Shown: positions 1 to 64,000 of the stretch, piece after piece | Layout of the letters: every line of letters begins with the position of its first letter | Numbering within the stretch: position 1 is the first letter of the stretch | Assembly: GCA_016721115.1 (NCBI GenBank) | Contig: JADKIW010000001.1 | Coordinates: forward strand, 3,506,200-3,570,199 | DNA: 64,000 bases | Source of the DNA: Candidatus Defluviilinea proxima | Lineage (GTDB): Bacteria; Chloroflexota; Anaerolineae; Anaerolineales; Villigracilaceae | Direction: 5' to 3' | Program-made: the position numbers and the translations under genes | Notes under the pieces: generated by a model | Told to the model about the DNA's origin: nothing | What the model saw: only the letters and a program-made list of their open reading frames with translations | Database searches by the model: none

Positions 1-962
1 GGCATGGGGGTATGCAAGACGCGTTTGGCAATGTTGGCGATCCTTTGGGAGGAGATGCCGTTGTTTTGGATGGGCATCAGGCGGTTCAACTCTTCAAGGT
101 CGAGATTGGTGAATACTTCCTTGCCGAGCGCCACCGCCACAAACGTGCAAGTGGACTGTTGCGTGATGACCGTGGATGCATTCGCGATCATGTGGTTGAC
201 ATTGCCGCTTGTGAATACCTGTGCGCCGGGGGCGTGTCTCTTGATCTCGTTACGGGCACGCCGCGGATTTTCGGTGGGATGTAACTTAAAGATCAATGGC
301 CGTCCCTTTGCGATCTCGACACAGCGTCCGATAAAAGCGACCCGGTCATCGCGCCGAAAAGTTTCCCGCAGTGGCGAAGTGGCAACCAAAACGTAGTCAT
401 GATGCGGGAAGTCGTTATCCATATTTTTTTGCAGGTTGTCGAAGTTGGGTATCCCTGTCACCGCGAGTTTTTCGGGGCGCACACCCTTGCGGATGAAGTG
501 TTTTGCATATCCCTCCGATGCAACACAGAAAATATCGTATGCGTCTGATAGCCCGCTGGTGGATGTGTTGGCGATGTAGCGTGGTAGTTTCAGCCATCTC
601 ACCATCCAGTAGACCCAGGTCTCTGGCTCGGTGATTCCTTCCTGAACAAGCACAACTCGTTTCCCGCGGATATTCCGTTGCACGATCAGGTCGCTGGAGG
701 TGACGATGAGATCGTAATTATGTTTTTCGCCTCGATGATCCACTTGCAGGGAGTTTCGCGTAAGGTACTCGGCCGTCTCGCGCATGTGGCGTCCGCCTAG
801 GACTGTGAAGTTCAACAACCCGGTGCGGCTGGCGAGGTGCTCAATGCCGTCGGCATAATAGGGGGTGAAATAACAATCATATTCACCCATGTGTTGTGCG
901 ATCTTGTGCATCATCGTCGTCTGGTTAAGCGAGCCGCCGATGAACAATACCTTTTCTGCCAT
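1..962 (-). CDS. GT-B-fold glycosyltransferase-like protein; C-terminus cut by the window edge
   Basis: Absent from the ORF track because it has no stop in the window. Manual reverse translation from the ATG at 960-962 gives MAEKVLFIGGSLNQTTMMHKIAQHMGEYDCYF... The frame stays open to base 3 (...NNGISSQRIANIAKRVLHTP). The family call is by general resemblance only. Confidence 0.4.
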   Translation of the reverse strand, partial: MAEKVLFIGGSLNQTTMMHKIAQHMGEYDCYFTPYYADGIEHLASRTGLLNFTVLGGRHMRETAEYLTRNSLQVDHRGEKHNYDLIVTSSDLIVQRNIRGKRVVLVQEGITEPETWVYWMVRWLKLPRYIANTSTSGLSDAYDIFCVASEGYAKHFIRKGVRPEKLAVTGIPNFDNLQKNMDNDFPHHDYVLVATSPLRETFRRDDRVAFIGRCVEIAKGRPLIFKLHPTENPRRARNEIKRHAPGAQVFTSGNVNHMIANASTVITQQSTCTFVAVALGKEVFTNLDLEELNRLMPIQNNGISSQRIANIAKRVLHTPM

Positions 963-1273
963 ATCACCTCTTTGCTTTCAAATTCTACTGAAAGCTGGTT
1001 AATGGCAATGCAACAGATTGTTAAGGGTTATTAAAGGATTGGGAAATGGGGAGAATGATGAAGTTTATGCACGATGTTCAATACATTGTGCATTATCGTT
1101 TGAGTTAGGATTTTGATTTGGGTAGGTGGGTGAATTACGATAAAAAGCACAAACAGTTGGTGTAGAGATTTATTCATCTTAAGGCTATTACTTTTTGTAA
1201 TTCTAATTATTGTTTTGGTAGCGTTAATCTCTTATCTCGGCCGCTATTAACGGCTTACTCTTTTGTGTTTTGT

Positions 1274-1308
1274 ATGCTACTTCTAGTGTGTAGACTTAAA
1301 AGTAGCAT
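1274..1308. promoter_or_regulatory. C-box-like operator upstream of the controller gene
   Basis: Perfect 9-bp inverted repeat ATGCTACTT (1274-1282) / AAGTAGCAT (1300-1308). It encloses two ACT-N3/4-AGT boxes (ACTTCTAGT 1279-1287, ACTTAAAAGT 1294-1303). It lies about 60 nt upstream of the C gene ATG. Confidence 0.5.
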
Positions 1309-1369
1309 TGCTGGTAATTTATAAACACAATTTTCTCTCCAATGTTATTTCGTACTCTTAGGTGAATAT

Positions 1370-1564
1370 ATGAGCGAATCAAGTACAGAATTACGGAAAA
1401 TACTCGCTAGAAATGTGCGGGCACTCCGATTACAGAAAAAAATTTCGCAAGAGCAACTTGCGGATATTTGCAAACTTCATCGAACCTATATTGGTTCAGT
1501 TGAGCGAATGGAGAGAAATGTAACTATAGGTACTTTGATAAAGTTTGCAAATGCCTTAACGTGA
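1370..1564 (+). CDS. XRE-family HTH controller (C) protein of an R-M system
   Basis: 64 aa, ...LRLQKKISQEQLADICKLHRTYIGSVERMERNVTIGTLIKFANALT. This is a typical C-protein/XRE HTH. The C-terminal helix appears to continue in another frame (VTVIDLLTKRENI, ending in TAA at 1600-1602). Confidence 0.75.
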   Translation: MSESSTELRKILARNVRALRLQKKISQEQLADICKLHRTYIGSVERMERNVTIGTLIKFANALT

Positions 1565-1723
1565 CAGTTATCGATTTGTTGACCAAAAGAGAGAACATAT
1601 AATGAGCCATTATGAATCATCCATTAATTACCCTAAAATAATCTCAGAAAGAAACTCTCAATATACGACTCACTGGAAGGAAAGAATCAGGATTTATGGA
1701 TACCGACACCTGATCTTGAACGA

Positions 1724-2650
1724 TTGTTAAATAAAGGGTTATCCGCTTTTTCTATAAGTGGATTGCCACTTCGAACTAGGTCAAAAATCATTAAGCAAAA
1801 AATTTGTGAGATTTTGGGTTACCCAATACCTGAAACATTCCAAAGAACTCAGCCTAGATTTTTTGGACAATTATTTGATACGTATATCCAAAAATCTAAT
1901 AATCTCCAAATTTGGAATGAAGATATATCCCTTTCTCGCCGCTATGTGATTATTCAAATTTCCACAGATGATATTGTTCAAAAGGTAAGAGTCGTTACAG
2001 GCGAACTTCTTTCTAGTTTGGATAAAACAGGAGTTTTTACGCAAAAATACCAAGCTCGTCTTTCTCCTGGGGATTCAGTTTTAGAATTAGTGACGCCCGA
2101 TGACACAGATCGATTGAGATTATTGTTCAAGAACGATTCTTACCCCAATTCGTTTACATCAAGCCCTGCGCAAAACCCATCCGTGAAATCGCTACTCCCA
2201 ATTCAAGTTATTTTTGAAAGGCTTAAAAACCTTGTTGGGCGACGTTTTCATAATAGAGGACACGATCAAGAGCGAAATAGAGGAGAGCAATTACATCGGC
2301 TAGTTTGCGATGCCCTTGGATACAATAATTTTTCAGATGATGGGCAGTTTCCCGATATTCGCCATCAATTGCTTGAAATAAAATTGCAAACTTCGCCAAC
2401 CATTGATCTTGGACTTGTTTGTCCCAATAGTACAGACTTTCTTGATATTCCAGATATTGAAGGTATTAATGTGCGCCATTGTGATGTGCGATATGCGCTT
2501 TTTTATGCAACACTAAATGGAGAATTTATTACTATAACGCACTTCTTTCTTTCTACTGGGGAATCTTTTTTTAGTAGATTTCCACAATTCGGAGGAAAGG
2601 TTGTAAATAAGAAACTGCAAATTCCGTTACCTAAAGACTTTTTTGATTGA
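1724..2650 (+). CDS. PD-(D/E)XK nuclease, putative type II restriction endonuclease (MutH/Sau3AI-like core)
   Basis: Contains ...RGEQLHRLVCDALGY...FPDIRHQLLEIKLQ, which matches the PD...ExK motif. It is convergent with and overlaps the methyltransferase by 20 nt. Only a TTG start is available. A better-placed ATG at 1602 lies in another frame. Confidence 0.55.
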   Translation: MLNKGLSAFSISGLPLRTRSKIIKQKICEILGYPIPETFQRTQPRFFGQLFDTYIQKSNNLQIWNEDISLSRRYVIIQISTDDIVQKVRVVTGELLSSLDKTGVFTQKYQARLSPGDSVLELVTPDDTDRLRLLFKNDSYPNSFTSSPAQNPSVKSLLPIQVIFERLKNLVGRRFHNRGHDQERNRGEQLHRLVCDALGYNNFSDDGQFPDIRHQLLEIKLQTSPTIDLGLVCPNSTDFLDIPDIEGINVRHCDVRYALFYATLNGEFITITHFFLSTGESFFSRFPQFGGKVVNKKLQIPLPKDFFD

Positions 2651-4334
2651 AGCCAAAAGCTTGCCATACAAGCTGATCTAGTGCTTCGTCTAATTCGTCG
2701 ACTTTGTCTGTTTGTACTAAATCATAGATTTGTTTTGTTGCCTGGATGATCTGTTTAGCTAATGGAGTGTTTGGATCTGGCAAGGGAAATTCTTTTACAT
2801 ATTGCGCGTTATAACGTCGCCTGCCTGCATATAACTTATTATGGAAACGGTGATCGTAGAAAGCTTCGGCGAGGGTGGAGTTTGCAACTGCAAGCATGAG
2901 CCATAATAGCTCAATTTGTTGTGGGTTTTTGCATGTTATCCAGTAACAATCACCATTAATAACTGACTTACTTAAATCCATCCAAAAGGTTGGCTTTTCA
3001 GAAATATCGCGCATTACAATTTTCGGTATATCCCATGCGCTGGGGTCTTGTGGAACCCATATTTCATACCAGAGCCTTCCACTATCTATTAGGTAAGACC
3101 TTGCCTCTAAGGTATTTCGAAATTTTTCAAGGTATTGAGATGTTTTTGGGTAATTATCTAAATTTGCAACCCCCCGTTTACCCTGAATAATCATATGCGG
3201 ATAAAGAATTTCTCTCTGCTCCGACGAATCTGTTGCCCTATACCTCCTAGCTATATGATGCGTTACTAAGGGTCTTAATAATTCAGGTCGTTCATTCTCT
3301 GGAAGCTCATTCCAGTCAGTTCTAATAAACACTTTATCTGCAGTCGTTTTAACTCCTACCTTAATGTCGCCAACTTCATCGAAAGAATATGCAGTATTAG
3401 CTTTCACTGTGGAGAGCCAATCCTCAGACTTTTTATTCGCAATGCGCCAGACGTTTTTGGTTTTCTGCCCGTATTCTAGTTCGCCTTGCCTGACTAGATA
3501 AATATTTCCGTCATGTGTACTAATTATTCCTTCCATATCAAGTGCTGATATAGCGTTATCTACAAATTTGGTGGGATTGCCTTGAGTTGTATATATGGAA
3601 GTAAAACTTGCTTTTTGAATAAGGCTGTTTTCGCCTTTTTTCCTCAAAAGCAATACGGCAGGTAGGACTGCGGCTTCAAAAAGCCGAGTATCGCCTAAGT
3701 CCCAAATGTCTAGTACATCAAAGTCATCAAGAATATTTTCACGTATACTTGCTCCAGACTTAGTACTTAATAACTTATTAGAAATAATGATGCCCGCTAT
3801 TCCATTTGGTTGCAACACATGAGATATTCCCTGAATAAAGGCATGATATAGGTCAACACGCCCAGTTAAATTAAATTGCTTAGAAAGCTCTCTGGACTTT
3901 TTGCCACCCATTATTTGGGTTCTAACGTATGGGGGATTGGCAATAACTATATCAAACCGCTCGAAATTGTTGTCGTCAAATAAACCTAGCTGTTTCTTGT
4001 TTTTGAATGCAAATTCAAGGAAATCTTCGTTTCTTAGGGCTAATGGAATACGTGGGAATTCGCTTGAAATACGTTGATGTGCAAACAAAATTGCACTTTT
4101 ATCAGTATCAAATCCTGTTATTTTTTTGTTGTTTATTTGATTGCTGGATAAAACATTTAGAAGAGAACATAATAATTCGCCATTCCCGACTGCTGGATCC
4201 ATCACATGAATACAACGTTCCTGAAAGTTGGTTGGTATTACTTTATAAATTTTATCTGCAACAAAATCAGACAACGTTTTAGGTGTGTAATGAACACCAT
4301 TTTCTTTTTTTTCATCTACAGCAGAATATCTCAT
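2631..4334 (-). CDS. N6-adenine DNA methyltransferase, gamma class (Eco57I/TaqI-like)
   Basis: 567 aa. Motif I is VMDPAVGNGELL and motif IV is IANPPYV. A large C-terminal target-recognition region follows. Confidence 0.85.
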   Translation of the reverse strand: MRYSAVDEKKENGVHYTPKTLSDFVADKIYKVIPTNFQERCIHVMDPAVGNGELLCSLLNVLSSNQINNKKITGFDTDKSAILFAHQRISSEFPRIPLALRNEDFLEFAFKNKKQLGLFDDNNFERFDIVIANPPYVRTQIMGGKKSRELSKQFNLTGRVDLYHAFIQGISHVLQPNGIAGIIISNKLLSTKSGASIRENILDDFDVLDIWDLGDTRLFEAAVLPAVLLLRKKGENSLIQKASFTSIYTTQGNPTKFVDNAISALDMEGIISTHDGNIYLVRQGELEYGQKTKNVWRIANKKSEDWLSTVKANTAYSFDEVGDIKVGVKTTADKVFIRTDWNELPENERPELLRPLVTHHIARRYRATDSSEQREILYPHMIIQGKRGVANLDNYPKTSQYLEKFRNTLEARSYLIDSGRLWYEIWVPQDPSAWDIPKIVMRDISEKPTFWMDLSKSVINGDCYWITCKNPQQIELLWLMLAVANSTLAEAFYDHRFHNKLYAGRRRYNAQYVKEFPLPDPNTPLAKQIIQATKQIYDLVQTDKVDELDEALDQLVWQAFGFNQKSL

Positions 4335-4499
4335 AATTATAAATATCTCTTGGACATTAGATTGTTTAGAAGATGGTACTTATAGTCATCATTTTTGTCA
4401 ATCCCCAATAACAATTCCTGTATTTTCAATACTTGTTTTTGGTGTAACAAGATAACTATAATTTACACCAGTTAGACTACCGATTGTAAATTCTTGACT

Positions 4500-4582
4500 T
4501 TACCCATCCGCCAGCACATGCCTCACAATGACCAGCCTCTGAATCTCGCTTGTCCCTTCGCATCGCGATAGATCCTCTCAAC
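4500..4582 (-). pseudogene. Relic of the 3' end of an acyl-CoA dehydrogenase gene
   Basis: The reverse strand reads VERIYRDAK, then after a frame break GTSEIQRLVIVRHVLADG and a stop. This is the conserved ACAD C-terminal signature with the middle (..IYE..) deleted. Confidence 0.5.
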
Positions 4583-5995
4583 TTACTCCAACGTGAAAGA
4601 ACACAGACTTGCTATCCCTTCGCCTGCGAACACAAAATACAATGCCGTGATCCCGTCGGGGATTTTGATGTCCGCAGAATACTCCGTCCAGATATTCGTG
4701 AACACAACAGGTATGGTCCCCAAAACATCTCCGTCCCATGATGCTTTCACTTGAAAGTCACCTTTGCAATATCCACGTACTTTGATCGTCACTTTGCTGA
4801 CTTCCTGACAATCAAAATACTTGAAGCCTGCAACGGCGGAATTCATCATATTCGCGATGTAACCAATCTCTTCATCGCCATCTTTCCCGTCTTGCGTGAT
4901 CTTGGGGTAGTGGTTGTCCATCCATGCGCTGTGGGATGTGTACACCGCCTCATCCTTACAGAAAAGGTTGCATGCCAGATACGCTGGATATTCTCCTCGC
5001 CCGATCAGCGGACCACGATTGAGGCCGCAAGAGGTCATCTCCACTTGGGGAATTAAGCCATCCTCCTGAACCTGCAGACGTTCGATACAGCCTTGCCTGC
5101 TGAAGCTTGTCCCGTTGGTGTGACGATGATAGAAAATGTACCATTCTCCATGGATCTCCACGATACTGCCGTGATTGTTCCCTCCGTAATACATTGGTTT
5201 CTCTGCAGGCTTGTAGGAATCGATGTGGAGGTCGTTGTTGCTCACCAACACTCCCTGATATTGAAAGTCTTTGGTAGGGTACTTGCTGGTTGCGTAGCAC
5301 AACTCGTGCATCACGATGGAAGAATAGACAAAATAGTATGTGTCCCCTCGCTTGCGGATGGATGACGCCTCAAAAAACTCATGCCTCTCAAAGCCTGAAC
5401 CCTTGCTGTAAGGTTGACTGGGCGCAACGAACACCGGCTCTTCCATGACCGTTAGCATGTCCGGGCCTAGAACTGTTGCCATCGCTCCGTTTCGGGTCTT
5501 ATCTCCGGGCAGGCAGAATCCTGTGTACAGATAAGTTTTATCGCCCTCTGTGAGAACGCCTGGATCAAATTGGGGCTGATCGCCCGGTCGTTTTCCAAGG
5601 TGTGTTCCGTCCGCGTAGTGTACGTAGCCGAGAAAGTTGTATTGCCCGGCGGGTGTGTCACAAACGGCGACTGAGACGATGGACACCTTATCGAGAACAT
5701 AATACAAGTAGTAGCGTCCGTCTGGCCCTTGTGTCACATCGGGTGCATACAGACACATCCTGCCATCCGGGTTTAAGGGATCATCGGTCTTTTTGTAGAT
5801 CACGCCTTCATATCGCCAGTCCCCAAGGTCGGTGACCGGAGCCGACCAGCATACATAATCGTTCAAACAAAACACATGACCATTAAAGCGGTCGTGTGAT
5901 CCGTATACATAAACCCTGTCGTTGAAAACATATGGCTCCCCATCTGGAATGTATTCCCATGAAGGAAGGTATGGGTTGAATCCTTGCTTTTTCAT
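4583..5995 (-). CDS. Glycoside hydrolase family 43 (beta-xylosidase/alpha-L-arabinofuranosidase-like); no signal peptide
   Basis: 470 aa, MKKQGFNPYLPSWEYIPDGEPYVFNDRVYVYGSHD... This is a GH43 five-bladed propeller signature. A C-terminal beta-sandwich follows. Confidence 0.8.
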   Translation of the reverse strand: MKKQGFNPYLPSWEYIPDGEPYVFNDRVYVYGSHDRFNGHVFCLNDYVCWSAPVTDLGDWRYEGVIYKKTDDPLNPDGRMCLYAPDVTQGPDGRYYLYYVLDKVSIVSVAVCDTPAGQYNFLGYVHYADGTHLGKRPGDQPQFDPGVLTEGDKTYLYTGFCLPGDKTRNGAMATVLGPDMLTVMEEPVFVAPSQPYSKGSGFERHEFFEASSIRKRGDTYYFVYSSIVMHELCYATSKYPTKDFQYQGVLVSNNDLHIDSYKPAEKPMYYGGNNHGSIVEIHGEWYIFYHRHTNGTSFSRQGCIERLQVQEDGLIPQVEMTSCGLNRGPLIGRGEYPAYLACNLFCKDEAVYTSHSAWMDNHYPKITQDGKDGDEEIGYIANMMNSAVAGFKYFDCQEVSKVTIKVRGYCKGDFQVKASWDGDVLGTIPVVFTNIWTEYSADIKIPDGITALYFVFAGEGIASLCSFTLE

Positions 5996-6048
5996 GCTTA
6001 TCGATAAACTCCTTCTATTCTGTTGTCTTTGGGGATTCTCATTATTAA

Positions 6049-6465
6049 CTATATTGTGAACAGACGTAATGAACCATCTTCTTTTTGCTCAATGCGTAGT
6101 TTCTGTAAGGAAGAAACAGCGGGTCCTCTCAAAGCTTTGCCGGTCATATCGAATCGTGAGCCATGGCATGGACATTCAAAGCCGAAGTTGCTGGGTTCAG
6201 TGGTGCACCCAAGATGCGTGCATGTGAGACTGATCGCTTGAAGGCCGTTGTCGTCATGGATGACCACGGCTGGAATATAAGCAAGGACAGTACGGCTATT
6301 ATAGGGGAAATCAGACACCTTTCCAATTTCGAATTCGGTTTGTGATGGCTTATCGAATTGATAACTCAGAAATCGGATCAAACCTCCGATGCCCAGTGCG
6401 CCTGCCACTGCGAGCAATGAGTTGGTGGAGAGTTTGAGAAAATCGCGGCGGGATGTTTGTTTCAT
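6049..6465 (-). CDS. Rieske 2Fe-2S subunit of a cytochrome bc-type complex, with a Tat signal
   Basis: The start was moved to the internal Met (MKQTSRRDFLK, a twin-arginine motif). Cluster-binding boxes are CTHLGC and CPCHGS. ATGA overlap with the upstream gene at 6462-6465. Confidence 0.85.
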   Translation of the reverse strand: MKQTSRRDFLKLSTNSLLAVAGALGIGGLIRFLSYQFDKPSQTEFEIGKVSDFPYNSRTVLAYIPAVVIHDDNGLQAISLTCTHLGCTTEPSNFGFECPCHGSRFDMTGKALRGPAVSSLQKLRIEQKEDGSLRLFTI

Positions 6466-8249
6466 GGGGAACCTGTTGGAAAAGATGCAAGGATGGTGAG
6501 TGCGGTGATGGTGAGCGCCAGAACGATGATGATGACTTGTGAAACGCGGTTGCCTCGTGGGAACCATTTGCCAAGCTCATGGTCGCCAGCCTCTCGGAGC
6601 ACATAAGGGATGAGCGACATCAAGATCAATGTCAGCACCGGCACGGCGACACCCCAAAGGAAAGGGTCGCCATATTTGAGAAGCTCTTGTACCCACAGGA
6701 AGAACCATGGTGCGCGGGCATCGTGAACTTCGGTTGCGTATGTCATGGGGCGTGCAATAGGCGCAGGGAAGATGATCGATAACAGAATCAGAATAACGCT
6801 TGAAATGAGCATGATGCGCACTTCGCGTCGGACAAGTTCGAAGCGTGAAATGCGGATGCTATCTTCTCGTTGTATTGGAGGCGGCACAGCGATCCCGCCA
6901 TCGCGGCGTACGCGGAAGATGTGCCACACCACGAGAAAGATCAACGCGAGCATGAGCACAAAGATATGCCAAGTGTAAAAGCGCTCAAGGGTTGATAAGC
7001 CGGGTTGCCCGCCACCAATGACGAGTTGATACAACGCTCCGCCGATCCATGGAACGGTCTTGAGCAGGTTTGTACCCACGGTCAATGCCCAGCGGATGCC
7101 CTCGTCCCAGCGCAGGACGTAGCCGGTGAAATCCAATAACAAGATCAATACTAACATTCCCATGCCGATCAAATAATTGAACCGACGATGGCGGGCGTAT
7201 GCCCCAGTCAACACAACGCGTAAAAGATGGACCGATGCCACGATCACGAGCGCCTGTGCTGACCAGTAATGCAAGTTGCGGATCAATGCTCCGAATGGGA
7301 CGAGTGATGTGATCGTCTCAACAGAAACTGCGGCATGTTCCGGTACAGGGATGTAATAGAACATCTCCAGGATACCGGTCACAAGAAGGATCAAACATAA
7401 GAAGACGGCCATTCCACCTGCGCCAAGGGTGTAGCGAAAGCGTGCTTGCAGAGCAGGGATGGTCGGAGCGTGCAAGTGATGGAAGAAGTTCGGTCTCTCG
7501 TGTGTAGGCTTGGGATCTGTTGCATCCACATTCTTTTTTTGTAGGATGCTTTTTCTGATATCTTGTGCCAGCATGCCGATTGCTGCAAGCCCAAGGATCC
7601 CAGCGAACACGAACAAAGCCGGGCGGTCGTTAATTGGCTGTGGCACGGCGTATTGGGTCATGATCGCCGATGCATTAGTATCGTTGAGTATAAAATCATC
7701 AGGCAATGTGCCGTGCATATCAAGAATGTATGCAGTGGCCTGCCATGCTTGTTCGTCGGTCAGTTGACCGGGGTCCCACCACGGCATGCTGGCAAGAACG
7801 TAATCATGTAGCTCTTGTGCGTTTTTGAAACGTGCCAAACTGCCCGGCCCCGCGACCGATGGAATGATCTTGTCTCTTGGAATTGCAAACCCCTGCGGTG
7901 GGACGTGTGATCCGTGACAACCGGACTTCCAGCAGTTGCGGTCTTCGCCGAAAGCCTCTCTCCACTCGTCGGTCAACCCCTGACCGTGGTCACCATGACA
8001 CGCCATGCACACGCCCCAATATTTGAGCGAGCCAGCCTCTAATTGATTTGGCGTTTCTGATGTAACGTTTGGCTTGTCCAGGCGCTTGGGGTCAAAGGTT
8101 GGTGTGGGTTGTAAGGTGGGTGCGGCAGTGAATTGTAGATTATGTGACGCCTCTACTGTGGATGATGAAAGCAAGGTTGCTGTTATTGCTAGAACGATAA
8201 CAGATACAGCCAACAAAGTACGGACGATAGAAATGCGATGCTCAGACAT
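6462..8249 (-). CDS. Cytochrome c - cytochrome b/b6 - subunit IV-like fusion (bc complex)
   Basis: 595 aa. N-terminal anchor, then CMACH (CXXCH, 7995-8009) and CWKSGCH (CX4CH, 7914-7934). Cytochrome b helices follow (...LHYWSAQALVIVASVHLLRV..., ...FYTWHIFVLM...) and extra C-terminal TM helices. Confidence 0.85.
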   Translation of the reverse strand: MSEHRISIVRTLLAVSVIVLAITATLLSSSTVEASHNLQFTAAPTLQPTPTFDPKRLDKPNVTSETPNQLEAGSLKYWGVCMACHGDHGQGLTDEWREAFGEDRNCWKSGCHGSHVPPQGFAIPRDKIIPSVAGPGSLARFKNAQELHDYVLASMPWWDPGQLTDEQAWQATAYILDMHGTLPDDFILNDTNASAIMTQYAVPQPINDRPALFVFAGILGLAAIGMLAQDIRKSILQKKNVDATDPKPTHERPNFFHHLHAPTIPALQARFRYTLGAGGMAVFLCLILLVTGILEMFYYIPVPEHAAVSVETITSLVPFGALIRNLHYWSAQALVIVASVHLLRVVLTGAYARHRRFNYLIGMGMLVLILLLDFTGYVLRWDEGIRWALTVGTNLLKTVPWIGGALYQLVIGGGQPGLSTLERFYTWHIFVLMLALIFLVVWHIFRVRRDGGIAVPPPIQREDSIRISRFELVRREVRIMLISSVILILLSIIFPAPIARPMTYATEVHDARAPWFFLWVQELLKYGDPFLWGVAVPVLTLILMSLIPYVLREAGDHELGKWFPRGNRVSQVIIIVLALTITALTILASFPTGSP

Positions 8250-8264
8250 TAGGCTACGTGTATC

Positions 8265-8603
8265 TTATAAGGTTATGACTTTATCAGCTTTTGTTTGGGC
8301 TTCGATGATATCGCCCATGCCGCCTACGATGCCAACTTTTACTTTTTCAGTGATGTCATAGTAGTTCAAGCAAGTAGAGCAGACGATCAGTCGCACGCCC
8401 TTTTGCTCAAGATTGCGCAACTGCTCGATCACAGGTGAACCTTCGCAGACAAGCCTTACACCCAACGTGTAAAAGCATAACGCGGCAGGCAGGCTGTCGT
8501 TTTGTAGAAGCAATTCAAAATACTTTGCCATCAATGTGTGTTGTAGCTTTTCGTCTGCACTCCCCATGCCGTTGTTAGTGATCAAGATAACAGTGTTTTT
8601 CAT
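8265..8603 (-). CDS. DsrE-fold protein resembling the C-terminal domain of YedF (sulfur/selenium trafficking)
   Basis: 112 aa, VILITNNGMGSADEKL...GVRLIVCSTCLNYYD...GIVGGMGDIIE. This matches my memory of the DsrE/YedF-C pattern. There is no TusA/SirA domain. Confidence 0.6.
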   Translation of the reverse strand: MKNTVILITNNGMGSADEKLQHTLMAKYFELLLQNDSLPAALCFYTLGVRLVCEGSPVIEQLRNLEQKGVRLIVCSTCLNYYDITEKVKVGIVGGMGDIIEAQTKADKVITL

Positions 8604-8605
8604 TT

Positions 8606-8845
8606 TTATTCCGTTGCGTTGTTATATTCCTCGAGAAGTTGTTGAGCAGATTGTAAGACTTCATTTGGAACAAAAATCTGCACCAATCCCAACATATCGA
8701 GTGTTGTCGGGTAGATATTTTGCCCCAAGGCTTCTTGGAACAATTCCACATCTTCGATACCGTTTCCCATGAGGAATGCTTTGAGAACATCGGCCTCTGC
8801 GCGTCCATATACTTCGGTGAGCAGGCTCCATTTAAGTTCGTCCAT
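8606..8845 (-). CDS. Small DUF2007-like protein
   Basis: The start was trimmed to MDELKW, with a GGAGG RBS 5 nt upstream. It lies 2 nt after the stop of the preceding gene. 79 aa. Confidence 0.45.
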   Translation of the reverse strand: MDELKWSLLTEVYGRAEADVLKAFLMGNGIEDVELFQEALGQNIYPTTLDMLGLVQIFVPNEVLQSAQQLLEEYNNATE

Positions 8846-8847
8846 AT

Positions 8848-9672
8848 TTACCTCCAGGTCAAAATAAATAATACCGTCCAGAGAATACTTACGATCAACT
8901 GGCGGATTCCAATGTGTGTGGGTTTCCATCCATTTGCAGGATGCGTGATGCCCCACATCGTCTCGATCCATTGTATCAAGTATGGGAGGAAGAGAAGGCT
9001 CGGGAGAACAGCGAGTAGACTCAAAGTCAGGACTGATGCGAGATTGAAGGATGTATATAACGCGGCGCGCCATCCCATCTTCCACATCCCGCTTCTTTCT
9101 GGACTTTCGGCCTGCTCCCGTTGCTCAAGCCTTAGATATGCGTAGACGATGCTTGCCGCCGATTGAAACCAGGTGAGTATCCAAAGCCACCAGCCTGTTG
9201 GGTCATAGTGACCGATGCCCACCCAAAATGCCGCTAGCCCCGCAAGGGATAATACGCCGGTTGCGATAATTTCCACGTTGATCTGTCGTCGTTCGTCACG
9301 TTTGCTGACCAACCACAAGTGCCATGCAAAGACCAATGCACTTGGCATGGCAAGGTATAGAAGAAAGCCAAAACCGTTTAGTAGGAGCGCTGTGATTGCC
9401 AGAACAGCAATGATGCCATAGAGCGCTGTCCAAAAAAACGCGGCCGGTAATTCATCTCTTGTGCGGCGCTTGGAATAGATCTTGACGACGGTTGTTACAG
9501 GCTGACGAAGCATGAACGCGGCCATTGCGGCAACGATCAAGTTGAATGATGAAAATGTAAAAACCTTGCCCGCAAAAATGCCAACCAATAACGGACTTAG
9601 GACAAATACCCAGGAACCATGATCTTGCGGAATGGCAACATTTTTGCGCAGAAAATTATGTTTACTCGCCAC
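8848..9672 (-). CDS. YwiC-like polytopic membrane protein
   Basis: 274 aa with about 8 TM helices. The N-terminal IPQDHGSWVFVLSPLLVG resembles the YwiC family signature. Confidence 0.5.
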   Translation of the reverse strand: MASKHNFLRKNVAIPQDHGSWVFVLSPLLVGIFAGKVFTFSSFNLIVAAMAAFMLRQPVTTVVKIYSKRRTRDELPAAFFWTALYGIIAVLAITALLLNGFGFLLYLAMPSALVFAWHLWLVSKRDERRQINVEIIATGVLSLAGLAAFWVGIGHYDPTGWWLWILTWFQSAASIVYAYLRLEQREQAESPERSGMWKMGWRAALYTSFNLASVLTLSLLAVLPSLLFLPYLIQWIETMWGITHPANGWKPTHIGIRQLIVSILWTVLFILTWR

Positions 9673-9810
9673 ACTTGCATTATATCTTTAGGGTCTATGT
9701 GCGGTCATGTGACGAAAATCAGGTTATTGTATGAATTGTAGGAAGGGCGTTTGTTAGCGTCTTGCAGATGCGCCTGCCCATCAATTGTGCTAGAATCGAC
9801 GGAACTTAAT

Positions 9811-12800
9811 ATGCTTAAAGACCGCCTGATCGCATTCTTGAAGATACTTCCTGAAGAGACCCGCATGGTCTCTTTAATGGCTGTGTTGTTCTTGTGCTTG
9901 CAGGCTGGGCAGGGGTTTGGTGAGAATGCGGCATTTGCGTTGTTCCTCTCCAGCGTGAAAGTGGATTACCTGCCGTATATGTACATGGGGCTTGGGGGAG
10001 TGGTGTTCCTTGCCTCGATCTTCTTTTCAGCCAGTTTAAGCCGTTTTCAAAACTCCAGCGTTGTCGTGAACTTTTTAGCTGGGGCTATTTTGTTGTTCTC
10101 GCTGGAATGGATCTTTATTGTTTTCGCTGGCAATGCAGTTTCCTATCCTGTACTTTGGCTGACCACGTATGGTTCGGGTGTTGTATTTGGCACATTGTTA
10201 TGGACCGTAGCAGGTGAAGTGTGCGATGCGCGTCAGGCAAAACGACTTTTCCCATTGTTCACAAGCATGGGTATTTTGGGAAGCGTGTTGGGGAATTCTC
10301 TGACAGGTCTTGTCGCGAAGGCGGCTGGCACAACCAGTCTCATCATTTTCTACGTTTTATTATTGGGAATTGGTTTTGTGGTTGTACGGCGGGTGACGAA
10401 AGAATATTTCAAGACTGAGCCAGATGCCAATATCCGTTTTAGCCTGATAGATGATATTCGCGCTGGGTATCAATTTGTGCGAGGCTCGCAACTGTTTCGT
10501 TTGATCGCGCTGTCGTCCATCCTCTATTCCATTCTTTTTTTCACCGTGGACTTTCCCTTCAGTGAGCGGATCTCCATTCAATTTGCGAACGATTCTGCCG
10601 GGTTGGCGGGTTTCAAAGGCTTGTTCACGAGTTTAGTCACCGCTGTGACGTTTTTGGTCTCGTTGTTTTTGGCCAATCGTTTGTACACCAAACTGGGCAT
10701 TGTCAACAGCGTTTTGATCATGCCGATCACGTATGTTGTGACGTTCATTGTGTTCTTTGTCAGTTTTAATTTCTGGGGTGCTGTTGGCGCACGTTTCGGT
10801 CAGTTGGTGATTTTGGGCGGACTTGGCGGCACAGCGTGGAATGCTTTGTTCAATGTAGTGCCCTCTGAACGGCGCGGACAAGTACTGTCTTTTAATAACG
10901 GTGTCCCAGCTCAAATCGGCGTTGTACTTTCTGGCCTCTTAATCATCCTCAGTCGACGGGCTCTGGAGACACAGGATATCCTCCTGTTGGGTCTGACGAT
11001 CGCGATCGTTACGGTGCAAGTCACACGTAAGATGCGCCCCGCCTACGGGGAAGCGTTGTTAAGCGCTTTGCGTGCGGGGCGTGTGGAAGTATTCAGTGAA
11101 GAGGCTGATGATTTCGCTGGGTATCAAAACGACCCGATGGCCCTGGAAGTGACTCGTGATGCGCTTAACGACCCGCGCCCTCTTACGCGCCGACTGGCCG
11201 TGGAGATGTTGGCTCGCATGGGTGGCAAGACTGCCGCGCATGATATTGTCGAGCACTTGAACGATGAGGATGCTTCTGTCCGTGCGGCGGCTGTGGGTGC
11301 CTTGGTTGATTTGGATGCGAAGGATTCTTTCAAACATGTCATCATGGGATTGGACGACGAGAGTGATGAAGTACGTGAACAGACTCTCGCGGCTCTTCCC
11401 AAGCTGGAAGTTGCCTCAACACCCGAACTGATTCGTACCCTTGAGCGTTTGCTCGAAAACCCCAACCTCAAGATCGCTTCGCATGCCGCGATCGTGTTGC
11501 TATATCTTGGTGAAACATCCAGAGCCCTTGCGTTTGTTGCAAAGACTTTCAAAGACAAGGATCCTATTCATCGCATCACTCCGTTTTCCTCGTATCGCGT
11601 GATTGCTTCCATGGTGAATACTGTTATTCCTTTTGATAAGGGATTGGTACGCGCAGCCCTTCATGACCCTGCTCCTGTAGTTCGCCGCGAGGCCGCGAGG
11701 ATTGTTTCCTTTTTGATGGATGAGTCCATTGTCGATGATGTAATTACTTTGCTCGGTGACCCAGATACGATGGTGAAGAGAAATGCGTCAGAATCGCTGA
11801 AGCAGAATTGGGATATATCGAGAGGCGTCTTAATTCGTATGTTGCAAGAGGCCGACGAGTCCATTATTGCGCCTGTCATGGATTCCATCCCTACTGGCGA
11901 CGCGGGAATATTGGATGCGCTCTTGACTCGTATTCACCGTGAAGTAGCATGGATCCAGTATTTGCGCGCGTTAGTGGAGCCGCTCCCGCTTAAGGGGCGA
12001 ATGACAAAACTGCTGGTCTATATTTTGCGGTATCGCATTTTGTTGCGTGAAGAACGATTGGTAAAAGCTGTAGGTTTGTTTGGCGATCAACGTGCCATGA
12101 ACCTGGTGCGTGCCGCCTTGGTGGAAGGTGATGCTTCTGCAAGAGCCGCTGCTTTGGAAGCTCTGGAAACATTGGGCGATAAGCGTGTCACTGCAGAGGT
12201 GTTGCCGATATTGGAGAGTGACTCCAGTGATATGTTAGCTCCATTTACGCTTACAGACGCGATGAAAGAATTGTTGAAAGATCAGGACCCTGAACTGCGG
12301 TCGCTGGCTATGTTTGTGATCGCAGAACTTGCGTTGGAAGAGTTTGTTCCGAAACTACGGGAACTTTCTGTAAGTGACGATAAATTAACTGTAAGCATGG
12401 CGCGTGACGCCCTTTCGCGCATGGGAGGTACTTCCATTATGAAGACATCCAAAAATATAAAGACCTTGCGAACATTGACCACGCTGGACCGCATCCTGTT
12501 TTTCCGTGAGGTGCCTATGTTCTCGCGTCTCACGCCAGATGACCTTGAGCGTATCGCAGAGATTGCTGAAGAACAGTTATTTCTGGAAGGTTCTTTCCTG
12601 TGTCGTGAAGGGGAACGAGGCGATACATTGTTCATCATTACTGATGGTATGGTGGATGTGGTGAAGACCTCTGGGAATGTTGAAACTGTTTTAGCTACAC
12701 AAAGCGTAGGCAGTTATGTAGGGGAAATGGCCGTGTTAGAATCGGCGCCTCGTTCGGCCACGTTACGAGCGCGCAGTAATGTGCGCGCACTGGTAATTAA

Positions 12801-12915
12801 TGGAGATGCGTTCAACACCATCCTTTTGGATCGCCCGGAAGTGGCCGTCTCTGTTTTACAACACATGTCCCACCGTGTGCGCGAGTTGAATCAACGCGTC
12901 GGTGTGTCGGCTTGA
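9811..12915 (+). CDS. TLC/MFS-type transporter fused to HEAT repeats and a C-terminal cyclic-nucleotide-binding domain
   Basis: About 12 TM helices at the N-terminus. The central part has repeated ...DEDASVRAAAVGAL.. HEAT units. The C-terminal cNMP fold contains GEMAVLESAPRSATLRA. The ATG at 9811 is preferred over the TTG at 9751. Confidence 0.7.
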   Translation: MLKDRLIAFLKILPEETRMVSLMAVLFLCLQAGQGFGENAAFALFLSSVKVDYLPYMYMGLGGVVFLASIFFSASLSRFQNSSVVVNFLAGAILLFSLEWIFIVFAGNAVSYPVLWLTTYGSGVVFGTLLWTVAGEVCDARQAKRLFPLFTSMGILGSVLGNSLTGLVAKAAGTTSLIIFYVLLLGIGFVVVRRVTKEYFKTEPDANIRFSLIDDIRAGYQFVRGSQLFRLIALSSILYSILFFTVDFPFSERISIQFANDSAGLAGFKGLFTSLVTAVTFLVSLFLANRLYTKLGIVNSVLIMPITYVVTFIVFFVSFNFWGAVGARFGQLVILGGLGGTAWNALFNVVPSERRGQVLSFNNGVPAQIGVVLSGLLIILSRRALETQDILLLGLTIAIVTVQVTRKMRPAYGEALLSALRAGRVEVFSEEADDFAGYQNDPMALEVTRDALNDPRPLTRRLAVEMLARMGGKTAAHDIVEHLNDEDASVRAAAVGALVDLDAKDSFKHVIMGLDDESDEVREQTLAALPKLEVASTPELIRTLERLLENPNLKIASHAAIVLLYLGETSRALAFVAKTFKDKDPIHRITPFSSYRVIASMVNTVIPFDKGLVRAALHDPAPVVRREAARIVSFLMDESIVDDVITLLGDPDTMVKRNASESLKQNWDISRGVLIRMLQEADESIIAPVMDSIPTGDAGILDALLTRIHREVAWIQYLRALVEPLPLKGRMTKLLVYILRYRILLREERLVKAVGLFGDQRAMNLVRAALVEGDASARAAALEALETLGDKRVTAEVLPILESDSSDMLAPFTLTDAMKELLKDQDPELRSLAMFVIAELALEEFVPKLRELSVSDDKLTVSMARDALSRMGGTSIMKTSKNIKTLRTLTTLDRILFFREVPMFSRLTPDDLERIAEIAEEQLFLEGSFLCREGERGDTLFIITDGMVDVVKTSGNVETVLATQSVGSYVGEMAVLESAPRSATLRARSNVRALVINGDAFNTILLDRPEVAVSVLQHMSHRVRELNQRVGVSA

Positions 12916-12940
12916 TGTTATATTATTTTCAATGGAGTGA

Positions 12941-13666
12941 ATGAGAATGGCAAACAAGAAAAAGATCGAAGAACAATTGGAAGCAGAGCGAAAGGAACGG
13001 CAGGCGCGCTATATACAGATCGGCGGCGCACTTGTTGTCCTTTTGTTGATCGTGTTGGGATTTTGGTTCTTCTCACCGAAGGCCCCGGCAGATGTTCCTG
13101 CCGCCGCTGTGAGTGTAGGAACCCAACCTGCTTGTGATATTTTTGCAGATATTCCGGTGGCTTCCCAGTATAGTGCGCCCCCCATTAAGATCGATCCAGC
13201 AAAACAATATTTTGCGACAGTTAAAATGGCCAACGGCGGCGAGTTCGTGATGCAGTTATACCCCGATAAGGCACCGATCACTGTAAACAGTTTTGTATTC
13301 CTTGCCTGTAAGGGCTTCTTCAATGGCGTGACGTTCCACCGTGTGCTCGAAGGCTTCATGGCGCAAGGCGGTGACCCGACAGGCACAGGCGGTGGTGGAC
13401 CTGGCTATCAGTTTGTGAATGAAGATAGCGATCTTGTGTTCGATAAAGAAGGCGTGGTTGCCATGGCGAATGCAGGCCGTGACACGAATGGCAGTCAGTT
13501 CTTCATTACATTTGGCCCAGCTGACTTTTTGAATGGTAGCTACACCATTTTTGGGCAGATAGTGCAAGGCATGGATGTGGTCAATGGCATTACGAAACGT
13601 GATCCTGAGCAAAACCCGTCCTTTACGGGTGATGTGATGGAGAGCGTGACGATCACAGTGCCGTAG
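12941..13666 (+). CDS. Membrane-anchored cyclophilin-type peptidyl-prolyl isomerase
   Basis: Contains FHRVLEGFMAQGGDPTGTGGGGPGY and VAMANAGRDTNGSQFFITF. An N-terminal TM helix is present. Confidence 0.9.
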   Translation: MRMANKKKIEEQLEAERKERQARYIQIGGALVVLLLIVLGFWFFSPKAPADVPAAAVSVGTQPACDIFADIPVASQYSAPPIKIDPAKQYFATVKMANGGEFVMQLYPDKAPITVNSFVFLACKGFFNGVTFHRVLEGFMAQGGDPTGTGGGGPGYQFVNEDSDLVFDKEGVVAMANAGRDTNGSQFFITFGPADFLNGSYTIFGQIVQGMDVVNGITKRDPEQNPSFTGDVMESVTITVP

Positions 13667-13683
13667 CGAAGAAGCTGTAGAAC

Positions 13684-13724
13684 AAAAAGGACCTCGCAGA
13701 ATGAACTGCGAGGTCCTTTTTGTT
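13684..13724. terminator. Bidirectional rho-independent terminator
   Basis: Stem GGACCTCGCAG (13689-13699) pairs with CTGCGAGGTCC (13706-13716). It is flanked by an A-tract and a T-tract and lies between convergent genes. Confidence 0.8.
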
Positions 13725-13741
13725 TATTATTGTTGAGTTTG

Positions 13742-15052
13742 TTAACCACAACCTCCGCCAGATTTGTCACGCTTTAGTTGAAGTTTGATCTTGGCTTCGA
13801 ATTCCAGTTTTTCATATTCGATTGGACTCGGATCACAGGATTCGTAGCGGTCGCCCAAGGCGGCAGGGAAGATATAGGCCAATTGATCGGGAGCAGGTTT
13901 CGGGTTGGGTTGAACCGCCTGGAGCGTCTTGTCTTCTTTACCGAAGAAGGCGATCCAGTTGTTGACTCCACCTTCAAGAATGTAAACGTTCGGGACTGTG
14001 GAAGCGACAAGAGTCTTCCATGTTTTGACGGCGGCGGTCTCGTCGTTGCTCATCAGGATGAAAACGGAATTTGCAGGTGGCTCACTGAGTAATAAAGGAA
14101 TGACTTCCTCGATGCGTTCGGTGGGAATGTTGACAGCGCCTTCGATGTGGTACAAGTTGTAATCAGCCTCAGAGCGCACATCCAGATATATTAGGTTCAT
14201 CGATTGGTTGTACTTTGCCTTGAACGCTTCGGCAGGCGAAACGAAAACCAAGCGATTGGACAACATTTCGTCTGCAGTGTAGATAACGGTGTTGACAATG
14301 GGGTCAGCATTGAGTTGCGGGATGGTCTCCGTTCGGGTAAAGGTGAGCTTGTTATATTTTTGTTCAAGCGATGGTGAGCCGATGAAAACGACTGCGAGGG
14401 CGAGGACGACCAGTGCGCCAGCGCCTACAATGCGAAGTTTGGGCTCTTTGCTCATATCTTTTTTACCGATGATGCGTTCGAGTTGTTCGGAGCCCCAGAA
14501 CATGAAGAGTGCCATCAATACGACAAGTAGGACTACAACACCGATCGGGAGATGGAAGACTTGGTCAAGTGTGACACGTCCGTAGTAACCTGCATTGTTG
14601 TACCATTGGGTGAAGTATTGCTCGGTCTCACCGAAGAGGAAGGCGCCAACGAAGCCGCCAGCCATGAAGAACATGCCGTCTATCTTGCCAGTGGACGCGG
14701 ATGCGAGCGAAGTCGTGGGGCAGAAGCCGCCGATGATGAAGCCTACGCCCATGATGAGCCCGCCCACAATGCCAGATGCAAGATACGTTGGATTGACCCA
14801 GACTTGACTGAAGTTGAGAATGCCAAGCCCGACTGCGCCGAAGAGCAATACCATCGCAGTGACAATAGCGGTAAACATGACCTTGAGCACGGTAAGTTCG
14901 GTGAAGTAGAACTGTGCGGCGAGTTTGCGGGAGTCACCGAAGCCAGACATTTCGAGAGTGAAGCCGAAAGCAAAACCGATAACGCCGAAGAGCACGTACG
15001 TCCACGGGTTTGCGGCGCTTACAGCGATAAATTCAGGAAGAGGAAAGTTCAT
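13742..15052 (-). CDS. YeeE/YedE-family sulfur-compound transporter half fused to a rhodanese-like domain
   Basis: The N-terminal membrane part carries GGFCPTTSLASAS. The C-terminal part, YLDVRSEADYNLYHIEGAVNIP, is a rhodanese fold. The active-site position reads MSNDETA (no Cys). The protein ends in KSGGGCG. Confidence 0.8.
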   Translation of the reverse strand: MNFPLPEFIAVSAANPWTYVLFGVIGFAFGFTLEMSGFGDSRKLAAQFYFTELTVLKVMFTAIVTAMVLLFGAVGLGILNFSQVWVNPTYLASGIVGGLIMGVGFIIGGFCPTTSLASASTGKIDGMFFMAGGFVGAFLFGETEQYFTQWYNNAGYYGRVTLDQVFHLPIGVVVLLVVLMALFMFWGSEQLERIIGKKDMSKEPKLRIVGAGALVVLALAVVFIGSPSLEQKYNKLTFTRTETIPQLNADPIVNTVIYTADEMLSNRLVFVSPAEAFKAKYNQSMNLIYLDVRSEADYNLYHIEGAVNIPTERIEEVIPLLLSEPPANSVFILMSNDETAAVKTWKTLVASTVPNVYILEGGVNNWIAFFGKEDKTLQAVQPNPKPAPDQLAYIFPAALGDRYESCDPSPIEYEKLEFEAKIKLQLKRDKSGGGCG

Positions 15053-15061
15053 AGGATACTC

Positions 15062-15613
15062 CTAGTTCCATAACTTTCTTACAAAATATGCCAGTCCATA
15101 TGCGCCGCCAAATATGGCGAACATGACTGCCCACGAGCCAGCGGAAAGAGTTGCTCCACCTGAAAGTGCCTGACCGGATGTGCATCCACGTGCCATCCGC
15201 GCTCCGTAGAGGAAAAGTACTCCGCCGAGGAATGCCATGAGCCAGCGTGTGCGATCTGAGATGTTCGGCCCTTTGGTCGTCATGAACTTGAGACGTCCAT
15301 TGAACAAGCCCGAGGAGAAACCGCCAAGTAATGCGCCGAAGAATACAGGCACGATCCAATCGTCCATTGGGTTTTTATCGCCGCCCGCCATTTTTAGTAA
15401 ATATGGATTGTTGTCCACGTGGGAGGGCGAGATGGCATCCACAAGGGCGGCATCAATGCGGCTGGTTGCGCCCGAGGAGCCGAGACCATTACCTGTGAGG
15501 AAAAAGGCAAGGAAGAGTACAATGCCAAGCACCACGCCTCCAAAATAGGGATGCACGTATGCTCTTTCGGGTCGGTTGAAAATACTTTTCTTGGTAGCAG
15601 GAGCAGTTGTCAT
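15062..15613 (-). CDS. YeeE/YedE-family transporter half
   Basis: 183 aa with the conserved ARGCTSGQALSG motif. Its start overlaps the stop of the upstream cytochrome gene (TAATG, 15611-15615). Confidence 0.8.
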   Translation of the reverse strand: MTTAPATKKSIFNRPERAYVHPYFGGVVLGIVLFLAFFLTGNGLGSSGATSRIDAALVDAISPSHVDNNPYLLKMAGGDKNPMDDWIVPVFFGALLGGFSSGLFNGRLKFMTTKGPNISDRTRWLMAFLGGVLFLYGARMARGCTSGQALSGGATLSAGSWAVMFAIFGGAYGLAYFVRKLWN

Positions 15614-18354
15614 TATTTTTTCTCCTTCTTTTCTTTTTTATCTTCTTTCACTTCCACGTGTTCATGTTTTTCGACTTCTTCATACCCCGTCACCATTGCC
15701 CTCATCGCCTCAAGCGGAGTTGCGCCAGTGGTGGTCATGTACACATGTACGAGGATGAAGGTTGCGAAGGTCCATGCGACAAGCGAGTGGAACGGCGCGA
15801 GGAATGGAAGTCCGCCCAAAATGTTCGGGTACTTTTGCACAAGCCACATCAATGCGCCCGTGATGATCTGCAATGGCAACAACACATTCAAGATGCCGAA
15901 GTATGTTGCCTTTTGGATCGGGTTCATACGGCTATCGGGTCGCTTTTCAAAAGGATGCCCTTCACCCTTGAAGATTCCGCTGATGTAATACTTCGCCTGC
16001 AAAATCGCATCGTCGAAAAATCCGTAAGGACGCGGGATGAATTCCCGAATACGGTCAGTGGCTAGGTGATAGAACAACGAGAGGATCGCGTTCACGACCA
16101 ATATCACCGCCAGCACGTTGTGCACTGTTACTACTCCACGGAATGAGAATGCACCGAAGATATCAGGTCTGTGAATGATGAGTCCTGTGAACAACAAAAT
16201 GACGATGGATGCGGTCTGGAGCCAATGCCAGAACCTGCGATAGGGCTCGTACATATAAACCCGCTCGGTTCTTACTGGACCGTGAGCCTGCTTCCTGGAC
16301 GAGAAATATCTCAGCGTCCCATGCCCGACCACACCTAAGAGCGAACCGACGAACATCAGCGCGCCGAGCCAGTCGATCCAGTTGACACGGCTCGAACCAA
16401 AGACATACATTTTGTCATTGGCAGGGACGGGGTTGTAATAAACAGCGCCATCTGCGCCTGTGACAATTTCGCCAGATGCATTGACGTTGTTGTTCGCATC
16501 AAAGACAGGCAACGTGCCGTTCGGTGCATAGCCTGACAGCATGATGGGTTGCGAAACACGAGACTCGTCATTGTGACAGGCTTTGCAGTCGTTGACGGCA
16601 TTCTCGCCACGAGTCACGTTGTGGTTGATGCTATAGGGTTGAGACAACCCTTCGATGCGGGGATTATTGAGGCCGAGTGCAGTGAGTTTGGCCTTGACGG
16701 CTTCTTCTTTTGCAGAAGAGTCGATCTTGAGTTCAGTGTCGCTGAGTGAACCATCTTTGTTCGCGTCGAAAGTAGACATCACGTCAGCGGCGTATTTGCT
16801 ATCTTCGAAGTACGCAGATTCAAGGTCCATGAGGCGAACGGGGCGTTTATTCCCAGTTGCATCATCGTAGACCCAGTAATATGTAGTGATGAGATTGTAC
16901 GGGGCGAGCAGTTGGTCGCCGTCAATATTATTGCGGTTGAGCAGAACGGGTTTGTATCCTGTTACAAGCGAAGTGACGGAGTTGGGATCACCTTCGATGC
17001 CACGACATGTTTTGACAGGCTCGTTATTCGTTGTAAGAACTGTCCAATCATAGGATTGAATAGCAGGAGCATACATCTGCGGAATGTGGCAGGTTTCGCA
17101 GGCGACAGCGTTCATGTGTGTGTCGATGTACGGAAGCCAATCCGCGTGTCCCTTTTTGGCATCGTGGCAGGATTCACAGCGGCGCATCGTGCCTTTAAGT
17201 TCTGGCGCAATGGTAAATTGTGCGCTTTGTCCACGTGCGAAGTTGTGATCAGGTTGTTTGAGATACTCGCCGATATCGAGCTTTCGTGGATCGTAGAGCA
17301 GATGGCTGGGCTGGGACTTTTGTGAAACATCAGAATACACAGGATTGTTGATGGAGAAGTGACAATCGGTGCATTGCAGTTGACGTTCGGCATGAATATC
17401 CCATGAGCGATTAGCTTCCGCTTTGTTGCTCAGGTTGATGCCTGATTCAGAAATTTTTTGTGATGCAACAACTTGCCCTGTTGTGGCCGTCTGTGGGTTA
17501 TTCAAATCACAGGCGGTGATGGTCAGCGGCTCGATTGCGTCTGTGTGAACTTCGCCATGACATGCGGCGCAATTGGCGTTGGTGGGATCTTGGATCTTGA
17601 TGACGTCAGCTTTGAGTTCACTGTTTTCGTTGAATGATTCAGGGTTCCAGGTCCATGTGTCTGTGGAGCCATCATGTTCAGCAATGCCAAGACCGAGAAG
17701 AGTCGCTGTGTTGGCGTTACCGAACCATCCGCTTCGAATGAAACCTGCCCTTGCGGCAGTATTGGGGCTTTCGATGTGACATAGGAAACAGTTCATTTCC
17801 ATCGTGCCAGAAGCGTTCCAATCCCAGGCTTCGACATTTCCATTTTTATTCAGGATGGCTGTCTCGTAATTCTTCGATGTACTTGAAATAGAAGTGAGAG
17901 CTTGTCCTTCTCGTGATGTTTCAGCAGGACCTCCGCCGACAACACGTGAGCCGTTCAACTTCAACCATTCCGCTGTGGACATGTCTAGGCGTTCGTCGCC
18001 TGTCTGTGAGAGATAGCGATAGGTGAGCGGGTCCCATTTGCCGAATGTGCCTGTGCTGGCGTTGAAGTCTTTGGTGTTTTTGTAGTCGCTCAGTCCGAGA
18101 TCGGAATGAAAAGCGTGTTGTTGAATGAACTTGGTGTCGTGACATTGTCCGCAGGTTTGCATGGTGGAAATAGATTTACCTGATGTCAGTACATTATCGC
18201 CATTGGAGTCAAGCAAGGCAAAGTCTGGGTGTAAGGGAGATGCTTGGGATGTTGAAGCAGGCTCAGGTTGGGCAAGAACCGTTCCAATCCCAAAGGCGGA
18301 TACTACGATGAGCAGTCCGATAACGATGAGTAGGTTGCGTTTTGAAATGTTCAT
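15613..18354 (-). CDS. Heptahaem c-type cytochrome domain fused to a b-type cytochrome membrane module (FdnI/PhsC/HydC-like)
   Basis: The start was trimmed to MNISKRNLLIVIGLLIV (signal or anchor). Seven CXXCH motifs are present: CGQCH, CFLCH, CAACH, CTDCH, CESCH, CETCH, CKACH. The C-terminus has about 5 TM helices with conserved His (FWHWLQ, VHNVL, FYHL, FHSL, LVHVY). The tail is KEDKKEKKEKK. Confidence 0.8.
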   Translation of the reverse strand: MNISKRNLLIVIGLLIVVSAFGIGTVLAQPEPASTSQASPLHPDFALLDSNGDNVLTSGKSISTMQTCGQCHDTKFIQQHAFHSDLGLSDYKNTKDFNASTGTFGKWDPLTYRYLSQTGDERLDMSTAEWLKLNGSRVVGGGPAETSREGQALTSISSTSKNYETAILNKNGNVEAWDWNASGTMEMNCFLCHIESPNTAARAGFIRSGWFGNANTATLLGLGIAEHDGSTDTWTWNPESFNENSELKADVIKIQDPTNANCAACHGEVHTDAIEPLTITACDLNNPQTATTGQVVASQKISESGINLSNKAEANRSWDIHAERQLQCTDCHFSINNPVYSDVSQKSQPSHLLYDPRKLDIGEYLKQPDHNFARGQSAQFTIAPELKGTMRRCESCHDAKKGHADWLPYIDTHMNAVACETCHIPQMYAPAIQSYDWTVLTTNNEPVKTCRGIEGDPNSVTSLVTGYKPVLLNRNNIDGDQLLAPYNLITTYYWVYDDATGNKRPVRLMDLESAYFEDSKYAADVMSTFDANKDGSLSDTELKIDSSAKEEAVKAKLTALGLNNPRIEGLSQPYSINHNVTRGENAVNDCKACHNDESRVSQPIMLSGYAPNGTLPVFDANNNVNASGEIVTGADGAVYYNPVPANDKMYVFGSSRVNWIDWLGALMFVGSLLGVVGHGTLRYFSSRKQAHGPVRTERVYMYEPYRRFWHWLQTASIVILLFTGLIIHRPDIFGAFSFRGVVTVHNVLAVILVVNAILSLFYHLATDRIREFIPRPYGFFDDAILQAKYYISGIFKGEGHPFEKRPDSRMNPIQKATYFGILNVLLPLQIITGALMWLVQKYPNILGGLPFLAPFHSLVAWTFATFILVHVYMTTTGATPLEAMRAMVTGYEEVEKHEHVEVKEDKKEKKEKK

Positions 18355-18364
18355 GTCCGTTTGC

Positions 18365-19813
18365 CTATTTCTTGTCAAATCGTCCGCCCCATTTGATGGG
18401 GTCACCAGGGTAGCCGAGAGCTGCCCAATCGAGCCGACTGTTCTCGCCGTGACAGGAGTCGCATTGCAGGGCATTTTCGGCGGGTTGCACCATGTGTGTA
18501 GTTGCCCAGTACATGTAGGTTTCAGTGAAGTCGTAATGACCACTGTATTCAAGGCCTGTGATCGGCGCGGCGATCTCGAAGGCGCTGTTCCAGTCGAAGG
18601 TTGTCCAGAAACCGCCCTTACCCGATGTAACAGGTTGAAGCAGGTAGTTATTTACTGTGTCATAGGGTTGCTTGGCGATGTGTAACTTGAAGGGAAATAT
18701 CTTTGCATTCTTGTCGTTGATGTCGCCAGCAGGTTTGTTGATGTACGTAACAGTATTGGGGTCGATCTTATCGCCAAGGATATAGCGGTATTCGTTGTTG
18801 CCGTTGAACCAAAGATACGTGGGTTTGAAATTCTTTTCGTAAGTAAATTCGCCTTTGATCTTCAGGTAAGTGAAATGATCGTCCTCTCGTCCTTCCTGAC
18901 CTGCTTGTGACCAGTCCCAGGTTGTTTTAGTGGGATCTTGAAGAGCCATGGCAGGGATGTGGCAAGTCTGACATGCAACAGAGTCAAGGTGTGTATTGAT
19001 GCGTTCATCCTCGTGTTTTTGATTCACGTGGCATTGCTGGCACGAAACTTGTTCCTTGGGGTCGATCGTGTAATTGTCGGCGATCATGCGCCCAAGAATT
19101 TGATGGTTCGTTGTGACGTGACAGTCAGTACATTGCATGTTGAAATCGCTACCCATGTGGACATCAAGGCTTTTATCAGGGAAGTAGAGACTCTCGTCGA
19201 GGTCGCCATGTTTGACGCCGTTCCCACCACCGCCATCGAAGTGACATTTTCCGCAGTTTTCACGTGTGGGTGCTCGCACACTCTTTGCGGCGGCAAGCAG
19301 GTCTACGCCATCGGCAGGGTTGCCGAAGAGACCTTTGCCGTATAAGCCAGTGTCGGCGTGGCAGGCGAGACAGTCCACGTTTTCGGGCTTGGATTGTTCT
19401 ACTTCCTTGCCTTCTTCCCATCCGTAGCCAGCATGACAGGACATGCATTTATTTTCATTCCCTTGTGAGCCGATGCAGAAGTTGTTGATCTGATTGATCT
19501 TGCCAATGGTCACGGGCACATCACGCCACGGAACGTTGAATTGTTTCGATTCCCATGTCCAGTGTGTGGTCTTCATCAGATCGGTTGCGGCATTTTCATG
19601 ACATTCGAGACAGGCTCGGGTCACATCCTGTCCTGTTTTGAAATCGCCTTTGACAATGTCGTGATGGTCCACATGGACGAGTTTGGTGGGCAGATAATCT
19701 TCAGGGTTAGTGGAAGGCTTATCGGTACGTGGGAGGAAGTAAACCACAGGGACAAGAATCACTAAAAGGATTCCGAGCAGTCCCAAGGTCCAGAACGGGA
19801 AGCGTTTCTTCAT
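18365..19813 (-). CDS. Membrane-anchored octahaem c-type cytochrome, tetrathionate-reductase (OTR) family-like
   Basis: Eight CXXCH motifs are present: CLECH, CMSCH, CLACH, CGKCH, CTDCH, CQQCH, CQTCH, CDSCH. THWTWES follows haem 1. The last motif is near the C-terminus. An N-terminal TM helix is present. Confidence 0.7.
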   Translation of the reverse strand: MKKRFPFWTLGLLGILLVILVPVVYFLPRTDKPSTNPEDYLPTKLVHVDHHDIVKGDFKTGQDVTRACLECHENAATDLMKTTHWTWESKQFNVPWRDVPVTIGKINQINNFCIGSQGNENKCMSCHAGYGWEEGKEVEQSKPENVDCLACHADTGLYGKGLFGNPADGVDLLAAAKSVRAPTRENCGKCHFDGGGGNGVKHGDLDESLYFPDKSLDVHMGSDFNMQCTDCHVTTNHQILGRMIADNYTIDPKEQVSCQQCHVNQKHEDERINTHLDSVACQTCHIPAMALQDPTKTTWDWSQAGQEGREDDHFTYLKIKGEFTYEKNFKPTYLWFNGNNEYRYILGDKIDPNTVTYINKPAGDINDKNAKIFPFKLHIAKQPYDTVNNYLLQPVTSGKGGFWTTFDWNSAFEIAAPITGLEYSGHYDFTETYMYWATTHMVQPAENALQCDSCHGENSRLDWAALGYPGDPIKWGGRFDKK

Positions 19814-19821
19814 ACATTCTC

Positions 19822-20157
19822 CTATGAAAGTTCATTAACGAGGTTTGCACGTTCGGTCATACGATCACGCATTGCAGATCGAAGAAGGTCCATCGCCTGA
19901 ATAATGCGCGAATCGGCCAGGTGATACGTGATCACTGTTCCTTGTCGTTCGGTGTACACAAGTCCACGTTCGCGTAAAACTTTGAGGTGTCTGGATGTAG
20001 TGGGTTGGGGGATGCCTAATTCGTTCGTAAGCTCTGTTACATTAAGAGAGCGCTCGTTCAATGCATATAAAATAAGAATGCGCGTCGGGTCAGAAAGTGC
20101 CGCGCAAAAATCAGCTTCGAGTTGGATGATTTCCTGTTTAAGGGTCTGATTTACCAT
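19822..20157 (-). CDS. ArsR/SmtB-family transcriptional regulator
   Basis: Contains LSDPTRILILYALNERSLNVTELTNELGIPQPTTSRHLKVLRERGLV. It is the first gene of the cytochrome operon, 8 nt before the next start. Confidence 0.85.
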   Translation of the reverse strand: MVNQTLKQEIIQLEADFCAALSDPTRILILYALNERSLNVTELTNELGIPQPTTSRHLKVLRERGLVYTERQGTVITYHLADSRIIQAMDLLRSAMRDRMTERANLVNELS

Positions 20158-20209
20158 CTTTTTCTCCTAATATACGGATAAACGAATATACGCTTGTTTG
20201 CATAATACT

Positions 20210-20269
20210 CCTGTGACATTTTTCACAATAGTGAAGGTTGTCACTATAAAGCTGGCATAATGTCACAGG
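20210..20269. promoter_or_regulatory. Candidate operator(s) in the arsR / xre-cupin divergent region
   Basis: 10-bp inverted repeat CCTGTGACAT (20210-20219) / ATGTCACAGG (20260-20269). It encloses the palindrome TTCACAATAGTGAA (20222-20235). A possible TTCACA-N17-TATAAA promoter for the plus-strand gene is also present. Confidence 0.35.
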
Positions 20270-20309
20270 CGGCATAAGGATGTGTGAGACTTTGGTAAGA
20301 TGATGAAGT

Positions 20310-20945
20310 ATGACTCTCTATCAACATGATGCACTTTCGGTAAACGTGGGTGAGCGAGTACGAGAACTTCGTACAGCCCGTAATATGACTTTGCAAGTAC
20401 TTGCTACGAAAAGCGGGCTTTCCGTTCATACCTTGTCCATGATCGAGTTGGGGAAGACCTCACCATCTGTCAGTGCCTTATATAAAATTGCTGATGTGTT
20501 GAGTGTTTCCATCACGACATTTTTCAGTACCGATACAGATCAAAAACAAGTCATCTTTCTCAAATCGGATGAACGGACTCGTATGCCGTTTCCTCGTGGT
20601 TTGATAGAAGGTTTGGGCGGTGAAAAATTTTCAGGCAAGGTTGAGCCTTTTCTGCTCACACTTGAAAACAGCGCCAATAGTGGCTCAAAAATGATCTCGC
20701 ATATGGGACATGAATTTGTTTTTTGTTTGCGTGGTCAAATCGAATATCAAGTGGAGCATCACATCTACGAACTGGCCCCAGGTGATAGCCTCCTGTTTGC
20801 GGCTACCCTCAAACACCGTTGGAAGAATTCAGGCAAGCGCGTGGCTACTGCTTTGATCGTCGTTTCATGTTTTGGTGATACTAACGAGCTACAACATTTG
20901 CACCATGGGGATACTGGACAGGAATCAAAAAGAGCGTCTCAATAG
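20310..20945 (+). CDS. XRE-family HTH regulator with a C-terminal cupin domain
   Basis: N-terminal HTH (VGERVRELRTARNMTLQVLATKSGLSVHTLSMIELGK). A cupin beta-barrel motif lies in the C-terminal half. Confidence 0.8.
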   Translation: MTLYQHDALSVNVGERVRELRTARNMTLQVLATKSGLSVHTLSMIELGKTSPSVSALYKIADVLSVSITTFFSTDTDQKQVIFLKSDERTRMPFPRGLIEGLGGEKFSGKVEPFLLTLENSANSGSKMISHMGHEFVFCLRGQIEYQVEHHIYELAPGDSLLFAATLKHRWKNSGKRVATALIVVSCFGDTNELQHLHHGDTGQESKRASQ

Positions 20946-21024
20946 AGACGCTCTTCGCTTCTTAATCTGGACTTGAAGTTGCTTCGCTTCAAATATCCTT
21001 ATTTACACTGAAACTTTTCTCCAC

Positions 21025-22197
21025 TTATCCTGTGATAATGCGTTCGCTTTCATATAACTTGACGGCGATATAAGTAATTACCACTGTCAGCAGAATAGTC
21101 GCCACAGTGGAGATAACAATGTTCATTCCTGTGATCGGTTCGGAGCGTAAAAACTGATTGATCAGAATCTGTTGCCCAAATGTAGGGATAAGCATTGTCC
21201 ACAGATCTGGTTTGACCGGCAGGAACGCCAGCGCCAGGCCAGGCAAGGATGGGATCAAACCGACGAAGGGCAGATACGTTCCCGCTTCCTTTGCAGTTTT
21301 GGTGAACGAAGCGATCAACGTTTGGATCGCACACGCTAGAAACACGATCGGGATACAGATCAGGAATACAGCCATCAACGTGCTCATATCAAAGCCGATC
21401 TGGACCCCGATCAATTCCTCGATAGGTAGCAGACGGAAGATTGCGGCAAACCCAGCCAGTGTAATTATTAAGTTGATCGTTGCAAACGGCGTTGCCGCAA
21501 GCATTTTGCCAATGGCAACCCATCCGCGGCGTAGGGGATTGATCAACAAAGGTTCCAGAGATCCGCGTTCCCGTTCGCCAGCTGTTGCATCGGTAATGAC
21601 GGGTGATGCGCCGTTGAAGATCGCAAAGATGATGAAGTATGGCAACATCGAAATGAAGATCAATGCCTGGCTTTGGGGTGTGGCGGTGTCTATCTCTTCG
21701 ATCTGTAGGACCTGTGTCACTTCTGGGCTGACGCCGCGCAAGCTCAAGCGTAACAGACCGATATATTCGCTGTAGCCATTAAGCAGGCTCTGTGTACGGT
21801 TGATATCTGCTGAAGCAGATTGACGTGTGCTATCGAAGACCAGACGTAGGGTTGCAGATTCTCCTGATGTGAATTCCTCGCCATAATCCTCAGGGATGAT
21901 CAGGGCCACGTTGATATCACCTGCTATGACGGCCGCCTCAGGGTCTACAGGGGCGGTTTTGATGATGACATCCTGCTGTTCAAGGTAGGCGATCAGGTTG
22001 GGGGCATTCTCTGCACCTGAAACTGGCAAGACCAGAGATTGCTCAACTCTATCTCGAAATGTATTGCCGAGTAACATGATCATCCCACCGAGAAGAAGAG
22101 GACCAAAGAGGGCCCAGAACAAGCCTGTCATCCAACTGCGGTAATCACGCAGATTGTCGAGCAGTTCTTTTTGAAAGATGATAAAAATCTTTTTCAT
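21025..22197 (-). CDS. ABC-2 type transporter permease (NatB-like)
   Basis: 390 aa with one N-terminal TM helix, a large extracytoplasmic loop and 5 C-terminal TM helices. It abuts the ATPase gene. Confidence 0.7.
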   Translation of the reverse strand: MKKIFIIFQKELLDNLRDYRSWMTGLFWALFGPLLLGGMIMLLGNTFRDRVEQSLVLPVSGAENAPNLIAYLEQQDVIIKTAPVDPEAAVIAGDINVALIIPEDYGEEFTSGESATLRLVFDSTRQSASADINRTQSLLNGYSEYIGLLRLSLRGVSPEVTQVLQIEEIDTATPQSQALIFISMLPYFIIFAIFNGASPVITDATAGERERGSLEPLLINPLRRGWVAIGKMLAATPFATINLIITLAGFAAIFRLLPIEELIGVQIGFDMSTLMAVFLICIPIVFLACAIQTLIASFTKTAKEAGTYLPFVGLIPSLPGLALAFLPVKPDLWTMLIPTFGQQILINQFLRSEPITGMNIVISTVATILLTVVITYIAVKLYESERIITG

Positions 22198-22928
22198 TAT
22201 TCCAGCCCTTCCTCTGAGCCAATAGCGGCAACGAATGCATCTTCGAGATTTTTCTGCCCTGTTTTTCTTTGTAATTCATCAGGGCTTCCGTCAACGGTTA
22301 CTTCGCCATGGGAAATGATCACGATTTGGTCACATAATGCCGCGACCTCCTGCATGATATGGCTGGTGAACAACACACACTTACCCTCTTCGCGAAGCCT
22401 TTGGATAAACAGACGCATGGCGCGTGTACTCATCACATCCAACCCGTTCGTGGGTTCATCGAGAAGGACGTTCTTTGGGTTGTGTACCAATGTACGGGCG
22501 ATGGCGACCTTGAGTTTCTCGCCTGTGGAGAAGCCTTCCGTCTTGCGATCAGCGATGGATTGCATATCGAGCAGAAGTAACAGGGACTCGATCTGTTTTT
22601 CGAGAGCTTCACCTTCCAGGCCATGCAGTCGCCCGTAGTAGCGGATGTTTTCACGGCTTGTTAGTCTTGCGTACAGTCCGCGTGCGTCTGCGAGAACACC
22701 GATCCTTTTCTGGACATCAATTGGGGATTGTCTCACATCAAAGCCATCGATCTGTGCCGTTCCATGATCGGGTTTGAGCAGGGTATAGAGCATACGCAGT
22801 GTTGTACTTTTGCCGGCGCCATTAGGCCCTAATAAGCCTGTGATCTGCCCATCTGCGGCGGAGAAGGATACATTTTTGACGGCTTGTACTTTGCCAAAAG
22901 ATTTGGATAGATTTTGTACTTGGATCAT
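22197..22928 (-). CDS. ABC transporter ATP-binding protein
   Basis: The start was trimmed to MIQVQNLSKSFG. Walker A is GPNGAGKST, the signature motif is FSTGEK, and Walker B is LLDEP. Confidence 0.85.
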   Translation of the reverse strand: MIQVQNLSKSFGKVQAVKNVSFSAADGQITGLLGPNGAGKSTTLRMLYTLLKPDHGTAQIDGFDVRQSPIDVQKRIGVLADARGLYARLTSRENIRYYGRLHGLEGEALEKQIESLLLLLDMQSIADRKTEGFSTGEKLKVAIARTLVHNPKNVLLDEPTNGLDVMSTRAMRLFIQRLREEGKCVLFTSHIMQEVAALCDQIVIISHGEVTVDGSPDELQRKTGQKNLEDAFVAAIGSEEGLE

Positions 22929-22947
22929 ACTATTGACCTTTGTGTGA

Positions 22948-24399
22948 TTATGGACGAGGTCCGCTGAAGTCGACGAAGAACGGCCACGGCTTGACCTCTT
23001 CCACACAGGACGTGTCCAACCCTTCGACGGAAGCATTCTCGATGAAGGATTCGAAGATATCGATACTGCATTTGTTGGATAGATTTCCATGCCCCATGCC
23101 TGAAAAGACAAGATGAACATCATTTGTTAAATGTTCTGTCACTTTTTCGGCGTGCCAGGGCGGGGTGATGGGATCGGAATCGCCAGAAAGAATTAAAGCT
23201 GGAACGTTAGAGTTGACTGGCTCTCGAAATTGTGGCGAGACAGTCCCTTTTTGCCACGCACTACAAACATCGGAAAAGTCTACTGTTCGGTCACCGAAGA
23301 CGGTTCCTTCACTGAGTTGGGCGGCTTCCTCAGCTGAGATCAATGGTGCATCCTCCGTGCAAGCTACGGCGTAGAACATTCCATCGTACAAACCTGCATT
23401 CACGAGAAATGCCTGCGAGATGAGAGGGACATAATTCTCGTTCGCATACGCCTCATGAATCGATAGTGGCAGTGTTGCCACGATCTCTGGCGCATACATT
23501 GTGTTGAACACCATATTCGTGACCATTTTTTGTGTCACGGTCAGGTCAAGAGGCTTGTGTGTCAGCGGATGTGGAATGGTGATCTCTACCGGCTTCTCTT
23601 CTACACGTTTCAATAGATCATTAAACTCATCTTTTATATTTGGGAATGTCGTTTTACAGGCATCGTCGGCTTCACAACGTGCAAAGAACTTGTCGAGCGC
23701 AGATTGCCCATCTCTTGCCGCGTCCATGAATAGGATGAAGCTGGGGTCAACGACCGCATCGAGTGTCACTGTGCGGACGCGTTCCGGGAACATACGTAGA
23801 TATGTCAATGCCGCGCGGGTTCCGTACGATGCGCCGTAAATATTTATCTTGTCATACCCAAGAGCAGAACGGACATCATCCAGATCGGTCATGGCGATCT
23901 CTGTGTTGTAGAAACGCAGATCGGCGTCCAAGTTAGTGGGGCAAGCCTTGAGTTTTGCAAGCATTTCTTCATCTTCCAGATCATCATCTTCTGGGGTGAG
24001 ACAGCGTAATGGATTTGATTTGCCTGTCCCTCGTTGGTCAACGATCACAATGTCGCGGCCTTCATGTATGTTGAACAGTAGCCCGATGAGTGCTGGATAG
24101 GTTTCAATGGCGGATTGTCCAGGGCCGCCGGCTAATAGAAAAAGCGGATCAGGTTGGGGATTCCGTTTGATGGCAGGGATGACTGCCACCTCTAAACCGA
24201 TCTGACGACCGGATGGACTGGAACGATCCTCAGGAACGGTTAGTGTGCCGCACTGGGCATCTACTTGTTTGCCAGTGGATGTTGTCAGTGCACAATCTTC
24301 CAGCTTGAGAGATTTCTCAGGAACTGGAGTCAGGCTCTGGGGTGAGCATGAAGCGAGGAAGGTCAGGAGTAGTAGGGATGTAATGAAGATTCGTCTCAT
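22948..24399 (-). CDS. Secreted lipoprotein alpha/beta hydrolase (tripeptidyl-aminopeptidase-like)
   Basis: The start was trimmed to MRRIFITSLLLLTFLASC (lipobox). GASYG is the nucleophile elbow. The C-terminus has the TAP-like region. Confidence 0.7.
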   Translation of the reverse strand: MRRIFITSLLLLTFLASCSPQSLTPVPEKSLKLEDCALTTSTGKQVDAQCGTLTVPEDRSSPSGRQIGLEVAVIPAIKRNPQPDPLFLLAGGPGQSAIETYPALIGLLFNIHEGRDIVIVDQRGTGKSNPLRCLTPEDDDLEDEEMLAKLKACPTNLDADLRFYNTEIAMTDLDDVRSALGYDKINIYGASYGTRAALTYLRMFPERVRTVTLDAVVDPSFILFMDAARDGQSALDKFFARCEADDACKTTFPNIKDEFNDLLKRVEEKPVEITIPHPLTHKPLDLTVTQKMVTNMVFNTMYAPEIVATLPLSIHEAYANENYVPLISQAFLVNAGLYDGMFYAVACTEDAPLISAEEAAQLSEGTVFGDRTVDFSDVCSAWQKGTVSPQFREPVNSNVPALILSGDSDPITPPWHAEKVTEHLTNDVHLVFSGMGHGNLSNKCSIDIFESFIENASVEGLDTSCVEEVKPWPFFVDFSGPRP

Positions 24400-24521
24400 A
24401 GTGTTTGTCTCACAATCAGTATATTCGAGTCCTGATTGTAATAGGGTATACGTAGAAAACAAAAAACTGGATCACCTTATTGCAAAGGTAATCCAGTTGT
24501 AGTGGACAAAGTTCGTTATAT

Positions 24522-24869
24522 TTAAGTGTACATGCCCCAATCCAAGGCGGACGGGTCTTCCATCATGGCGAAGTCCCACACATCCATGCCCATTTCGATT
24601 GTGACAGGCATGTTCAACCCTTCGGTTGCTTTGGCTTTCGTCATTTCGATCATGGCGGGTCCGTATGGGCAGAAGGGGGTAGTGAGGATCATCTTTAAGT
24701 GGGCAATGCCGTTGTCGATGGAAATATCTCTTACCAATCCCAATTGGATGATGTGCATGCCGATTTCGGGGTCGACTACTTCGGAGAGTTTCTCGCGTGC
24801 AGGTTTTACCATTTCGGGGTGTGTGTCGTGGATGGTCCACTTGATTTCGTTGATTGTTTCTTCAGTCAT
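24522..24869 (-). CDS. DUF59/SufT-like Fe-S assembly protein
   Basis: 115 aa containing EVVDPEIGMHIIQLGLV...TTPFCPYG. Confidence 0.75.
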   Translation of the reverse strand: MTEETINEIKWTIHDTHPEMVKPAREKLSEVVDPEIGMHIIQLGLVRDISIDNGIAHLKMILTTPFCPYGPAMIEMTKAKATEGLNMPVTIEMGMDVWDFAMMEDPSALDWGMYT

Positions 24870-24916
24870 GGTTCCTCGTTTGGAATTTTGGAGTTAGGAG
24901 CTTGCTCCTGTAATTC

Positions 24917-24930
24917 GCCAATATATTGGC
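24917..24930. promoter_or_regulatory. Perfect 14-bp palindrome GCCAATATATTGGC upstream of the DUF59 gene
   Basis: Read directly from the sequence. It is nested within further inverted repeats: AATTTTGG 24884-24891 / CCAAAATT 24936-24943, and AGGAGCTTGCTCCT 24896-24909. Confidence 0.35.
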
Positions 24931-24942
24931 TGATTCCAAAAT

Positions 24943-25566
24943 TTAGTTTTTTATTGCAACAGCCTGCACTACATAGGTACAGTGTGCGGCGCCGCTTAAT
25001 ATACATTGGACTTTGCTGACGGGCAGGGCCAGCATTTTAGAGATCAGGGTTTGATCAACCGTGCAGACTTCAGGATGTGTCACACCGATCTGGTAGTAGG
25101 GGCAGGAAATCTCATGGATCTGATAGTCGTTGCCCTTCTTTTCCCATTCTACGGTGAAGCCTTCGTGTGCCAGCATGGCTTTGACAAAATCCAGCCGCTC
25201 TTCCATGCTGAGGCCTTTCATTTGTTCAGAGTAATCGTTTGCCATTTCTTCGGCGACCTGGCTGAACAATTTTGCCACAGCCGGCGCAGGTAAGGAGTCT
25301 TTCATTTGCGCCAATAGACGAGTGGTCAGGCGCAGATATTTCGTGGGAAATTTCTCCATTCCGTCTTCGGTTAACGAATAGACGAGGCGAGGGCGTCCTA
25401 CGCCGTGACGTTCCTCTTCCGCTCCAATCAGGCCTTCCTTTTCGAGGTTGGATAAATGATGTCGGACGGAAATTGGATTGATCCCAACGCCTTCTGCGAT
25501 CTCGTTGATCGTGATCTTTGGCTTGCGAAGCAGGGTTTGAAGAATCTTATCTTTCGTGCTTTTCAT
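24943..25566 (-). CDS. SufR-like transcriptional regulator (winged HTH plus C-terminal four-Cys region)
   Basis: Divergent from sufC. HTH is INEIAEGVGINPISVRHHLSNLEKEGLI. C-terminal Cys residues lie in ISCPYY..EVCTV..VQCILSGAAHCTY. The ATG at 25566 is preferred over the TTG at 25602. Confidence 0.6.
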   Translation of the reverse strand: MKSTKDKILQTLLRKPKITINEIAEGVGINPISVRHHLSNLEKEGLIGAEEERHGVGRPRLVYSLTEDGMEKFPTKYLRLTTRLLAQMKDSLPAPAVAKLFSQVAEEMANDYSEQMKGLSMEERLDFVKAMLAHEGFTVEWEKKGNDYQIHEISCPYYQIGVTHPEVCTVDQTLISKMLALPVSKVQCILSGAAHCTYVVQAVAIKN

Positions 25567-25597
25567 GATTGGGAGTATACCTGTCTGCTTTAGTATT

Positions 25598-25655
25598 GTC
25601 AATATACTAGAAAAATATCATAAATATTGACTTTTCGATATGACCCTGCTATAAT
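25598..25655 (+). promoter_or_regulatory. suf operon sigma70-type promoter overlapped by an inverted repeat
   Basis: TTGACT (25627-25632), a 17-nt spacer, then TATAAT (25650-25655). Inverted repeat GTCAATAT (25598-25605) / ATATTGAC (25624-25631) overlaps the -35 element. Confidence 0.65.
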
Positions 25656-25711
25656 GCCGCACGATGATAAAAACGCCAGTAATGGCTTAATAATGTTAGG
25701 AGCAAATACGA

Positions 25712-26488
25712 ATGTCGCAACTTGAAATCAAGAACCTGCATGTAAACATTGAGGGAAAAGAGATTCTCAAAGGTCTCGATCTCACAATTGAACAGGGCAA
25801 AGTCCACGCTATTATGGGGCCCAATGGAACTGGTAAATCCACTTTGGCTTATACGTTGATGGGACACCCATCTTATACAGTGACCGAAGGTGAAGTTATA
25901 TTTAAAGGACAAAACGTCCTCGAGCTTGAGCCTGACGAACGTTCCCGACTTGGGATCTTTTTAGCATTCCAATATCCTGTCGCTATTCCGGGTGTGACGG
26001 TTGCCAACTTCTTGCGTACCGCGCTCAATGCCCGTCGACGTGCTGAAAACCCTGAAGACAAGGGTATGCCAATCCCTGAATTTCGCAAGTTATTAAAAGA
26101 GAAGATGGCGATGCTCAAAATGGACCAGACCTTTGCGGGACGTTACCTCAACGATGGTTTCTCTGGTGGTGAAAAGAAACGTGCTGAAATTTTGCAAATG
26201 GCAACTCTTCAGCCACAGATCGCTATTTTAGACGAAACCGATTCAGGCTTGGACATTGATGCGCTTCGCATCGTTTCTGAGGGTGTCAATGCTTTAATGA
26301 GCAAGGATATGGGTGTGCTGGTCATCACGCACTATCAACGTTTGTTGAACTATATCAAGGCTGATTACGTTCATATTATGTACGGTGGCAGAATCGTTGA
26401 ATCGGGTGGACCTGACCTAGCGTTGCACCTTGAAGAAAAAGGTTACGACTGGGTTCGCGAGAAGTACGACGAGGAAGTCACAGCGTAG
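25712..26488 (+). CDS. sufC: Fe-S cluster assembly ATPase SufC
   Basis: Contains [24 protein letters not shown]...[10 protein letters not shown] and the [12 protein letters not shown] signature. Confidence 0.95.
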
Positions 26489-26559
26489 GTTCGTTTTATT
26501 AAACGGTAGCAGGTGACGGCTTGGAAAGAAGCGGTTCGTCATCCAAAAAGGTAAATGAT

Positions 26560-27968
26560 ATGTCTGATGATGCAAAAATTTTAGAAGATATCGGCGAGTA
26601 CAAGTACGGCTTTCACGACCGTGACGATAACTACACGTTCAAATCTGAAAAGGGATTGAGCCGTGCTGTGGTTGAAAATATCTCACGCATGAAGGGTGAG
26701 CCGGAATGGATGCTCGAATTTCGTTTGAAGGCGCTCGATCATTTCTTGAAACGTCCCATGCCGAATTGGGGCCCCGACCTCAAAGAACTTAATTTCGACG
26801 AGATCTACTTTTACGTTAAGCCCACTGAGAAAAGTGAAAAATCATGGGATGATGTTCCCGATGATATCAAGCGCACTTTTGACAAGCTCGGTGTACCTGA
26901 AGCCGAACGAAATTTTTAGCGGGCTTAGGCGCGCAATACGAATCGGAAATGGTATATCACTCAATCCAGGAGCATCTTGAAAAACAGGGCGTGGTCTTTT
27001 TATCTATCGAAGATGGTTTGAGGCAATACCCCGATCTGTTCCGTGAATACTTCGGAACGGTCATCCCGATCGAAGATAACAAATTCGCCGCACTGAACAG
27101 CGCGGTATGGTCGGGTGGATCGTTCGTGTATGTGCCAAAGAATGTGAAAGTGGACATGCCTTTGCAGGCTTACTTCCGTTTGAATACGGCGAATCTCGGA
27201 CAATTTGAACGGACACTTATCATCGTTGAAGAAGGCGCGTCGGTTCATTATGTCGAAGGCTGTACAGCTCCTCAATATACAACCGATTCGTTCCACTCTG
27301 GTGTGATCGAGATCATCGTCAAGAAGGGCGCACGCTCACGTTACTCGACCATTCAGAACTGGTCGACCAATGTCTATAATCTCGTGACCCAGCGTGCCAA
27401 GGTTTTTGAGAACGGTTCACATGAATGGGTTGATGCCAATATTGGCTCAAAGATCACGATGAAATATCCTTCGTGCTATCTTATGGAACCAGGCGCACGT
27501 GGCGAAATGCTTTCGATGGCATTCGCAGGTCCAGGTCAAATTCAAGATGCGGGCTCGAAGATGATTCACTTTGCGCCAAACACCACCAGCAAGATCACAT
27601 CCAAGTCCATCAGCAAGGGTGGCGGACGTGCATCGTATCGTGGCATGGTCAAAGTTTACAAAGGCGCGAAGGGCGTCAAATCCAATGTGGTTTGTGATGC
27701 GCTTCTGCTTGACCCGAAATCCCGCTCCGACACATATCCCTACATTGAAATTGACGAAGACGATGTGACCATCGGCCACGAAGCCTCTGTCAGCAAAGTG
27801 GGTGAGGAGCAACTCTTTTACCTCATGAGCCGTGGTCTCAGTGAAGAAGAAGCTACAACCATGGTTGTCTCTGGCTTCATTGAACCACTCGTCAAAGAAC
27901 TGCCGATGGAATACGCTGTCGAAATGAATCGTCTCATCGCATTACAAATGGAAGGAAGCATCGGCTAG
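26560..27968 (+). CDS. sufB: Fe-S cluster assembly scaffold SufB, split into two ORFs by an apparent 1-nt loss
   Basis: ORF 26521-26919 ends ...[13 protein letters not shown] and a stop. A second frame continues [15 protein letters not shown]... (ORF 26949-27968). Together these reconstitute the conserved SufB sequence. The break is in a T5 run at 26913-26917. Confidence 0.85.
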
Positions 27969-27969
27969 C

Positions 27970-29310
27970 ATGGAAGAAAAACCAAAAGTTGTTGTTTCAA
28001 GGACTCGACGAGCCGACTCTGCCGCAAAAGATTTTTCTTTCGCTGAATCCGATATCCGCGCAGGGAAGGACGCAGTCGCTTCATACCGCGCCTTAGCCTG
28101 GTCTGCTTTCAAAAAGCATTCCCTCCCCGATACGACTCAAGAAGCATGGCGCCGCACCGACATCCACAACCTACCTGTTGATAAGTTCAAGTTCGCGGCA
28201 GAAGGTGCCTTCAATGACCTGCCTCCTGTGCGTGAAGATTTGCTTCGCCCTCTCACTGCCGATCAGCACGGCGGACAAATTGTTCTCACCCCTGGTGGCG
28301 TCAAAATTGACCTTGATGAAAAACTCGCAAAGAAGGGTGTCATCTTCACGGATTTAAAAACTGCTGAACAAGAACATCCTGAACTGCTCGCAAAAATGCT
28401 TGGCAAGACCGTCAATGTTGAAGAAGGAAAGTTCTCTGCATTGGTTGGCGCTTTTGCTCAAAACGGTGTTGTGTTGTATGTTCCCAAAGGTGTGATTGTG
28501 GACGAACCACTTCACTCCGTCCTCTGGGGCCCCGGTACTGATATTGCTCATGTCTCGCATATCCTCGTCCTTGTAGATGAAGGCGCTTCGGTGACATATG
28601 TTCACGAGTCCGCATCACCCGATCTAAAGGGAGCCAACTCCATGCACGCGGGAATCGTGGAGATCCAAGTTCTGCAGAATGCGTCATTGAAGTTCGTCGA
28701 ATTGCAATCATGGGGGCGTCACGTCTGGAATTTCAGCCACGAGCGTGCCCGTGTAGAACACAGCGGCAATCTCGACTGGATCTTTGGCGCCATTGGCTCA
28801 CGCATTACCAAGAACTTTACCGAACTCGATCTTGCTGGCGAAGGCGCACAAGGTCGTATGTCTGGTTTCTACTTTACCGATGGAAATCAGCACCTTGACC
28901 ATGACACGCAGCAGAATCACCTCGCTCCGCATACTAACAGCGATTTGCTGTTCAAGGGTGCGTTGAAAGGTCAAAGCCGTTCTGTTTGGCAGGGCATGAT
29001 CTACGTCGCTCCCGGCGCACAAAAGACCGATGGCTACCAAGCGAACCGAAACCTGGTTTTGAGCGATGGCGCCCGTGCCGATTCTATCCCTGGCTTGGAG
29101 ATTCTTGCCGATGATGTCCGCTGTACACATGGTGCAACGGTTGGTAAACTAGAGCAGGAACCACTTTTCTATTTGAAGTCTCGCGGTATCCCACAAGCTG
29201 AAGCTGAAAAGATCGTTGTGGAGGGTTTCTTCGACCCGATCTTCCAACGCATCCCATTTGAAGGTGTGCGTGAACGCTTCCAACAATATATTGCTGATAA
29301 GATGGCATGA
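27970..29310 (+). CDS. sufD: Fe-S cluster assembly protein SufD
   Basis: 446 aa SufB/D-family beta-helix, located immediately after sufB. Confidence 0.9.
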   Translation: MEEKPKVVVSRTRRADSAAKDFSFAESDIRAGKDAVASYRALAWSAFKKHSLPDTTQEAWRRTDIHNLPVDKFKFAAEGAFNDLPPVREDLLRPLTADQHGGQIVLTPGGVKIDLDEKLAKKGVIFTDLKTAEQEHPELLAKMLGKTVNVEEGKFSALVGAFAQNGVVLYVPKGVIVDEPLHSVLWGPGTDIAHVSHILVLVDEGASVTYVHESASPDLKGANSMHAGIVEIQVLQNASLKFVELQSWGRHVWNFSHERARVEHSGNLDWIFGAIGSRITKNFTELDLAGEGAQGRMSGFYFTDGNQHLDHDTQQNHLAPHTNSDLLFKGALKGQSRSVWQGMIYVAPGAQKTDGYQANRNLVLSDGARADSIPGLEILADDVRCTHGATVGKLEQEPLFYLKSRGIPQAEAEKIVVEGFFDPIFQRIPFEGVRERFQQYIADKMA

Positions 29311-29350
29311 TGTCATCGTAAATTTGTAGTTCTGAAAGATAAGGTTATTC

Positions 29351-29890
29351 ATGGCAGAAAAAAAGAAACCCAGTGTGAAAAAGGTCGAAGCGAAATCCAA
29401 ATCAGCAACAGGCGGAGGGACAAAAATGGCAGATAAAATCAAATCAAAGGCAAGTGCACCCACGAAAGTGGTAGTCAAAACCAAGGTCCGCACTTCTGAA
29501 GCGTCGCATATCGTCAATAAGATTTCGCCGCCCCGTGTTAGTGATGAGCGAAAACCCAGCCGTGGAAGCCGCGTAACCCATCAATATAATTACATGAAAG
29601 CCCCGGGGATCATGCATGATTTCCAAGTGGGCGATAAAGTGGAAGTTTATTGCGATCACGAAAAAGGACGTGAACGTGTGCGTGGGTGGGTCTCAGGCAT
29701 CGTCGTTCAAGTAGATAACAAAATGGTTGCTGTTCAATTCCGTTCGAACGTTTATCTGACAGACGGTTGGATGGTACCGGACCGCATCTTGTGGTACTCG
29801 CTTTCCTCCGAGCATATTCGTCCTGACCTGGGGAAAAAATCCTCCAGAAAAGAAGCCGTCATCAAGATCGTTCGTGATGACGATTATTAG
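29351..29890 (+). CDS. Hypothetical protein: Lys-rich disordered N-terminus plus a small beta-barrel (Tudor/Agenet/SH3-like) C-terminus
   Basis: 179 aa, located between sufD and sufS on the same strand. The C-terminal half begins FQVGDKVEVYCDHEKGRERVRGWVSGIVVQVDNKMVAVQF. Confidence 0.5.
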   Translation: MAEKKKPSVKKVEAKSKSATGGGTKMADKIKSKASAPTKVVVKTKVRTSEASHIVNKISPPRVSDERKPSRGSRVTHQYNYMKAPGIMHDFQVGDKVEVYCDHEKGRERVRGWVSGIVVQVDNKMVAVQFRSNVYLTDGWMVPDRILWYSLSSEHIRPDLGKKSSRKEAVIKIVRDDDY

Positions 29891-29961
29891 TCGATGAGCA
29901 AATACGTAAACAAGTAGATAAATTACTGGTTTGCGTATTTACTTTTATCTTTACCTGTTCC

Positions 29962-31188
29962 ATGCCTATCAATATTAACCAAATTCGAAAAGATTTTCCC
30001 ATCCTCCAGCGTGAGATATCTCAAGGTGTTCCGCTGGTTTATCTTGATTCAACTGCTACTTCACAGAAACCTTTGTCTGTAATTGAAGCAATGGACGAGT
30101 ATTATCGTCGCTCGAATGCGAATATTCATCGTGGTGTGCATACACTTGCTGAGGAAGCAACCGCCATGTATGAAGATGCGCGCGTGAAGATCGCAAAGTT
30201 TGTCAATGCGCCTTCTGCAAAGCAGATCATATACACACGCAATACAACTGAGTCGATCAATCTCGTTGCGTATTCATGGGCGCGTGCGAATCTCAAAGCT
30301 GGCGACCTTGTCATTTTGACAGAGATGGAACACCATTCCAACCTTGTCCCGTGGCACATGCTTCAAGCAGAGCGTGGCATTGAATTGGATTTCATCCCTG
30401 TGACCGAATCCGGCTTGCTGGATCTGGATGCCTACAAAGCGCTTCTTTCTCGGACCCCGAAACTGGTCTCGTTTACTCACATGTCCAACGTCCTCGGCAC
30501 GATCACCCCTGCGGCTGAGATCATTCGTCTCGCGCACGAAGCAGGCGCAGTGACGTTGGTTGATGCGGCGCAGTCCGTCCCACACTTGAAAGTGGACGTA
30601 CAGGCCCTCGATGCAGACTTCCTTGCTTTCTCTGCGCACAAGATGTGCGGCCCCACCGGCGTCGGTGCTTTATATGGCAAATTGGATCTGCTTGAAAAAA
30701 TGCCGCCTTTCCTTGGTGGTGGCGACATGATCAAGGAAGTAAAACTACGTTCGTATCGGCCTAACTCCTTGCCTCATAAGTTTGAAGCTGGGACTCCTGC
30801 CATTGCAGAAGCTGTCGGTTTCGGCGCGGCTGTGGATTATCTAAACTCAGTTGGCATGGATAACATCGCTGCGCATGAGCATGAGATCACAGAATATGCC
30901 ATTGAGCGCTTGGAAGAAGTTCCCGGAGTGAAGGTATTCGGTCCCGATGCCGAACATAAGGGTGGGGTGGCCGCATTTACACTTGAAGGTGTACATCCGC
31001 ATGATGTGGCACAAATCCTTGATAAGGATGGGATTGCTGTCCGTGCGGGGCATCATTGTGCCCAGCCGTTGCATGAAAAGTTTGGAATTCCCGCAACCAG
31101 TCGTGCTTCTTTCTATTTGTACAATACAAAAGAAGAAGTGGACCTGTTGATCAATGGAATCTACAAAGTGAAGGAAATGTTTGGATAG
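29962..31188 (+). CDS. sufS: Cysteine desulfurase SufS
   Basis: 408 aa class V aminotransferase. FSAHKMCGPTG carries the PLP lysine. RAGHHCAQP is the active-site Cys loop. Confidence 0.95.
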   Translation: MPININQIRKDFPILQREISQGVPLVYLDSTATSQKPLSVIEAMDEYYRRSNANIHRGVHTLAEEATAMYEDARVKIAKFVNAPSAKQIIYTRNTTESINLVAYSWARANLKAGDLVILTEMEHHSNLVPWHMLQAERGIELDFIPVTESGLLDLDAYKALLSRTPKLVSFTHMSNVLGTITPAAEIIRLAHEAGAVTLVDAAQSVPHLKVDVQALDADFLAFSAHKMCGPTGVGALYGKLDLLEKMPPFLGGGDMIKEVKLRSYRPNSLPHKFEAGTPAIAEAVGFGAAVDYLNSVGMDNIAAHEHEITEYAIERLEEVPGVKVFGPDAEHKGGVAAFTLEGVHPHDVAQILDKDGIAVRAGHHCAQPLHEKFGIPATSRASFYLYNTKEEVDLLINGIYKVKEMFG

Positions 31189-31191
31189 GAT

Positions 31192-31587
31192 ATGGATGAC
31201 CTGTATCGTGAAGTAATTATTGAGCATTATAAAAACCCTGGCTATCGCGGGCACCTCGACCCGCACGATATTCTGTTTGAAGATAATAATCCCCTCTGTG
31301 GCGATCATATTGAGATCACTTTGAAGACCGACGGACAGGGTAATGTAGCTGATGCGCGCTTTGATGGCCACGGTTGTGCCATCTCGCAAGCTTCCGCTGA
31401 TTTGTTGATCGAGTCGATTATTGGTAAGCCGCTTGAAGACGTGAAGCAACTCAACAAGGATTCTGTCCTTGAAATGCTCGGCATTGACCTTGGTCCCGTC
31501 CGCTTGAAATGTGCATTGCTTTCACTCAAAGTGTTGAAAGCAGGTGTGTATGGGTTGGGCGAGACCAGCGACGATCTGGTGGAATAA
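31192..31587 (+). CDS. sufU: SUF-type sulfur acceptor/scaffold SufU
   Basis: Contains NPLCGDHIEI...GHGCAISQASA...LKCALLS. Confidence 0.9.
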   Translation: MDDLYREVIIEHYKNPGYRGHLDPHDILFEDNNPLCGDHIEITLKTDGQGNVADARFDGHGCAISQASADLLIESIIGKPLEDVKQLNKDSVLEMLGIDLGPVRLKCALLSLKVLKAGVYGLGETSDDLVE

Positions 31588-31588
31588 G

Positions 31589-31936
31589 ATGTTTGATTAT
31601 ACAAAAGCAGACGAATCAAAAGTTGAATTTGTAGAGATCGCTCCCGCGAGTGAATTGCCGAATGGCGAAAGACTTTTCCTGGAAGTGGGAGGAAAAGCGA
31701 TCGTCATTTTTAATATTGCTGGTCAACTGTTTGCCATCGGCGATATCTGCACCCATGATGATGGTCCGTTGGGGGATGGGGACTTGGAAGGCTTCAATAT
31801 CGTCTGCCCGCGTCATGGCGGTGAATTTGATGTACAAACAGGCAAAGCTGTGCAAATGCCCGCTGTAGTGGATATCCCTGCGTATCCAGTGAAAGTAGTG
31901 GATGGGATGATCCAGGTAGGTTTGCCGAAGGAATAA
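31589..31936 (+). CDS. Rieske-type [2Fe-2S] ferredoxin
   Basis: The start was trimmed to MFDYTK, 1 nt after the sufU stop. Cluster-binding boxes are CTHDDGPL and CPRHGGEF. Confidence 0.8.
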   Translation: MFDYTKADESKVEFVEIAPASELPNGERLFLEVGGKAIVIFNIAGQLFAIGDICTHDDGPLGDGDLEGFNIVCPRHGGEFDVQTGKAVQMPAVVDIPAYPVKVVDGMIQVGLPKE

Positions 31937-31951
31937 ATAGCGAAGTTAAAA

Positions 31952-32626
31952 ATGGCGGGTATTAAATTGAAACCGGCGGTCTGGTATGGGGCAACCCTTT
32001 TTTGCGTTGTTATTCTGGTTGCAGGATATCTAACCCCGAATTATTCTCATATCAAACAGGCAATTAGTGAATTGGGCGCTCCGAATGCTCCGTATGATTG
32101 GGCTGTCCGTGGGTTGGGATTTGTGCCTCTTGGCATGAGTTTTATCTTATATGCGTTTCAATCACGGAAATTATTCTCTAACAATCTGCCCTTTTATCTT
32201 TTTCTTTTGACAGGACTTGCCATTATCATGGCCGGGGTTTTCCCAACTGACCCAAAAGGCAGGCGAGATACGGCAGCAGGCATTCTCCACGCTGTTGCAG
32301 GGATTATCCTGCTTGTGCTTCTCAGTATTACACCGCTTGTTATGTCATTTAATCGTGTTTATCAAAATCCCCCGAAAAAATGGCTGTTGATGTTTTCCTT
32401 TGTGATGGGAGTTCTTGTCGCTGTATTTTTTGTGATGCTACCTAATGGAATCTCCCCGCAATTGGTTTCATTTCATCAAAAGGTACTCGGTGATTACTTT
32501 GAAGTCTGGTATCCCATGCATGGTTTACACCAGAGGTTTTTGTTGTTTCTGTACTTTATCTGGCTATTTATCTTTTCTTATTTTGAGAATATATATCCTT
32601 TGATGCCGCAGGTTGAAAAGCAATAA
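31952..32626 (+). CDS. DUF998-like membrane protein
   Basis: 224 aa with about 6 TM helices and an ISELGAPNAPY motif. Confidence 0.45.
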   Translation: MAGIKLKPAVWYGATLFCVVILVAGYLTPNYSHIKQAISELGAPNAPYDWAVRGLGFVPLGMSFILYAFQSRKLFSNNLPFYLFLLTGLAIIMAGVFPTDPKGRRDTAAGILHAVAGIILLVLLSITPLVMSFNRVYQNPPKKWLLMFSFVMGVLVAVFFVMLPNGISPQLVSFHQKVLGDYFEVWYPMHGLHQRFLLFLYFIWLFIFSYFENIYPLMPQVEKQ

Positions 32627-32646
32627 CCACCTTACTATTGCACCTG

Positions 32647-33276
32647 TTATCTAAAAGTCCCCACGATCCTCAAAATATCAAATCCCTCCGCGAACGGACA
32701 TTCCGCCAGCGCGCCGTGACGTACCATGATGGAACGCGTCAACTCGTTGTTGAAATAGTAGCGATCGCGGTACGTCTCGTATTTGGATAACGCCTCTAGC
32801 TTCTTATTTACATCTTCTTCAGTAACTTCAACCAGAAAGTGCGGAAAAAAACCGTAGGAGGAGCGTACAACGTCAAAACCAAGTACGGTGATACCACGGA
32901 AGGCTCGTAGGGCTTCATCGGTCATCGTATTGTGATCTTGATGCACATCCTGTTTGGAGTGGACAAAGATCAAATCTGGCTTAAAGTCCTTGCGGAGTTT
33001 GAGGAAGTATTCGAGAATTTCCTGACGGGCATCAGGGAACACACGAGTAGTGAAGGGACCAAGGACGATCTTTTCTTTGGGGACGCCCAACACAGCCATG
33101 GATTCGTAGTGCTCGTCTTTGACGTTCTTGAGATCTGGGTTTTTCTGGTTATCTGAAAGCGTAACGCACAGCACGTCCGTTTTTTGGACGATGTTATTAA
33201 GCAGAGCACCACATCCCAATTCGATGTCATCGGGATGTGCGCCAAGAAACAGGACTCGTTTGCCGGAGAAATTCAT
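32647..33276 (-). CDS. PIG-L/LmbE-family deacetylase
   Basis: Contains VLFLGAHPDDIELGCGA and the HQDH motif. Confidence 0.8.
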   Translation of the reverse strand: MNFSGKRVLFLGAHPDDIELGCGALLNNIVQKTDVLCVTLSDNQKNPDLKNVKDEHYESMAVLGVPKEKIVLGPFTTRVFPDARQEILEYFLKLRKDFKPDLIFVHSKQDVHQDHNTMTDEALRAFRGITVLGFDVVRSSYGFFPHFLVEVTEEDVNKKLEALSKYETYRDRYYFNNELTRSIMVRHGALAECPFAEGFDILRIVGTFR

Positions 33277-33289
33277 ACTTGAATGAAGC

Positions 33290-33318
33290 GTAGGGGCGTA
33301 GCATTGCTACGCCCCTAC
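33290..33318. other. Near-perfect 14+1+14 palindrome between two co-directional genes
   Basis: GTAGGGGCGTAGCA, T, TGCTACGCCCCTAC. There is no flanking U-tract on the transcribed (minus) strand. Confidence 0.5.
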
Positions 33319-33324
33319 TAATTG

Positions 33325-34125
33325 TTATTTCGTAGCCAAAATCCCGCCAACGACCTTGGTCATCACCAGTTTGCCGTCGCGTTTTAGCCAGCGTGTAGCC
33401 ACGTCGGTGATCTTGCCGATCAAGGCTTCGTATTCATCTTTACCATTGAACATGGATGTCCACAGTTTGCGGTCTTCACTCAATGATGCGCGGACGTAAT
33501 CAATGAACGGTGCAACCTCGGGGAAGGTGAGGTGGTTCTCGAATTTGTGTAATTCGGTCTTGGCGAAGATCTTCTCTATCGTGTTGAAAATGTCACCCTT
33601 GAAGCGGGAAGAGCCGGGCATGGGTGGGATGGTGGCGTTGGTGGCTTCTTTGATAATGTCGTAGAACATCTGCTTGTTCTCAGGCAATGGGCCAGAGACG
33701 AAAAGCCGTCCGCCAGATTTAAGGACTCGGTGGGCCTCACCAAATGTAAAGTCCAGATTTGAGGCGTAGTAGATCGCGAAGGCGCTTGTGCACAGGTCAA
33801 AGGTATTATCTGCGAAGTTGAACGGTTTGTTGAAGTCCAAAAATTGGAATTCGATCTTCGAACCGCGTTCCTTGTTTTTGGCACGGGCCTTATCCAATAA
33901 TTCTTCTGAGAAATCACCACCCGTTATTTTTGCCTTACCTTTAGTATAATCGTCGAACAGAAAAGAGAGTTTGCCCGCACCGCAACCGACATCGAGAATG
34001 TTCATGCCTGACTGGGGTTGGAGTAGTTCATTTGTCCAAACGTCAATATTGGCAGAGCCATATTTTTCGTGAATGTCAATGCGAACGAGTAAGTCTTTGC
34101 TGGTCTCTTGATAATTGATTTCCAT
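33325..34125 (-). CDS. Class I SAM-dependent methyltransferase
   Basis: ILDVGCGAGKLS is motif I. 266 aa. Confidence 0.8.
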   Translation of the reverse strand: MEINYQETSKDLLVRIDIHEKYGSANIDVWTNELLQPQSGMNILDVGCGAGKLSFLFDDYTKGKAKITGGDFSEELLDKARAKNKERGSKIEFQFLDFNKPFNFADNTFDLCTSAFAIYYASNLDFTFGEAHRVLKSGGRLFVSGPLPENKQMFYDIIKEATNATIPPMPGSSRFKGDIFNTIEKIFAKTELHKFENHLTFPEVAPFIDYVRASLSEDRKLWTSMFNGKDEYEALIGKITDVATRWLKRDGKLVMTKVVGGILATK

Positions 34126-34212
34126 TAGATGCTCCTTGTGAGTGGTCGGTGGGATTATACCAAAAATAAATCAAAATTCAACTTCTGAATTTTGAACCTT
34201 GATGGAGCAACT

Positions 34213-35481
34213 ATGTCTTCGAAAATAAAAACAGTAAAAGGTGTACGCGAGTTTTATCCCGAGCAGATGTTCCTGCGCAACTATCTTTTTGATAAGGTGC
34301 GTGCGGCCTCGCAGGTGTTCGGCTATCAGGAATGGGATGGCCCGTTCATTGAGACCATTGACCTGTATGCGGCGAAATCGGGTGAGGAATTGGTTAAAAA
34401 ACAGTCTTTCGTTTTCACGGATCGTGGCGGTGAAGAAGTGACACTTCGACCTGAACTGACCCCGTCCCTCGCGCGCATGATCGCGGCAAAACAGGGTGAG
34501 TTGAACTTCCCTGTGCGCTGGTGGTCGTTTGGTCCGTTTTGGAGATATGAACAGCCGCAAAAGGGACGCTCTCGCGAATTCTTTCAATGGAATATTGACA
34601 TGTTGGGAGTCAACTCACCAGAAGCGGATGCAGAACTGATCGCCGTTGGTGCGACATTTCTCCGCTCGGTCGGACTTACCCCGGAGCGGGCTCTCATCTA
34701 TGTGAATAATCGTCGTCTGATGGATTCTGAATTCGAAGCGTTGGGCATTACTCAGGAAAAGCGTCTTGATGTTTCTAATCTTGTAGATCGTCGCACAAAA
34801 ATGGAGCCTGCCAAATGGGATGCTTATGCTCTTGATCTTGGGCTAACGCAGGTTCAGCTCGATGGCTTGAAAGACATCCTCAGCAACTTTGAGCTGTGGA
34901 AGAAAAGCGATGAGTTGGTTCGCCTCTTTGCTGCGCTGGAAGCGTTGGGCGTGCGCGAGTACGTTAAATTCGACCCGAACATCATGCGCGGACTCTTATA
35001 CTACACCGGTACAGTCTTTGAAGCCTTTGACACAAGCGGTTCGTTGAAGCGTGCCATCTTTGGCGGTGGTCGCTATGACAATTTGCTGGCCGACGTAGGC
35101 GGACAACCTCTTTCTGGCGTCGGCTTTGCCATGGGCGATGTTGTGATCGGAATCATTCTGCAGGAGGCGGGACTTGTCCCTGAGTTTGAACCGAGTCCTG
35201 CGCGGGTGTTGGTCACTGTGTTCGATGAGAGTTTATGGATGCAATCGTTCGCGCTTGCTTCAGAACTGCGTAAAGCAGGTTTCAATGTGATGGTTTCTCC
35301 AGAACCGACCAAATTGCCGAAACAATTCAAATTTGCTGACAAGATGAAGATGAAGATTGCGGTAACGATTGGTCCTGACGAAGCAGCGAAAGGCCTTGTG
35401 GCTGTGAAAAACTTGTCGAATGGGGAGCAGGTTATCGTCGCGCGCGAGGCGGCGGCGGATGCGATCAGGAAAATTCTGTGA
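34213..35481 (+). CDS. hisS: Histidine--tRNA ligase
   Basis: ATG at 34213 with a GGAG RBS 5 nt upstream. Class II motifs are present (RGGEEVTLRPELTPSLARM, WRYEQPQKGRSREFFQWN, GGGRYDNL). Confidence 0.95.
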   Translation: MSSKIKTVKGVREFYPEQMFLRNYLFDKVRAASQVFGYQEWDGPFIETIDLYAAKSGEELVKKQSFVFTDRGGEEVTLRPELTPSLARMIAAKQGELNFPVRWWSFGPFWRYEQPQKGRSREFFQWNIDMLGVNSPEADAELIAVGATFLRSVGLTPERALIYVNNRRLMDSEFEALGITQEKRLDVSNLVDRRTKMEPAKWDAYALDLGLTQVQLDGLKDILSNFELWKKSDELVRLFAALEALGVREYVKFDPNIMRGLLYYTGTVFEAFDTSGSLKRAIFGGGRYDNLLADVGGQPLSGVGFAMGDVVIGIILQEAGLVPEFEPSPARVLVTVFDESLWMQSFALASELRKAGFNVMVSPEPTKLPKQFKFADKMKMKIAVTIGPDEAAKGLVAVKNLSNGEQVIVAREAAADAIRKIL

Positions 35482-35942
35482 GTATTACGCTTCAACCTGT
35501 CAGCGCAGAAAACTGGCAGGCGTTAATCAAATTGAAGGTATGAGAAGACCAAACAGGTTTTGTTGGGTCGAATTTGTATTCGATTGCCGAATCTCAATTT
35601 GGTTATGATTATGAAGGGCATTGGGATTTGCATCCTTTTGGGATTTTTGATAGTAAAGTTCCAGTAGGATTTTTGATGTATGGCTACAATTTCTCATACT
35701 CGAAGTTCCATGCGTTTATTTTCCGCTTGATGGTAGATGAGAACTTACAACGCAAAGGGTATGGACGTTTGGGAATGGAAAAAGTATTAGATATTTTCCG
35801 CGCCGATGAACGGATTAAGGCTATAGGCATCAGCTACAAGCCGGAGAACGAAGTTGCACGCAAACTGTACGCGAGTTTGGGGTTTATTGAGCCTGGTGAG
35901 ATGATTGAAAGCGAAACGCTTGCGATATTGAACTTACGATAA
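35478..35942 (+). CDS. GNAT-family N-acetyltransferase interrupted by an in-frame TGA
   Basis: GTG at 35478 overlaps the hisS stop (GTGA). The reading is VSITLQPVSAENWQALIKLKV, then TGA at 35541-35543, then EDQTGFVGSNLYSIAESQF... in the same frame. The track ORF 35574-35942 is only the distal part. Confidence 0.6.
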
Positions 35943-35972
35943 TTTATGGTAAAATTTTGACCGCTTCATTAC

Positions 35973-36045
35973 GGAGCCTGTAGCTCAACGGCAGAGCGCT
36001 ACACTGTGGCTGTAGATGTTGTGGGTTCGAAACCCATCAGGCTCC
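35973..36045 (+). tRNA. tRNA-His (anticodon GTG) with genome-encoded G-1
   Basis: Manual cloverleaf. G-1 is at 35973. The acceptor stem is GAGCCTG/CAGGCTC. The anticodon loop CTGTGGC has GTG at 36006-36008. The T-loop is TTCGAAA and the discriminator is C. There is no full CCA. Confidence 0.9.
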
Positions 36046-36051
36046 CAACTC

Positions 36052-36088
36052 AGACTTCCGAAGTCTCAAAGACTTCGGAAGTCTTTTT
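36052..36088 (+). terminator. Rho-independent terminator after tRNA-His
   Basis: 15-bp stem AGACTTCCGAAGTCT / AGACTTCGGAAGTCT with a CAA loop, followed by TTTT. Confidence 0.8.
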
Positions 36089-36134
36089 ATAAACTGACCA
36101 ATGTGCCTCTTGAATTTCGTTGTACAATTGCGAC

Positions 36135-37595
36135 ATGTCTCAAACTATCAATGTTCTTTTCCTTGCAGCTGAAGCTGAACCTTTTGTAAAAGTAGGGGGA
36201 TTGGGAGATGTGGCGGGAACCCTACCGCGTGCATTACGAGCTCTTTCAAATGAAGAACTAAAACTTGATGTCCGCTTGGTGTTGCCCCTGCACCCGGTTA
36301 TCAAGCAGGAAGGCCTAAAGCCAGTAGGGATATATTCGATTCCGCGCGGCAAGACCGAGGTCCAGGTAGAAGCGTTTGAAGGTGTGCTCGATGGCATGCC
36401 TGTCTACTTCCTCAACGGGGATCCGATCCGCGCAAGTGGCTCCGTTTATTCATCCAATAACAAACTCGATGCTGAGAAATATGTTTTCTTTTCGCTGGCG
36501 GCACTCGAACTGCCTCGCCAGTTGAATTGGAGTCCCAATATCTTGCATTGCAATGATTGGCATACTGCGTTGACTGCGTATGGCAATCTTGTCAAGCGTT
36601 GGGAAGATAAAAAGAATCGCGTTGCGTCACTGGTCACAATTCACAACCTCCCGTTCCTTGGTTCAGATGTAAAAGAGGTTCTTGAAAGCTACGGCTTACC
36701 ACTGGCAAACACCGACCTGCCTGACTGGGCACGTGTCATGCCCATGCCGCTTGGCTTGTGGGCCTCAGATGCAATCGTGGCCGTTTCACCAACCTATGCA
36801 ACCGAAATCTTGCATGAAGAATTTGGATGTGGACTGCAAGAGTTTTTTAGAAATCGGACAGACTCCATCTACGGCATTCTCAACGGCCTGGACACCGCTT
36901 CATTCGACCCACAAACTGATTCCGTACTATCTACTCAGTTCAACGCTGAAGATTTATCCGCACGTAAAAAGAACAAGGCCGCATTGCAAGAAAAACTTGG
37001 CCTGCCCGTGTTGGACGATGTGCCTTTGCTCGGCATGGTCACACGCATGGATCAAGCCAAAGGCATCGACATTGCTCTCAAAGGCTTGAAGATGATCAGC
37101 AAACAGAGTTGGCAGTTGGTGATCCTTGGCGCAGGTGACCCGAAACTGGAAGAAGCTGCCAAGAAATTGCAGGAGTCCTTGCCAGATCGTATCAAAGTGG
37201 AGACGCGTTATGACGCCAAACTCGCTCGCCAAATTTATGCGGGTTCCGATATTTTCCTCATGCCATCCCGTTATGAACCCTGTGGTCTTTCACAAATGAT
37301 CGCCATGCGTTATGGAAGTGTCCCGCTTGTTCGTGCTGTGGGCGGATTGCACGACACCGTTACCGATAGTGAAACAGGATTCGTCTTTGTAGATAATAAA
37401 GTGAAATCATTCAACGATACGCTTCGTCGTGCGTTGAAGTTATATCCATATCATTCGCGTTGGGCCGTTTTACAAAAAGCAGGCATGGCACAAGATTTTT
37501 CATGGCCAACATCAGCGAAACGATATTTGGAAATCTATAAAAAGCTATTGGAAAGTTTACCAACACGGACCGATACGCGCAGAACCGAGGGATAG
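36135..37595 (+). CDS. glgA: Glycogen synthase
   Basis: Contains MSQTINVLFLAAEAEPFVKVGGLGDV. 486 aa GT5. Confidence 0.9.
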   Translation: MSQTINVLFLAAEAEPFVKVGGLGDVAGTLPRALRALSNEELKLDVRLVLPLHPVIKQEGLKPVGIYSIPRGKTEVQVEAFEGVLDGMPVYFLNGDPIRASGSVYSSNNKLDAEKYVFFSLAALELPRQLNWSPNILHCNDWHTALTAYGNLVKRWEDKKNRVASLVTIHNLPFLGSDVKEVLESYGLPLANTDLPDWARVMPMPLGLWASDAIVAVSPTYATEILHEEFGCGLQEFFRNRTDSIYGILNGLDTASFDPQTDSVLSTQFNAEDLSARKKNKAALQEKLGLPVLDDVPLLGMVTRMDQAKGIDIALKGLKMISKQSWQLVILGAGDPKLEEAAKKLQESLPDRIKVETRYDAKLARQIYAGSDIFLMPSRYEPCGLSQMIAMRYGSVPLVRAVGGLHDTVTDSETGFVFVDNKVKSFNDTLRRALKLYPYHSRWAVLQKAGMAQDFSWPTSAKRYLEIYKKLLESLPTRTDTRRTEG

Positions 37596-37602
37596 ATAAT
37601 AA

Positions 37603-38865
37603 ATGAAAACACGAGCAGTCATCTTAGCGGGTGGTGAGGGGTCAAGGCTGAGCGTCCTAACAGCAAAACGAACAAAACCTGCCGTTCCATTTGCGGGGAA
37701 ATACCGCATCATTGATTTTCCCCTATCGAATTGCGTGAACTCTGGCATCTTTGATCTTATGATCCTGGCACAATATCGTCCACAGTCGCTTATTGAGCAT
37801 GTTGGTTCTGGCGCGCCATGGGACTTGAACCGCGACTTTACCGGCGGCGTCAAAATACTAACTCCCTATAAAGCACGGAATGATTCCGATTGGTATGCTG
37901 GCACCGCTGATGCGGTTCAGCAAAATTTTGCTTTTCTCAAGAATGGGTCTCCTGATTTTGTTTTGGTCCTTTCTGGCGATCATATCTACACCATGGATTA
38001 TGACCCGATGATCTCCTTCCACGTTGACCAACAAGCAGACCTGACCATGGGCGTGATCAAAGTCCCCATGGAAGAAGCATCCCGCTTTGGAATTCTTGCC
38101 ACAGACGATAAATATCGGGTTACCTCATTTATTGAAAAACCTGTCAATCCTCCATCTAATCTTGCGAACATGGGCGTTTACCTGTTTAACAGGGAACTGC
38201 TTGACAAGATCCTTTGGGAAGATCATATGGACCCAGACTCATCCCACGATTTTGGCAAAGATGTCATTCCCAAACTTCTACAGTCAAAGGCCCGTATCTT
38301 TGCATATCCATACACTGGTTATTGGATGGACGTGGGAACTGTCCAGTCGTATTGGCAATCGCATCTTGATCTGTTGGCGCCAGCCCCACCGCTCAAACTT
38401 TATGACCGTAGCTGGATCATTTATACACGTACTGAAGAACGTCCTCCTGTGCGATTATCAGGCAAGGCAGATATAGTTTCCAGCATGATCTGCAACGGGA
38501 GTTTTGTTGAAGAGGGCGCACATGTTGAAAGTAGTGTTCTTTCACCGGGCGTTATTGTACGAGCGGGGGCGGTCGTCCGCGAATCGGTCATCCTAACGGA
38601 TACTGTGATCGAGAGTGGCGCAGTGGTTGAGCGTGCTGTCATTGACAAACGCACTCGTATAGAAAAAAATGCGCGTGTCGGTTGGGGCATTGCGGACCAG
38701 GATATAAAGATCGCTGTTGTCGGTAAAGGCAGTATTGTCCCCTCTGGGTATGTTGTTGAGCCTGAAGGTGTAGTCGGCACAGATGTCATTGCTTCAGATT
38801 ATGATGACTCAGTTGTACGAGCCGGTCAGTTCATTCAAACACGGAGATTAGCAAATGAAATTTGA
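37603..38865 (+). CDS. glgC: Glucose-1-phosphate adenylyltransferase
   Basis: Contains AVILAGGEGSRLSVLTAKRTKPAVPFAGKYRIIDFPLSNCVNSG. A C-terminal left-handed beta-helix is present. Confidence 0.9.
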   Translation: MKTRAVILAGGEGSRLSVLTAKRTKPAVPFAGKYRIIDFPLSNCVNSGIFDLMILAQYRPQSLIEHVGSGAPWDLNRDFTGGVKILTPYKARNDSDWYAGTADAVQQNFAFLKNGSPDFVLVLSGDHIYTMDYDPMISFHVDQQADLTMGVIKVPMEEASRFGILATDDKYRVTSFIEKPVNPPSNLANMGVYLFNRELLDKILWEDHMDPDSSHDFGKDVIPKLLQSKARIFAYPYTGYWMDVGTVQSYWQSHLDLLAPAPPLKLYDRSWIIYTRTEERPPVRLSGKADIVSSMICNGSFVEEGAHVESSVLSPGVIVRAGAVVRESVILTDTVIESGAVVERAVIDKRTRIEKNARVGWGIADQDIKIAVVGKGSIVPSGYVVEPEGVVGTDVIASDYDDSVVRAGQFIQTRRLANEI

Positions 38866-40351
38866 GCGTTCCGGCGGAATCCTTCTTCATCCTACAAGCC
38901 TGCCTGGCCCTTATGGTATAGGCGATCTTGGCCCGCAGGCATATCGTTTTGTAGATTGGCTTGCATCCACGGGATGCAAGTTATGGCAGGTACTTCCGCT
39001 TGGACCAACGGGATACGGCGACTCACCATATCAATGTTTTTCGGCATTTGCGGGGAATCCCTATTTGATTAGTTTTGATGCATTGATCGAAGATGGATTA
39101 TTGACTCGTGATGACTTTACTAATATGCCCGAATTCAACGCCTCTCTCGTGGACTTCGGCCTGCTCATCCCCTGGAAACTTGATCTTCTCCTGAAAGCTT
39201 TTTCTCGCTTTCAATCCGCATCTGATGGTTTACACAAAGAGTTTGATGCCTTTTGCGCTGACAATGCGTCCTGGCTTGATGATTACGCTTTGTTTATGTC
39301 ATTGAAAGAAGCGAACGGTGGTGGTGCGTGGAACGAATGGAGCGAAGACCTTCGCAAGCGCAAAAAGACCGTGATGAGCAAGGCTCGTAAGGAACACGCT
39401 GAAAGTATTCTGCGTTACTCTTTTTACCAATTTATCTTCTTCCGACAATGGAATAAGTTGCGCGCATATGCTAATGAACGCAATATTAAGATCATTGGAG
39501 ATATTCCCATCTTCATTGCCTACTATAGCGCAGATGCATGGTCAAATGCAGAGTTATTCTTTTTAGGTGAAGACAGCCTTCCTGCTGTAGTTGCTGGTGT
39601 TCCCCCCGATTATTTCTCTGCAACAGGACAGTTATGGGGCAATCCACTGTATCGCTGGGATGTTCACAAGAAAACAAAGTACGCCTGGTGGTTGGAGCGT
39701 TTCCGTTCTGTCTTGAAAATGGTGGACATCGTCCGTGTGGATCACTTCCGTGGGTTTGCAGGGTATTGGGAAGTCCCATTTGGGAATCCCACTGCCGAAC
39801 ATGGACGGTGGGTTGATGGCCCCGGCGCTGACTTTTTCAGTGCAATGAACGAAGGCTTGTTAGACAGCCCAGATTCCAAACTCCCCATCATTGCCGAAGA
39901 TTTGGGGGTGATCACTCCTGACGTCGTTGCGTTACGTGATGGCTTCAACCTGCCTGGTATGCGGATCTTACAGTTTGGCTTTGATAAAGCGGAAAATCCT
40001 TTCTTGCCGCATAACTATGTCCCTAACTGTGTAGCTTATACTGGAACTCATGATAACGACACGGCACGGGGTTGGTACGAAACCGCCCCTGAGCACGAAC
40101 GCGATTATGCTCGTCGTTACCTCCGCGTGGATGGTTCTGACTTTGCATGGGACTTAATCCGAAGTATCTGGTCATCGGTTGCGGTGTATGCTGTCACACC
40201 GTTGCAGGATGCATTGAGTTTGGGAACTGAAGCGCGTATGAACTTCCCATCGAAACTGGGCGGTAATTGGGAATGGCGGATGCGAGAAACAGATATGAAT
40301 GATGGTCTTGCAGGTAGACTGCGGGAGATGAACGGCCTGTATTTCCGATAA
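38855..40351 (+). CDS. malQ: 4-alpha-glucanotransferase (amylomaltase)
   Basis: Contains RSGGILLHPTSLPGPYGIGDLG and VRVDHFRGF. It overlaps glgC by 11 nt. Confidence 0.9.
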   Translation: MKFERSGGILLHPTSLPGPYGIGDLGPQAYRFVDWLASTGCKLWQVLPLGPTGYGDSPYQCFSAFAGNPYLISFDALIEDGLLTRDDFTNMPEFNASLVDFGLLIPWKLDLLLKAFSRFQSASDGLHKEFDAFCADNASWLDDYALFMSLKEANGGGAWNEWSEDLRKRKKTVMSKARKEHAESILRYSFYQFIFFRQWNKLRAYANERNIKIIGDIPIFIAYYSADAWSNAELFFLGEDSLPAVVAGVPPDYFSATGQLWGNPLYRWDVHKKTKYAWWLERFRSVLKMVDIVRVDHFRGFAGYWEVPFGNPTAEHGRWVDGPGADFFSAMNEGLLDSPDSKLPIIAEDLGVITPDVVALRDGFNLPGMRILQFGFDKAENPFLPHNYVPNCVAYTGTHDNDTARGWYETAPEHERDYARRYLRVDGSDFAWDLIRSIWSSVAVYAVTPLQDALSLGTEARMNFPSKLGGNWEWRMRETDMNDGLAGRLREMNGLYFR

Positions 40352-40365
40352 CAATAAGAGACATA

Positions 40366-40402
40366 TAAAAATGCCACGAAAAAATATTTCGTGGCCTTTT
40401 TT
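40366..40402. terminator. Bidirectional terminator between malQ and msrB
   Basis: Stem GCCACGAAA / TTTCGTGGC, with a flanking A-run on one side and a T6 run on the other. Confidence 0.7.
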
Positions 40403-40424
40403 GATTCAGCTCCTATGAAGTAGT

Positions 40425-40871
40425 CTACTTTTGAAACAACGACGTGTATTCACCATATCCCTCTTCTTCAAGGTTTTCTACAGGGACGAACATCAACGAA
40501 GCTGAGTTCATGCAATACCGCAAGCCTGTGGGCGCAGGGCCATCATCGAAGACGTGGCCTAGATGCGAATTGGCATTCTTCGAACGGACCTCCGTCCGTG
40601 GCATGAAGAGTTTGTAATCAGTATGGGTGACCACATTGTCTGGCTCAAGCGGCTTGGTGAAACTGGGCCAGCCTGTACCGGAGTCATATTTATCCAATGA
40701 ACTGAACAATGGCTCGCCTGAGACAATATCCACGTAAATGCCAGGGCGTTTGTTGTTCCAAAACGCATTGGAAAATGGTGGCTCCGTGCCTTCGCGTTGT
40801 GTCACCTCGTATTGCAAGCTTGAGAGTTTCTTACGGAGTTCAATATCTGACGGTTTGGTAAAGGTTTTCAT
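40425..40871 (-). CDS. msrB: Peptide-methionine (R)-S-oxide reductase
   Basis: Contains GTGWPSF and [17 protein letters not shown]. Confidence 0.9.
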
Positions 40872-40979
40872 TTGGGCCTCCTATGGAATGAATATCCTTT
40901 TGTGTTACATCCCATAGATAAACTGTCTTGTATATTCTTTACCGTTATGATGCAAGCCGTAAGAATTCTGTAATATCCT

Positions 40980-41465
40980 TTATTGAGGAAGCTTCTCTGT
41001 CAAATTGACTACAATTGCATTGCTGGCTCTAATGAGGTTTTCAGGCGTGATCATAATTTCCTCACCCCATTGGCCTGCACCTGTACCCAGAATGGGTTCA
41101 TTGACAAGACTCGCTTCGAGGAAGGTGCGGAAGTTCGCTGGTTGCCAGCCAAAGGCGGGGATGGAGCCGATAATATATCCAGTGGTTTGCTTCACGATCT
41201 CAGGATCAGCCATTTTGATATTGCGTGAGCCGATCGCTTTTTTGAGGTTTCCTGAGATGGCGTTCTGGTCAGCGCCGAGCATTACAAGTACGCATTCGCC
41301 ACTATCTACTACCTGGAAGATCAAAGTTTTTACAGCCTGACGTTCAGAAAAGCCCAAGACATGGGCAACGTTGGCCGCGCCTTTTTCTGTTTCTGGAGAA
41401 AAGCTTTTGCGTTCGTAAGGAATGTTGTGCTGGTCGAGGTAGGTGTGTGCAGGAAGTTGGATCAT
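40980..41465 (-). CDS. YbaK/EbsC-type aminoacyl-tRNA editing (deacylase) domain protein
   Basis: 161 aa. VKTLIFQ....GADQ..IS and GYIIGSIPAFG are YbaK-fold motifs. Confidence 0.7.
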   Translation of the reverse strand: MIQLPAHTYLDQHNIPYERKSFSPETEKGAANVAHVLGFSERQAVKTLIFQVVDSGECVLVMLGADQNAISGNLKKAIGSRNIKMADPEIVKQTTGYIIGSIPAFGWQPANFRTFLEASLVNEPILGTGAGQWGEEIMITPENLIRASNAIVVNLTEKLPQ

Positions 41466-42385
41466 TTGTTATCCCTTGTTGTGTATAAAATGCCTAGCAA
41501 TATTAATATACCACCGAGCAGAGTTGCAAGTGGAACTGTCTCATTCAAAATAAAAAATGCAAGGATCGCTGAACCCACTGGTTCACTGAGTGTTGTTATG
41601 GCAATGAGCGATGCGGGCAAGTACCGAAGTGCCCAATTGAAAGTTGTATGTCCGATCAGTTGTGGCACGGCCGCAAGCAGAAATATCCAGCCGTATGTTT
41701 TTGTTTCGTACCCAAGTGGCGAGAACCCAGCCGCAAGCATGATAACGATCAACACGATTGCCGCCATTCCATACACTAAAAAAATATAGGGGATGAGGGT
41801 CATTCCTGCTCGCAACTTTCGTCCGATGATCAAATACCCTGTCACTGCCCATGCCCCAGCCAGTGCAAGGAAGTTCCCCCACATGGCCTTATCTTGGAAA
41901 GCTTGATCGAAACCTGTGCATTGGAGTTTTCCATAGTGAATGCACGCATCGAACAACCCGATAACTGTTCCACCTAAAATAGTCAGCGCCAACCCGATAA
42001 TTGCCGCGCGCGATAATTTCTCGTTTAACAGCATTGGCGATAACAACGCCACCCAAATGGGACTGGTTGTTACGAATAAAGCAGAGCTTGCAACTGTAGT
42101 GTATTCAAGGGAAGATATCCATGTTGCAAAATGAATGGCAAGGAATATCCCTGATATGATACCAAGCGTGATTTGTTTGCGTGTAAGTTTGGCAAGCTCT
42201 TCGCGGTGACGCGTTAACGCCACAGGAGCAAGCAAGAGAGTGGCAAAGGTCAAGCGCAAGGCGGCAATGACAAGCGAAGGAGCACCGTCAGTCTGCGCGA
42301 AGCGGATAAAGATTGAAGCGGTGGAAATGGCCAGTATTGCAATAAGCAGGCTGATGGGAAGAATGATGCGATGTTGTTTGTCCAT
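41462..42385 (-). CDS. EamA/DMT-family transporter
   Basis: 307 aa with 10 TM helices in a duplicated EamA pattern. ATGA-type overlap with the ybaK-like gene. Confidence 0.8.
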   Translation of the reverse strand: MDKQHRIILPISLLIAILAISTASIFIRFAQTDGAPSLVIAALRLTFATLLLAPVALTRHREELAKLTRKQITLGIISGIFLAIHFATWISSLEYTTVASSALFVTTSPIWVALLSPMLLNEKLSRAAIIGLALTILGGTVIGLFDACIHYGKLQCTGFDQAFQDKAMWGNFLALAGAWAVTGYLIIGRKLRAGMTLIPYIFLVYGMAAIVLIVIMLAAGFSPLGYETKTYGWIFLLAAVPQLIGHTTFNWALRYLPASLIAITTLSEPVGSAILAFFILNETVPLATLLGGILILLGILYTTRDNK

Positions 42386-42551
42386 GCCTCATTGTATCGC
42401 TGTCCGTCAACTTTTGTATTTGGTGTGTTTCTCTCCGAATAGCGTTCAATCTGCTATTGGATTTGGGAATCTAAAACCTGGAACACAGCGGCAATCTGGA
42501 ACGTCAGAGTTCAGCAGGAGTTTGTTACATCAGGTGAATAGAGAGGAAATT

Positions 42552-43316
42552 ATGAGAAAACCAGCCCAACTTCTTTTAATCGTATTTATTGTTTTAGCTA
42601 TTTTAAGCCTTGCATGCAGCAGCACGGTGACCATCTACGAAACCCCAATTCCGCCCAATGTGGAGACAGTTGTTGCCGCCACTTTTGCGGCGTATACAGA
42701 GACGGCATCTCACATCGTGGTTACAGTTACGCCAACGATGACATCTGTACCGGCCAGCCCAACGGCAGAAAAATTTGGGGAAGTGTATATTTATACGACA
42801 GTCGAGAATGTCAATTTGCGAGCTCAACCGGGGATGTTGTTTCAAGTAAGCCGTGTGTTGCCAATGGGCACGCGTTTGAAACTACTAGGACGTGCGCCTG
42901 GTGGGGAATGGTTGAGTGTACTTGGTGATGATGGCGTTATAGGATGGGTGCATGTCAATGTTGTGCGTGTGGCTTATGATGGCCCTCCGCCTCCTGTTGT
43001 AGAGCCGACAGATGTACTTCTGGTCACCGGTAAATTAGATACAGAGTCAGGTACGCCTGTCAGCGGGGTTGGCTTTGCGGTGTCACAAGGTATTAACCAA
43101 ACACAAGCTGTGACCGACAAGACGGGGCAGTTTTATGCGTATCTTCCTCGCGCCATGAATGGTATTTGGACGGTGGAGTATACGTCTGTTTCTTGCACGA
43201 GTAATACGATGGATGCGAACTGTAGCTGTATCGCAGGCAAGTGTGGCTCTTCAAACCCAACTAAACAAACAGTTACTTTGCCTCAAAATGAGCCATTAAA
43301 ATTCGTTTGGAAATAA
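42552..43316 (+). CDS. Lipoprotein with a bacterial SH3 domain and a carboxypeptidase-regulatory-like beta-sandwich
   Basis: The start was trimmed to MRKPAQLLLIVFIVLAILSLAC (lipobox), with a GAGAGG RBS. The SH3b region is NLRAQPGMLFQVSRVLPMGTRLKLLGRAPGGEWLSV. Confidence 0.6.
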   Translation: MRKPAQLLLIVFIVLAILSLACSSTVTIYETPIPPNVETVVAATFAAYTETASHIVVTVTPTMTSVPASPTAEKFGEVYIYTTVENVNLRAQPGMLFQVSRVLPMGTRLKLLGRAPGGEWLSVLGDDGVIGWVHVNVVRVAYDGPPPPVVEPTDVLLVTGKLDTESGTPVSGVGFAVSQGINQTQAVTDKTGQFYAYLPRAMNGIWTVEYTSVSCTSNTMDANCSCIAGKCGSSNPTKQTVTLPQNEPLKFVWK

Positions 43317-43367
43317 TTTCCCTCTTTTAGAATTAAACTCAAGAGAACAGCAAACTGAATATTTTTC

Positions 43368-43396
43368 TTGACACGCGCCCTCCAACGTACTACAAT
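43368..43396 (+). promoter_or_regulatory. Consensus-like sigma70 promoter of sodA
   Basis: TTGACA (43368-43373), a 17-nt spacer, then TACAAT (43391-43396). Confidence 0.65.
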
Positions 43397-43461
43397 TTTT
43401 AGTGATGAAGTACATAAAAATCTGAATGGGGGCAGATACATAAAAACTAAAGGAGAGAATA

Positions 43462-44064
43462 ATGGCTTTTGAATTACCCAAACTTTCGTACGCGTACGAC
43501 GCTCTTGAACCCTATATTGATGCACGCACGATGGAAATCCATCACACGAAGCATCACAATACATACATTACCAATCTTAATGGTGCCGTTGAGAAAACCC
43601 CTGAATTGGCTGGCAAATCACTTGTAGAGTTGTTGAGCGACCTAAACGCAGTCCCTGATGCTGTGCGCGGTGTGGTCCGCAATCATGGCGGTGGCACATA
43701 CAATCACAATCTCTTCTGGGAAATCATGGGACCCAAGGCCGGTGGCGCTCCCAGCGGAGCATTAGCTAAGGCGATCGATTCAGCTTTCGGGTCGTTTGAT
43801 GCGTTCAAGGATGAATTCACCAAGTCTGCCACAACCCGTTTCGGATCTGGTTGGGCATGGCTCGTCAAAAAGGGAAGTGGCTTGGCCGTTGTTTCCACCG
43901 CCAATCAGGATTGTCCGCTCTCTGATGGGCAGACTCCCATTCTTGGCATTGATGTTTGGGAACATGCGTATTACTTGAACTACCAGAACCGCCGCCCTGA
44001 TTACATTGCCGCTTGGTGGAATGTTGTGAACTGGAATGCTGTAGCCGACAAGTTCGGTAACTAG
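43462..44064 (+). CDS. sodA: Fe/Mn superoxide dismutase
   Basis: Contains [31 protein letters not shown] and [18 protein letters not shown]. Confidence 0.95.
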
Positions 44065-44153
44065 AGATTTTTTCAAAATACATCTTGTCTGAGCGTTGAA
44101 GCAAGATATAATACGGTAACTCGTTCGATCCTAATCCTAAAAGGAGAAATTCC

Positions 44154-44567
44154 ATGACTCACATTATTACCAGCTTGTGCGTTCGTGACCGCGGTTGTAT
44201 CGATGTTTGCCCGGTGGAATGCATGGTCCCTGGCCAGCCTGTTGCTGAATGGCCCTGGATCTATATTGACCCCGATACCTGCATCGACTGCGGCGCTTGT
44301 GTCCCTGAGTGCCCGTTCGCGGCCATCTTCCCTGAAGATGAAGTCCCTGCGGCGTATACAGCCAAGGGCGGCGAATATATCAGCCGCGTTGGTCTGACCG
44401 GTCATTACGAAGGCACCAATCATCATGGTTCCCCAGTTGTTTTGGAAATCACCAAACAACTCGCCGCTGGTGAAGTGGTTGACCTAACCCCGGATATCAA
44501 GCCCAACTATGATTTCTTCAAGGGCGGCCCCGGCTACGGCGCGAAAGATTCCGACAACGGAATGTAA
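44154..44567 (+). CDS. 4Fe-4S (7Fe-type) ferredoxin with a C-terminal extension
   Basis: Contains CVRDRGCIDVCPVEC and CIDCGACVPECP. Confidence 0.85.
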   Translation: MTHIITSLCVRDRGCIDVCPVECMVPGQPVAEWPWIYIDPDTCIDCGACVPECPFAAIFPEDEVPAAYTAKGGEYISRVGLTGHYEGTNHHGSPVVLEITKQLAAGEVVDLTPDIKPNYDFFKGGPGYGAKDSDNGM

Positions 44568-44578
44568 CCCGATCTATG

Positions 44579-44612
44579 AAAAGAGCCACGCAACTGCGTG
44601 GCTCTTTTTTGT
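44579..44612. terminator. Bidirectional rho-independent terminator
   Basis: Stem GAGCCACGCA / TGCGTGGCTC (44583-44604), flanked by an A-run and a T6 run. It lies between convergent genes. Confidence 0.8.
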
Positions 44613-44622
44613 TTAAGTTTCA

Positions 44623-47037
44623 CTATGGATTCATGGCGTCCAATAATACGCTCTGTCCGATCCGTTGTGCTTCCCCCGCGTTGTTTTCTTCGAGCAGAAC
44701 AACGATCGCCAGTGGTGCGGCCTGCCAATTGGGTGGTGTGCCTCCAATAAACCAAGTGATGGGGGATTCGTCGCTTTGTGCCTTGCCAATGTGGGACCAA
44801 TAACTATTCCCATCTTTGATATAGGATGCGACCGCCTCATCCCAAGCGGATGACTGAATCGCTTCGAGTGGCTGTCCCTCAGCTGGGAGCGTAAGCCAGC
44901 CATTCTTTGGCGTGTTTACGGCCATGGCAATACGTGGCGCAGGTACAACACCCTGATGGCTCAATGCCGCAGAGGCCAGCACCATTTGTAGCGGTGATGC
45001 ATTGAATCCTTTCGTCGTATCCAAAGACGGTTGGGCTACGTCCATTTGTAATTTGGGGGTGTTGTCAAAGCCGAAGGTTTTGTATACATTCAACCATTGT
45101 TCTTTATTTAGATCTGTATTTTTATATACCGTTTGACCAAATGGCTCCATCACTGAACCGGTTGGGTAATTCCCTAGAGCGGCACGATTGATCAATGGCT
45201 TTTGTGGATCTGAAAGAAGTTCTGCCGCTGTCTCGTTTAGGAGATTGGGGTCGAATGTGGGGTGTGAGGACATGACCAATATTTCGCCGGTCTCTGCGTT
45301 TAACAAGATCACAGCGCCCTTATGGCCGTTCATCAATTCGTCTGCGGCAGATTGACGGCGTAGGTCAATGCTTAGGCGGATATCCAAGCCGGGCGGAGTA
45401 GTGCCATATAGTAGGTGATTGAGCCAGATGGTTGAGGATGGATTGCCTTCCAACCCACGTAAGTAGCCATCTAACACCGATTCAAGCCCGGCTTGCCCGT
45501 AGTTTGAATCGGTGTAGCCAGTGACTGGGGCCAGATCGGGATAGATATACTTGCGGGCAAAAGTCCCTGTTTCACCGGTGGTTATTGTGATGGGCGAATT
45601 GGACCGGTCCAGGATCGTGCCGCGTGGCACATATCTCTCTTCGATGATCCATCTCAAATTATCTTTTCTTTCCAAAAGATCGGGCGAGCGAATAACCGAC
45701 CACCATCCCGTTGAAAGCGCTGAAACAAACAAACCCGCGAGCAAGAGTGTATTGAGCGCGACATATGACGATGGATTTTCAACGTGTGCAGGCTCTTCAT
45801 CCATGTGATTGCTGATGATGAGCAGGAGCAATAACGCAATGAACGATGTCAACAAGGATGAGCCACCATACGAAACAAATGGGAGCGTCACGCCGGTCAA
45901 TGGCAGAAGGCGCAAGTTGCCACCGATAATAAGGATGGTTTGAACTCCAAAATATCCTGAGATGCCAGCCGCCAGGAACCTTTTGAAAAGGTCTGGGGCG
46001 CGGAGTGCGATGCGTAAGCCTCGGGTGATGAGAATGCCGAAGAGGGCAAGCAGGCCCAAGGTCCCTAAAAGACCCGTTTCTTCTGCTATCGCCGCATAAA
46101 TAAAGTCAGAGACAGTCACTGGCACAAGATTCGGATGCCCAAGGCCAATCCCACGTCCTTCAATGCCACCATTTGCAATGGCGATCAACGATTGAATGAC
46201 TTGATAGGATTTCCCACCGGGGTCGTTCCATGGATTTAGCCAGGTGTCGATGCGTGCATGAACGGTGTTCACAAAATGATAACCAGCGATACCCATGATC
46301 GCCAGCACGACGATACTGATGAGAGGAATATTTTTATTGTTCGTTGCGAGGTAAATTAGGATCATGTACAACGCGAGGAAAATGGATGCAGTGCCGAGAT
46401 CGCGTTGTGCCATGAGGAGCATAATCACAACGCCGCTCAAGATCAACGTTGGATATAAAATGTGAATGGTTCGAAGACGATAGGGGAGCTTATCTGAAAA
46501 ATAGGCCGCAAGATATACGATCAACAGTAACTTCAAAGGCTCTGAAGGTTGAAAGTACACATCGCAACATCCAAGCCATAACCGTGGACCAAAGCCGCCT
46601 GGGTTTGTGCCGAAAACAAGTGTGAAGGCCGTAAAGGTCAGCCCGCCAATAAGAAGCAGATATTTGTATCGTTGCAGGAATTTAAGCGATGTAATTCGTG
46701 CCCCTGCAATGACCACAAGCATGCTAATGCCAAACCAGAGCGTTTGACGCATGCCGTAGCTGTTATCAAGCCTCCAAATGGTAAGGATGCCCCATCCGCT
46801 CAGGAGGGCGGCCACGGGTAAAAGATAAGGGTCTGCATCTGGAAGATGTTTCTTGAAATCGAACTGTGCGCGGAGTATAGAAACGACCCATACAATGAGC
46901 ACGACCCATTGCGTCCATCGAAGGCTTACATCCCAGCTACGTTCACGCACCACTGGTGATATGGTGATAATGATCGTTTGTAGTAGTAGAAACAGGCCAG
47001 CAATTTTTAGCAGGCTGTTCTGTATAAACCTGCTCAT
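44623..47037 (-). CDS. SEDS (RodA/FtsW) glycosyltransferase fused to a PBP2-like transpeptidase-fold domain
   Basis: The N-terminal 10-TM SEDS part contains SDFIYAAIAEETGLLG...LPLTGVTLPFVSYGGSS. The C-terminal part has PBP dimerisation and transpeptidase folds. The catalytic boxes read SVME and GKAQ. Confidence 0.8.
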   Translation of the reverse strand: MSRFIQNSLLKIAGLFLLLQTIIITISPVVRERSWDVSLRWTQWVVLIVWVVSILRAQFDFKKHLPDADPYLLPVAALLSGWGILTIWRLDNSYGMRQTLWFGISMLVVIAGARITSLKFLQRYKYLLLIGGLTFTAFTLVFGTNPGGFGPRLWLGCCDVYFQPSEPLKLLLIVYLAAYFSDKLPYRLRTIHILYPTLILSGVVIMLLMAQRDLGTASIFLALYMILIYLATNNKNIPLISIVVLAIMGIAGYHFVNTVHARIDTWLNPWNDPGGKSYQVIQSLIAIANGGIEGRGIGLGHPNLVPVTVSDFIYAAIAEETGLLGTLGLLALFGILITRGLRIALRAPDLFKRFLAAGISGYFGVQTILIIGGNLRLLPLTGVTLPFVSYGGSSLLTSFIALLLLLIISNHMDEEPAHVENPSSYVALNTLLLAGLFVSALSTGWWSVIRSPDLLERKDNLRWIIEERYVPRGTILDRSNSPITITTGETGTFARKYIYPDLAPVTGYTDSNYGQAGLESVLDGYLRGLEGNPSSTIWLNHLLYGTTPPGLDIRLSIDLRRQSAADELMNGHKGAVILLNAETGEILVMSSHPTFDPNLLNETAAELLSDPQKPLINRAALGNYPTGSVMEPFGQTVYKNTDLNKEQWLNVYKTFGFDNTPKLQMDVAQPSLDTTKGFNASPLQMVLASAALSHQGVVPAPRIAMAVNTPKNGWLTLPAEGQPLEAIQSSAWDEAVASYIKDGNSYWSHIGKAQSDESPITWFIGGTPPNWQAAPLAIVVLLEENNAGEAQRIGQSVLLDAMNP

Positions 47038-47068
47038 GCGTTGTTTATTTTAATCATGTGCTGAACAC

Positions 47069-47932
47069 TTACATGTATTTGTTGACCAGCAGGCCAAGTT
47101 TTTGTAATGTCTCACTCGGGATCACGTCTTTGCGCGTGATGATCGCTGTTCCGAGCGCATGTTCACAATCGCAATTGCGCTTCTGTTTTAAATTCTTCGC
47201 CAAGATGCGGACAGCATTTTGCGCAAGCTCCGTATTTTTGTTCAGTGTCTTGATGACCATTTCTACGGTCACAGGCGATTCGCTTACATGCCATACATCA
47301 TAGTCTGTGACGTGTGCCATGGTGGCGTAGCAGATCTCAGCTTCACGAGCAAGGAAAACCTCTGGTGATGCTGTCATGCCGATGATAGACATACCCCAAG
47401 AACGATAGGTTCTGGATTCTGCCTTTGTTGAAAACCGTGGACCTTCTATCGTGATGAAGTTTCCGCCGCGATGAACCACGCCTCCTGCCTCTCTGACAGC
47501 TGATTCAAGTTGACTGGAAGTGTCTTCACAAAACGGGTCTGCAACTCCCACGTGGACGACGAGTCCTTCGCTGAAGAATGAGCGAGTGCGTTTGTGTGTA
47601 TTGTCGTAAATTTGGTCAGGGATGACGATGTGACCTGGCTCGAACTCTTCCTTCAAGGAACCGCAAGCACTGATGCTGATAATTCTCTCCACGCCCAGAG
47701 ATTTCAATGCGTAAATATTGGCTTGATAGGGAACTTCACTAGGGGTAATGTGATGCCCGATCCCGTGGCGGGCAAGGAAGGCCACACGTACTCCTTCAAG
47801 TGTACCTGTCACAATGGGGGCACTGGGTTTCCCGAAAGGGGTGTCGATGAGAAGCTCTTTTATATCTTGAAGCCCCTGCATTTCATATAGGCCTGAGCCC
47901 CCGATGATCGCCATGGTCGCTTGTTCGGTCAT
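47069..47932 (-). CDS. mtnP: S-methyl-5'-thioadenosine phosphorylase
   Basis: Contains AIIGGSGLYEM...TPFGKPSAPIV...VAFLARHG. 287 aa. Confidence 0.85.
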   Translation of the reverse strand: MTEQATMAIIGGSGLYEMQGLQDIKELLIDTPFGKPSAPIVTGTLEGVRVAFLARHGIGHHITPSEVPYQANIYALKSLGVERIISISACGSLKEEFEPGHIVIPDQIYDNTHKRTRSFFSEGLVVHVGVADPFCEDTSSQLESAVREAGGVVHRGGNFITIEGPRFSTKAESRTYRSWGMSIIGMTASPEVFLAREAEICYATMAHVTDYDVWHVSESPVTVEMVIKTLNKNTELAQNAVRILAKNLKQKRNCDCEHALGTAIITRKDVIPSETLQKLGLLVNKYM

Positions 47933-48408
47933 TTTGAGTCTCCGATTTTATTTTGTTTGTTCAGTGGAAGATTTTCGCTGGACGAGTCGATATACAACGT
48001 GAAGGTGATGTTACCGCATTTAAAGTTGTCTCCGCTGATGATCACTGTTGGAATCATAATGCGGTCGTTGTTGAGAAATGTCCCATTGGTGGATCCGAGA
48101 TCTTCCAGCCACCATTGCGCATGGTGAAAGGAGATGCGGGCGTGACGCGCAGAAAGGGCCTCGTCGGTAAAATTAATGTCACAGTGGGTGGCACGACCAA
48201 TCACTACCTCAGCTTGGTGAAATTGGTACCTGTATTCTGCGCCATTTTCCGCTTTTGCTTCAAGATGAATGCCCGGCTTCTTTTGAATGGAAAGGATGGT
48301 TCCTTGTTGCTTGAGTTCCTGCCAGAGTGTTTGTAATACCCGCCATAGGAAAACGTAAATAACAACGGCAAGTCCTATCCGCAAAACAAGGACTACGATT
48401 GCAGTCAT
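47929..48408 (-). CDS. Membrane-anchored FHA-domain protein (FhaB/FipA-like)
   Basis: An N-terminal TM helix, then VIGRATHCDINFTDEALSARHARI...STNGTFLN. Confidence 0.8.
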   Translation of the reverse strand: MTAIVVLVLRIGLAVVIYVFLWRVLQTLWQELKQQGTILSIQKKPGIHLEAKAENGAEYRYQFHQAEVVIGRATHCDINFTDEALSARHARISFHHAQWWLEDLGSTNGTFLNNDRIMIPTVIISGDNFKCGNITFTLYIDSSSENLPLNKQNKIGDSK

Positions 48409-49286
48409 TTATCTGTTTTTTTATTTTTTAGTCTGTCAGTTCTGATGTCTACGGTTTTGTGCTCAAGAGTTGCTGTTGGGCGTTCGCTTGCACCGAGGTC
48501 TCGGAACGGGGATGTTTCATTCAAATCAGGGCGTGGTGGAGGATTATCTTGCCCAAAGATCAGGGCTACGCCTGCGAGGGAGATTACGTCGCCGGGATAT
48601 AGCACGGTCTGACTGGTGCGCTGTCCATTGACGAATGTGCCGCCGGTAGAATTCAAATCAAAGAGAACATATCGTCCATTGACAGCACGAAGTTGCGCGT
48701 GGTTGCGTGAAATCCGTGGATCGTCAATGACCAGGTGATTTTCCAGTCTGCGGCCGATGTTGACGACCGTATCCCTTAATGGGTGAACTTTTACACCCTC
48801 AACGATTAAAAATGCGTTTTCGGGAATGGTATCGTTGTTTTCTTTTTTTTCTGCGTCAGTTGCCATGCCTTTGGTGTCCTCCACGAGCTCCAGATTATGT
48901 GATGCGATTACCGTTATTTCTTTCTCAGCATATGAGTCGTCAGTGGTGATCTTGATGGTGGGTTGGGTTGCCAATTTTAAGCCCACATCTTTTATTGCCG
49001 TGCCTATCGCGCTTTTGAGAGCGTTCATTACTTGCGGGTCCTTCCACATGGGGGCGGCAGTGGATGCCACGATTAATGTAAAAACACTTGGAGTGACTGT
49101 CTCTTTTTCTCGTTGTTCGATAATGTTCTGCTTGAGAGCCACTGCCAATTTCTGAATGACCCTATCCTCCTGCTTTATCCCCGGGAGGATCGCCATAAGC
49201 TGATCCTCAAAAAGTGATTGTAATTTGGCTTCGAGCTGGTCGAACTTGTTGTTATTCATTTGGCTATTTTCGAACACCTTTTGCAT
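48405..49286 (-). CDS. FhaA-like protein (DUF3662-type N-domain plus C-terminal FHA domain)
   Basis: The C-terminal part is NIGRRLENHLVIDDPRISRNHAQL...STGGTFVNG. The N-terminal helical domain begins LEAKLQSLFED. Confidence 0.75.
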   Translation of the reverse strand: MQKVFENSQMNNNKFDQLEAKLQSLFEDQLMAILPGIKQEDRVIQKLAVALKQNIIEQREKETVTPSVFTLIVASTAAPMWKDPQVMNALKSAIGTAIKDVGLKLATQPTIKITTDDSYAEKEITVIASHNLELVEDTKGMATDAEKKENNDTIPENAFLIVEGVKVHPLRDTVVNIGRRLENHLVIDDPRISRNHAQLRAVNGRYVLFDLNSTGGTFVNGQRTSQTVLYPGDVISLAGVALIFGQDNPPPRPDLNETSPFRDLGASERPTATLEHKTVDIRTDRLKNKKTDK

Positions 49287-49342
49287 ATTATAGGTGTGAG
49301 CTACAAAAACCGCAAGAACAATAAACTTACATTTTCAAAAGA

Positions 49343-49927
49343 TTATAAATTTTGTCCACAATTTGGACATTTTTGTTCGCCATTTGTGACAACAAAACCA
49401 CATTTGGAACAAGTAGCGGGGTGAGCACTTCCCAAAGGGGCTCCACAGGCGATGCAGGAAGCTTCTCCTAGCGGATTGGCAATTCCACAATGTTCACAAG
49501 TAATACGTCGTAGGCGTTCGGATAATTCGTGAGAAGCGGCAAGGGAATTACACACACGGCCTATTGTCTGCCAGACCTTTTCTTTCAATTGTATGTTTTC
49601 AATGTCTTGTGCGAGATCATCGAGCCGACCAAACAAGCTGAATGGGTTTCGTAAAGCGGAGATGGCGGTCTGGCCGAGGCTGGCGGCTACACCCATCCAT
49701 GCCTGTTCGCCAATGTCCACCATAACGCCATCATCGACACTTTGGATCGAGACGGTCATTGCAGTTTGTCCACCAGATTGGGAGCCCATTCGTGTGGCAA
49801 TCTGGACAGCAAGTTTGGTGGCTTGTCCTACCGCTTGCGCTTGTAGGTTGCCGCGATTAAATTCGGCCATAAGGGCTTGGGCAATGTCGTTTGGTTTAAT
49901 GTTTCCGTGAAAAATCTTTCGTTCCAT
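49343..49927 (-). CDS. Double zinc-ribbon protein
   Basis: The start was trimmed to MERKIFHG. The C-terminal part is CEHCGIANPLGEASCIACGAPL...CSKCGFVVTNGEQKCPNCG. Confidence 0.6.
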   Translation of the reverse strand: MERKIFHGNIKPNDIAQALMAEFNRGNLQAQAVGQATKLAVQIATRMGSQSGGQTAMTVSIQSVDDGVMVDIGEQAWMGVAASLGQTAISALRNPFSLFGRLDDLAQDIENIQLKEKVWQTIGRVCNSLAASHELSERLRRITCEHCGIANPLGEASCIACGAPLGSAHPATCSKCGFVVTNGEQKCPNCGQNL

Positions 49928-49999
49928 GTTTTGGATTATAATCCTTTTATGAGCGGCGACGATATGTCGTCGTATTTTATATATGGTTAACTCTACGTT

Positions 50000-50587
50000 A
50001 TGAAACGATTTTGGTTTAAGTTTTTCGAGATGACTTTGGTAGTATCCGCTGTCAGCTTGTGGATACTTGTTGGGGCGGAGCAGGTTGATGCGTCTGAAGA
50101 GGCGCAACAATCCACTGTATTGGCGACGATTATTTATACCGAGCAGATCAACATACGCGGTGGTCCAAGCACTGTCTATTATCCCATCGTTGGGACAGCC
50201 CAGCCTGGGGAAGTTTTTCCAGCGATTGGTGTTTCGCCGGGGCGGGAGTGGGTCGCCATTACGTTTCCATCTGCGCCGGGTGGGGTGGGATGGGTGTATG
50301 CTACATTTGTAAGTATTTCGGGAGGGGAGTTGAATGTAGTTGAACCGCCCCCGACACCCACGCCGTTTGCGACCGCGACAGTGAACCCAACATTCGCCGC
50401 GGCTTTTATCTTTCAACCCACTACCACGCGAATGCCAACTTTTACACCTCCGCCGCCTTTGGAAATACCGCAGTATACCGATGTGGCACCACGCTCCTCC
50501 GGCATTGCATCTGGAGCGATTGTAATTGGTTTATTATTCATTGGCATCGTTGTATATGTTGTTTCGATTGCTTTGAATAGACAGTAA
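50000..50587 (+). CDS. Signal peptide - SH3b - proline-rich linker - C-terminal TM protein (paralog 1)
   Basis: 195 aa. The SH3b-like region is INIRGGPSTVYYPIVGTAQPGEVFPAIG...WVAI. The linker contains PTFTPPPPLEIP. A terminal TM helix is present. Confidence 0.6.
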   Translation: MKRFWFKFFEMTLVVSAVSLWILVGAEQVDASEEAQQSTVLATIIYTEQINIRGGPSTVYYPIVGTAQPGEVFPAIGVSPGREWVAITFPSAPGGVGWVYATFVSISGGELNVVEPPPTPTPFATATVNPTFAAAFIFQPTTTRMPTFTPPPPLEIPQYTDVAPRSSGIASGAIVIGLLFIGIVVYVVSIALNRQ

Positions 50588-50594
50588 GGAAGTT

Positions 50595-51221
50595 ATGTTG
50601 CCCAAACGGAAGGTATTAGTTTTTTTCTGTGCGGCTATGGGGTTGATCCTTCTGGGTGTGTTTGGTCCGTTTCAGCCGGTTGCCTTGGCACAACAGCCAA
50701 CGGGTTCTGTGCCAACTGTGACCGGTACGCCAGAAGGACCTTATGTGAAGGTAGATCCCAGCCTTGATACGATCATTGTTTATTCAGGGCCAAGCTCATT
50801 TGATTATCCGGCAATCGGCATTCTGGTAAAGAACGAAACCGCGCCAGCTTTGGGGTATGCCAAAGATAAAACAGATTGGATACAGATTCGGTATGCGGGC
50901 GTGGATGGGTCAGTTGGTTGGGTGTATGCGCTCTATGTCAAGATTTTCCCTGGCGGGATATTTCTTCCCATTGTGGACGCTCCATCAACACCAACTCCGA
51001 TGTCGACTCCTACAATCAATCCTACACTTCAAGAAGCCTTTATCGGTCAGCAAACTCCAACGCGATTGCCGACTTTTACGCCTCCTCCGCCTCTTGAATT
51101 ACCCTCGTTTAATGAGCCGAATACTACAGCGACGGCTGGGGTCCCTGCTGGGCTGTTGATCTTGAGCCTTGGGTTGTTTGGGTTTCTTGGGGCCGTGATT
51201 TCCTATCTGCGTGGCAGATAG
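50595..51221 (+). CDS. Signal peptide - SH3b - proline-rich linker - C-terminal TM protein (paralog 2)
   Basis: 208 aa with the same architecture and the shared block TPTP..T.NPT...AFI.Q.T.TR.PTFTPPPPLE.P. Confidence 0.6.
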   Translation: MLPKRKVLVFFCAAMGLILLGVFGPFQPVALAQQPTGSVPTVTGTPEGPYVKVDPSLDTIIVYSGPSSFDYPAIGILVKNETAPALGYAKDKTDWIQIRYAGVDGSVGWVYALYVKIFPGGIFLPIVDAPSTPTPMSTPTINPTLQEAFIGQQTPTRLPTFTPPPPLELPSFNEPNTTATAGVPAGLLILSLGLFGFLGAVISYLRGR

Positions 51222-51234
51222 AGTGGTTTTATAT

Positions 51235-51270
51235 AAAAACTCACCCGTGAATGTTCACGGGTGAGTTTTT
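51235..51270. terminator. Bidirectional rho-independent terminator
   Basis: Stem CTCACCCGTGAA / TTCACGGGTGAG, flanked by A5 and T5 runs. Confidence 0.8.
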
Positions 51271-51293
51271 GATTCAAAGTGTGTTGGACTAAA

Positions 51294-51722
51294 TTAGTTA
51301 TTGCAAGAGCAGGAACCGCCACCGCATCCGCAAGAACCGCCACCGGTGCCGCAGGCGCAACCGCCTTCTTCACCATGGCTGTGTCCCTTTACGTTGGGGC
51401 TATCTACTGCAAAGCCAGCGCCACGCATGGGGTCATTGACAAAGTCAATGCTTGCGCCACGCAAATAATCAATGGAAACTTCGTCGACGACAACCTGAAC
51501 GCCATTCGCTTCGAAAACGGTATCCACATCACGGATGTTGTTATCGAGCGCCATGCCGAAGTTCACGCCGCAACAACCGCCTCCTGCCACATACACACGG
51601 AGGGCGTAGCCTTCCAGTTTGCGCTCAGCAAGGATATTTTTAACGGCATCGCTGGCAGCCGAAGTTAGAGAGATATTCGTATTGGTTTCAGTAGTAAATT
51701 TTGTGTCAATTTCCTGTAACAT
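51294..51722 (-). CDS. A-type Fe-S cluster carrier (HesB/IscA/ErpA family) with a Cys/Gly-rich tail
   Basis: Contains LRVYVAGGGCCGVNFGMAL...IDFV. The tail is GGCACGTGGGSCGCGGGSCSCNN. Confidence 0.85.
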   Translation of the reverse strand: MLQEIDTKFTTETNTNISLTSAASDAVKNILAERKLEGYALRVYVAGGGCCGVNFGMALDNNIRDVDTVFEANGVQVVVDEVSIDYLRGASIDFVNDPMRGAGFAVDSPNVKGHSHGEEGGCACGTGGGSCGCGGGSCSCNN

Positions 51723-51829
51723 GTAGTTCTCCTTCTATAGGGAATAGGACGTATCTTATCAAATTAGGGAAGTGCTGTCAACATAAAAATAGCCTGATAT
51801 ATGACATGTGCGCATGATTACTTATTTTC

Positions 51830-51858
51830 TTGACACATACTATTCGCACCTGTACAAT
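51830..51858 (+). promoter_or_regulatory. Consensus-like sigma70 promoter of hppA
   Basis: TTGACA (51830-51835), a 17-nt spacer, then TACAAT (51853-51858). Confidence 0.65.
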
Positions 51859-51914
51859 CCTCCTGCTTAAGGCGTAAGCCTATATTTTTTATTTCCTGAG
51901 GAGGATTATCCTAC

Positions 51915-54257
51915 ATGTTCACGATGGGTCTCACCAATTTTGAACAGATTGCGATTTGGGCCGTATTTGCTATTGCATGGCTTGGCCTTGGATACGCAGT
52001 CTTCCTTCGTTCTCAGATCCTGCGCGAGGACAAAGGCACTGAAAAAATGCAAGAAGTTTGGGGCGCAATTAAAGATGGAGCGAATGCTTATTTACAAAAG
52101 CAATTTCGCTCCATTTTGCCTTTAATTGCGATATTGACGATTGTGTTGTTCTTGTCCGTCTATGTTGTTCCGCCTTCACCCGAAGCTAAATTACGCTTCC
52201 CGACTTTTAGCGATGCTCAGCTTAAGCTGTGGATCGGTATTGCACGCGGTTTGGCGTTCATCATGGGTGCGGGGTTCTCGCTGGCGGTTGGACAGATCGG
52301 TATGCGCATGGCAATCGAGGGCAATGTGCGTGTAGCGTCTGCTTCCAAGAGATCGTTTGGTGAGGCACTTCGTATCGCTTACCGTGCTGGCACAATCACG
52401 GGTATGTTGACTGATGGTCTTGGTTTGCTCGGTGGTACGCTCATCTTTATGATCCTTGGTGTTGCGGCGCCCGATGCTTTGCTCGGCTTTGGCTTTGGTG
52501 GCACGCTCCTTGCGCTGTTCATGCGCGTTGGTGGCGGCATCTTCACCAAAGCGGCTGATGTCGGTGCTGACTTGGTTGGTAAGGTGGAAGCAGGCATCCC
52601 TGAGGATGACCCGAGAAACCCTGCTGTGATTGCGGACCTCGTGGGTGATAACGTTGGTGACTGTGCTGGTATGGCCGCTGACATTTTCGAATCCTATGAA
52701 GTAACGATGGTTTCTGGACTTATTCTTGGCTTGGCCCTCTGGCATATTACCGGTCGCCTTGAATGGATCGTCTTCCCCTTGATCGTACGTGGTATTGGTG
52801 TGCTTTCATCTATCGTCGGTACATACTTCGTTAAGGCTGGTACGACTGGTAAGAGCGCAGATGCGATGAACGCGATCTTCAGCGGCTTCCTAACATCGGC
52901 TGTGATTTCTGCTCTGTTGTTCTTTGTTGCTGGTTGGCTCTATATGAAAGACACAATGGCCGCTTTCGGCGGTTGGTGGCGTATGCCAGCGGCCGTGGGT
53001 GTTGGTGTCGTGCTTGCTATTTTGATTGACCGTCTCACTGAATATTTCACTGGGACTCACGCATCACCTGTCAATGATATTAAGAAATCCGCAGATACGG
53101 GTCCAGCGACCTTGATCTTGAGCGGTATTTCGGTTGGCTTTGAGTCATCTGTATGGTCGGTGATCGTTATTGCGTTGACAATCGTTGCTTCCATTGTCAT
53201 CTTTGGAACCATCCCTGGTGTCGGTGTAGAGCGTGCGACATATATTCTGTATGGTGTTGCGATGACAGGCATTGGCATGTTGACCTTGACTGGTAACAAT
53301 GTGGCTATGGACTCCTTCGGACCGATCTCTGACAATGCCAATGGTATTGGTGAGATGGCCTGGTCTGGTCAAACCGATAAGGCTACCAAAGATGCTCAGC
53401 AGATCATGGCTGACCTTGACGCAGTTGGAAACACCACGAAAGCCATTACCAAGGGTGTTGCCATCGGTTCCGCAGTGATTGCTGCTGTGTCGCTCTTCGG
53501 CTCATTCCTCGTCGATGTGACTCGTGCTCAAGTAAGTCTGAATATTCCTGAAGCTTCATGGATTAAGAATATCGGTATTCGGGTGGATGATCCGCAAATC
53601 TTTGTGGGTATGTTGATCGGTGGCGCGTTGCCCTGGTTATTCTCCTCCTTCGCTGTTCAAGCTGTAACCCGTGCGGCTTCCTTGATCGTGTTGGAAGTTC
53701 GTCGCCAGTTCAAATTGGGCGTGTTGGAAGGTAAAGTCAAGCCTGATTACAAACAAGCTGTAGAAATCTCCACCACCGCCGCGCAAAAGGAATTGGTCTC
53801 GCTGGCTTTGCTCGGCATCGTAACCCCGATTGTAGTGGGATTGATGTTAGGCGTAGAAGCGTTGGGTGGCTTCCTTGCTGGTATTATCGTCTCTGGTCAG
53901 TTGCTTGCGGTGTTCCTCAATAACGCTGGTGGCGCTTGGGACAATGCCAAGAAGTTGATTGAAGACGAACCCAAAGATCCGCAGAATAATCTCGGTAAGG
54001 GTTCTGAACGTCATAAGGCCGCTGTAGTGGGTGATACTGTTGGTGATCCCTTCAAGGACACGGCTGGCCCTGCTCTTAACCCGATGATCAAAGTTGTGAA
54101 TCTTGTATCGGTCATCGTCGCTCCGGTAGTTGTGCAGTATGCAGGAGCCACTGGTTTGACTTTGGTTGTTGTTTGGGTTGTCGCAATCGCTTTGCTCGGT
54201 GTGCTCGGCTGGGCAATTCTTGAATCTAAGAAACCAGCTCCATCCATGGGGAAGTAA
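51915..54257 (+). CDS. hppA: Membrane-bound H+/Na+-translocating pyrophosphatase
   Basis: 780 aa containing ADLVGKVE, DPRNPAVIADLVGDNVGDCAGMAADIFESY and GDTVGDPFKDTAGP. Confidence 0.95.
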   Translation: MFTMGLTNFEQIAIWAVFAIAWLGLGYAVFLRSQILREDKGTEKMQEVWGAIKDGANAYLQKQFRSILPLIAILTIVLFLSVYVVPPSPEAKLRFPTFSDAQLKLWIGIARGLAFIMGAGFSLAVGQIGMRMAIEGNVRVASASKRSFGEALRIAYRAGTITGMLTDGLGLLGGTLIFMILGVAAPDALLGFGFGGTLLALFMRVGGGIFTKAADVGADLVGKVEAGIPEDDPRNPAVIADLVGDNVGDCAGMAADIFESYEVTMVSGLILGLALWHITGRLEWIVFPLIVRGIGVLSSIVGTYFVKAGTTGKSADAMNAIFSGFLTSAVISALLFFVAGWLYMKDTMAAFGGWWRMPAAVGVGVVLAILIDRLTEYFTGTHASPVNDIKKSADTGPATLILSGISVGFESSVWSVIVIALTIVASIVIFGTIPGVGVERATYILYGVAMTGIGMLTLTGNNVAMDSFGPISDNANGIGEMAWSGQTDKATKDAQQIMADLDAVGNTTKAITKGVAIGSAVIAAVSLFGSFLVDVTRAQVSLNIPEASWIKNIGIRVDDPQIFVGMLIGGALPWLFSSFAVQAVTRAASLIVLEVRRQFKLGVLEGKVKPDYKQAVEISTTAAQKELVSLALLGIVTPIVVGLMLGVEALGGFLAGIIVSGQLLAVFLNNAGGAWDNAKKLIEDEPKDPQNNLGKGSERHKAAVVGDTVGDPFKDTAGPALNPMIKVVNLVSVIVAPVVVQYAGATGLTLVVVWVVAIALLGVLGWAILESKKPAPSMGK

Positions 54258-54287
54258 AAGAAGAATAACAAGCAAGACTTGTTGAAA

Positions 54288-54324
54288 AGAAACACGGCCT
54301 GTCAAGCTGACAGACCGTGTTTTG
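54288..54324. terminator. Bidirectional terminator (one mismatch in the stem)
   Basis: ACACGGCCTGTCA, loop agc, TGACAGACCGTGT, followed by TTTTG. Confidence 0.6.
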
Positions 54325-56445
54325 TTATTCTCCGCACTCGAAAGCCGAATAATAGTTCCCTGAAAATATGGATTGCCGTTCTTTTGATAGTGATGAGATT
54401 TGGTCCCAGATTTCGTCGGTATCTGCGAAAATAATGATCTTGATTTGATTGTTTTTGCAGGCGGTATCTATTGATACCCAATTAGTATTTGGGGTTGTAA
54501 AAAGCTGTGCCATTTTTCTGGCAAATGGCTTATATATTTCTGGTGGGATACCGTAAAGAGTATGGTAAGAAATAACAGCCCCTCGTGTTCGATATAACCC
54601 TGAGGGACGATCCAGCCCGACAAGCGGGTTAAATTGGACAATTGTGTCCATGGGGTAGTTTTTTTCAATGATCGAGTAGGCTGTCCGTGCTTCAAAGTTC
54701 TTGGTGCCTAAATATTCATCGGACTGGATTGGTTCAGGTAGAACTAGTACACCGGTGTCCACAAGAATAGGCCAGAGTCTCAAATAGATGGTGTCTTGTA
54801 AGCTTGTTACTACTCCTAGGGCGAGAAGGAGTAGTAGTAAAAACTTGATTTGATTTGCCGGGCTTGGCTTAAGCAACAATAAACTTGCCTTGATTGGCTT
54901 TTTCTTCCAAATGTGCGATAGCACGTCTGTGCCCCAGATCAATAAAATGAATTGACCGGGAAGCCAGCCACGCCAGCCAAAATCATTGTTTGAGATCAAG
55001 GTAGAGCGGGTGAAACTGGTTAGAAACACTACGATGATAAGAAGCGCAATTTCCTCTTTTGCAAGTGGATTGTTGGGTATATACCCCTTTTGACGAAGCT
55101 TGTACCAAACGATCCCAATAAAAAAGAAAAAACCAAGTTCTAAAAAATAGTTTAGTGGAAGCATTATCAGGTTAATCAAAGCCGCTTGCCAACCTGGTAG
55201 ACCTGTTGTGAGAATGAGCGCGGGTCGAAACACGCGAATATCGAATCCCAGCGGCAAACCGGCAGATCCGCCGGAGCCGCCTCCATACAAGTCTAGTATA
55301 AAGGGGAAAATGACGATAGTTGCAACCACGCTTGGAATTAACATCACCCAAACTGACTTGAAGGTTTCCCCATTCAAGAGGCGCATGATGAACCAGACCA
55401 TCCAAAAAATAACAAAGATCATTGTCACCCATGAAGAAAGGCCAAATGCGGATGCGAATGCGATCCCTGCGATGACTGCCGAGCCGAATTTCTGAAGAGG
55501 TTTAGCGTTCTTGTGATATACAATCAACATGATTCCAAGGACACAATTCAACAAACTGACAAGGTGATGGGGTGTCCACATGGTGGACCCCACCCAGGCT
55601 GTGATTTGTTCGTTCCAATGTTCGATATCCCCATCTATAACGTATCCGTATAGGAGTTGCGGGAACGCCATGTAGAGTGTGCTTCCGAAAATATCCAGAC
55701 CGCTGACCGCAAGCAAGCCAATTCCCATAAGGGCTGAACGCCCAATATTGGGGATGCCTGAATTTCGAATCTTTATGTACAAGGCTACAGTTGCCATTAA
55801 GGCAAGCCCTGCCCAAATGACGCTTGCCGCAAGTGCCATGCGTGCGTCGACAATGTCCCCACCAAGTTTGTCCACTAGACTGCAAAGGATATACCAAAAA
55901 TAATAAAGGAATGTGAGTTTGACCGGCACGCCGGGGTGATAACTTGGATTAAGTGGCGGCACTCCCGTACGCGTAATGGCATTGATCACCGAGACGCGTG
56001 TCTGATAATCGAAAGCCGTAATGTTGAAATATAAGCGGTCGCCAAATTGGAGATCGATTAATGAGAAAGCGGTAAAGGCAATCCATCCGATTGCGATGCC
56101 GACGAAAATTTTTAGTTGTTTGTTTTCTTTGATTTCGTGGAACAGCAAATGAAATTTGCGCTCACCCGAAATTTGCAACAGAAAAAGAATCGTAAATGCA
56201 AGCAACACGATAAATGTGAGTGCTTCTGAAACCATTCTGTATGTAATGAAAAGAAACACTGGTGTGATGGCAGAAGAAAGCAGGAGCGCAAACCCTAATC
56301 TAGTAGACCACCTTCGAGATCGAAAGTCAAATAGGTTAAGTGCAAAACCTGTTACGTAGCCAGACGGCACGAAGATTAATGCAAACAACAAGAACCCTGC
56401 AAAAATACCTAGAATATCCTGTGCTGTGAAGTTGGTAATCATCAT
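54325..56445 (-). CDS. Large polytopic membrane protein, possibly a GT-C-type glycosyltransferase, with a C-terminal soluble domain
   Basis: 706 aa with more than 12 TM helices. The family assignment rests on context only (next to a GT2 and a UPF0104 gene). Confidence 0.4.
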   Translation of the reverse strand: MMITNFTAQDILGIFAGFLLFALIFVPSGYVTGFALNLFDFRSRRWSTRLGFALLLSSAITPVFLFITYRMVSEALTFIVLLAFTILFLLQISGERKFHLLFHEIKENKQLKIFVGIAIGWIAFTAFSLIDLQFGDRLYFNITAFDYQTRVSVINAITRTGVPPLNPSYHPGVPVKLTFLYYFWYILCSLVDKLGGDIVDARMALAASVIWAGLALMATVALYIKIRNSGIPNIGRSALMGIGLLAVSGLDIFGSTLYMAFPQLLYGYVIDGDIEHWNEQITAWVGSTMWTPHHLVSLLNCVLGIMLIVYHKNAKPLQKFGSAVIAGIAFASAFGLSSWVTMIFVIFWMVWFIMRLLNGETFKSVWVMLIPSVVATIVIFPFILDLYGGGSGGSAGLPLGFDIRVFRPALILTTGLPGWQAALINLIMLPLNYFLELGFFFFIGIVWYKLRQKGYIPNNPLAKEEIALLIIVVFLTSFTRSTLISNNDFGWRGWLPGQFILLIWGTDVLSHIWKKKPIKASLLLLKPSPANQIKFLLLLLLALGVVTSLQDTIYLRLWPILVDTGVLVLPEPIQSDEYLGTKNFEARTAYSIIEKNYPMDTIVQFNPLVGLDRPSGLYRTRGAVISYHTLYGIPPEIYKPFARKMAQLFTTPNTNWVSIDTACKNNQIKIIIFADTDEIWDQISSLSKERQSIFSGNYYSAFECGE

Positions 56446-57329
56446 GATACGGTTACTCGCTTTTTACCTAGAAAAGTGGATGCACGTGCAATCCCTGCCC
56501 ACCCCCAAGTGATTATCGTCAAAAAATTCATAGCTTGGAGAAAAACAATCAGGATCAGCGCGCTTAACTTTGGTATCTCGAATGGACTTAAAACAACCAC
56601 CGCTACAAATTGATATACACCTACATAGCCTGGTGTGGATGGGATTGCGCTTGAAAGTCCCAAGCTTGCAAGCAGTATAAACGATTGGAGCATTGAAATA
56701 TTCATGTGTACCGTCTTAGCAATGATCACTACCCCAACTCCATCCATTACCCAGATGAGACACGTGAATAGGATGAACATGCTCGCACGTGACGGATGAT
56801 GCAGCGCTTCGACCCCGTGAAGAAACTGCTTTAAAAACTCATAAACCTTTTCCTTTGCTGACGGCTGAACGCCGGGTAGTGATGGCATCGAAATGATTAG
56901 TTTGTTGCCAATATAAGGGACACTTAGAATCCCAATAAGCCCTGCGAACGCGACCACAGTCATTAGTTTGAGCGCTGTTTCCAACTGTGCAGATACTATC
57001 CCTGAAAGTGCTAGCGAAGTAGAGCCGAGAATAACAAGTGCGATCAAATCCATGAACCGCTCGACTAGTCCGGTGGCTAGTACAAAGGAAACAGGGATAT
57101 CATTTTCCTTTCCAAGGTAAGCCGCACGAACCAATTCCCCTGCTCTTGCTGGGAGGATGATATTCCCCAAATACCCAACCATGTTTGCCCAAAAGACTTT
57201 CGTAGTTACAACTTGTTTTCCTGCTGAAAGAAGGATATTCCAACGTTTTGCGCGAAACCAACTTGTGAGGCTTCCCCACAGAAATATGACCGGAATGTAG
57301 AAATAATTTGCCTCCCGTAGCGCAGACAT
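56442..57329 (-). CDS. UPF0104 / lysyl-PG-synthase-TM-region-like ('flippase-like') membrane protein
   Basis: Contains RAKRWNILL...YLGNIILPARAGELVRA. The frame is open upstream to 57479 and encodes a further TM helix, but without a canonical start codon. Confidence 0.65.
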   Translation of the reverse strand: MSALREANYFYIPVIFLWGSLTSWFRAKRWNILLSAGKQVVTTKVFWANMVGYLGNIILPARAGELVRAAYLGKENDIPVSFVLATGLVERFMDLIALVILGSTSLALSGIVSAQLETALKLMTVVAFAGLIGILSVPYIGNKLIISMPSLPGVQPSAKEKVYEFLKQFLHGVEALHHPSRASMFILFTCLIWVMDGVGVVIIAKTVHMNISMLQSFILLASLGLSSAIPSTPGYVGVYQFVAVVVLSPFEIPKLSALILIVFLQAMNFLTIITWGWAGIARASTFLGKKRVTVS

Positions 57330-57453
57330 GAACGCGGCCCAGTCAACTCCGCGTAAGGCAAGGAAAAGGAATAGCCCGGCGAGCAGGATCGAGGTCCAAA
57401 AAATGAGACGATTACGCGGGGATTTTGATTCTGGCGCGTTGGACAGGAAGTCT

Positions 57454-58386
57454 CTAAAAATTGATACGCTCCTTTTCGATCACAAGCGGTCGCTTCATTA
57501 CTTGGGTGTATATCGCGCCAAGATACTCACCGACGATGCCAAGGAAGAATAATTGTACTGACCCCAAAAAGAACAAGCCAATGACGATGGGAGCCGAACC
57601 CAACTGGAATTGAAACCAGAAGATCAGTTTGTAAAGAAGATATACAAGACCGACAAGGAAGCTCAAGGCGGCAGAAAGAAAGCCGAACATGGTTGCAAGC
57701 CTGAGCGGGATTTTGGTGTAACCTGTAAAACCCAACATGGCAATATCATATAGTGTATAAAAATTATTTTTACTGATTCCGCGTTTGCGGCGTGGTTGGG
57801 TAAATGGAATGCGTGCCATAGGATAACCAATATCAGCGATTAAGCCACGAAAATAAGGGTAGGGGTCGTTGATCTCACGCAATATCTGGATGATGCGCTG
57901 ATCATACAGGCCAAAGCCAGTGTAGTGCTCGATCAATTCCACATCCGAAATATTTCTGAGAATGCGATAATAAACAGTTCGAAGTAAATAGAACAATCCT
58001 GCCTCTTGACTTTGTGTTTTGACCCCAATCACTACTTTATACCCCTCTTCCCACTTTTTGATGAAGTCAGGAATACGCTCTGGTGGATCCTGTAAATCAG
58101 AAGCAAGGATAATAACAGCGTCACTACCTGCTTGAAGTAGACCATGATATGGCGAACGAACGTGCCCGAAGTTGCGCGTATTCACAATGGCCTTAACTCG
58201 TTTATCTTTTTCAATTAACGCGCGGATTTTCTCAACAGTACGATCATTGGATGCATTATCAATGAAGATGTGCTCATATTCATAATTAGAGCCAGACATT
58301 GCCATACGAATACGTTCATACAGTTCATCTACATTTCCCTCCTCATTGAAACATGGGGTTACGATGCTAATCCGTTTTTTACTCAT
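57454..58386 (-). CDS. GT2 polyprenyl-phosphate glycosyltransferase (ArnC/DPM1-like)
   Basis: Contains ISIVTPCFNEEGN...FIDNASNDRT...DSDLQDPPE-type motifs (ASDLQDPPE). Two C-terminal TM helices are present. Confidence 0.85.
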   Translation of the reverse strand: MSKKRISIVTPCFNEEGNVDELYERIRMAMSGSNYEYEHIFIDNASNDRTVEKIRALIEKDKRVKAIVNTRNFGHVRSPYHGLLQAGSDAVIILASDLQDPPERIPDFIKKWEEGYKVVIGVKTQSQEAGLFYLLRTVYYRILRNISDVELIEHYTGFGLYDQRIIQILREINDPYPYFRGLIADIGYPMARIPFTQPRRKRGISKNNFYTLYDIAMLGFTGYTKIPLRLATMFGFLSAALSFLVGLVYLLYKLIFWFQFQLGSAPIVIGLFFLGSVQLFFLGIVGEYLGAIYTQVMKRPLVIEKERINF

Positions 58387-58397
58387 GTTGTCTCAAT

Positions 58398-59480
58398 TCA
58401 TAAGCCTCGTGCCAAAAATTTCTTCCGTAACCCTTTATCTTGGTTATACAAACTCTCGACAGAATCGATCATAAGTGGCGCATCGGCTTTTATCTTTTTT
58501 GCAAGTATCTGATTGTTTAGTAACTCGCGGCAGGAAAGCTGCCCTTTTTGGAGGGGGATGGCAAGATAGTAGTCATTGGGAGTTAATACATGCCCAGCAG
58601 GAAGATCTTGTTTGGCATACACACCACGCACAAGTGTAGTCAAATAATCAACCTCTTTTTGCGAGGATGGCATTTTTTCTGTGCCGGGTGCCCCGCACAT
58701 TTCTCGTGCTTTTTGGAAAGCCTGAAACCACTCACCGATCTGTTCGGGCGTGGAGCAATATGGGGAAAAAGGTTTGTCCTCTGTTTTGATGTCAATATGG
58801 CGTTCAAACGTGCGTGCACCTTTGGCATACGCGATCAACATGGATGAATGCCAATCGTGATATTCATGCGTGGACAATCCGATGACATGTCCCGGGTAAC
58901 GGTTCCTCAAAAAATCGATCTGGTTGAGTTGCAATTCCGCATCTTCTGATGGATATATGGACACGCAGTGATTGATCGCAAGCGGGATATTTCTGTTATC
59001 AAAAAACGTCACCATATCGTCAATATCCTTCAGCGATGTTCCGCCTGTCGAGACCATGGTAGGTTTGCGCGCCCTCGCGATCTTTTCCAGCAACGGCCAA
59101 TCCGTTACATCTGAACTGGCGATCTTGATGATCTCGACACCAAGTTCCAGGCATAACTCAACCGACCTGTCGTCGAAAGGTGTTGCCATGCGCACACATC
59201 CCGCCCGTCGCACCGCCTCTGTCAGCGTTGCCAATTCTTCATGGGTGAGGCGTGTGTCAATCGTCTTCTTGATATAACGGATGTCTGTGCGGTCCCGGAA
59301 CTTCTTGTGAATGAACGAATCAATATCGCGGAACTGCAACTTGATCGCCGCCCGCACATTGTTATAGCGGACAACCGTTCCGAACTCCTTTACGATCCTG
59401 ACGCCGCGCTCCACATCGCCCCAATGATTATTTGCAAGCTCAAGGACGAACAAATCTTCGAAGATATCTCTGTTGATCAT
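58398..59480 (-). CDS. NeuB/SpsE-family nonulosonate (sialic/legionaminic/pseudaminic acid-type) synthase-like enzyme with a SAF domain
   Basis: Contains LELANNHWGDVERG...IKIASSDVTDW. The C-terminal part is a SAF-like beta-clip. Confidence 0.75.
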   Translation of the reverse strand: MINRDIFEDLFVLELANNHWGDVERGVRIVKEFGTVVRYNNVRAAIKLQFRDIDSFIHKKFRDRTDIRYIKKTIDTRLTHEELATLTEAVRRAGCVRMATPFDDRSVELCLELGVEIIKIASSDVTDWPLLEKIARARKPTMVSTGGTSLKDIDDMVTFFDNRNIPLAINHCVSIYPSEDAELQLNQIDFLRNRYPGHVIGLSTHEYHDWHSSMLIAYAKGARTFERHIDIKTEDKPFSPYCSTPEQIGEWFQAFQKAREMCGAPGTEKMPSSQKEVDYLTTLVRGVYAKQDLPAGHVLTPNDYYLAIPLQKGQLSCRELLNNQILAKKIKADAPLMIDSVESLYNQDKGLRKKFLARGL

Positions 59481-59565
59481 GTTTTACCTCTCTTGGATGA
59501 AAACAACGCTTCTCTCTTAACCGATACCTGATTCTACCCAATTAATCTTTTCTCCCCTTTGTCTC

Positions 59566-61362
59566 TTACTCCTCCCACGCAGGGATGAGTAGATTTTCCA
59601 TTAACTCTTCCCGTTCGAGGAATGGAAACATATCCTCAAGAGGAGCAGAAACGATGCGCCCGTCCGGGAGTTGACGTGAACTCTGGCGGGGTTCGAATCC
59701 CTGTGTCGGGTCGAGTACCACTTCGCATAGGACAGGACCTTCTGCTTCCAACACGTCACGCAATGGCTTGCTGAAATTTTTCACAGCCAAACGTTTGTAT
59801 GGTATCTCATACGCCTTTGCGATTTTCTGAATATCCGGGAAACTGACACTTGACTCCGGGCTTTCGCCAACTGTATCGCCAAAGAAGCCCTTTTGCGATG
59901 TGCGGATGGATAGATAACCGTTGTTGTTGAGCACAAAGATTTTTACAGGCAATTTATACTGTGTTACGGTCTGTAATTCCTGAATGTTCATTTGTAAACT
60001 CCCGTCGCCAGCCAGGCAAATTACTCGTTTGCCATTTCTTGCCACAGCAGACCCAATTGCTGCAGGCAGATCATACCCCATTGATGCAGAACCCGAATTG
60101 GAAAACAGCCTTTGTCCGAGTTTGATCTTGCCTGTTTGAAACGAGACGATACAGGCGGTTGCGTTGCCAGTTACTACTACATCATCCTCCGCAAGGTTTT
60201 CGAAAAGCACTTCCATGAAGTGATACGGGTTAATCTTGTCATTGAACTCGCGGTGTTTGGGCAGAACGGCGGGGTAGCGGGTTTGTCGTTCTTTGCACCA
60301 TGCCAACCAATTTTTGAATTGACCGGCATCCCAGTTATCGAGTTGTCTTTCCATTTCTTCGAGAAATATTTTTGCATCGCTCACAATGGGCATGTCTGCT
60401 TGAATGGTGGGGCGGTGGAGTTCGGCTGGATCCACGTCAACCCATATCTTGTGGGCGGCACGGGCAAAGGATTTAAACGCATACCCTGTCTGGCGGATGT
60501 TTAGGCGATTCCCAATGACAAGCAGAAGGTCTGAGTTCTGAACGGCGAAGTTACCGGGGCGTGTGCCAATGGTGCCGGGGCGGCCAACGAAGACAAGATC
60601 GTCAGATGCGATCAGATCATGTGTCCAACCAGTTGTAACAGGGATGCCAAGTTTATGGACAACGCGATTGAATACATCAACTGCGTCGGCAAGACGGACG
60701 CCCGTTCCTGCGAGGATGACTGGACGCTGAGCGTTCTTTAGTTTGCCTAATGTTTGGGCGACGGATTCTACTAATTGGATGGAGGCAACTGTTGGGTTAA
60801 GGTCTGATGCGAAGCCATCCAGTTTTGTTTCGTCTATTTGGCTCGATTGTACGTCAATAGGAATATCCAGCCAACAGGGGCCGGGACGTCCACTTTGGGC
60901 GAGATGCCAGGCTTTTTCGAGGTGATAGCGAATGGTTTGAGGGTCAGTGATTGTGACTGCGTATTTGGTGATGCCATATACCATCGAAATAATATCCACC
61001 TCTTGATCGCCGAGTTGACGGAGGTTAGGCAGGTCGTAGGTGCGGATATAGGTCTCAAGTTTCACCTGGCCTGAAAGGACAAGCATGGGGATGGAATCGG
61101 TGTATGCGCCGTAGACGCCATTGAGTGCGTTGATGCCACCAGGGCCAGTAGTAACGTTGACGACAGAAGGTTTATTCGTGATACGAGCGTATCCTTCTGC
61201 CGCCATGGCACTGGCTTGTTCGTGGTGATTGAAGACCGGCGTAATGTTCGGGTGCTTGCTGATGGCATAGTTGAGGAACATCGAGCCGCCACCTGTGACC
61301 ATAAATACATGGTGAACGCCGAGTTCTGAAAGCCGGTTTGCAATATACTCTGAAACTCTCAT
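59566..61362 (-). CDS. Thiamine-diphosphate-dependent enzyme (acetolactate-synthase-like carboligase)
   Basis: The start was trimmed to MRVSEYIANRLSELGVHHVFMVTGGG. The ThDP motif is LAGDGSLQMNIQEL...NNNGY. ATGA overlap at 61359-61362. Confidence 0.85.
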   Translation of the reverse strand: MRVSEYIANRLSELGVHHVFMVTGGGSMFLNYAISKHPNITPVFNHHEQASAMAAEGYARITNKPSVVNVTTGPGGINALNGVYGAYTDSIPMLVLSGQVKLETYIRTYDLPNLRQLGDQEVDIISMVYGITKYAVTITDPQTIRYHLEKAWHLAQSGRPGPCWLDIPIDVQSSQIDETKLDGFASDLNPTVASIQLVESVAQTLGKLKNAQRPVILAGTGVRLADAVDVFNRVVHKLGIPVTTGWTHDLIASDDLVFVGRPGTIGTRPGNFAVQNSDLLLVIGNRLNIRQTGYAFKSFARAAHKIWVDVDPAELHRPTIQADMPIVSDAKIFLEEMERQLDNWDAGQFKNWLAWCKERQTRYPAVLPKHREFNDKINPYHFMEVLFENLAEDDVVVTGNATACIVSFQTGKIKLGQRLFSNSGSASMGYDLPAAIGSAVARNGKRVICLAGDGSLQMNIQELQTVTQYKLPVKIFVLNNNGYLSIRTSQKGFFGDTVGESPESSVSFPDIQKIAKAYEIPYKRLAVKNFSKPLRDVLEAEGPVLCEVVLDPTQGFEPRQSSRQLPDGRIVSAPLEDMFPFLEREELMENLLIPAWEE

Positions 61363-62504
61363 GCTTGTTCCTTTTGTGGGATGGCGTAGAAGATCGTTTC
61401 GAAACAGTTGTGCGCATGGGCGCGATAGTGATATGTATAATGAAGATTGTTTTCCGTTGCAAGCTGGTTGATCCACAATGGAATTTCCCAGAGATGTGCA
61501 GGGGTATGGTATGCCGATATGGCAAGTGCGGGATGATATTCTTTTATGAGTTGACAGGCTCCTGCCAACGCATCCATTTCTGCGCCTTCAATATCCATTT
61601 TTATCAAAGTTGGACGGAATGTGGGGATACATTCATCCAGTGCTACGCATTGGACTGTAGTCTTGCCGGTTTGCGATACACTACTCCCTTCGCCTTTGCC
61701 TGTATTAAAGGTCAATTGAGTTGTTGATGAATATACTCCGCATGGAAACAGTGATATGTTTGGAAGTCTGCTCTTTGAAGCATACGCTGATAACTTGCGG
61801 AAATTATCCTGATCTGGTTCGAAGGCGGCAATCGCCTCAAATTGTTGTTTGGATTGCAGGAGTGAATGAAGCGTATCTCCATCATATGCGCCGCAATCTA
61901 CGAAACGAATGGGCTGTGGCCACATGGGTAGATCGAGTGGAAAATATTGGTGTTCCGTATCGGGTTCCGGAAGAAGTGAGTAATCGCCACTAATCCGAAA
62001 ATGGATGAGTGATTCAAAGGTCTTGCGGCTGTTTTCATCTGAGAGAAGTTTATAGACAGCTTGGATTTCTTCTGTGTAAGATGAGTAATATGTTCGTGAT
62101 GTGAGCCAGTAACGTGTGCCAAGTTCTTCGGCAAAGTGATCGTATAGGTCAATGGGAGACAAAAGCTCTCTGTTGTATCCATGTGTTTTTAGATTGTTGA
62201 TTATTGGTATAAGGTTTACTTCTCGATTGTGAATTCCTAGAATGACCAGAGATTTTTTGCGTAATTCAATGGGAGGTGCTTTTCCATCAGGTTTGTGAAC
62301 TGGAAGATTGTTGATCACCTGATCATTTGTGCTCCTATGATCAAGAAAACCGTATATCCCTGTTCCATTTTTTTCGAGTGCCAATTGGATGTCACGCGCA
62401 AATGAGCCGGTGCCATAAATGAGAATATTTTCTTCCTGCCATTTGACCTCTCCAAGATTGCTTTTTGAAGCTTCTTGAGTAAATTCTGGAATGTCTTTCA
62501 TCAT
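61359..62504 (-). CDS. FkbM-family methyltransferase with an N-terminal Rossmann-like domain
   Basis: Contains FVDCGAYDGDT and LIKMDIEGAEMDAL. Confidence 0.7.
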   Translation of the reverse strand: MMKDIPEFTQEASKSNLGEVKWQEENILIYGTGSFARDIQLALEKNGTGIYGFLDHRSTNDQVINNLPVHKPDGKAPPIELRKKSLVILGIHNREVNLIPIINNLKTHGYNRELLSPIDLYDHFAEELGTRYWLTSRTYYSSYTEEIQAVYKLLSDENSRKTFESLIHFRISGDYSLLPEPDTEHQYFPLDLPMWPQPIRFVDCGAYDGDTLHSLLQSKQQFEAIAAFEPDQDNFRKLSAYASKSRLPNISLFPCGVYSSTTQLTFNTGKGEGSSVSQTGKTTVQCVALDECIPTFRPTLIKMDIEGAEMDALAGACQLIKEYHPALAISAYHTPAHLWEIPLWINQLATENNLHYTYHYRAHAHNCFETIFYAIPQKEQA

Positions 62505-62510
62505 CCCTCT

Positions 62511-63689
62511 TTACTTTAACAGGATGAGTGGGTTCTTGATCCCCATCTCTGAAATTTGCTCAACTATAGCTTGCTGGTGAAGCGTTGACGATATTAGTAT
62601 CGGTTCTGAATAATGATCAATCTGGTTCGGCGCCAATATCTTGACACCCCGAAATATTTTTCCTTGATTGATGGGATTGTTGTCCACAAATGCAATGACC
62701 TCAGCATCGGCGAGGGTGGTTTCTACAAGTAACTTCATGACGAGTTGACCCGTCCCCCAAACGATGATCCTTTTGTTCTGCGTCAGGGCTGTTGAAATTC
62801 TTGTGTTTATTTCATCCAGTATCTTGCGCGAACGTTGGATGTATGTTTCTATGCTGGAAGGGAGTGCTTCATCCTTGGTGATATCTGTGATTCTTGCATC
62901 CACTTTTGCAAAACAGAATATTGCTGGATATGGTTTGTTTGACGATGCAGGGATTATTTTTTCACCCCAACTTAATGGTTTAAATCCACTAAAACTTAGG
63001 AAATTCTTCAAACATGTTATAGAGAAATGATTTATGTGTTCTGTATTGAAGTCCTGGAATGGAGCGTCGACAAAATCCTTGTAGTGTGCGGCATCTGGCA
63101 CTTCGACATATAGGGTTGATGATGGTTTAGAGACTGCCAAGATCCACTCCGCCGCTGTTCGTAAATCTTGAATGTGCTCAAGCGTATGTGAAAGTATTAT
63201 ACAATCAAATTTTTCTTGTTCCAGCGCCTTATTAAGGGAACCGATTTGTGCTCTGACACCAAGGGCTTGGGTGTTCGCAACACAGATCGGGGATGGGTCA
63301 ATGCCCAGAACGTGATCATATCCAAGGTCTATCATGGCTTTTAATAACCCTCCATTTGCACATCCAACGTCTAATATACTGGCTTGGTCATTGTTGAGGA
63401 AACTGGCTATGTCTTTGGCTGTTTGAGTAAGCCTATCACGGTCCCATTGATTTTCGATGCCGCCCGTGCCGGTTTTCTTATCCTCGTATTTGGAAAATTG
63501 AGAATAGAACCTATCGTATTCATCCTGTGTGACAGATGTGTCCGCATACACAAATCCACATTGATCGCAGGAAACAACATCGTATCCTTCACTTAGCGGA
63601 TGGCCATCTGGTAGTATGAATTTTTGTGTATGAAGTTTTACTGCTTCACTGCTTGAGCATATGGGGCACGGACGCTTTGCGGTTGGCAT
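62511..63689 (-). CDS. Zinc-ribbon + class I SAM methyltransferase + C-terminal domain (sugar C-/O-methyltransferase-like)
   Basis: Contains CPICSS...CDQCGFVY and ILDVGCANGGLL. 392 aa. Confidence 0.7.
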   Translation of the reverse strand: MPTAKRPCPICSSSEAVKLHTQKFILPDGHPLSEGYDVVSCDQCGFVYADTSVTQDEYDRFYSQFSKYEDKKTGTGGIENQWDRDRLTQTAKDIASFLNNDQASILDVGCANGGLLKAMIDLGYDHVLGIDPSPICVANTQALGVRAQIGSLNKALEQEKFDCIILSHTLEHIQDLRTAAEWILAVSKPSSTLYVEVPDAAHYKDFVDAPFQDFNTEHINHFSITCLKNFLSFSGFKPLSWGEKIIPASSNKPYPAIFCFAKVDARITDITKDEALPSSIETYIQRSRKILDEINTRISTALTQNKRIIVWGTGQLVMKLLVETTLADAEVIAFVDNNPINQGKIFRGVKILAPNQIDHYSEPILISSTLHQQAIVEQISEMGIKNPLILLK

Positions 63690-63719
63690 TTGATCTGTCC
63701 TTGGTAGACAAAATGGTTA

Positions 63720-63983
63720 TTATTTTTGAGTTGAAAATAGAATGTAAATTGGATCATCCAGAATAGCCCTATCTGGTTGGTATTCTGGGGATTTAAGATT
63801 TGCCAAAGCTTTTAATAACGACGGGTCATGTAAGTTTATTCTGGTATTGGGGCCACCAATCAACACATCCTTGATGCGAATTGAGCCAATAACATTGCCA
63901 ATAAGCAAAAATGCAAAAATAAGTGTGACCAACGCAAGCCTCTTATGTTCCTTGAGAAACCATCTGCTTTTTGCGCGTGTCAA
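63720..63983 (-). CDS. Hypothetical small membrane-anchored protein (N-terminus uncertain, near the window edge)
   Basis: Track ORF only. It has one TM helix and no recognisable family. Confidence 0.25.
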   Translation of the reverse strand: MTRAKSRWFLKEHKRLALVTLIFAFLLIGNVIGSIRIKDVLIGGPNTRINLHDPSLLKALANLKSPEYQPDRAILDDPIYILFSTQK

Positions 63984-64000
63984 AAGAATTGTAATCCCGA

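Follow-up and report, generated by a model that had tools for sequence, protein, structure and literature searches.

A conserved ArsR-linked operon that may encode a Sox-like carrier-arm system for sulfur redox and import around an OTR-family octahaem cytochrome

Results

Organization of the locus

An ORF check across the whole stretch of DNA that was analysed (64,000 nt; hereafter the window) confirmed five minus-strand open reading frames running from 20157 to 13742. Spacing between the five genes is, in order, 8, 10, -1 and 9 nt, and a TAATG at 15611-15615 joins the stop of the heptahaem/cytochrome b (b/c) fusion to the start of the first YeeE half. The gaps and overlap listed in a preliminary description of this locus matched exactly when the sequence was re-read. 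Close packing is by itself ordinary for operons; conservation, described below, is the part beyond chance. The operon is closed by an intrinsic terminator lying between yeeE2 and a convergent cyclophilin gene. The features are as follows:

19822-20157, minus strand: arsR, 111 aa
18365-19813, minus strand: octahaem protein, 482 aa, 8 CXXCH
15613-18354, minus strand: b/c fusion, 913 aa counted from the ATG at 18354, 7 CXXCH
15062-15613, minus strand: first YeeE half, 183 aa
13742-15052, minus strand: second YeeE half plus rhodanese (yeeE2), 436 aa
14375-15052, minus strand: YeeE/YedE N-terminal-half membrane part plus two extra TM helices, PF04143 profile positions 11-194
13763-14374, minus strand: rhodanese-homology domain plus linker, PF00581 at aa 280-368, predicted extracytoplasmic
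13745-13762, minus strand: C-terminal SGGGCG tail with Cys435, a SoxY-like cysteine carrier arm by motif
13680-13725, no strand assigned: bidirectional intrinsic terminator, 20-bp stem
20170-20190, minus strand: ArsR-type operator-like palindrome TATATTCG-N6-CGTATAT, directly upstream of the arsR ribosome-binding site
20213-20244, no strand assigned: inverted repeat GTGACA..TCAC / GTGA..GTCAC, candidate operator in the divergent promoter region
20310-20945, plus strand: divergent XRE-HTH plus cupin regulator, Pfam HTH_3 and Cupin_2

Profile searches with TIGR04315, PF01292, PF04143 (both halves) and PF00581 all matched as the preliminary description had predicted. The DsrE/YedF-like gene that it had also pointed out, at 8265-8603, is real (TIGR03527, 111.5 against a cutoff of 110), but it is not part of the module, as its adjacency is not conserved in other genomes. 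Elsewhere in the window, an ExtP/ExtQ-like cytochrome b gene lies near the module, an adjacency likewise not conserved elsewhere.

Conservation and distribution

Among 80 species-representative loci, the gene order was the same wherever the sequence extended far enough (the last gene was within reach in 66 and arsR in 69), and it was kept in 15/15, 28/28 and 48/48 cases in a separate metagenome set collected with another gene as seed. Counting roughly 66 species genomes and a range of metagenome contigs, the shared order reaches down to 48% OTR identity. This survey of neighbourhoods bears out the earlier view of the cluster as one conserved functional unit. The module is found in three phyla, Chloroflexota, Pseudomonadota and Bacteroidota, where all evaluable loci agree in order and content, and the OTR gene stays together with both YeeE halves and the Cys arm down to 41-48% OTR identity. 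Hosts include Burkholderiales and Hydrogenophilaceae MAGs, wastewater and anammox systems are the source of many host MAGs, and a minimal version occurs in Fulvitalea axinellae, a Bacteroidota strain in culture. In at least 13 loci, the cytochrome b is replaced by an MtrA-like decahaem protein and an MtrB/PioB porin encoded directly after the module.

The module had been put forward as undescribed. We found no description of the combination of OTR, b/c fusion, split YeeE and Cys arm in the searchable literature, and the combined arrangement appears to be undescribed. Its parts are less novel: a quinol-oxidising b domain fused to a multihaem c domain is already known from CbcL (PMC9129911), and in Paracoccus and Photobacterium an OTR gene is followed by a cytochrome b gene without YeeE. 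The arrangement opens the long-unclear natural role of the OTR enzyme family to testing.

The octahaem protein belongs to the OTR family

The octahaem protein scored 563 bits against TIGR04315 (cutoff 375), shares 52% identity with Shewanella OTR across the entire catalytic domain, and had a sole match, 1SP3 (E 4e-139), in a PDB sequence search. K105 aligns with Lys56, the haem-2 ligand of Shewanella OTR, and all 77 sequences compared keep the eight CXXCH motifs and the non-haem C113. The proposed OTR-type identity therefore held, and the protein is none of HAO, ONR, NrfA or MccA. Judged by sequence, it is a true OTR-family member, anchored by its N-terminus at the outer face of the membrane, and the predicted catalytic subunit. 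It shares with Shewanella oneidensis OTR (SO_4144, 1SP3) the eight CXXCH motifs, the Lys ligand of catalytic haem 2 and a neighbouring non-haem Cys. However, the Shewanella enzyme is soluble and receives its electrons from CymA via STC (PMC4484225), whereas the protein here has an N-terminal membrane anchor, and its operon also supplies a heptahaem/cytochrome b partner of its own, a split YeeE channel and a Cys-arm domain. Expression of otr is induced by tetrathionate (PMC8528874), and a divergent soxY adjoins otr in lucinid symbionts (PMC11237559).

A heptahaem/cytochrome b fusion as the predicted quinone link

As first described, the 913-aa protein is a fusion of a multihaem c domain with a b-type cytochrome. 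Its seven CXXCH motifs are invariant in 34 sequences, and an extra TM helix joins the heptahaem c domain to a dihaem cytochrome b of the PhsC/FdnI type (PF01292 at aa 702-890), in which the expected His set (H710, H745, H856 and H870) is invariant. The closest match of the b domain is to PhsC, a subunit of thiosulfate reductase and a quinol oxidase (NF011582, 139 bits, below the cutoff of 204); FdnI and HydC gave only 41-66 bits. Homology of the heptahaem domain to OTR (BLASTP 8e-11, hhalign 97.5%) marks it as a distant OTR/MmcA relative. A sister lineage has OTR and heptahaem domain fused into a single 15-haem polypeptide, which suggests that the two act together, and we infer that the 913-aa protein is the octahaem enzyme's link to the (mena)quinone pool. 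In architecture it resembles Geobacter sulfurreducens CbcL, in which a periplasmic multihaem c domain and a quinone-interacting dihaem b domain share one polypeptide (PMC9129911). Unlike CbcL, it has seven rather than nine haems, a c domain related to OTR/MmcA, the domain order c then b, and a catalytic OTR as partner in place of PpcA-type shuttles.

The split YeeE pair resembles YedE1E2/PmpAB

Both YeeE halves match PF04143, in line with the earlier claim of a YeeE divided between two genes. The product of 15062-15613 is the C-terminal half (profile positions 162-309) and has an invariant Cys144 in a GCTSG motif (66/66 sequences). The N-terminal half carries an invariant Cys111 in GGFCP (60/60) and could be aligned to residues 5-116 of S. 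thermophila YeeE with a profile of 24 diverse homologues. By these features, the pair resembles a YedE1E2/PmpAB-type channel with one invariant Cys per half. In Cupriavidus, Sinorhizobium and Serratia, such pairs likewise consist of two adjacent half-YeeE genes with one essential or conserved Cys each and an adjoining ArsR-family regulator, and they import zero-valent sulfur (PMC10812762, PMC11582611). YedE1E2, which adjoins an ArsR gene, does so via two essential Cys, and the full-length form did not (PMC10812762). Here, by contrast, the N-half is extended by two further TM helices, a dead rhodanese domain predicted to be external and a Cys tail, and the constant partner of the pair is a multihaem redox enzyme rather than a persulfide dioxygenase. 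The halves scored only 21-26 bits against TsuA equivalogs (cutoffs 400-645), and both missed the cutoff of the YedE/FdhT equivalog. Thiosulfate import, as originally proposed, is thus not borne out.

A cysteine tail on a degenerate rhodanese domain

In the rhodanese-homology domain, the loop reads MSNDE; a catalytic Cys at or near this loop is absent in 60/60 homologues, in all of which positions 334/335 are M/V/I/L and S/G. The C-terminal SGGGCG tail is identical in the same number (60/60) and holds the domain's only invariant Cys, and a G[GS]CG(G) ending was seen in 106 of the top 150 representatives of clusters at 50% identity. Stand-alone homologues have a basic N-terminus, a single hydrophobic helix and a GQPT motif, that is, a signal anchor, and this basic N-terminus and helix point to a location outside the membrane; in the fusion protein a K/R-rich loop precedes the last TM helix. 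We therefore predict a dead rhodanese domain outside the membrane, and the suggestion that it receives the imported product is not supported on either count. Two AlphaFold models came out with a pLDDT too low to use (49 and 37), so that topology and arm reach rest on sequence. The tail region had no SoxY match in Pfam or PDB profile searches, and its likeness to SoxY, whose GGCGG arm function is described (PMC6067878), is one of motif, without detectable homology. Sud (1QXN) was a weak match in the PDB profile search.

Regulators

The arsR product is an ArsR/SmtB-family repressor (HTH_5/ArsR; NF033788, 86.8 bits against a cutoff of 55) that scored below every cutoff of the TsoR, BigR and CmtR equivalogs. 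Its single conserved Cys, C18, lies in helix alpha-1 (motif HAxIC / ADFC) and is kept in 66/69 close homologues and 10/12 distant loci. Some lineages encode an ArsR-rhodanese fusion that has kept a catalytic Cys, which suggests sulfane sulfur as the signal. Columns ATAT.CG...CG.ATATA of the palindrome at 20170-20190 are at least 80% conserved across species. The inverted repeat at 20213-20244 has 14-nt arms (79% complementary) and sits within conserved TGACA repeats; TGACA/TGTCAC blocks are kept across 25 aligned intergenic regions. The XRE-HTH/cupin gene is divergent and 150-280 nt upstream of arsR in 38/61 loci with enough upstream sequence, and is likely a second regulator of the locus in Anaerolineales.

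Discussion

We tentatively propose that the ArsR-controlled operon encodes an extracytoplasmic, Sox-like carrier-arm machine for sulfur redox and import, built from non-Sox parts; we favour this reading with less than firm conviction. Cys435 would act like the swinging arm of SoxY or like Wolinella Sud, covalently binding a sulfur species as a persulfide or thiosulfonate and offering it to OTR at the catalytic, Lys-ligated haem. Quinol electrons would pass through the b haems and the seven c haems to OTR, which would split an S-S compound, for example tetrathionate, a polythionate or polysulfide. Sulfane sulfur would next go from the arm to channel Cys111 and Cys144, which would relay it into the cytoplasm.

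The conserved order and content, OTR family membership and Lys ligand, invariant tail and missing catalytic Cys support this model, as do the PhsC-like cytochrome b, the 15-haem OTR-heptahaem polypeptide, the ArsR-rhodanese regulators, the signal anchor of the stand-alone homologues and the K/R-rich loop of the fusion. Against it stand the occurrence of OTR with cytochrome b but without YeeE in Paracoccus and Photobacterium, and the behaviour of Shewanella OTR, which reportedly reduces free tetrathionate, nitrite and hydroxylamine without a carrier. The weakest steps of the model are what OTR acts on and which way the electrons flow.

Two known systems offer parallels. Sud is an extracytoplasmic rhodanese-fold protein that carries Cys-bound sulfur to a quinol-linked reductase. 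The Sud-Psr system of Wolinella succinogenes is thus analogous, with a rhodanese-fold sulfur carrier feeding a respiratory reductase; however, Sud is soluble with a canonical active-site loop Cys, whereas the Cys here is on a C-terminal tail, and the Psr reductase is a molybdoenzyme rather than a multihaem cytochrome. SoxT, SoxR and SoxYZ are a precedent for an importer, an ArsR repressor and a GGCGG carrier working jointly (PMC11582611, PMC6067878). The SoxYZ/SoxXA/SoxT/SoxR set also shares with the present locus an extracytoplasmic c-type cytochrome enzyme and a GGCG(G) C-terminal arm (PMC6067878, PMC5336275, PMC11582611), together with a YeeE-family importer and an ArsR-type repressor (PMC11582611). 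Homology to Sox parts is limited to YeeE and ArsR; the carrier here has a rhodanese fold tethered to the transporter, whereas SoxY is Ig-like, and SoxB and SoxCD are absent.

The same parts could run in the oxidative direction, which we consider unlikely although far from negligible. OTR would then load sulfur from sulfide or thiosulfate onto the arm Cys, as SoxXA does on SoxY, and the heptahaem domain would pass electrons on, to quinone where cytochrome b is present and to extracellular acceptors where MtrAB replaces it; the sulfane sulfur, once imported, would be oxidised further or assimilated. Electron export is the simplest explanation for an outer-membrane conduit, and the MtrAB-linked variants suit such a role at least as well as a reductive one. 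The OTR-heptahaem fusion in locus L134, the Burkholderiales and Hydrogenophilaceae hosts and the capacity of FdnI-type cytochromes b to act as quinone reductases also fit. The Sox analogy is itself oxidative (PMC5336275, PMC11582611). However, the tetrathionate/thiosulfate couple lies at +198 mV (PMC8528874), which bars menaquinone reduction by thiosulfate oxidation, so that in Chloroflexota only sulfide or polysulfide oxidation would work. Moreover, the operon lacks a SoxB- or SoxCD-like partner, the best cytochrome b match is PhsC, and characterised OTR activity is reductive.

The model first proposed for the locus, in which OTR reduces free tetrathionate with quinol electrons, YeeE imports thiosulfate and the rhodanese is a conventional sulfurtransferase, now looks improbable. 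It draws on the OTR family membership, the shared operon and the import of thiosulfate by full-length YeeE/TsuA (PMC11073785). Yet zero-valent sulfur is imported by split YedE1E2 and not by the full-length form (PMC10812762), the TsuA scores fall far below cutoff, the rhodanese domain lacks a loop Cys and is predicted to be extracytoplasmic, and the invariant SGGGCG tail would be left without a role.

A selenium version is more doubtful still. OTR would reduce selenite or Se-S species, a Cys-S-Se adduct would form on the arm, and the YedE-like channel would import selenium for selenophosphate synthesis or detoxification. The YedE family is tied to selenium transport, weak selen_YedE_FdhT matches are as good as the TsuA ones, and the YedF-C-like and ExtP/ExtQ-like genes lie near the module in the window. 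Both the YeeE/YedE (GUxSG, compare GCTSG here) and TIGR04315 families have Sec-containing members (PMC13188914). However, those two neighbours are not conserved beside the module, selD, selA and selB were unlinked in all loci inspected, every selenium-family equivalog cutoff was missed widely, and the ArsR-rhodanese regulators and YedE1E2 data indicate sulfane sulfur.

Finally, in a nitrogen-oxide role, OTR would reduce or detoxify nitrite or hydroxylamine, and the YeeE genes would be a functionally separate passenger. This would suit the many wastewater and anammox hosts and the in vitro reduction of nitrite and hydroxylamine by Shewanella OTR (cited in PMC4484225), but it is very improbable: OTR is strictly co-conserved with the YeeE pair and Cys-arm domain across three phyla, the operon is translationally packed and the regulators are of sulfur type.

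A compact five-gene unit with conserved control elements

The module is encoded by five minus-strand genes, with candidate control elements at either end.

Genes of the module and adjoining elements (window coordinates)
20310-20945, divergent from arsR: XRE-cupin regulator gene
20213-20244, farther upstream of arsR than the palindrome: TGACA/TGTCAC repeats
20170-20190, upstream of arsR: palindrome TATATTCG-N6-CGTATAT
19822-20157, minus strand: arsR, 111 aa
18365-19813, minus strand: octahaem cytochrome gene, 482 aa, 8 CXXCH motifs
15613-18354, minus strand: b/c fusion gene, 913 aa, 7 CXXCH motifs
15062-15613, minus strand: YeeE-family gene, C-half, 183 aa
13742-15052, minus strand: YeeE-family gene, N-half plus rhodanese, 436 aa
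13680-13725, between the last module gene and the convergent cyclophilin gene: bidirectional terminator, 20-bp stem

Re-reading of the sequence bore out the tight packing reported in the preliminary description, with gaps of 8, 10 and 9 nt and a TAATG stop/start overlap at 15611-15615. AGGAG-type ribosome-binding sites were present for four of the five genes, and no terminator comparable to the 13680-13725 hairpin was found inside the five-gene unit. An alignment of 25 intergenic regions of other species showed both the palindrome and the TGACA/TGTCAC repeats to be conserved, and the divergent XRE-cupin regulator was present at 38 of the 61 evaluable relatives.

The arsR product belongs to the ArsR/SmtB family (NF033788, 86.8 bits against a cutoff of 55), with three equivalog models below their cutoffs (BigR, 51.9 against 155; TsoR, 61.7 against 115; CmtR, 52.5 against 150). 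We found nothing relevant on TsoR in the open-access literature. Persulfide sensors of the BigR/SqrR type have a conserved Cys pair in alpha-2 and alpha-5, whereas the module's protein has no such pair and only one Cys, located in alpha-1 in a HAxIC motif that was retained by 10 of 12 diverse ArsR genes. By sequence, the unit is thus headed by a putative one-Cys ArsR repressor with a conserved candidate operator. One distant locus has, upstream of the module, a regulator (L124:1444-2343) in which an ArsR HTH domain is fused to a rhodanese with a genuine catalytic Cys (CRGPFC), an architecture that would be consistent with sensing of sulfane sulfur.

The unit is conserved across phyla

A scan of a genome collection seeded with the octahaem tetrathionate reductase (OTR) homologue yielded 80 species-representative loci with 62-91% OTR identity, mostly from Anaerolineales and other Chloroflexota. 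Gene order was the same at every locus of sufficient length; arsR was found in 69 and the last gene in 66, the remainder being contigs that end before the gene. A look-up of contigs encoding the window's own OTR returned none. We also carried out an independent metagenome scan seeded solely with the stand-alone form of the Cys-tailed domain described below, which recovered OTR in all 15 loci whose upstream sequence reached 6.2 kb or more (identity down to 48%), the heptahaem domain in 28 of 28 and both YeeE halves in 48 of 48. At many of them, the anchored Cys-tailed domain has a gene of its own, adjacent to that of the YeeE N-half. The earlier proposal that the genes form one conserved unit is supported.

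Metagenome-assembled genomes (MAGs) labelled Burkholderiales, Hydrogenophilaceae and Rhodanobacteraceae, with taxonomy as deposited, hold a four-gene core without arsR. In five contigs from Burkholderiales, Rhodanobacteraceae and other Pseudomonadota MAGs (L036, L044, L049, L051 and L056), this core is 68-77% identical in OTR to its Anaerolineales counterpart; the contigs are high-GC, up to 1.3 Mb long, and have unrelated flanks. No informative conserved neighbours were found in the flanks of L036 and L051. The proteobacterial cores suggest horizontal transfer between phyla.

The octahaem protein is an OTR homologue linked to a b/c fusion

The preliminary description had called the octahaem protein OTR-type, and this assignment was upheld. 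The protein scores 563.4 bits with TIGR04315 (whole-protein HMM, cutoff 375), and its sole sequence relative in the PDB is Shewanella OTR (1SP3, SO_4144; E 3.8e-139, 52% identity), so that it is not HAO, ONR, NrfA or MccA. All eight CXXCH motifs are invariant among 77 homologues. Also invariant is K105. Its counterpart in 1SP3 is the leading K of GKKNSINNFC, Lys56 when residues are counted along the chain sequence, the ligand that reaches the catalytic haem 2 from outside the CXXCH motifs. At its N-terminus the protein has what looks like an uncleaved membrane anchor. It is thus a member of the OTR family, apparently membrane-anchored, and may have tetrathionate reductase activity. A non-haem Cys eight residues past the ligand Lys (C113, in GKINQINNFC) is invariant in the 77 homologues and in Shewanella OTR (C64); no role for it was found among papers citing OTR.

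The 913-aa protein is ordered as signal peptide, heptahaem domain, extra TM helix and PF01292 dihaem cytochrome b (80.8 bits, gathering score 30.1). Its heptahaem domain is a remote relative of OTR and MmcA (BLASTP 8e-11; hhalign 97.5%; partial TIGR04314 and TIGR04315 matches). Four His residues are invariant in 32 sequences: H710 in TM1, H745 in TM2, and H856 and H870, 14 apart, in TM4. PhsC (NF011582) was the top cytochrome b model at 138.7 bits, under the equivalog cutoff of 204, and the domain appears to be of the PhsC/FdnI/HydC type, outside the PhsC equivalog. The AlphaFold2 model of the fusion had a mean pLDDT of 37, too low for reading topology or comparing folds, obtained with a shallow alignment (at least 73-82% identity) and no cofactors; haem proteins model badly without them. 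By architecture only, the protein resembles the CbcL-type b/c fusion, a known precedent that joins a multihaem c and a dihaem b module in one polypeptide (PMC9129911).

A split Cys channel carries a Cys-tailed dead rhodanese

Both YeeE genes match PF04143 (74.3 and 58.3 bits, gathering score 27). The first covers profile positions 162-309, the C-terminal half of the fold, and the second positions 11-194, the N-terminal half. One Cys is invariant in each half: C144 (GCTSG) in 66 of 66 sequences and C111 (GGFCP) in 60 of 60. Single-sequence PDB searches returned no YeeE structure for either half; a 24-sequence profile of a YeeE half matched 6LEO weakly (E 0.006). The halves scored 21-26 bits against the TsuA/YeeE equivalogs NF041049 and NF052577 (cutoffs 400-645), and 28 and 17 bits against the selenium YedE/FdhT equivalogs NF033796 and TIGR04112 (cutoff 350). 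Whereas the TsuA/YeeE thiosulfate transporter is a single 9-TM protein of ~330 aa with three conserved Cys, the module has two genes, each encoding a single conserved Cys. Adjacent C-half and N-half genes, each with one conserved Cys, are typical of YedE1E2 and PmpAB (PMC11582611, PMC10812762). Split YedE1E2, which adjoins ArsR genes, imports zero-valent sulfur via its two Cys; the full-length form did not (PMC10812762). The pair has the PmpAB/YedE1E2 arrangement and, by analogy, would import zero-valent sulfur.

Residues 227-436 make up the soluble portion of the 436-aa protein and contain a rhodanese-homology domain (PF00581, 45.6 bits against 22.2, and profile matches to rhodanese structures). 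The earlier assignment of product handling to this domain proved to be a misreading: the catalytic Cys of the loop is absent in 60 of 60 homologues, where positions 334/335 are M/V/I/L followed by S/G (loop MSNDE), and the domain is predicted to be external. No Cys occurs anywhere inside the rhodanese domain of these 60, and an SNDE-type loop is also found in 22 distant stand-alone homologues. All 60 proteins end in SGGGCG, which contains Cys435 in the window's protein. A library-wide search with aa 227-436 alone retrieved 909 cluster representatives at E <= 1e-3. Among the best 150 of these 909, 106 end in G[GS]CG or GGCGG, ~28 are YeeE-half fusions and ~49 are stand-alone proteins of ~210 aa, whose M-K-x-x-K start, single hydrophobic helix and GQPT sequence make up a signal anchor. 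Anchor, dead rhodanese and GGCG end thus define a sizeable family, for which we found no curated Pfam or NCBIfam model and no description in the open-access literature. Plasmid sequences gave no match to the Cys-arm domain query at E 1e-5.

We predict that the rhodanese-homology domain sits outside the membrane and shares its compartment with OTR, because the stand-alone homologues carry a signal anchor, the fusion has a K/R-rich loop ahead of its last TM helix, and full-length YeeE is N-out/C-in, an orientation that we presume from the C-terminal YeeD fusion in structure 8J4C. The AlphaFold2 model of this protein had a mean pLDDT of 49, likewise too low for topology or fold comparison, from a shallow 32-sequence alignment (at least 73-82% identity). 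SoxY is recognised by a C-terminal GGCGG, in which the Cys carries sulfur intermediates (PMC6067878, PMC5336275), and the module's domain shares such a GGCG(G) cysteine arm (motif as in PMC6067878). SoxY homology was undetectable: Pfam and NCBIfam gave no match, and at E <= 1 the PDB profile search retrieved no chain of SoxY. The arm is therefore analogous, on another fold.

The electron terminal varies among related loci

At least 13 loci have an MtrA-like decahaem and/or an MtrB/PioB porin gene directly 3' of the module; one such porin, at L134, matched its Pfam model at E 1e-157. The cytochrome b domain is missing in all five judgeable loci with MtrA/MtrB genes. A sister lineage (L134:3814-11763; also L140, L146, L152, L154, L136, L088 and L144) combines the lack of a cytochrome b domain with an MtrA-like decahaem and an MtrB/PioB porin. 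At L134, OTR and the heptahaem domain form one protein with 15 CXXCH motifs. These variants and the L134 fusion argue that OTR and the heptahaem domain work together, and the MtrAB variants that the electron terminal is interchangeable between the quinone pool and an outer-membrane conduit. The sister lineage suggests a link between the sulfur module and extracellular electron transfer.

A minimal version lies on plasmid pFA1 of the cultured Bacteroidota strain Fulvitalea axinellae DSM 100852 (L162:6875-10838, NZ_AP025315.1 312147-316110). Its OTR bears a TM helix at the C-terminus, its cytochrome b stands alone and is homologous to the window's b domain, and the YeeE halves have 170 aa and 399 aa. 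The longer half carries a Cys-less rhodanese domain and ends in QGGCT; this arm homologue, beyond the reach of tblastn, was recognised from annotation and translation. OTRs of Paracoccus and Photobacterium, with ~40% identity, have a cytochrome b gene and no YeeE. From these variants, OTR plus cytochrome b looks like the most widely distributed pairing; Shewanella otr is presumably also flanked by a cytochrome b gene, SO_4143, in line with a regulon list. The YeeE and arm unit defines a large sub-clade.

In Paracoccus ferrooxidans pFER4 (L161:1-8503), otr lies directly 3' of sufB, sufC, sufD and two cysteine desulfurase genes. The window itself has a SUF cluster at 24525-29307 (sufC, 25700-26485; SufBD-type, 26901-29307) with an Fe-S assembly protein, 5-9 kb from the module, and a SUF/Fe-S cluster near the module is conserved in 17-31 related loci. 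OTR-derived sulfur may be tied to Fe-S assembly, or this may be plain synteny.

A possible carrier-arm mechanism and its rivals

As read from sequence, the module combines an external OTR, an adjacent haem wire to a quinone-type cytochrome b, and a two-half Cys channel with a predicted-external, Cys-tailed dead rhodanese. We propose that quinol electrons would pass through the b haems and the seven c haems to OTR, where an S-S compound would be cleaved. Cys435 would carry a covalent sulfur species between the catalytic haem of OTR and the channel entrance, sulfane sulfur would be relayed from Cys435 to Cys111 to Cys144 and into the cell, and the imported sulfur may also inactivate the repressor via Cys18. 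In known systems, SoxT importers signal to the ArsR-type SoxR and SoxYZ is thought to feed SoxT (PMC11582611), a divergent soxY adjoins otr in lucinid symbionts (PMC11237559), and tetrathionate induces otr in sediment microcosms (PMC8528874). We regard this reductive reading as a whole as tentative, plausible though somewhat short of probable.

Its main rival is the same anatomy run oxidatively, with the arm loaded as in SoxXA/SoxY and electrons passing to quinone or out via MtrAB. The MtrAB variants favour this direction; for thiosulfate in a menaquinone organism, however, the tetrathionate/thiosulfate couple at +198 mV and a cytochrome b resembling PhsC both speak against it, and we consider it unlikely, if a serious contender. 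Free thiosulfate uptake with a cytoplasmic rhodanese, the model of the preliminary description, is contradicted by the Cys-less loop, the topology and the YedE1E2 data and seems improbable. A selenium version draws some support from Sec-containing members in both families (PMC13188914), but no linked selenium genes were found in its support, and it seems more improbable still. A nitrite or hydroxylamine role is very improbable, since it leaves the strict linkage to sulfur genes unexplained.

A bolder proposal is that OTR-family enzymes of this large clade are carrier-dependent: their physiological substrate would be a sulfur adduct on the C-terminal GGCG arm of the membrane-tethered dead rhodanese, and the arm would deliver sulfane sulfur to a Cys-relay channel of the YedE1E2 type. 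Swinging-arm sulfur biochemistry would then have been invented a second time, outside Sox, in a form pluggable into the quinone pool or an MtrAB conduit. We think this possible, with the balance leaning against it.

The structure of OTR was solved in 2004, and in vitro the enzyme reduces tetrathionate, nitrite and hydroxylamine. Its role in vivo has been a question since then, and the conserved context bears on it: across three phyla OTR of this clade always occurs with a sulfur channel and a cysteine-arm domain, which points to sulfur chemistry as its native job and suggests that its substrate may be protein-bound. Every part of the module has precedent (OTR, the CbcL-type b/c fusion, YedE1E2/PmpAB, ArsR, the SoxY arm and Sud, a periplasmic rhodanese-type sulfur donor). 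The preliminary description knew of no such module, and we found no account in the open-access literature of the obligatory combination of OTR, b/c fusion, YedE1E2-type pair, ArsR and arm. If the carrier-arm reading is true, turnover of sulfur intermediates would be tied to extracellular electron transfer via MtrAB, and the exchange of cytochrome b for MtrAB hints that cryptic sulfur cycling in sediments may connect to extracellular electron transfer. Host organisms, Anaerolineales such as Ca. Villigracilis, abound in wastewater and groundwater systems, and the cultured Fulvitalea strain is a candidate experimental model in which genetics and biochemistry are feasible.

Other genes near the module

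Neighbouring genes (window coordinates)
8265-8603, minus strand: DsrE-fold gene, 112 aa; C-terminal half of YedF only (TIGR03527, 111.5 against a cutoff of 110), no TusA-like N-domain
6462-8249, minus strand: c-type cytochrome, cytochrome b6 and subunit-IV-like fusion, 595 aa

The YedF-C/DsrE-like gene that had been pointed out 5 kb from the module does exist; its tie to the module does not stand, and we rejected it as a member, as other genomes do not keep it close to the module. In NCBIfam the 595-aa fusion matched best to ExtP/ExtQ, from the operon for selenite/tellurite reduction in Geobacter, with both scores sub-cutoff (207 against 290 and 60 against 150); this gene was likewise unconserved near the module elsewhere and was rejected. 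A plus-strand gene at 9751-12915 encodes a 1054-aa protein of unusual architecture, in which an MFS/TLC-like membrane transporter region is joined to multiple HEAT repeats and, at the C-terminus, a cyclic-nucleotide-binding domain.
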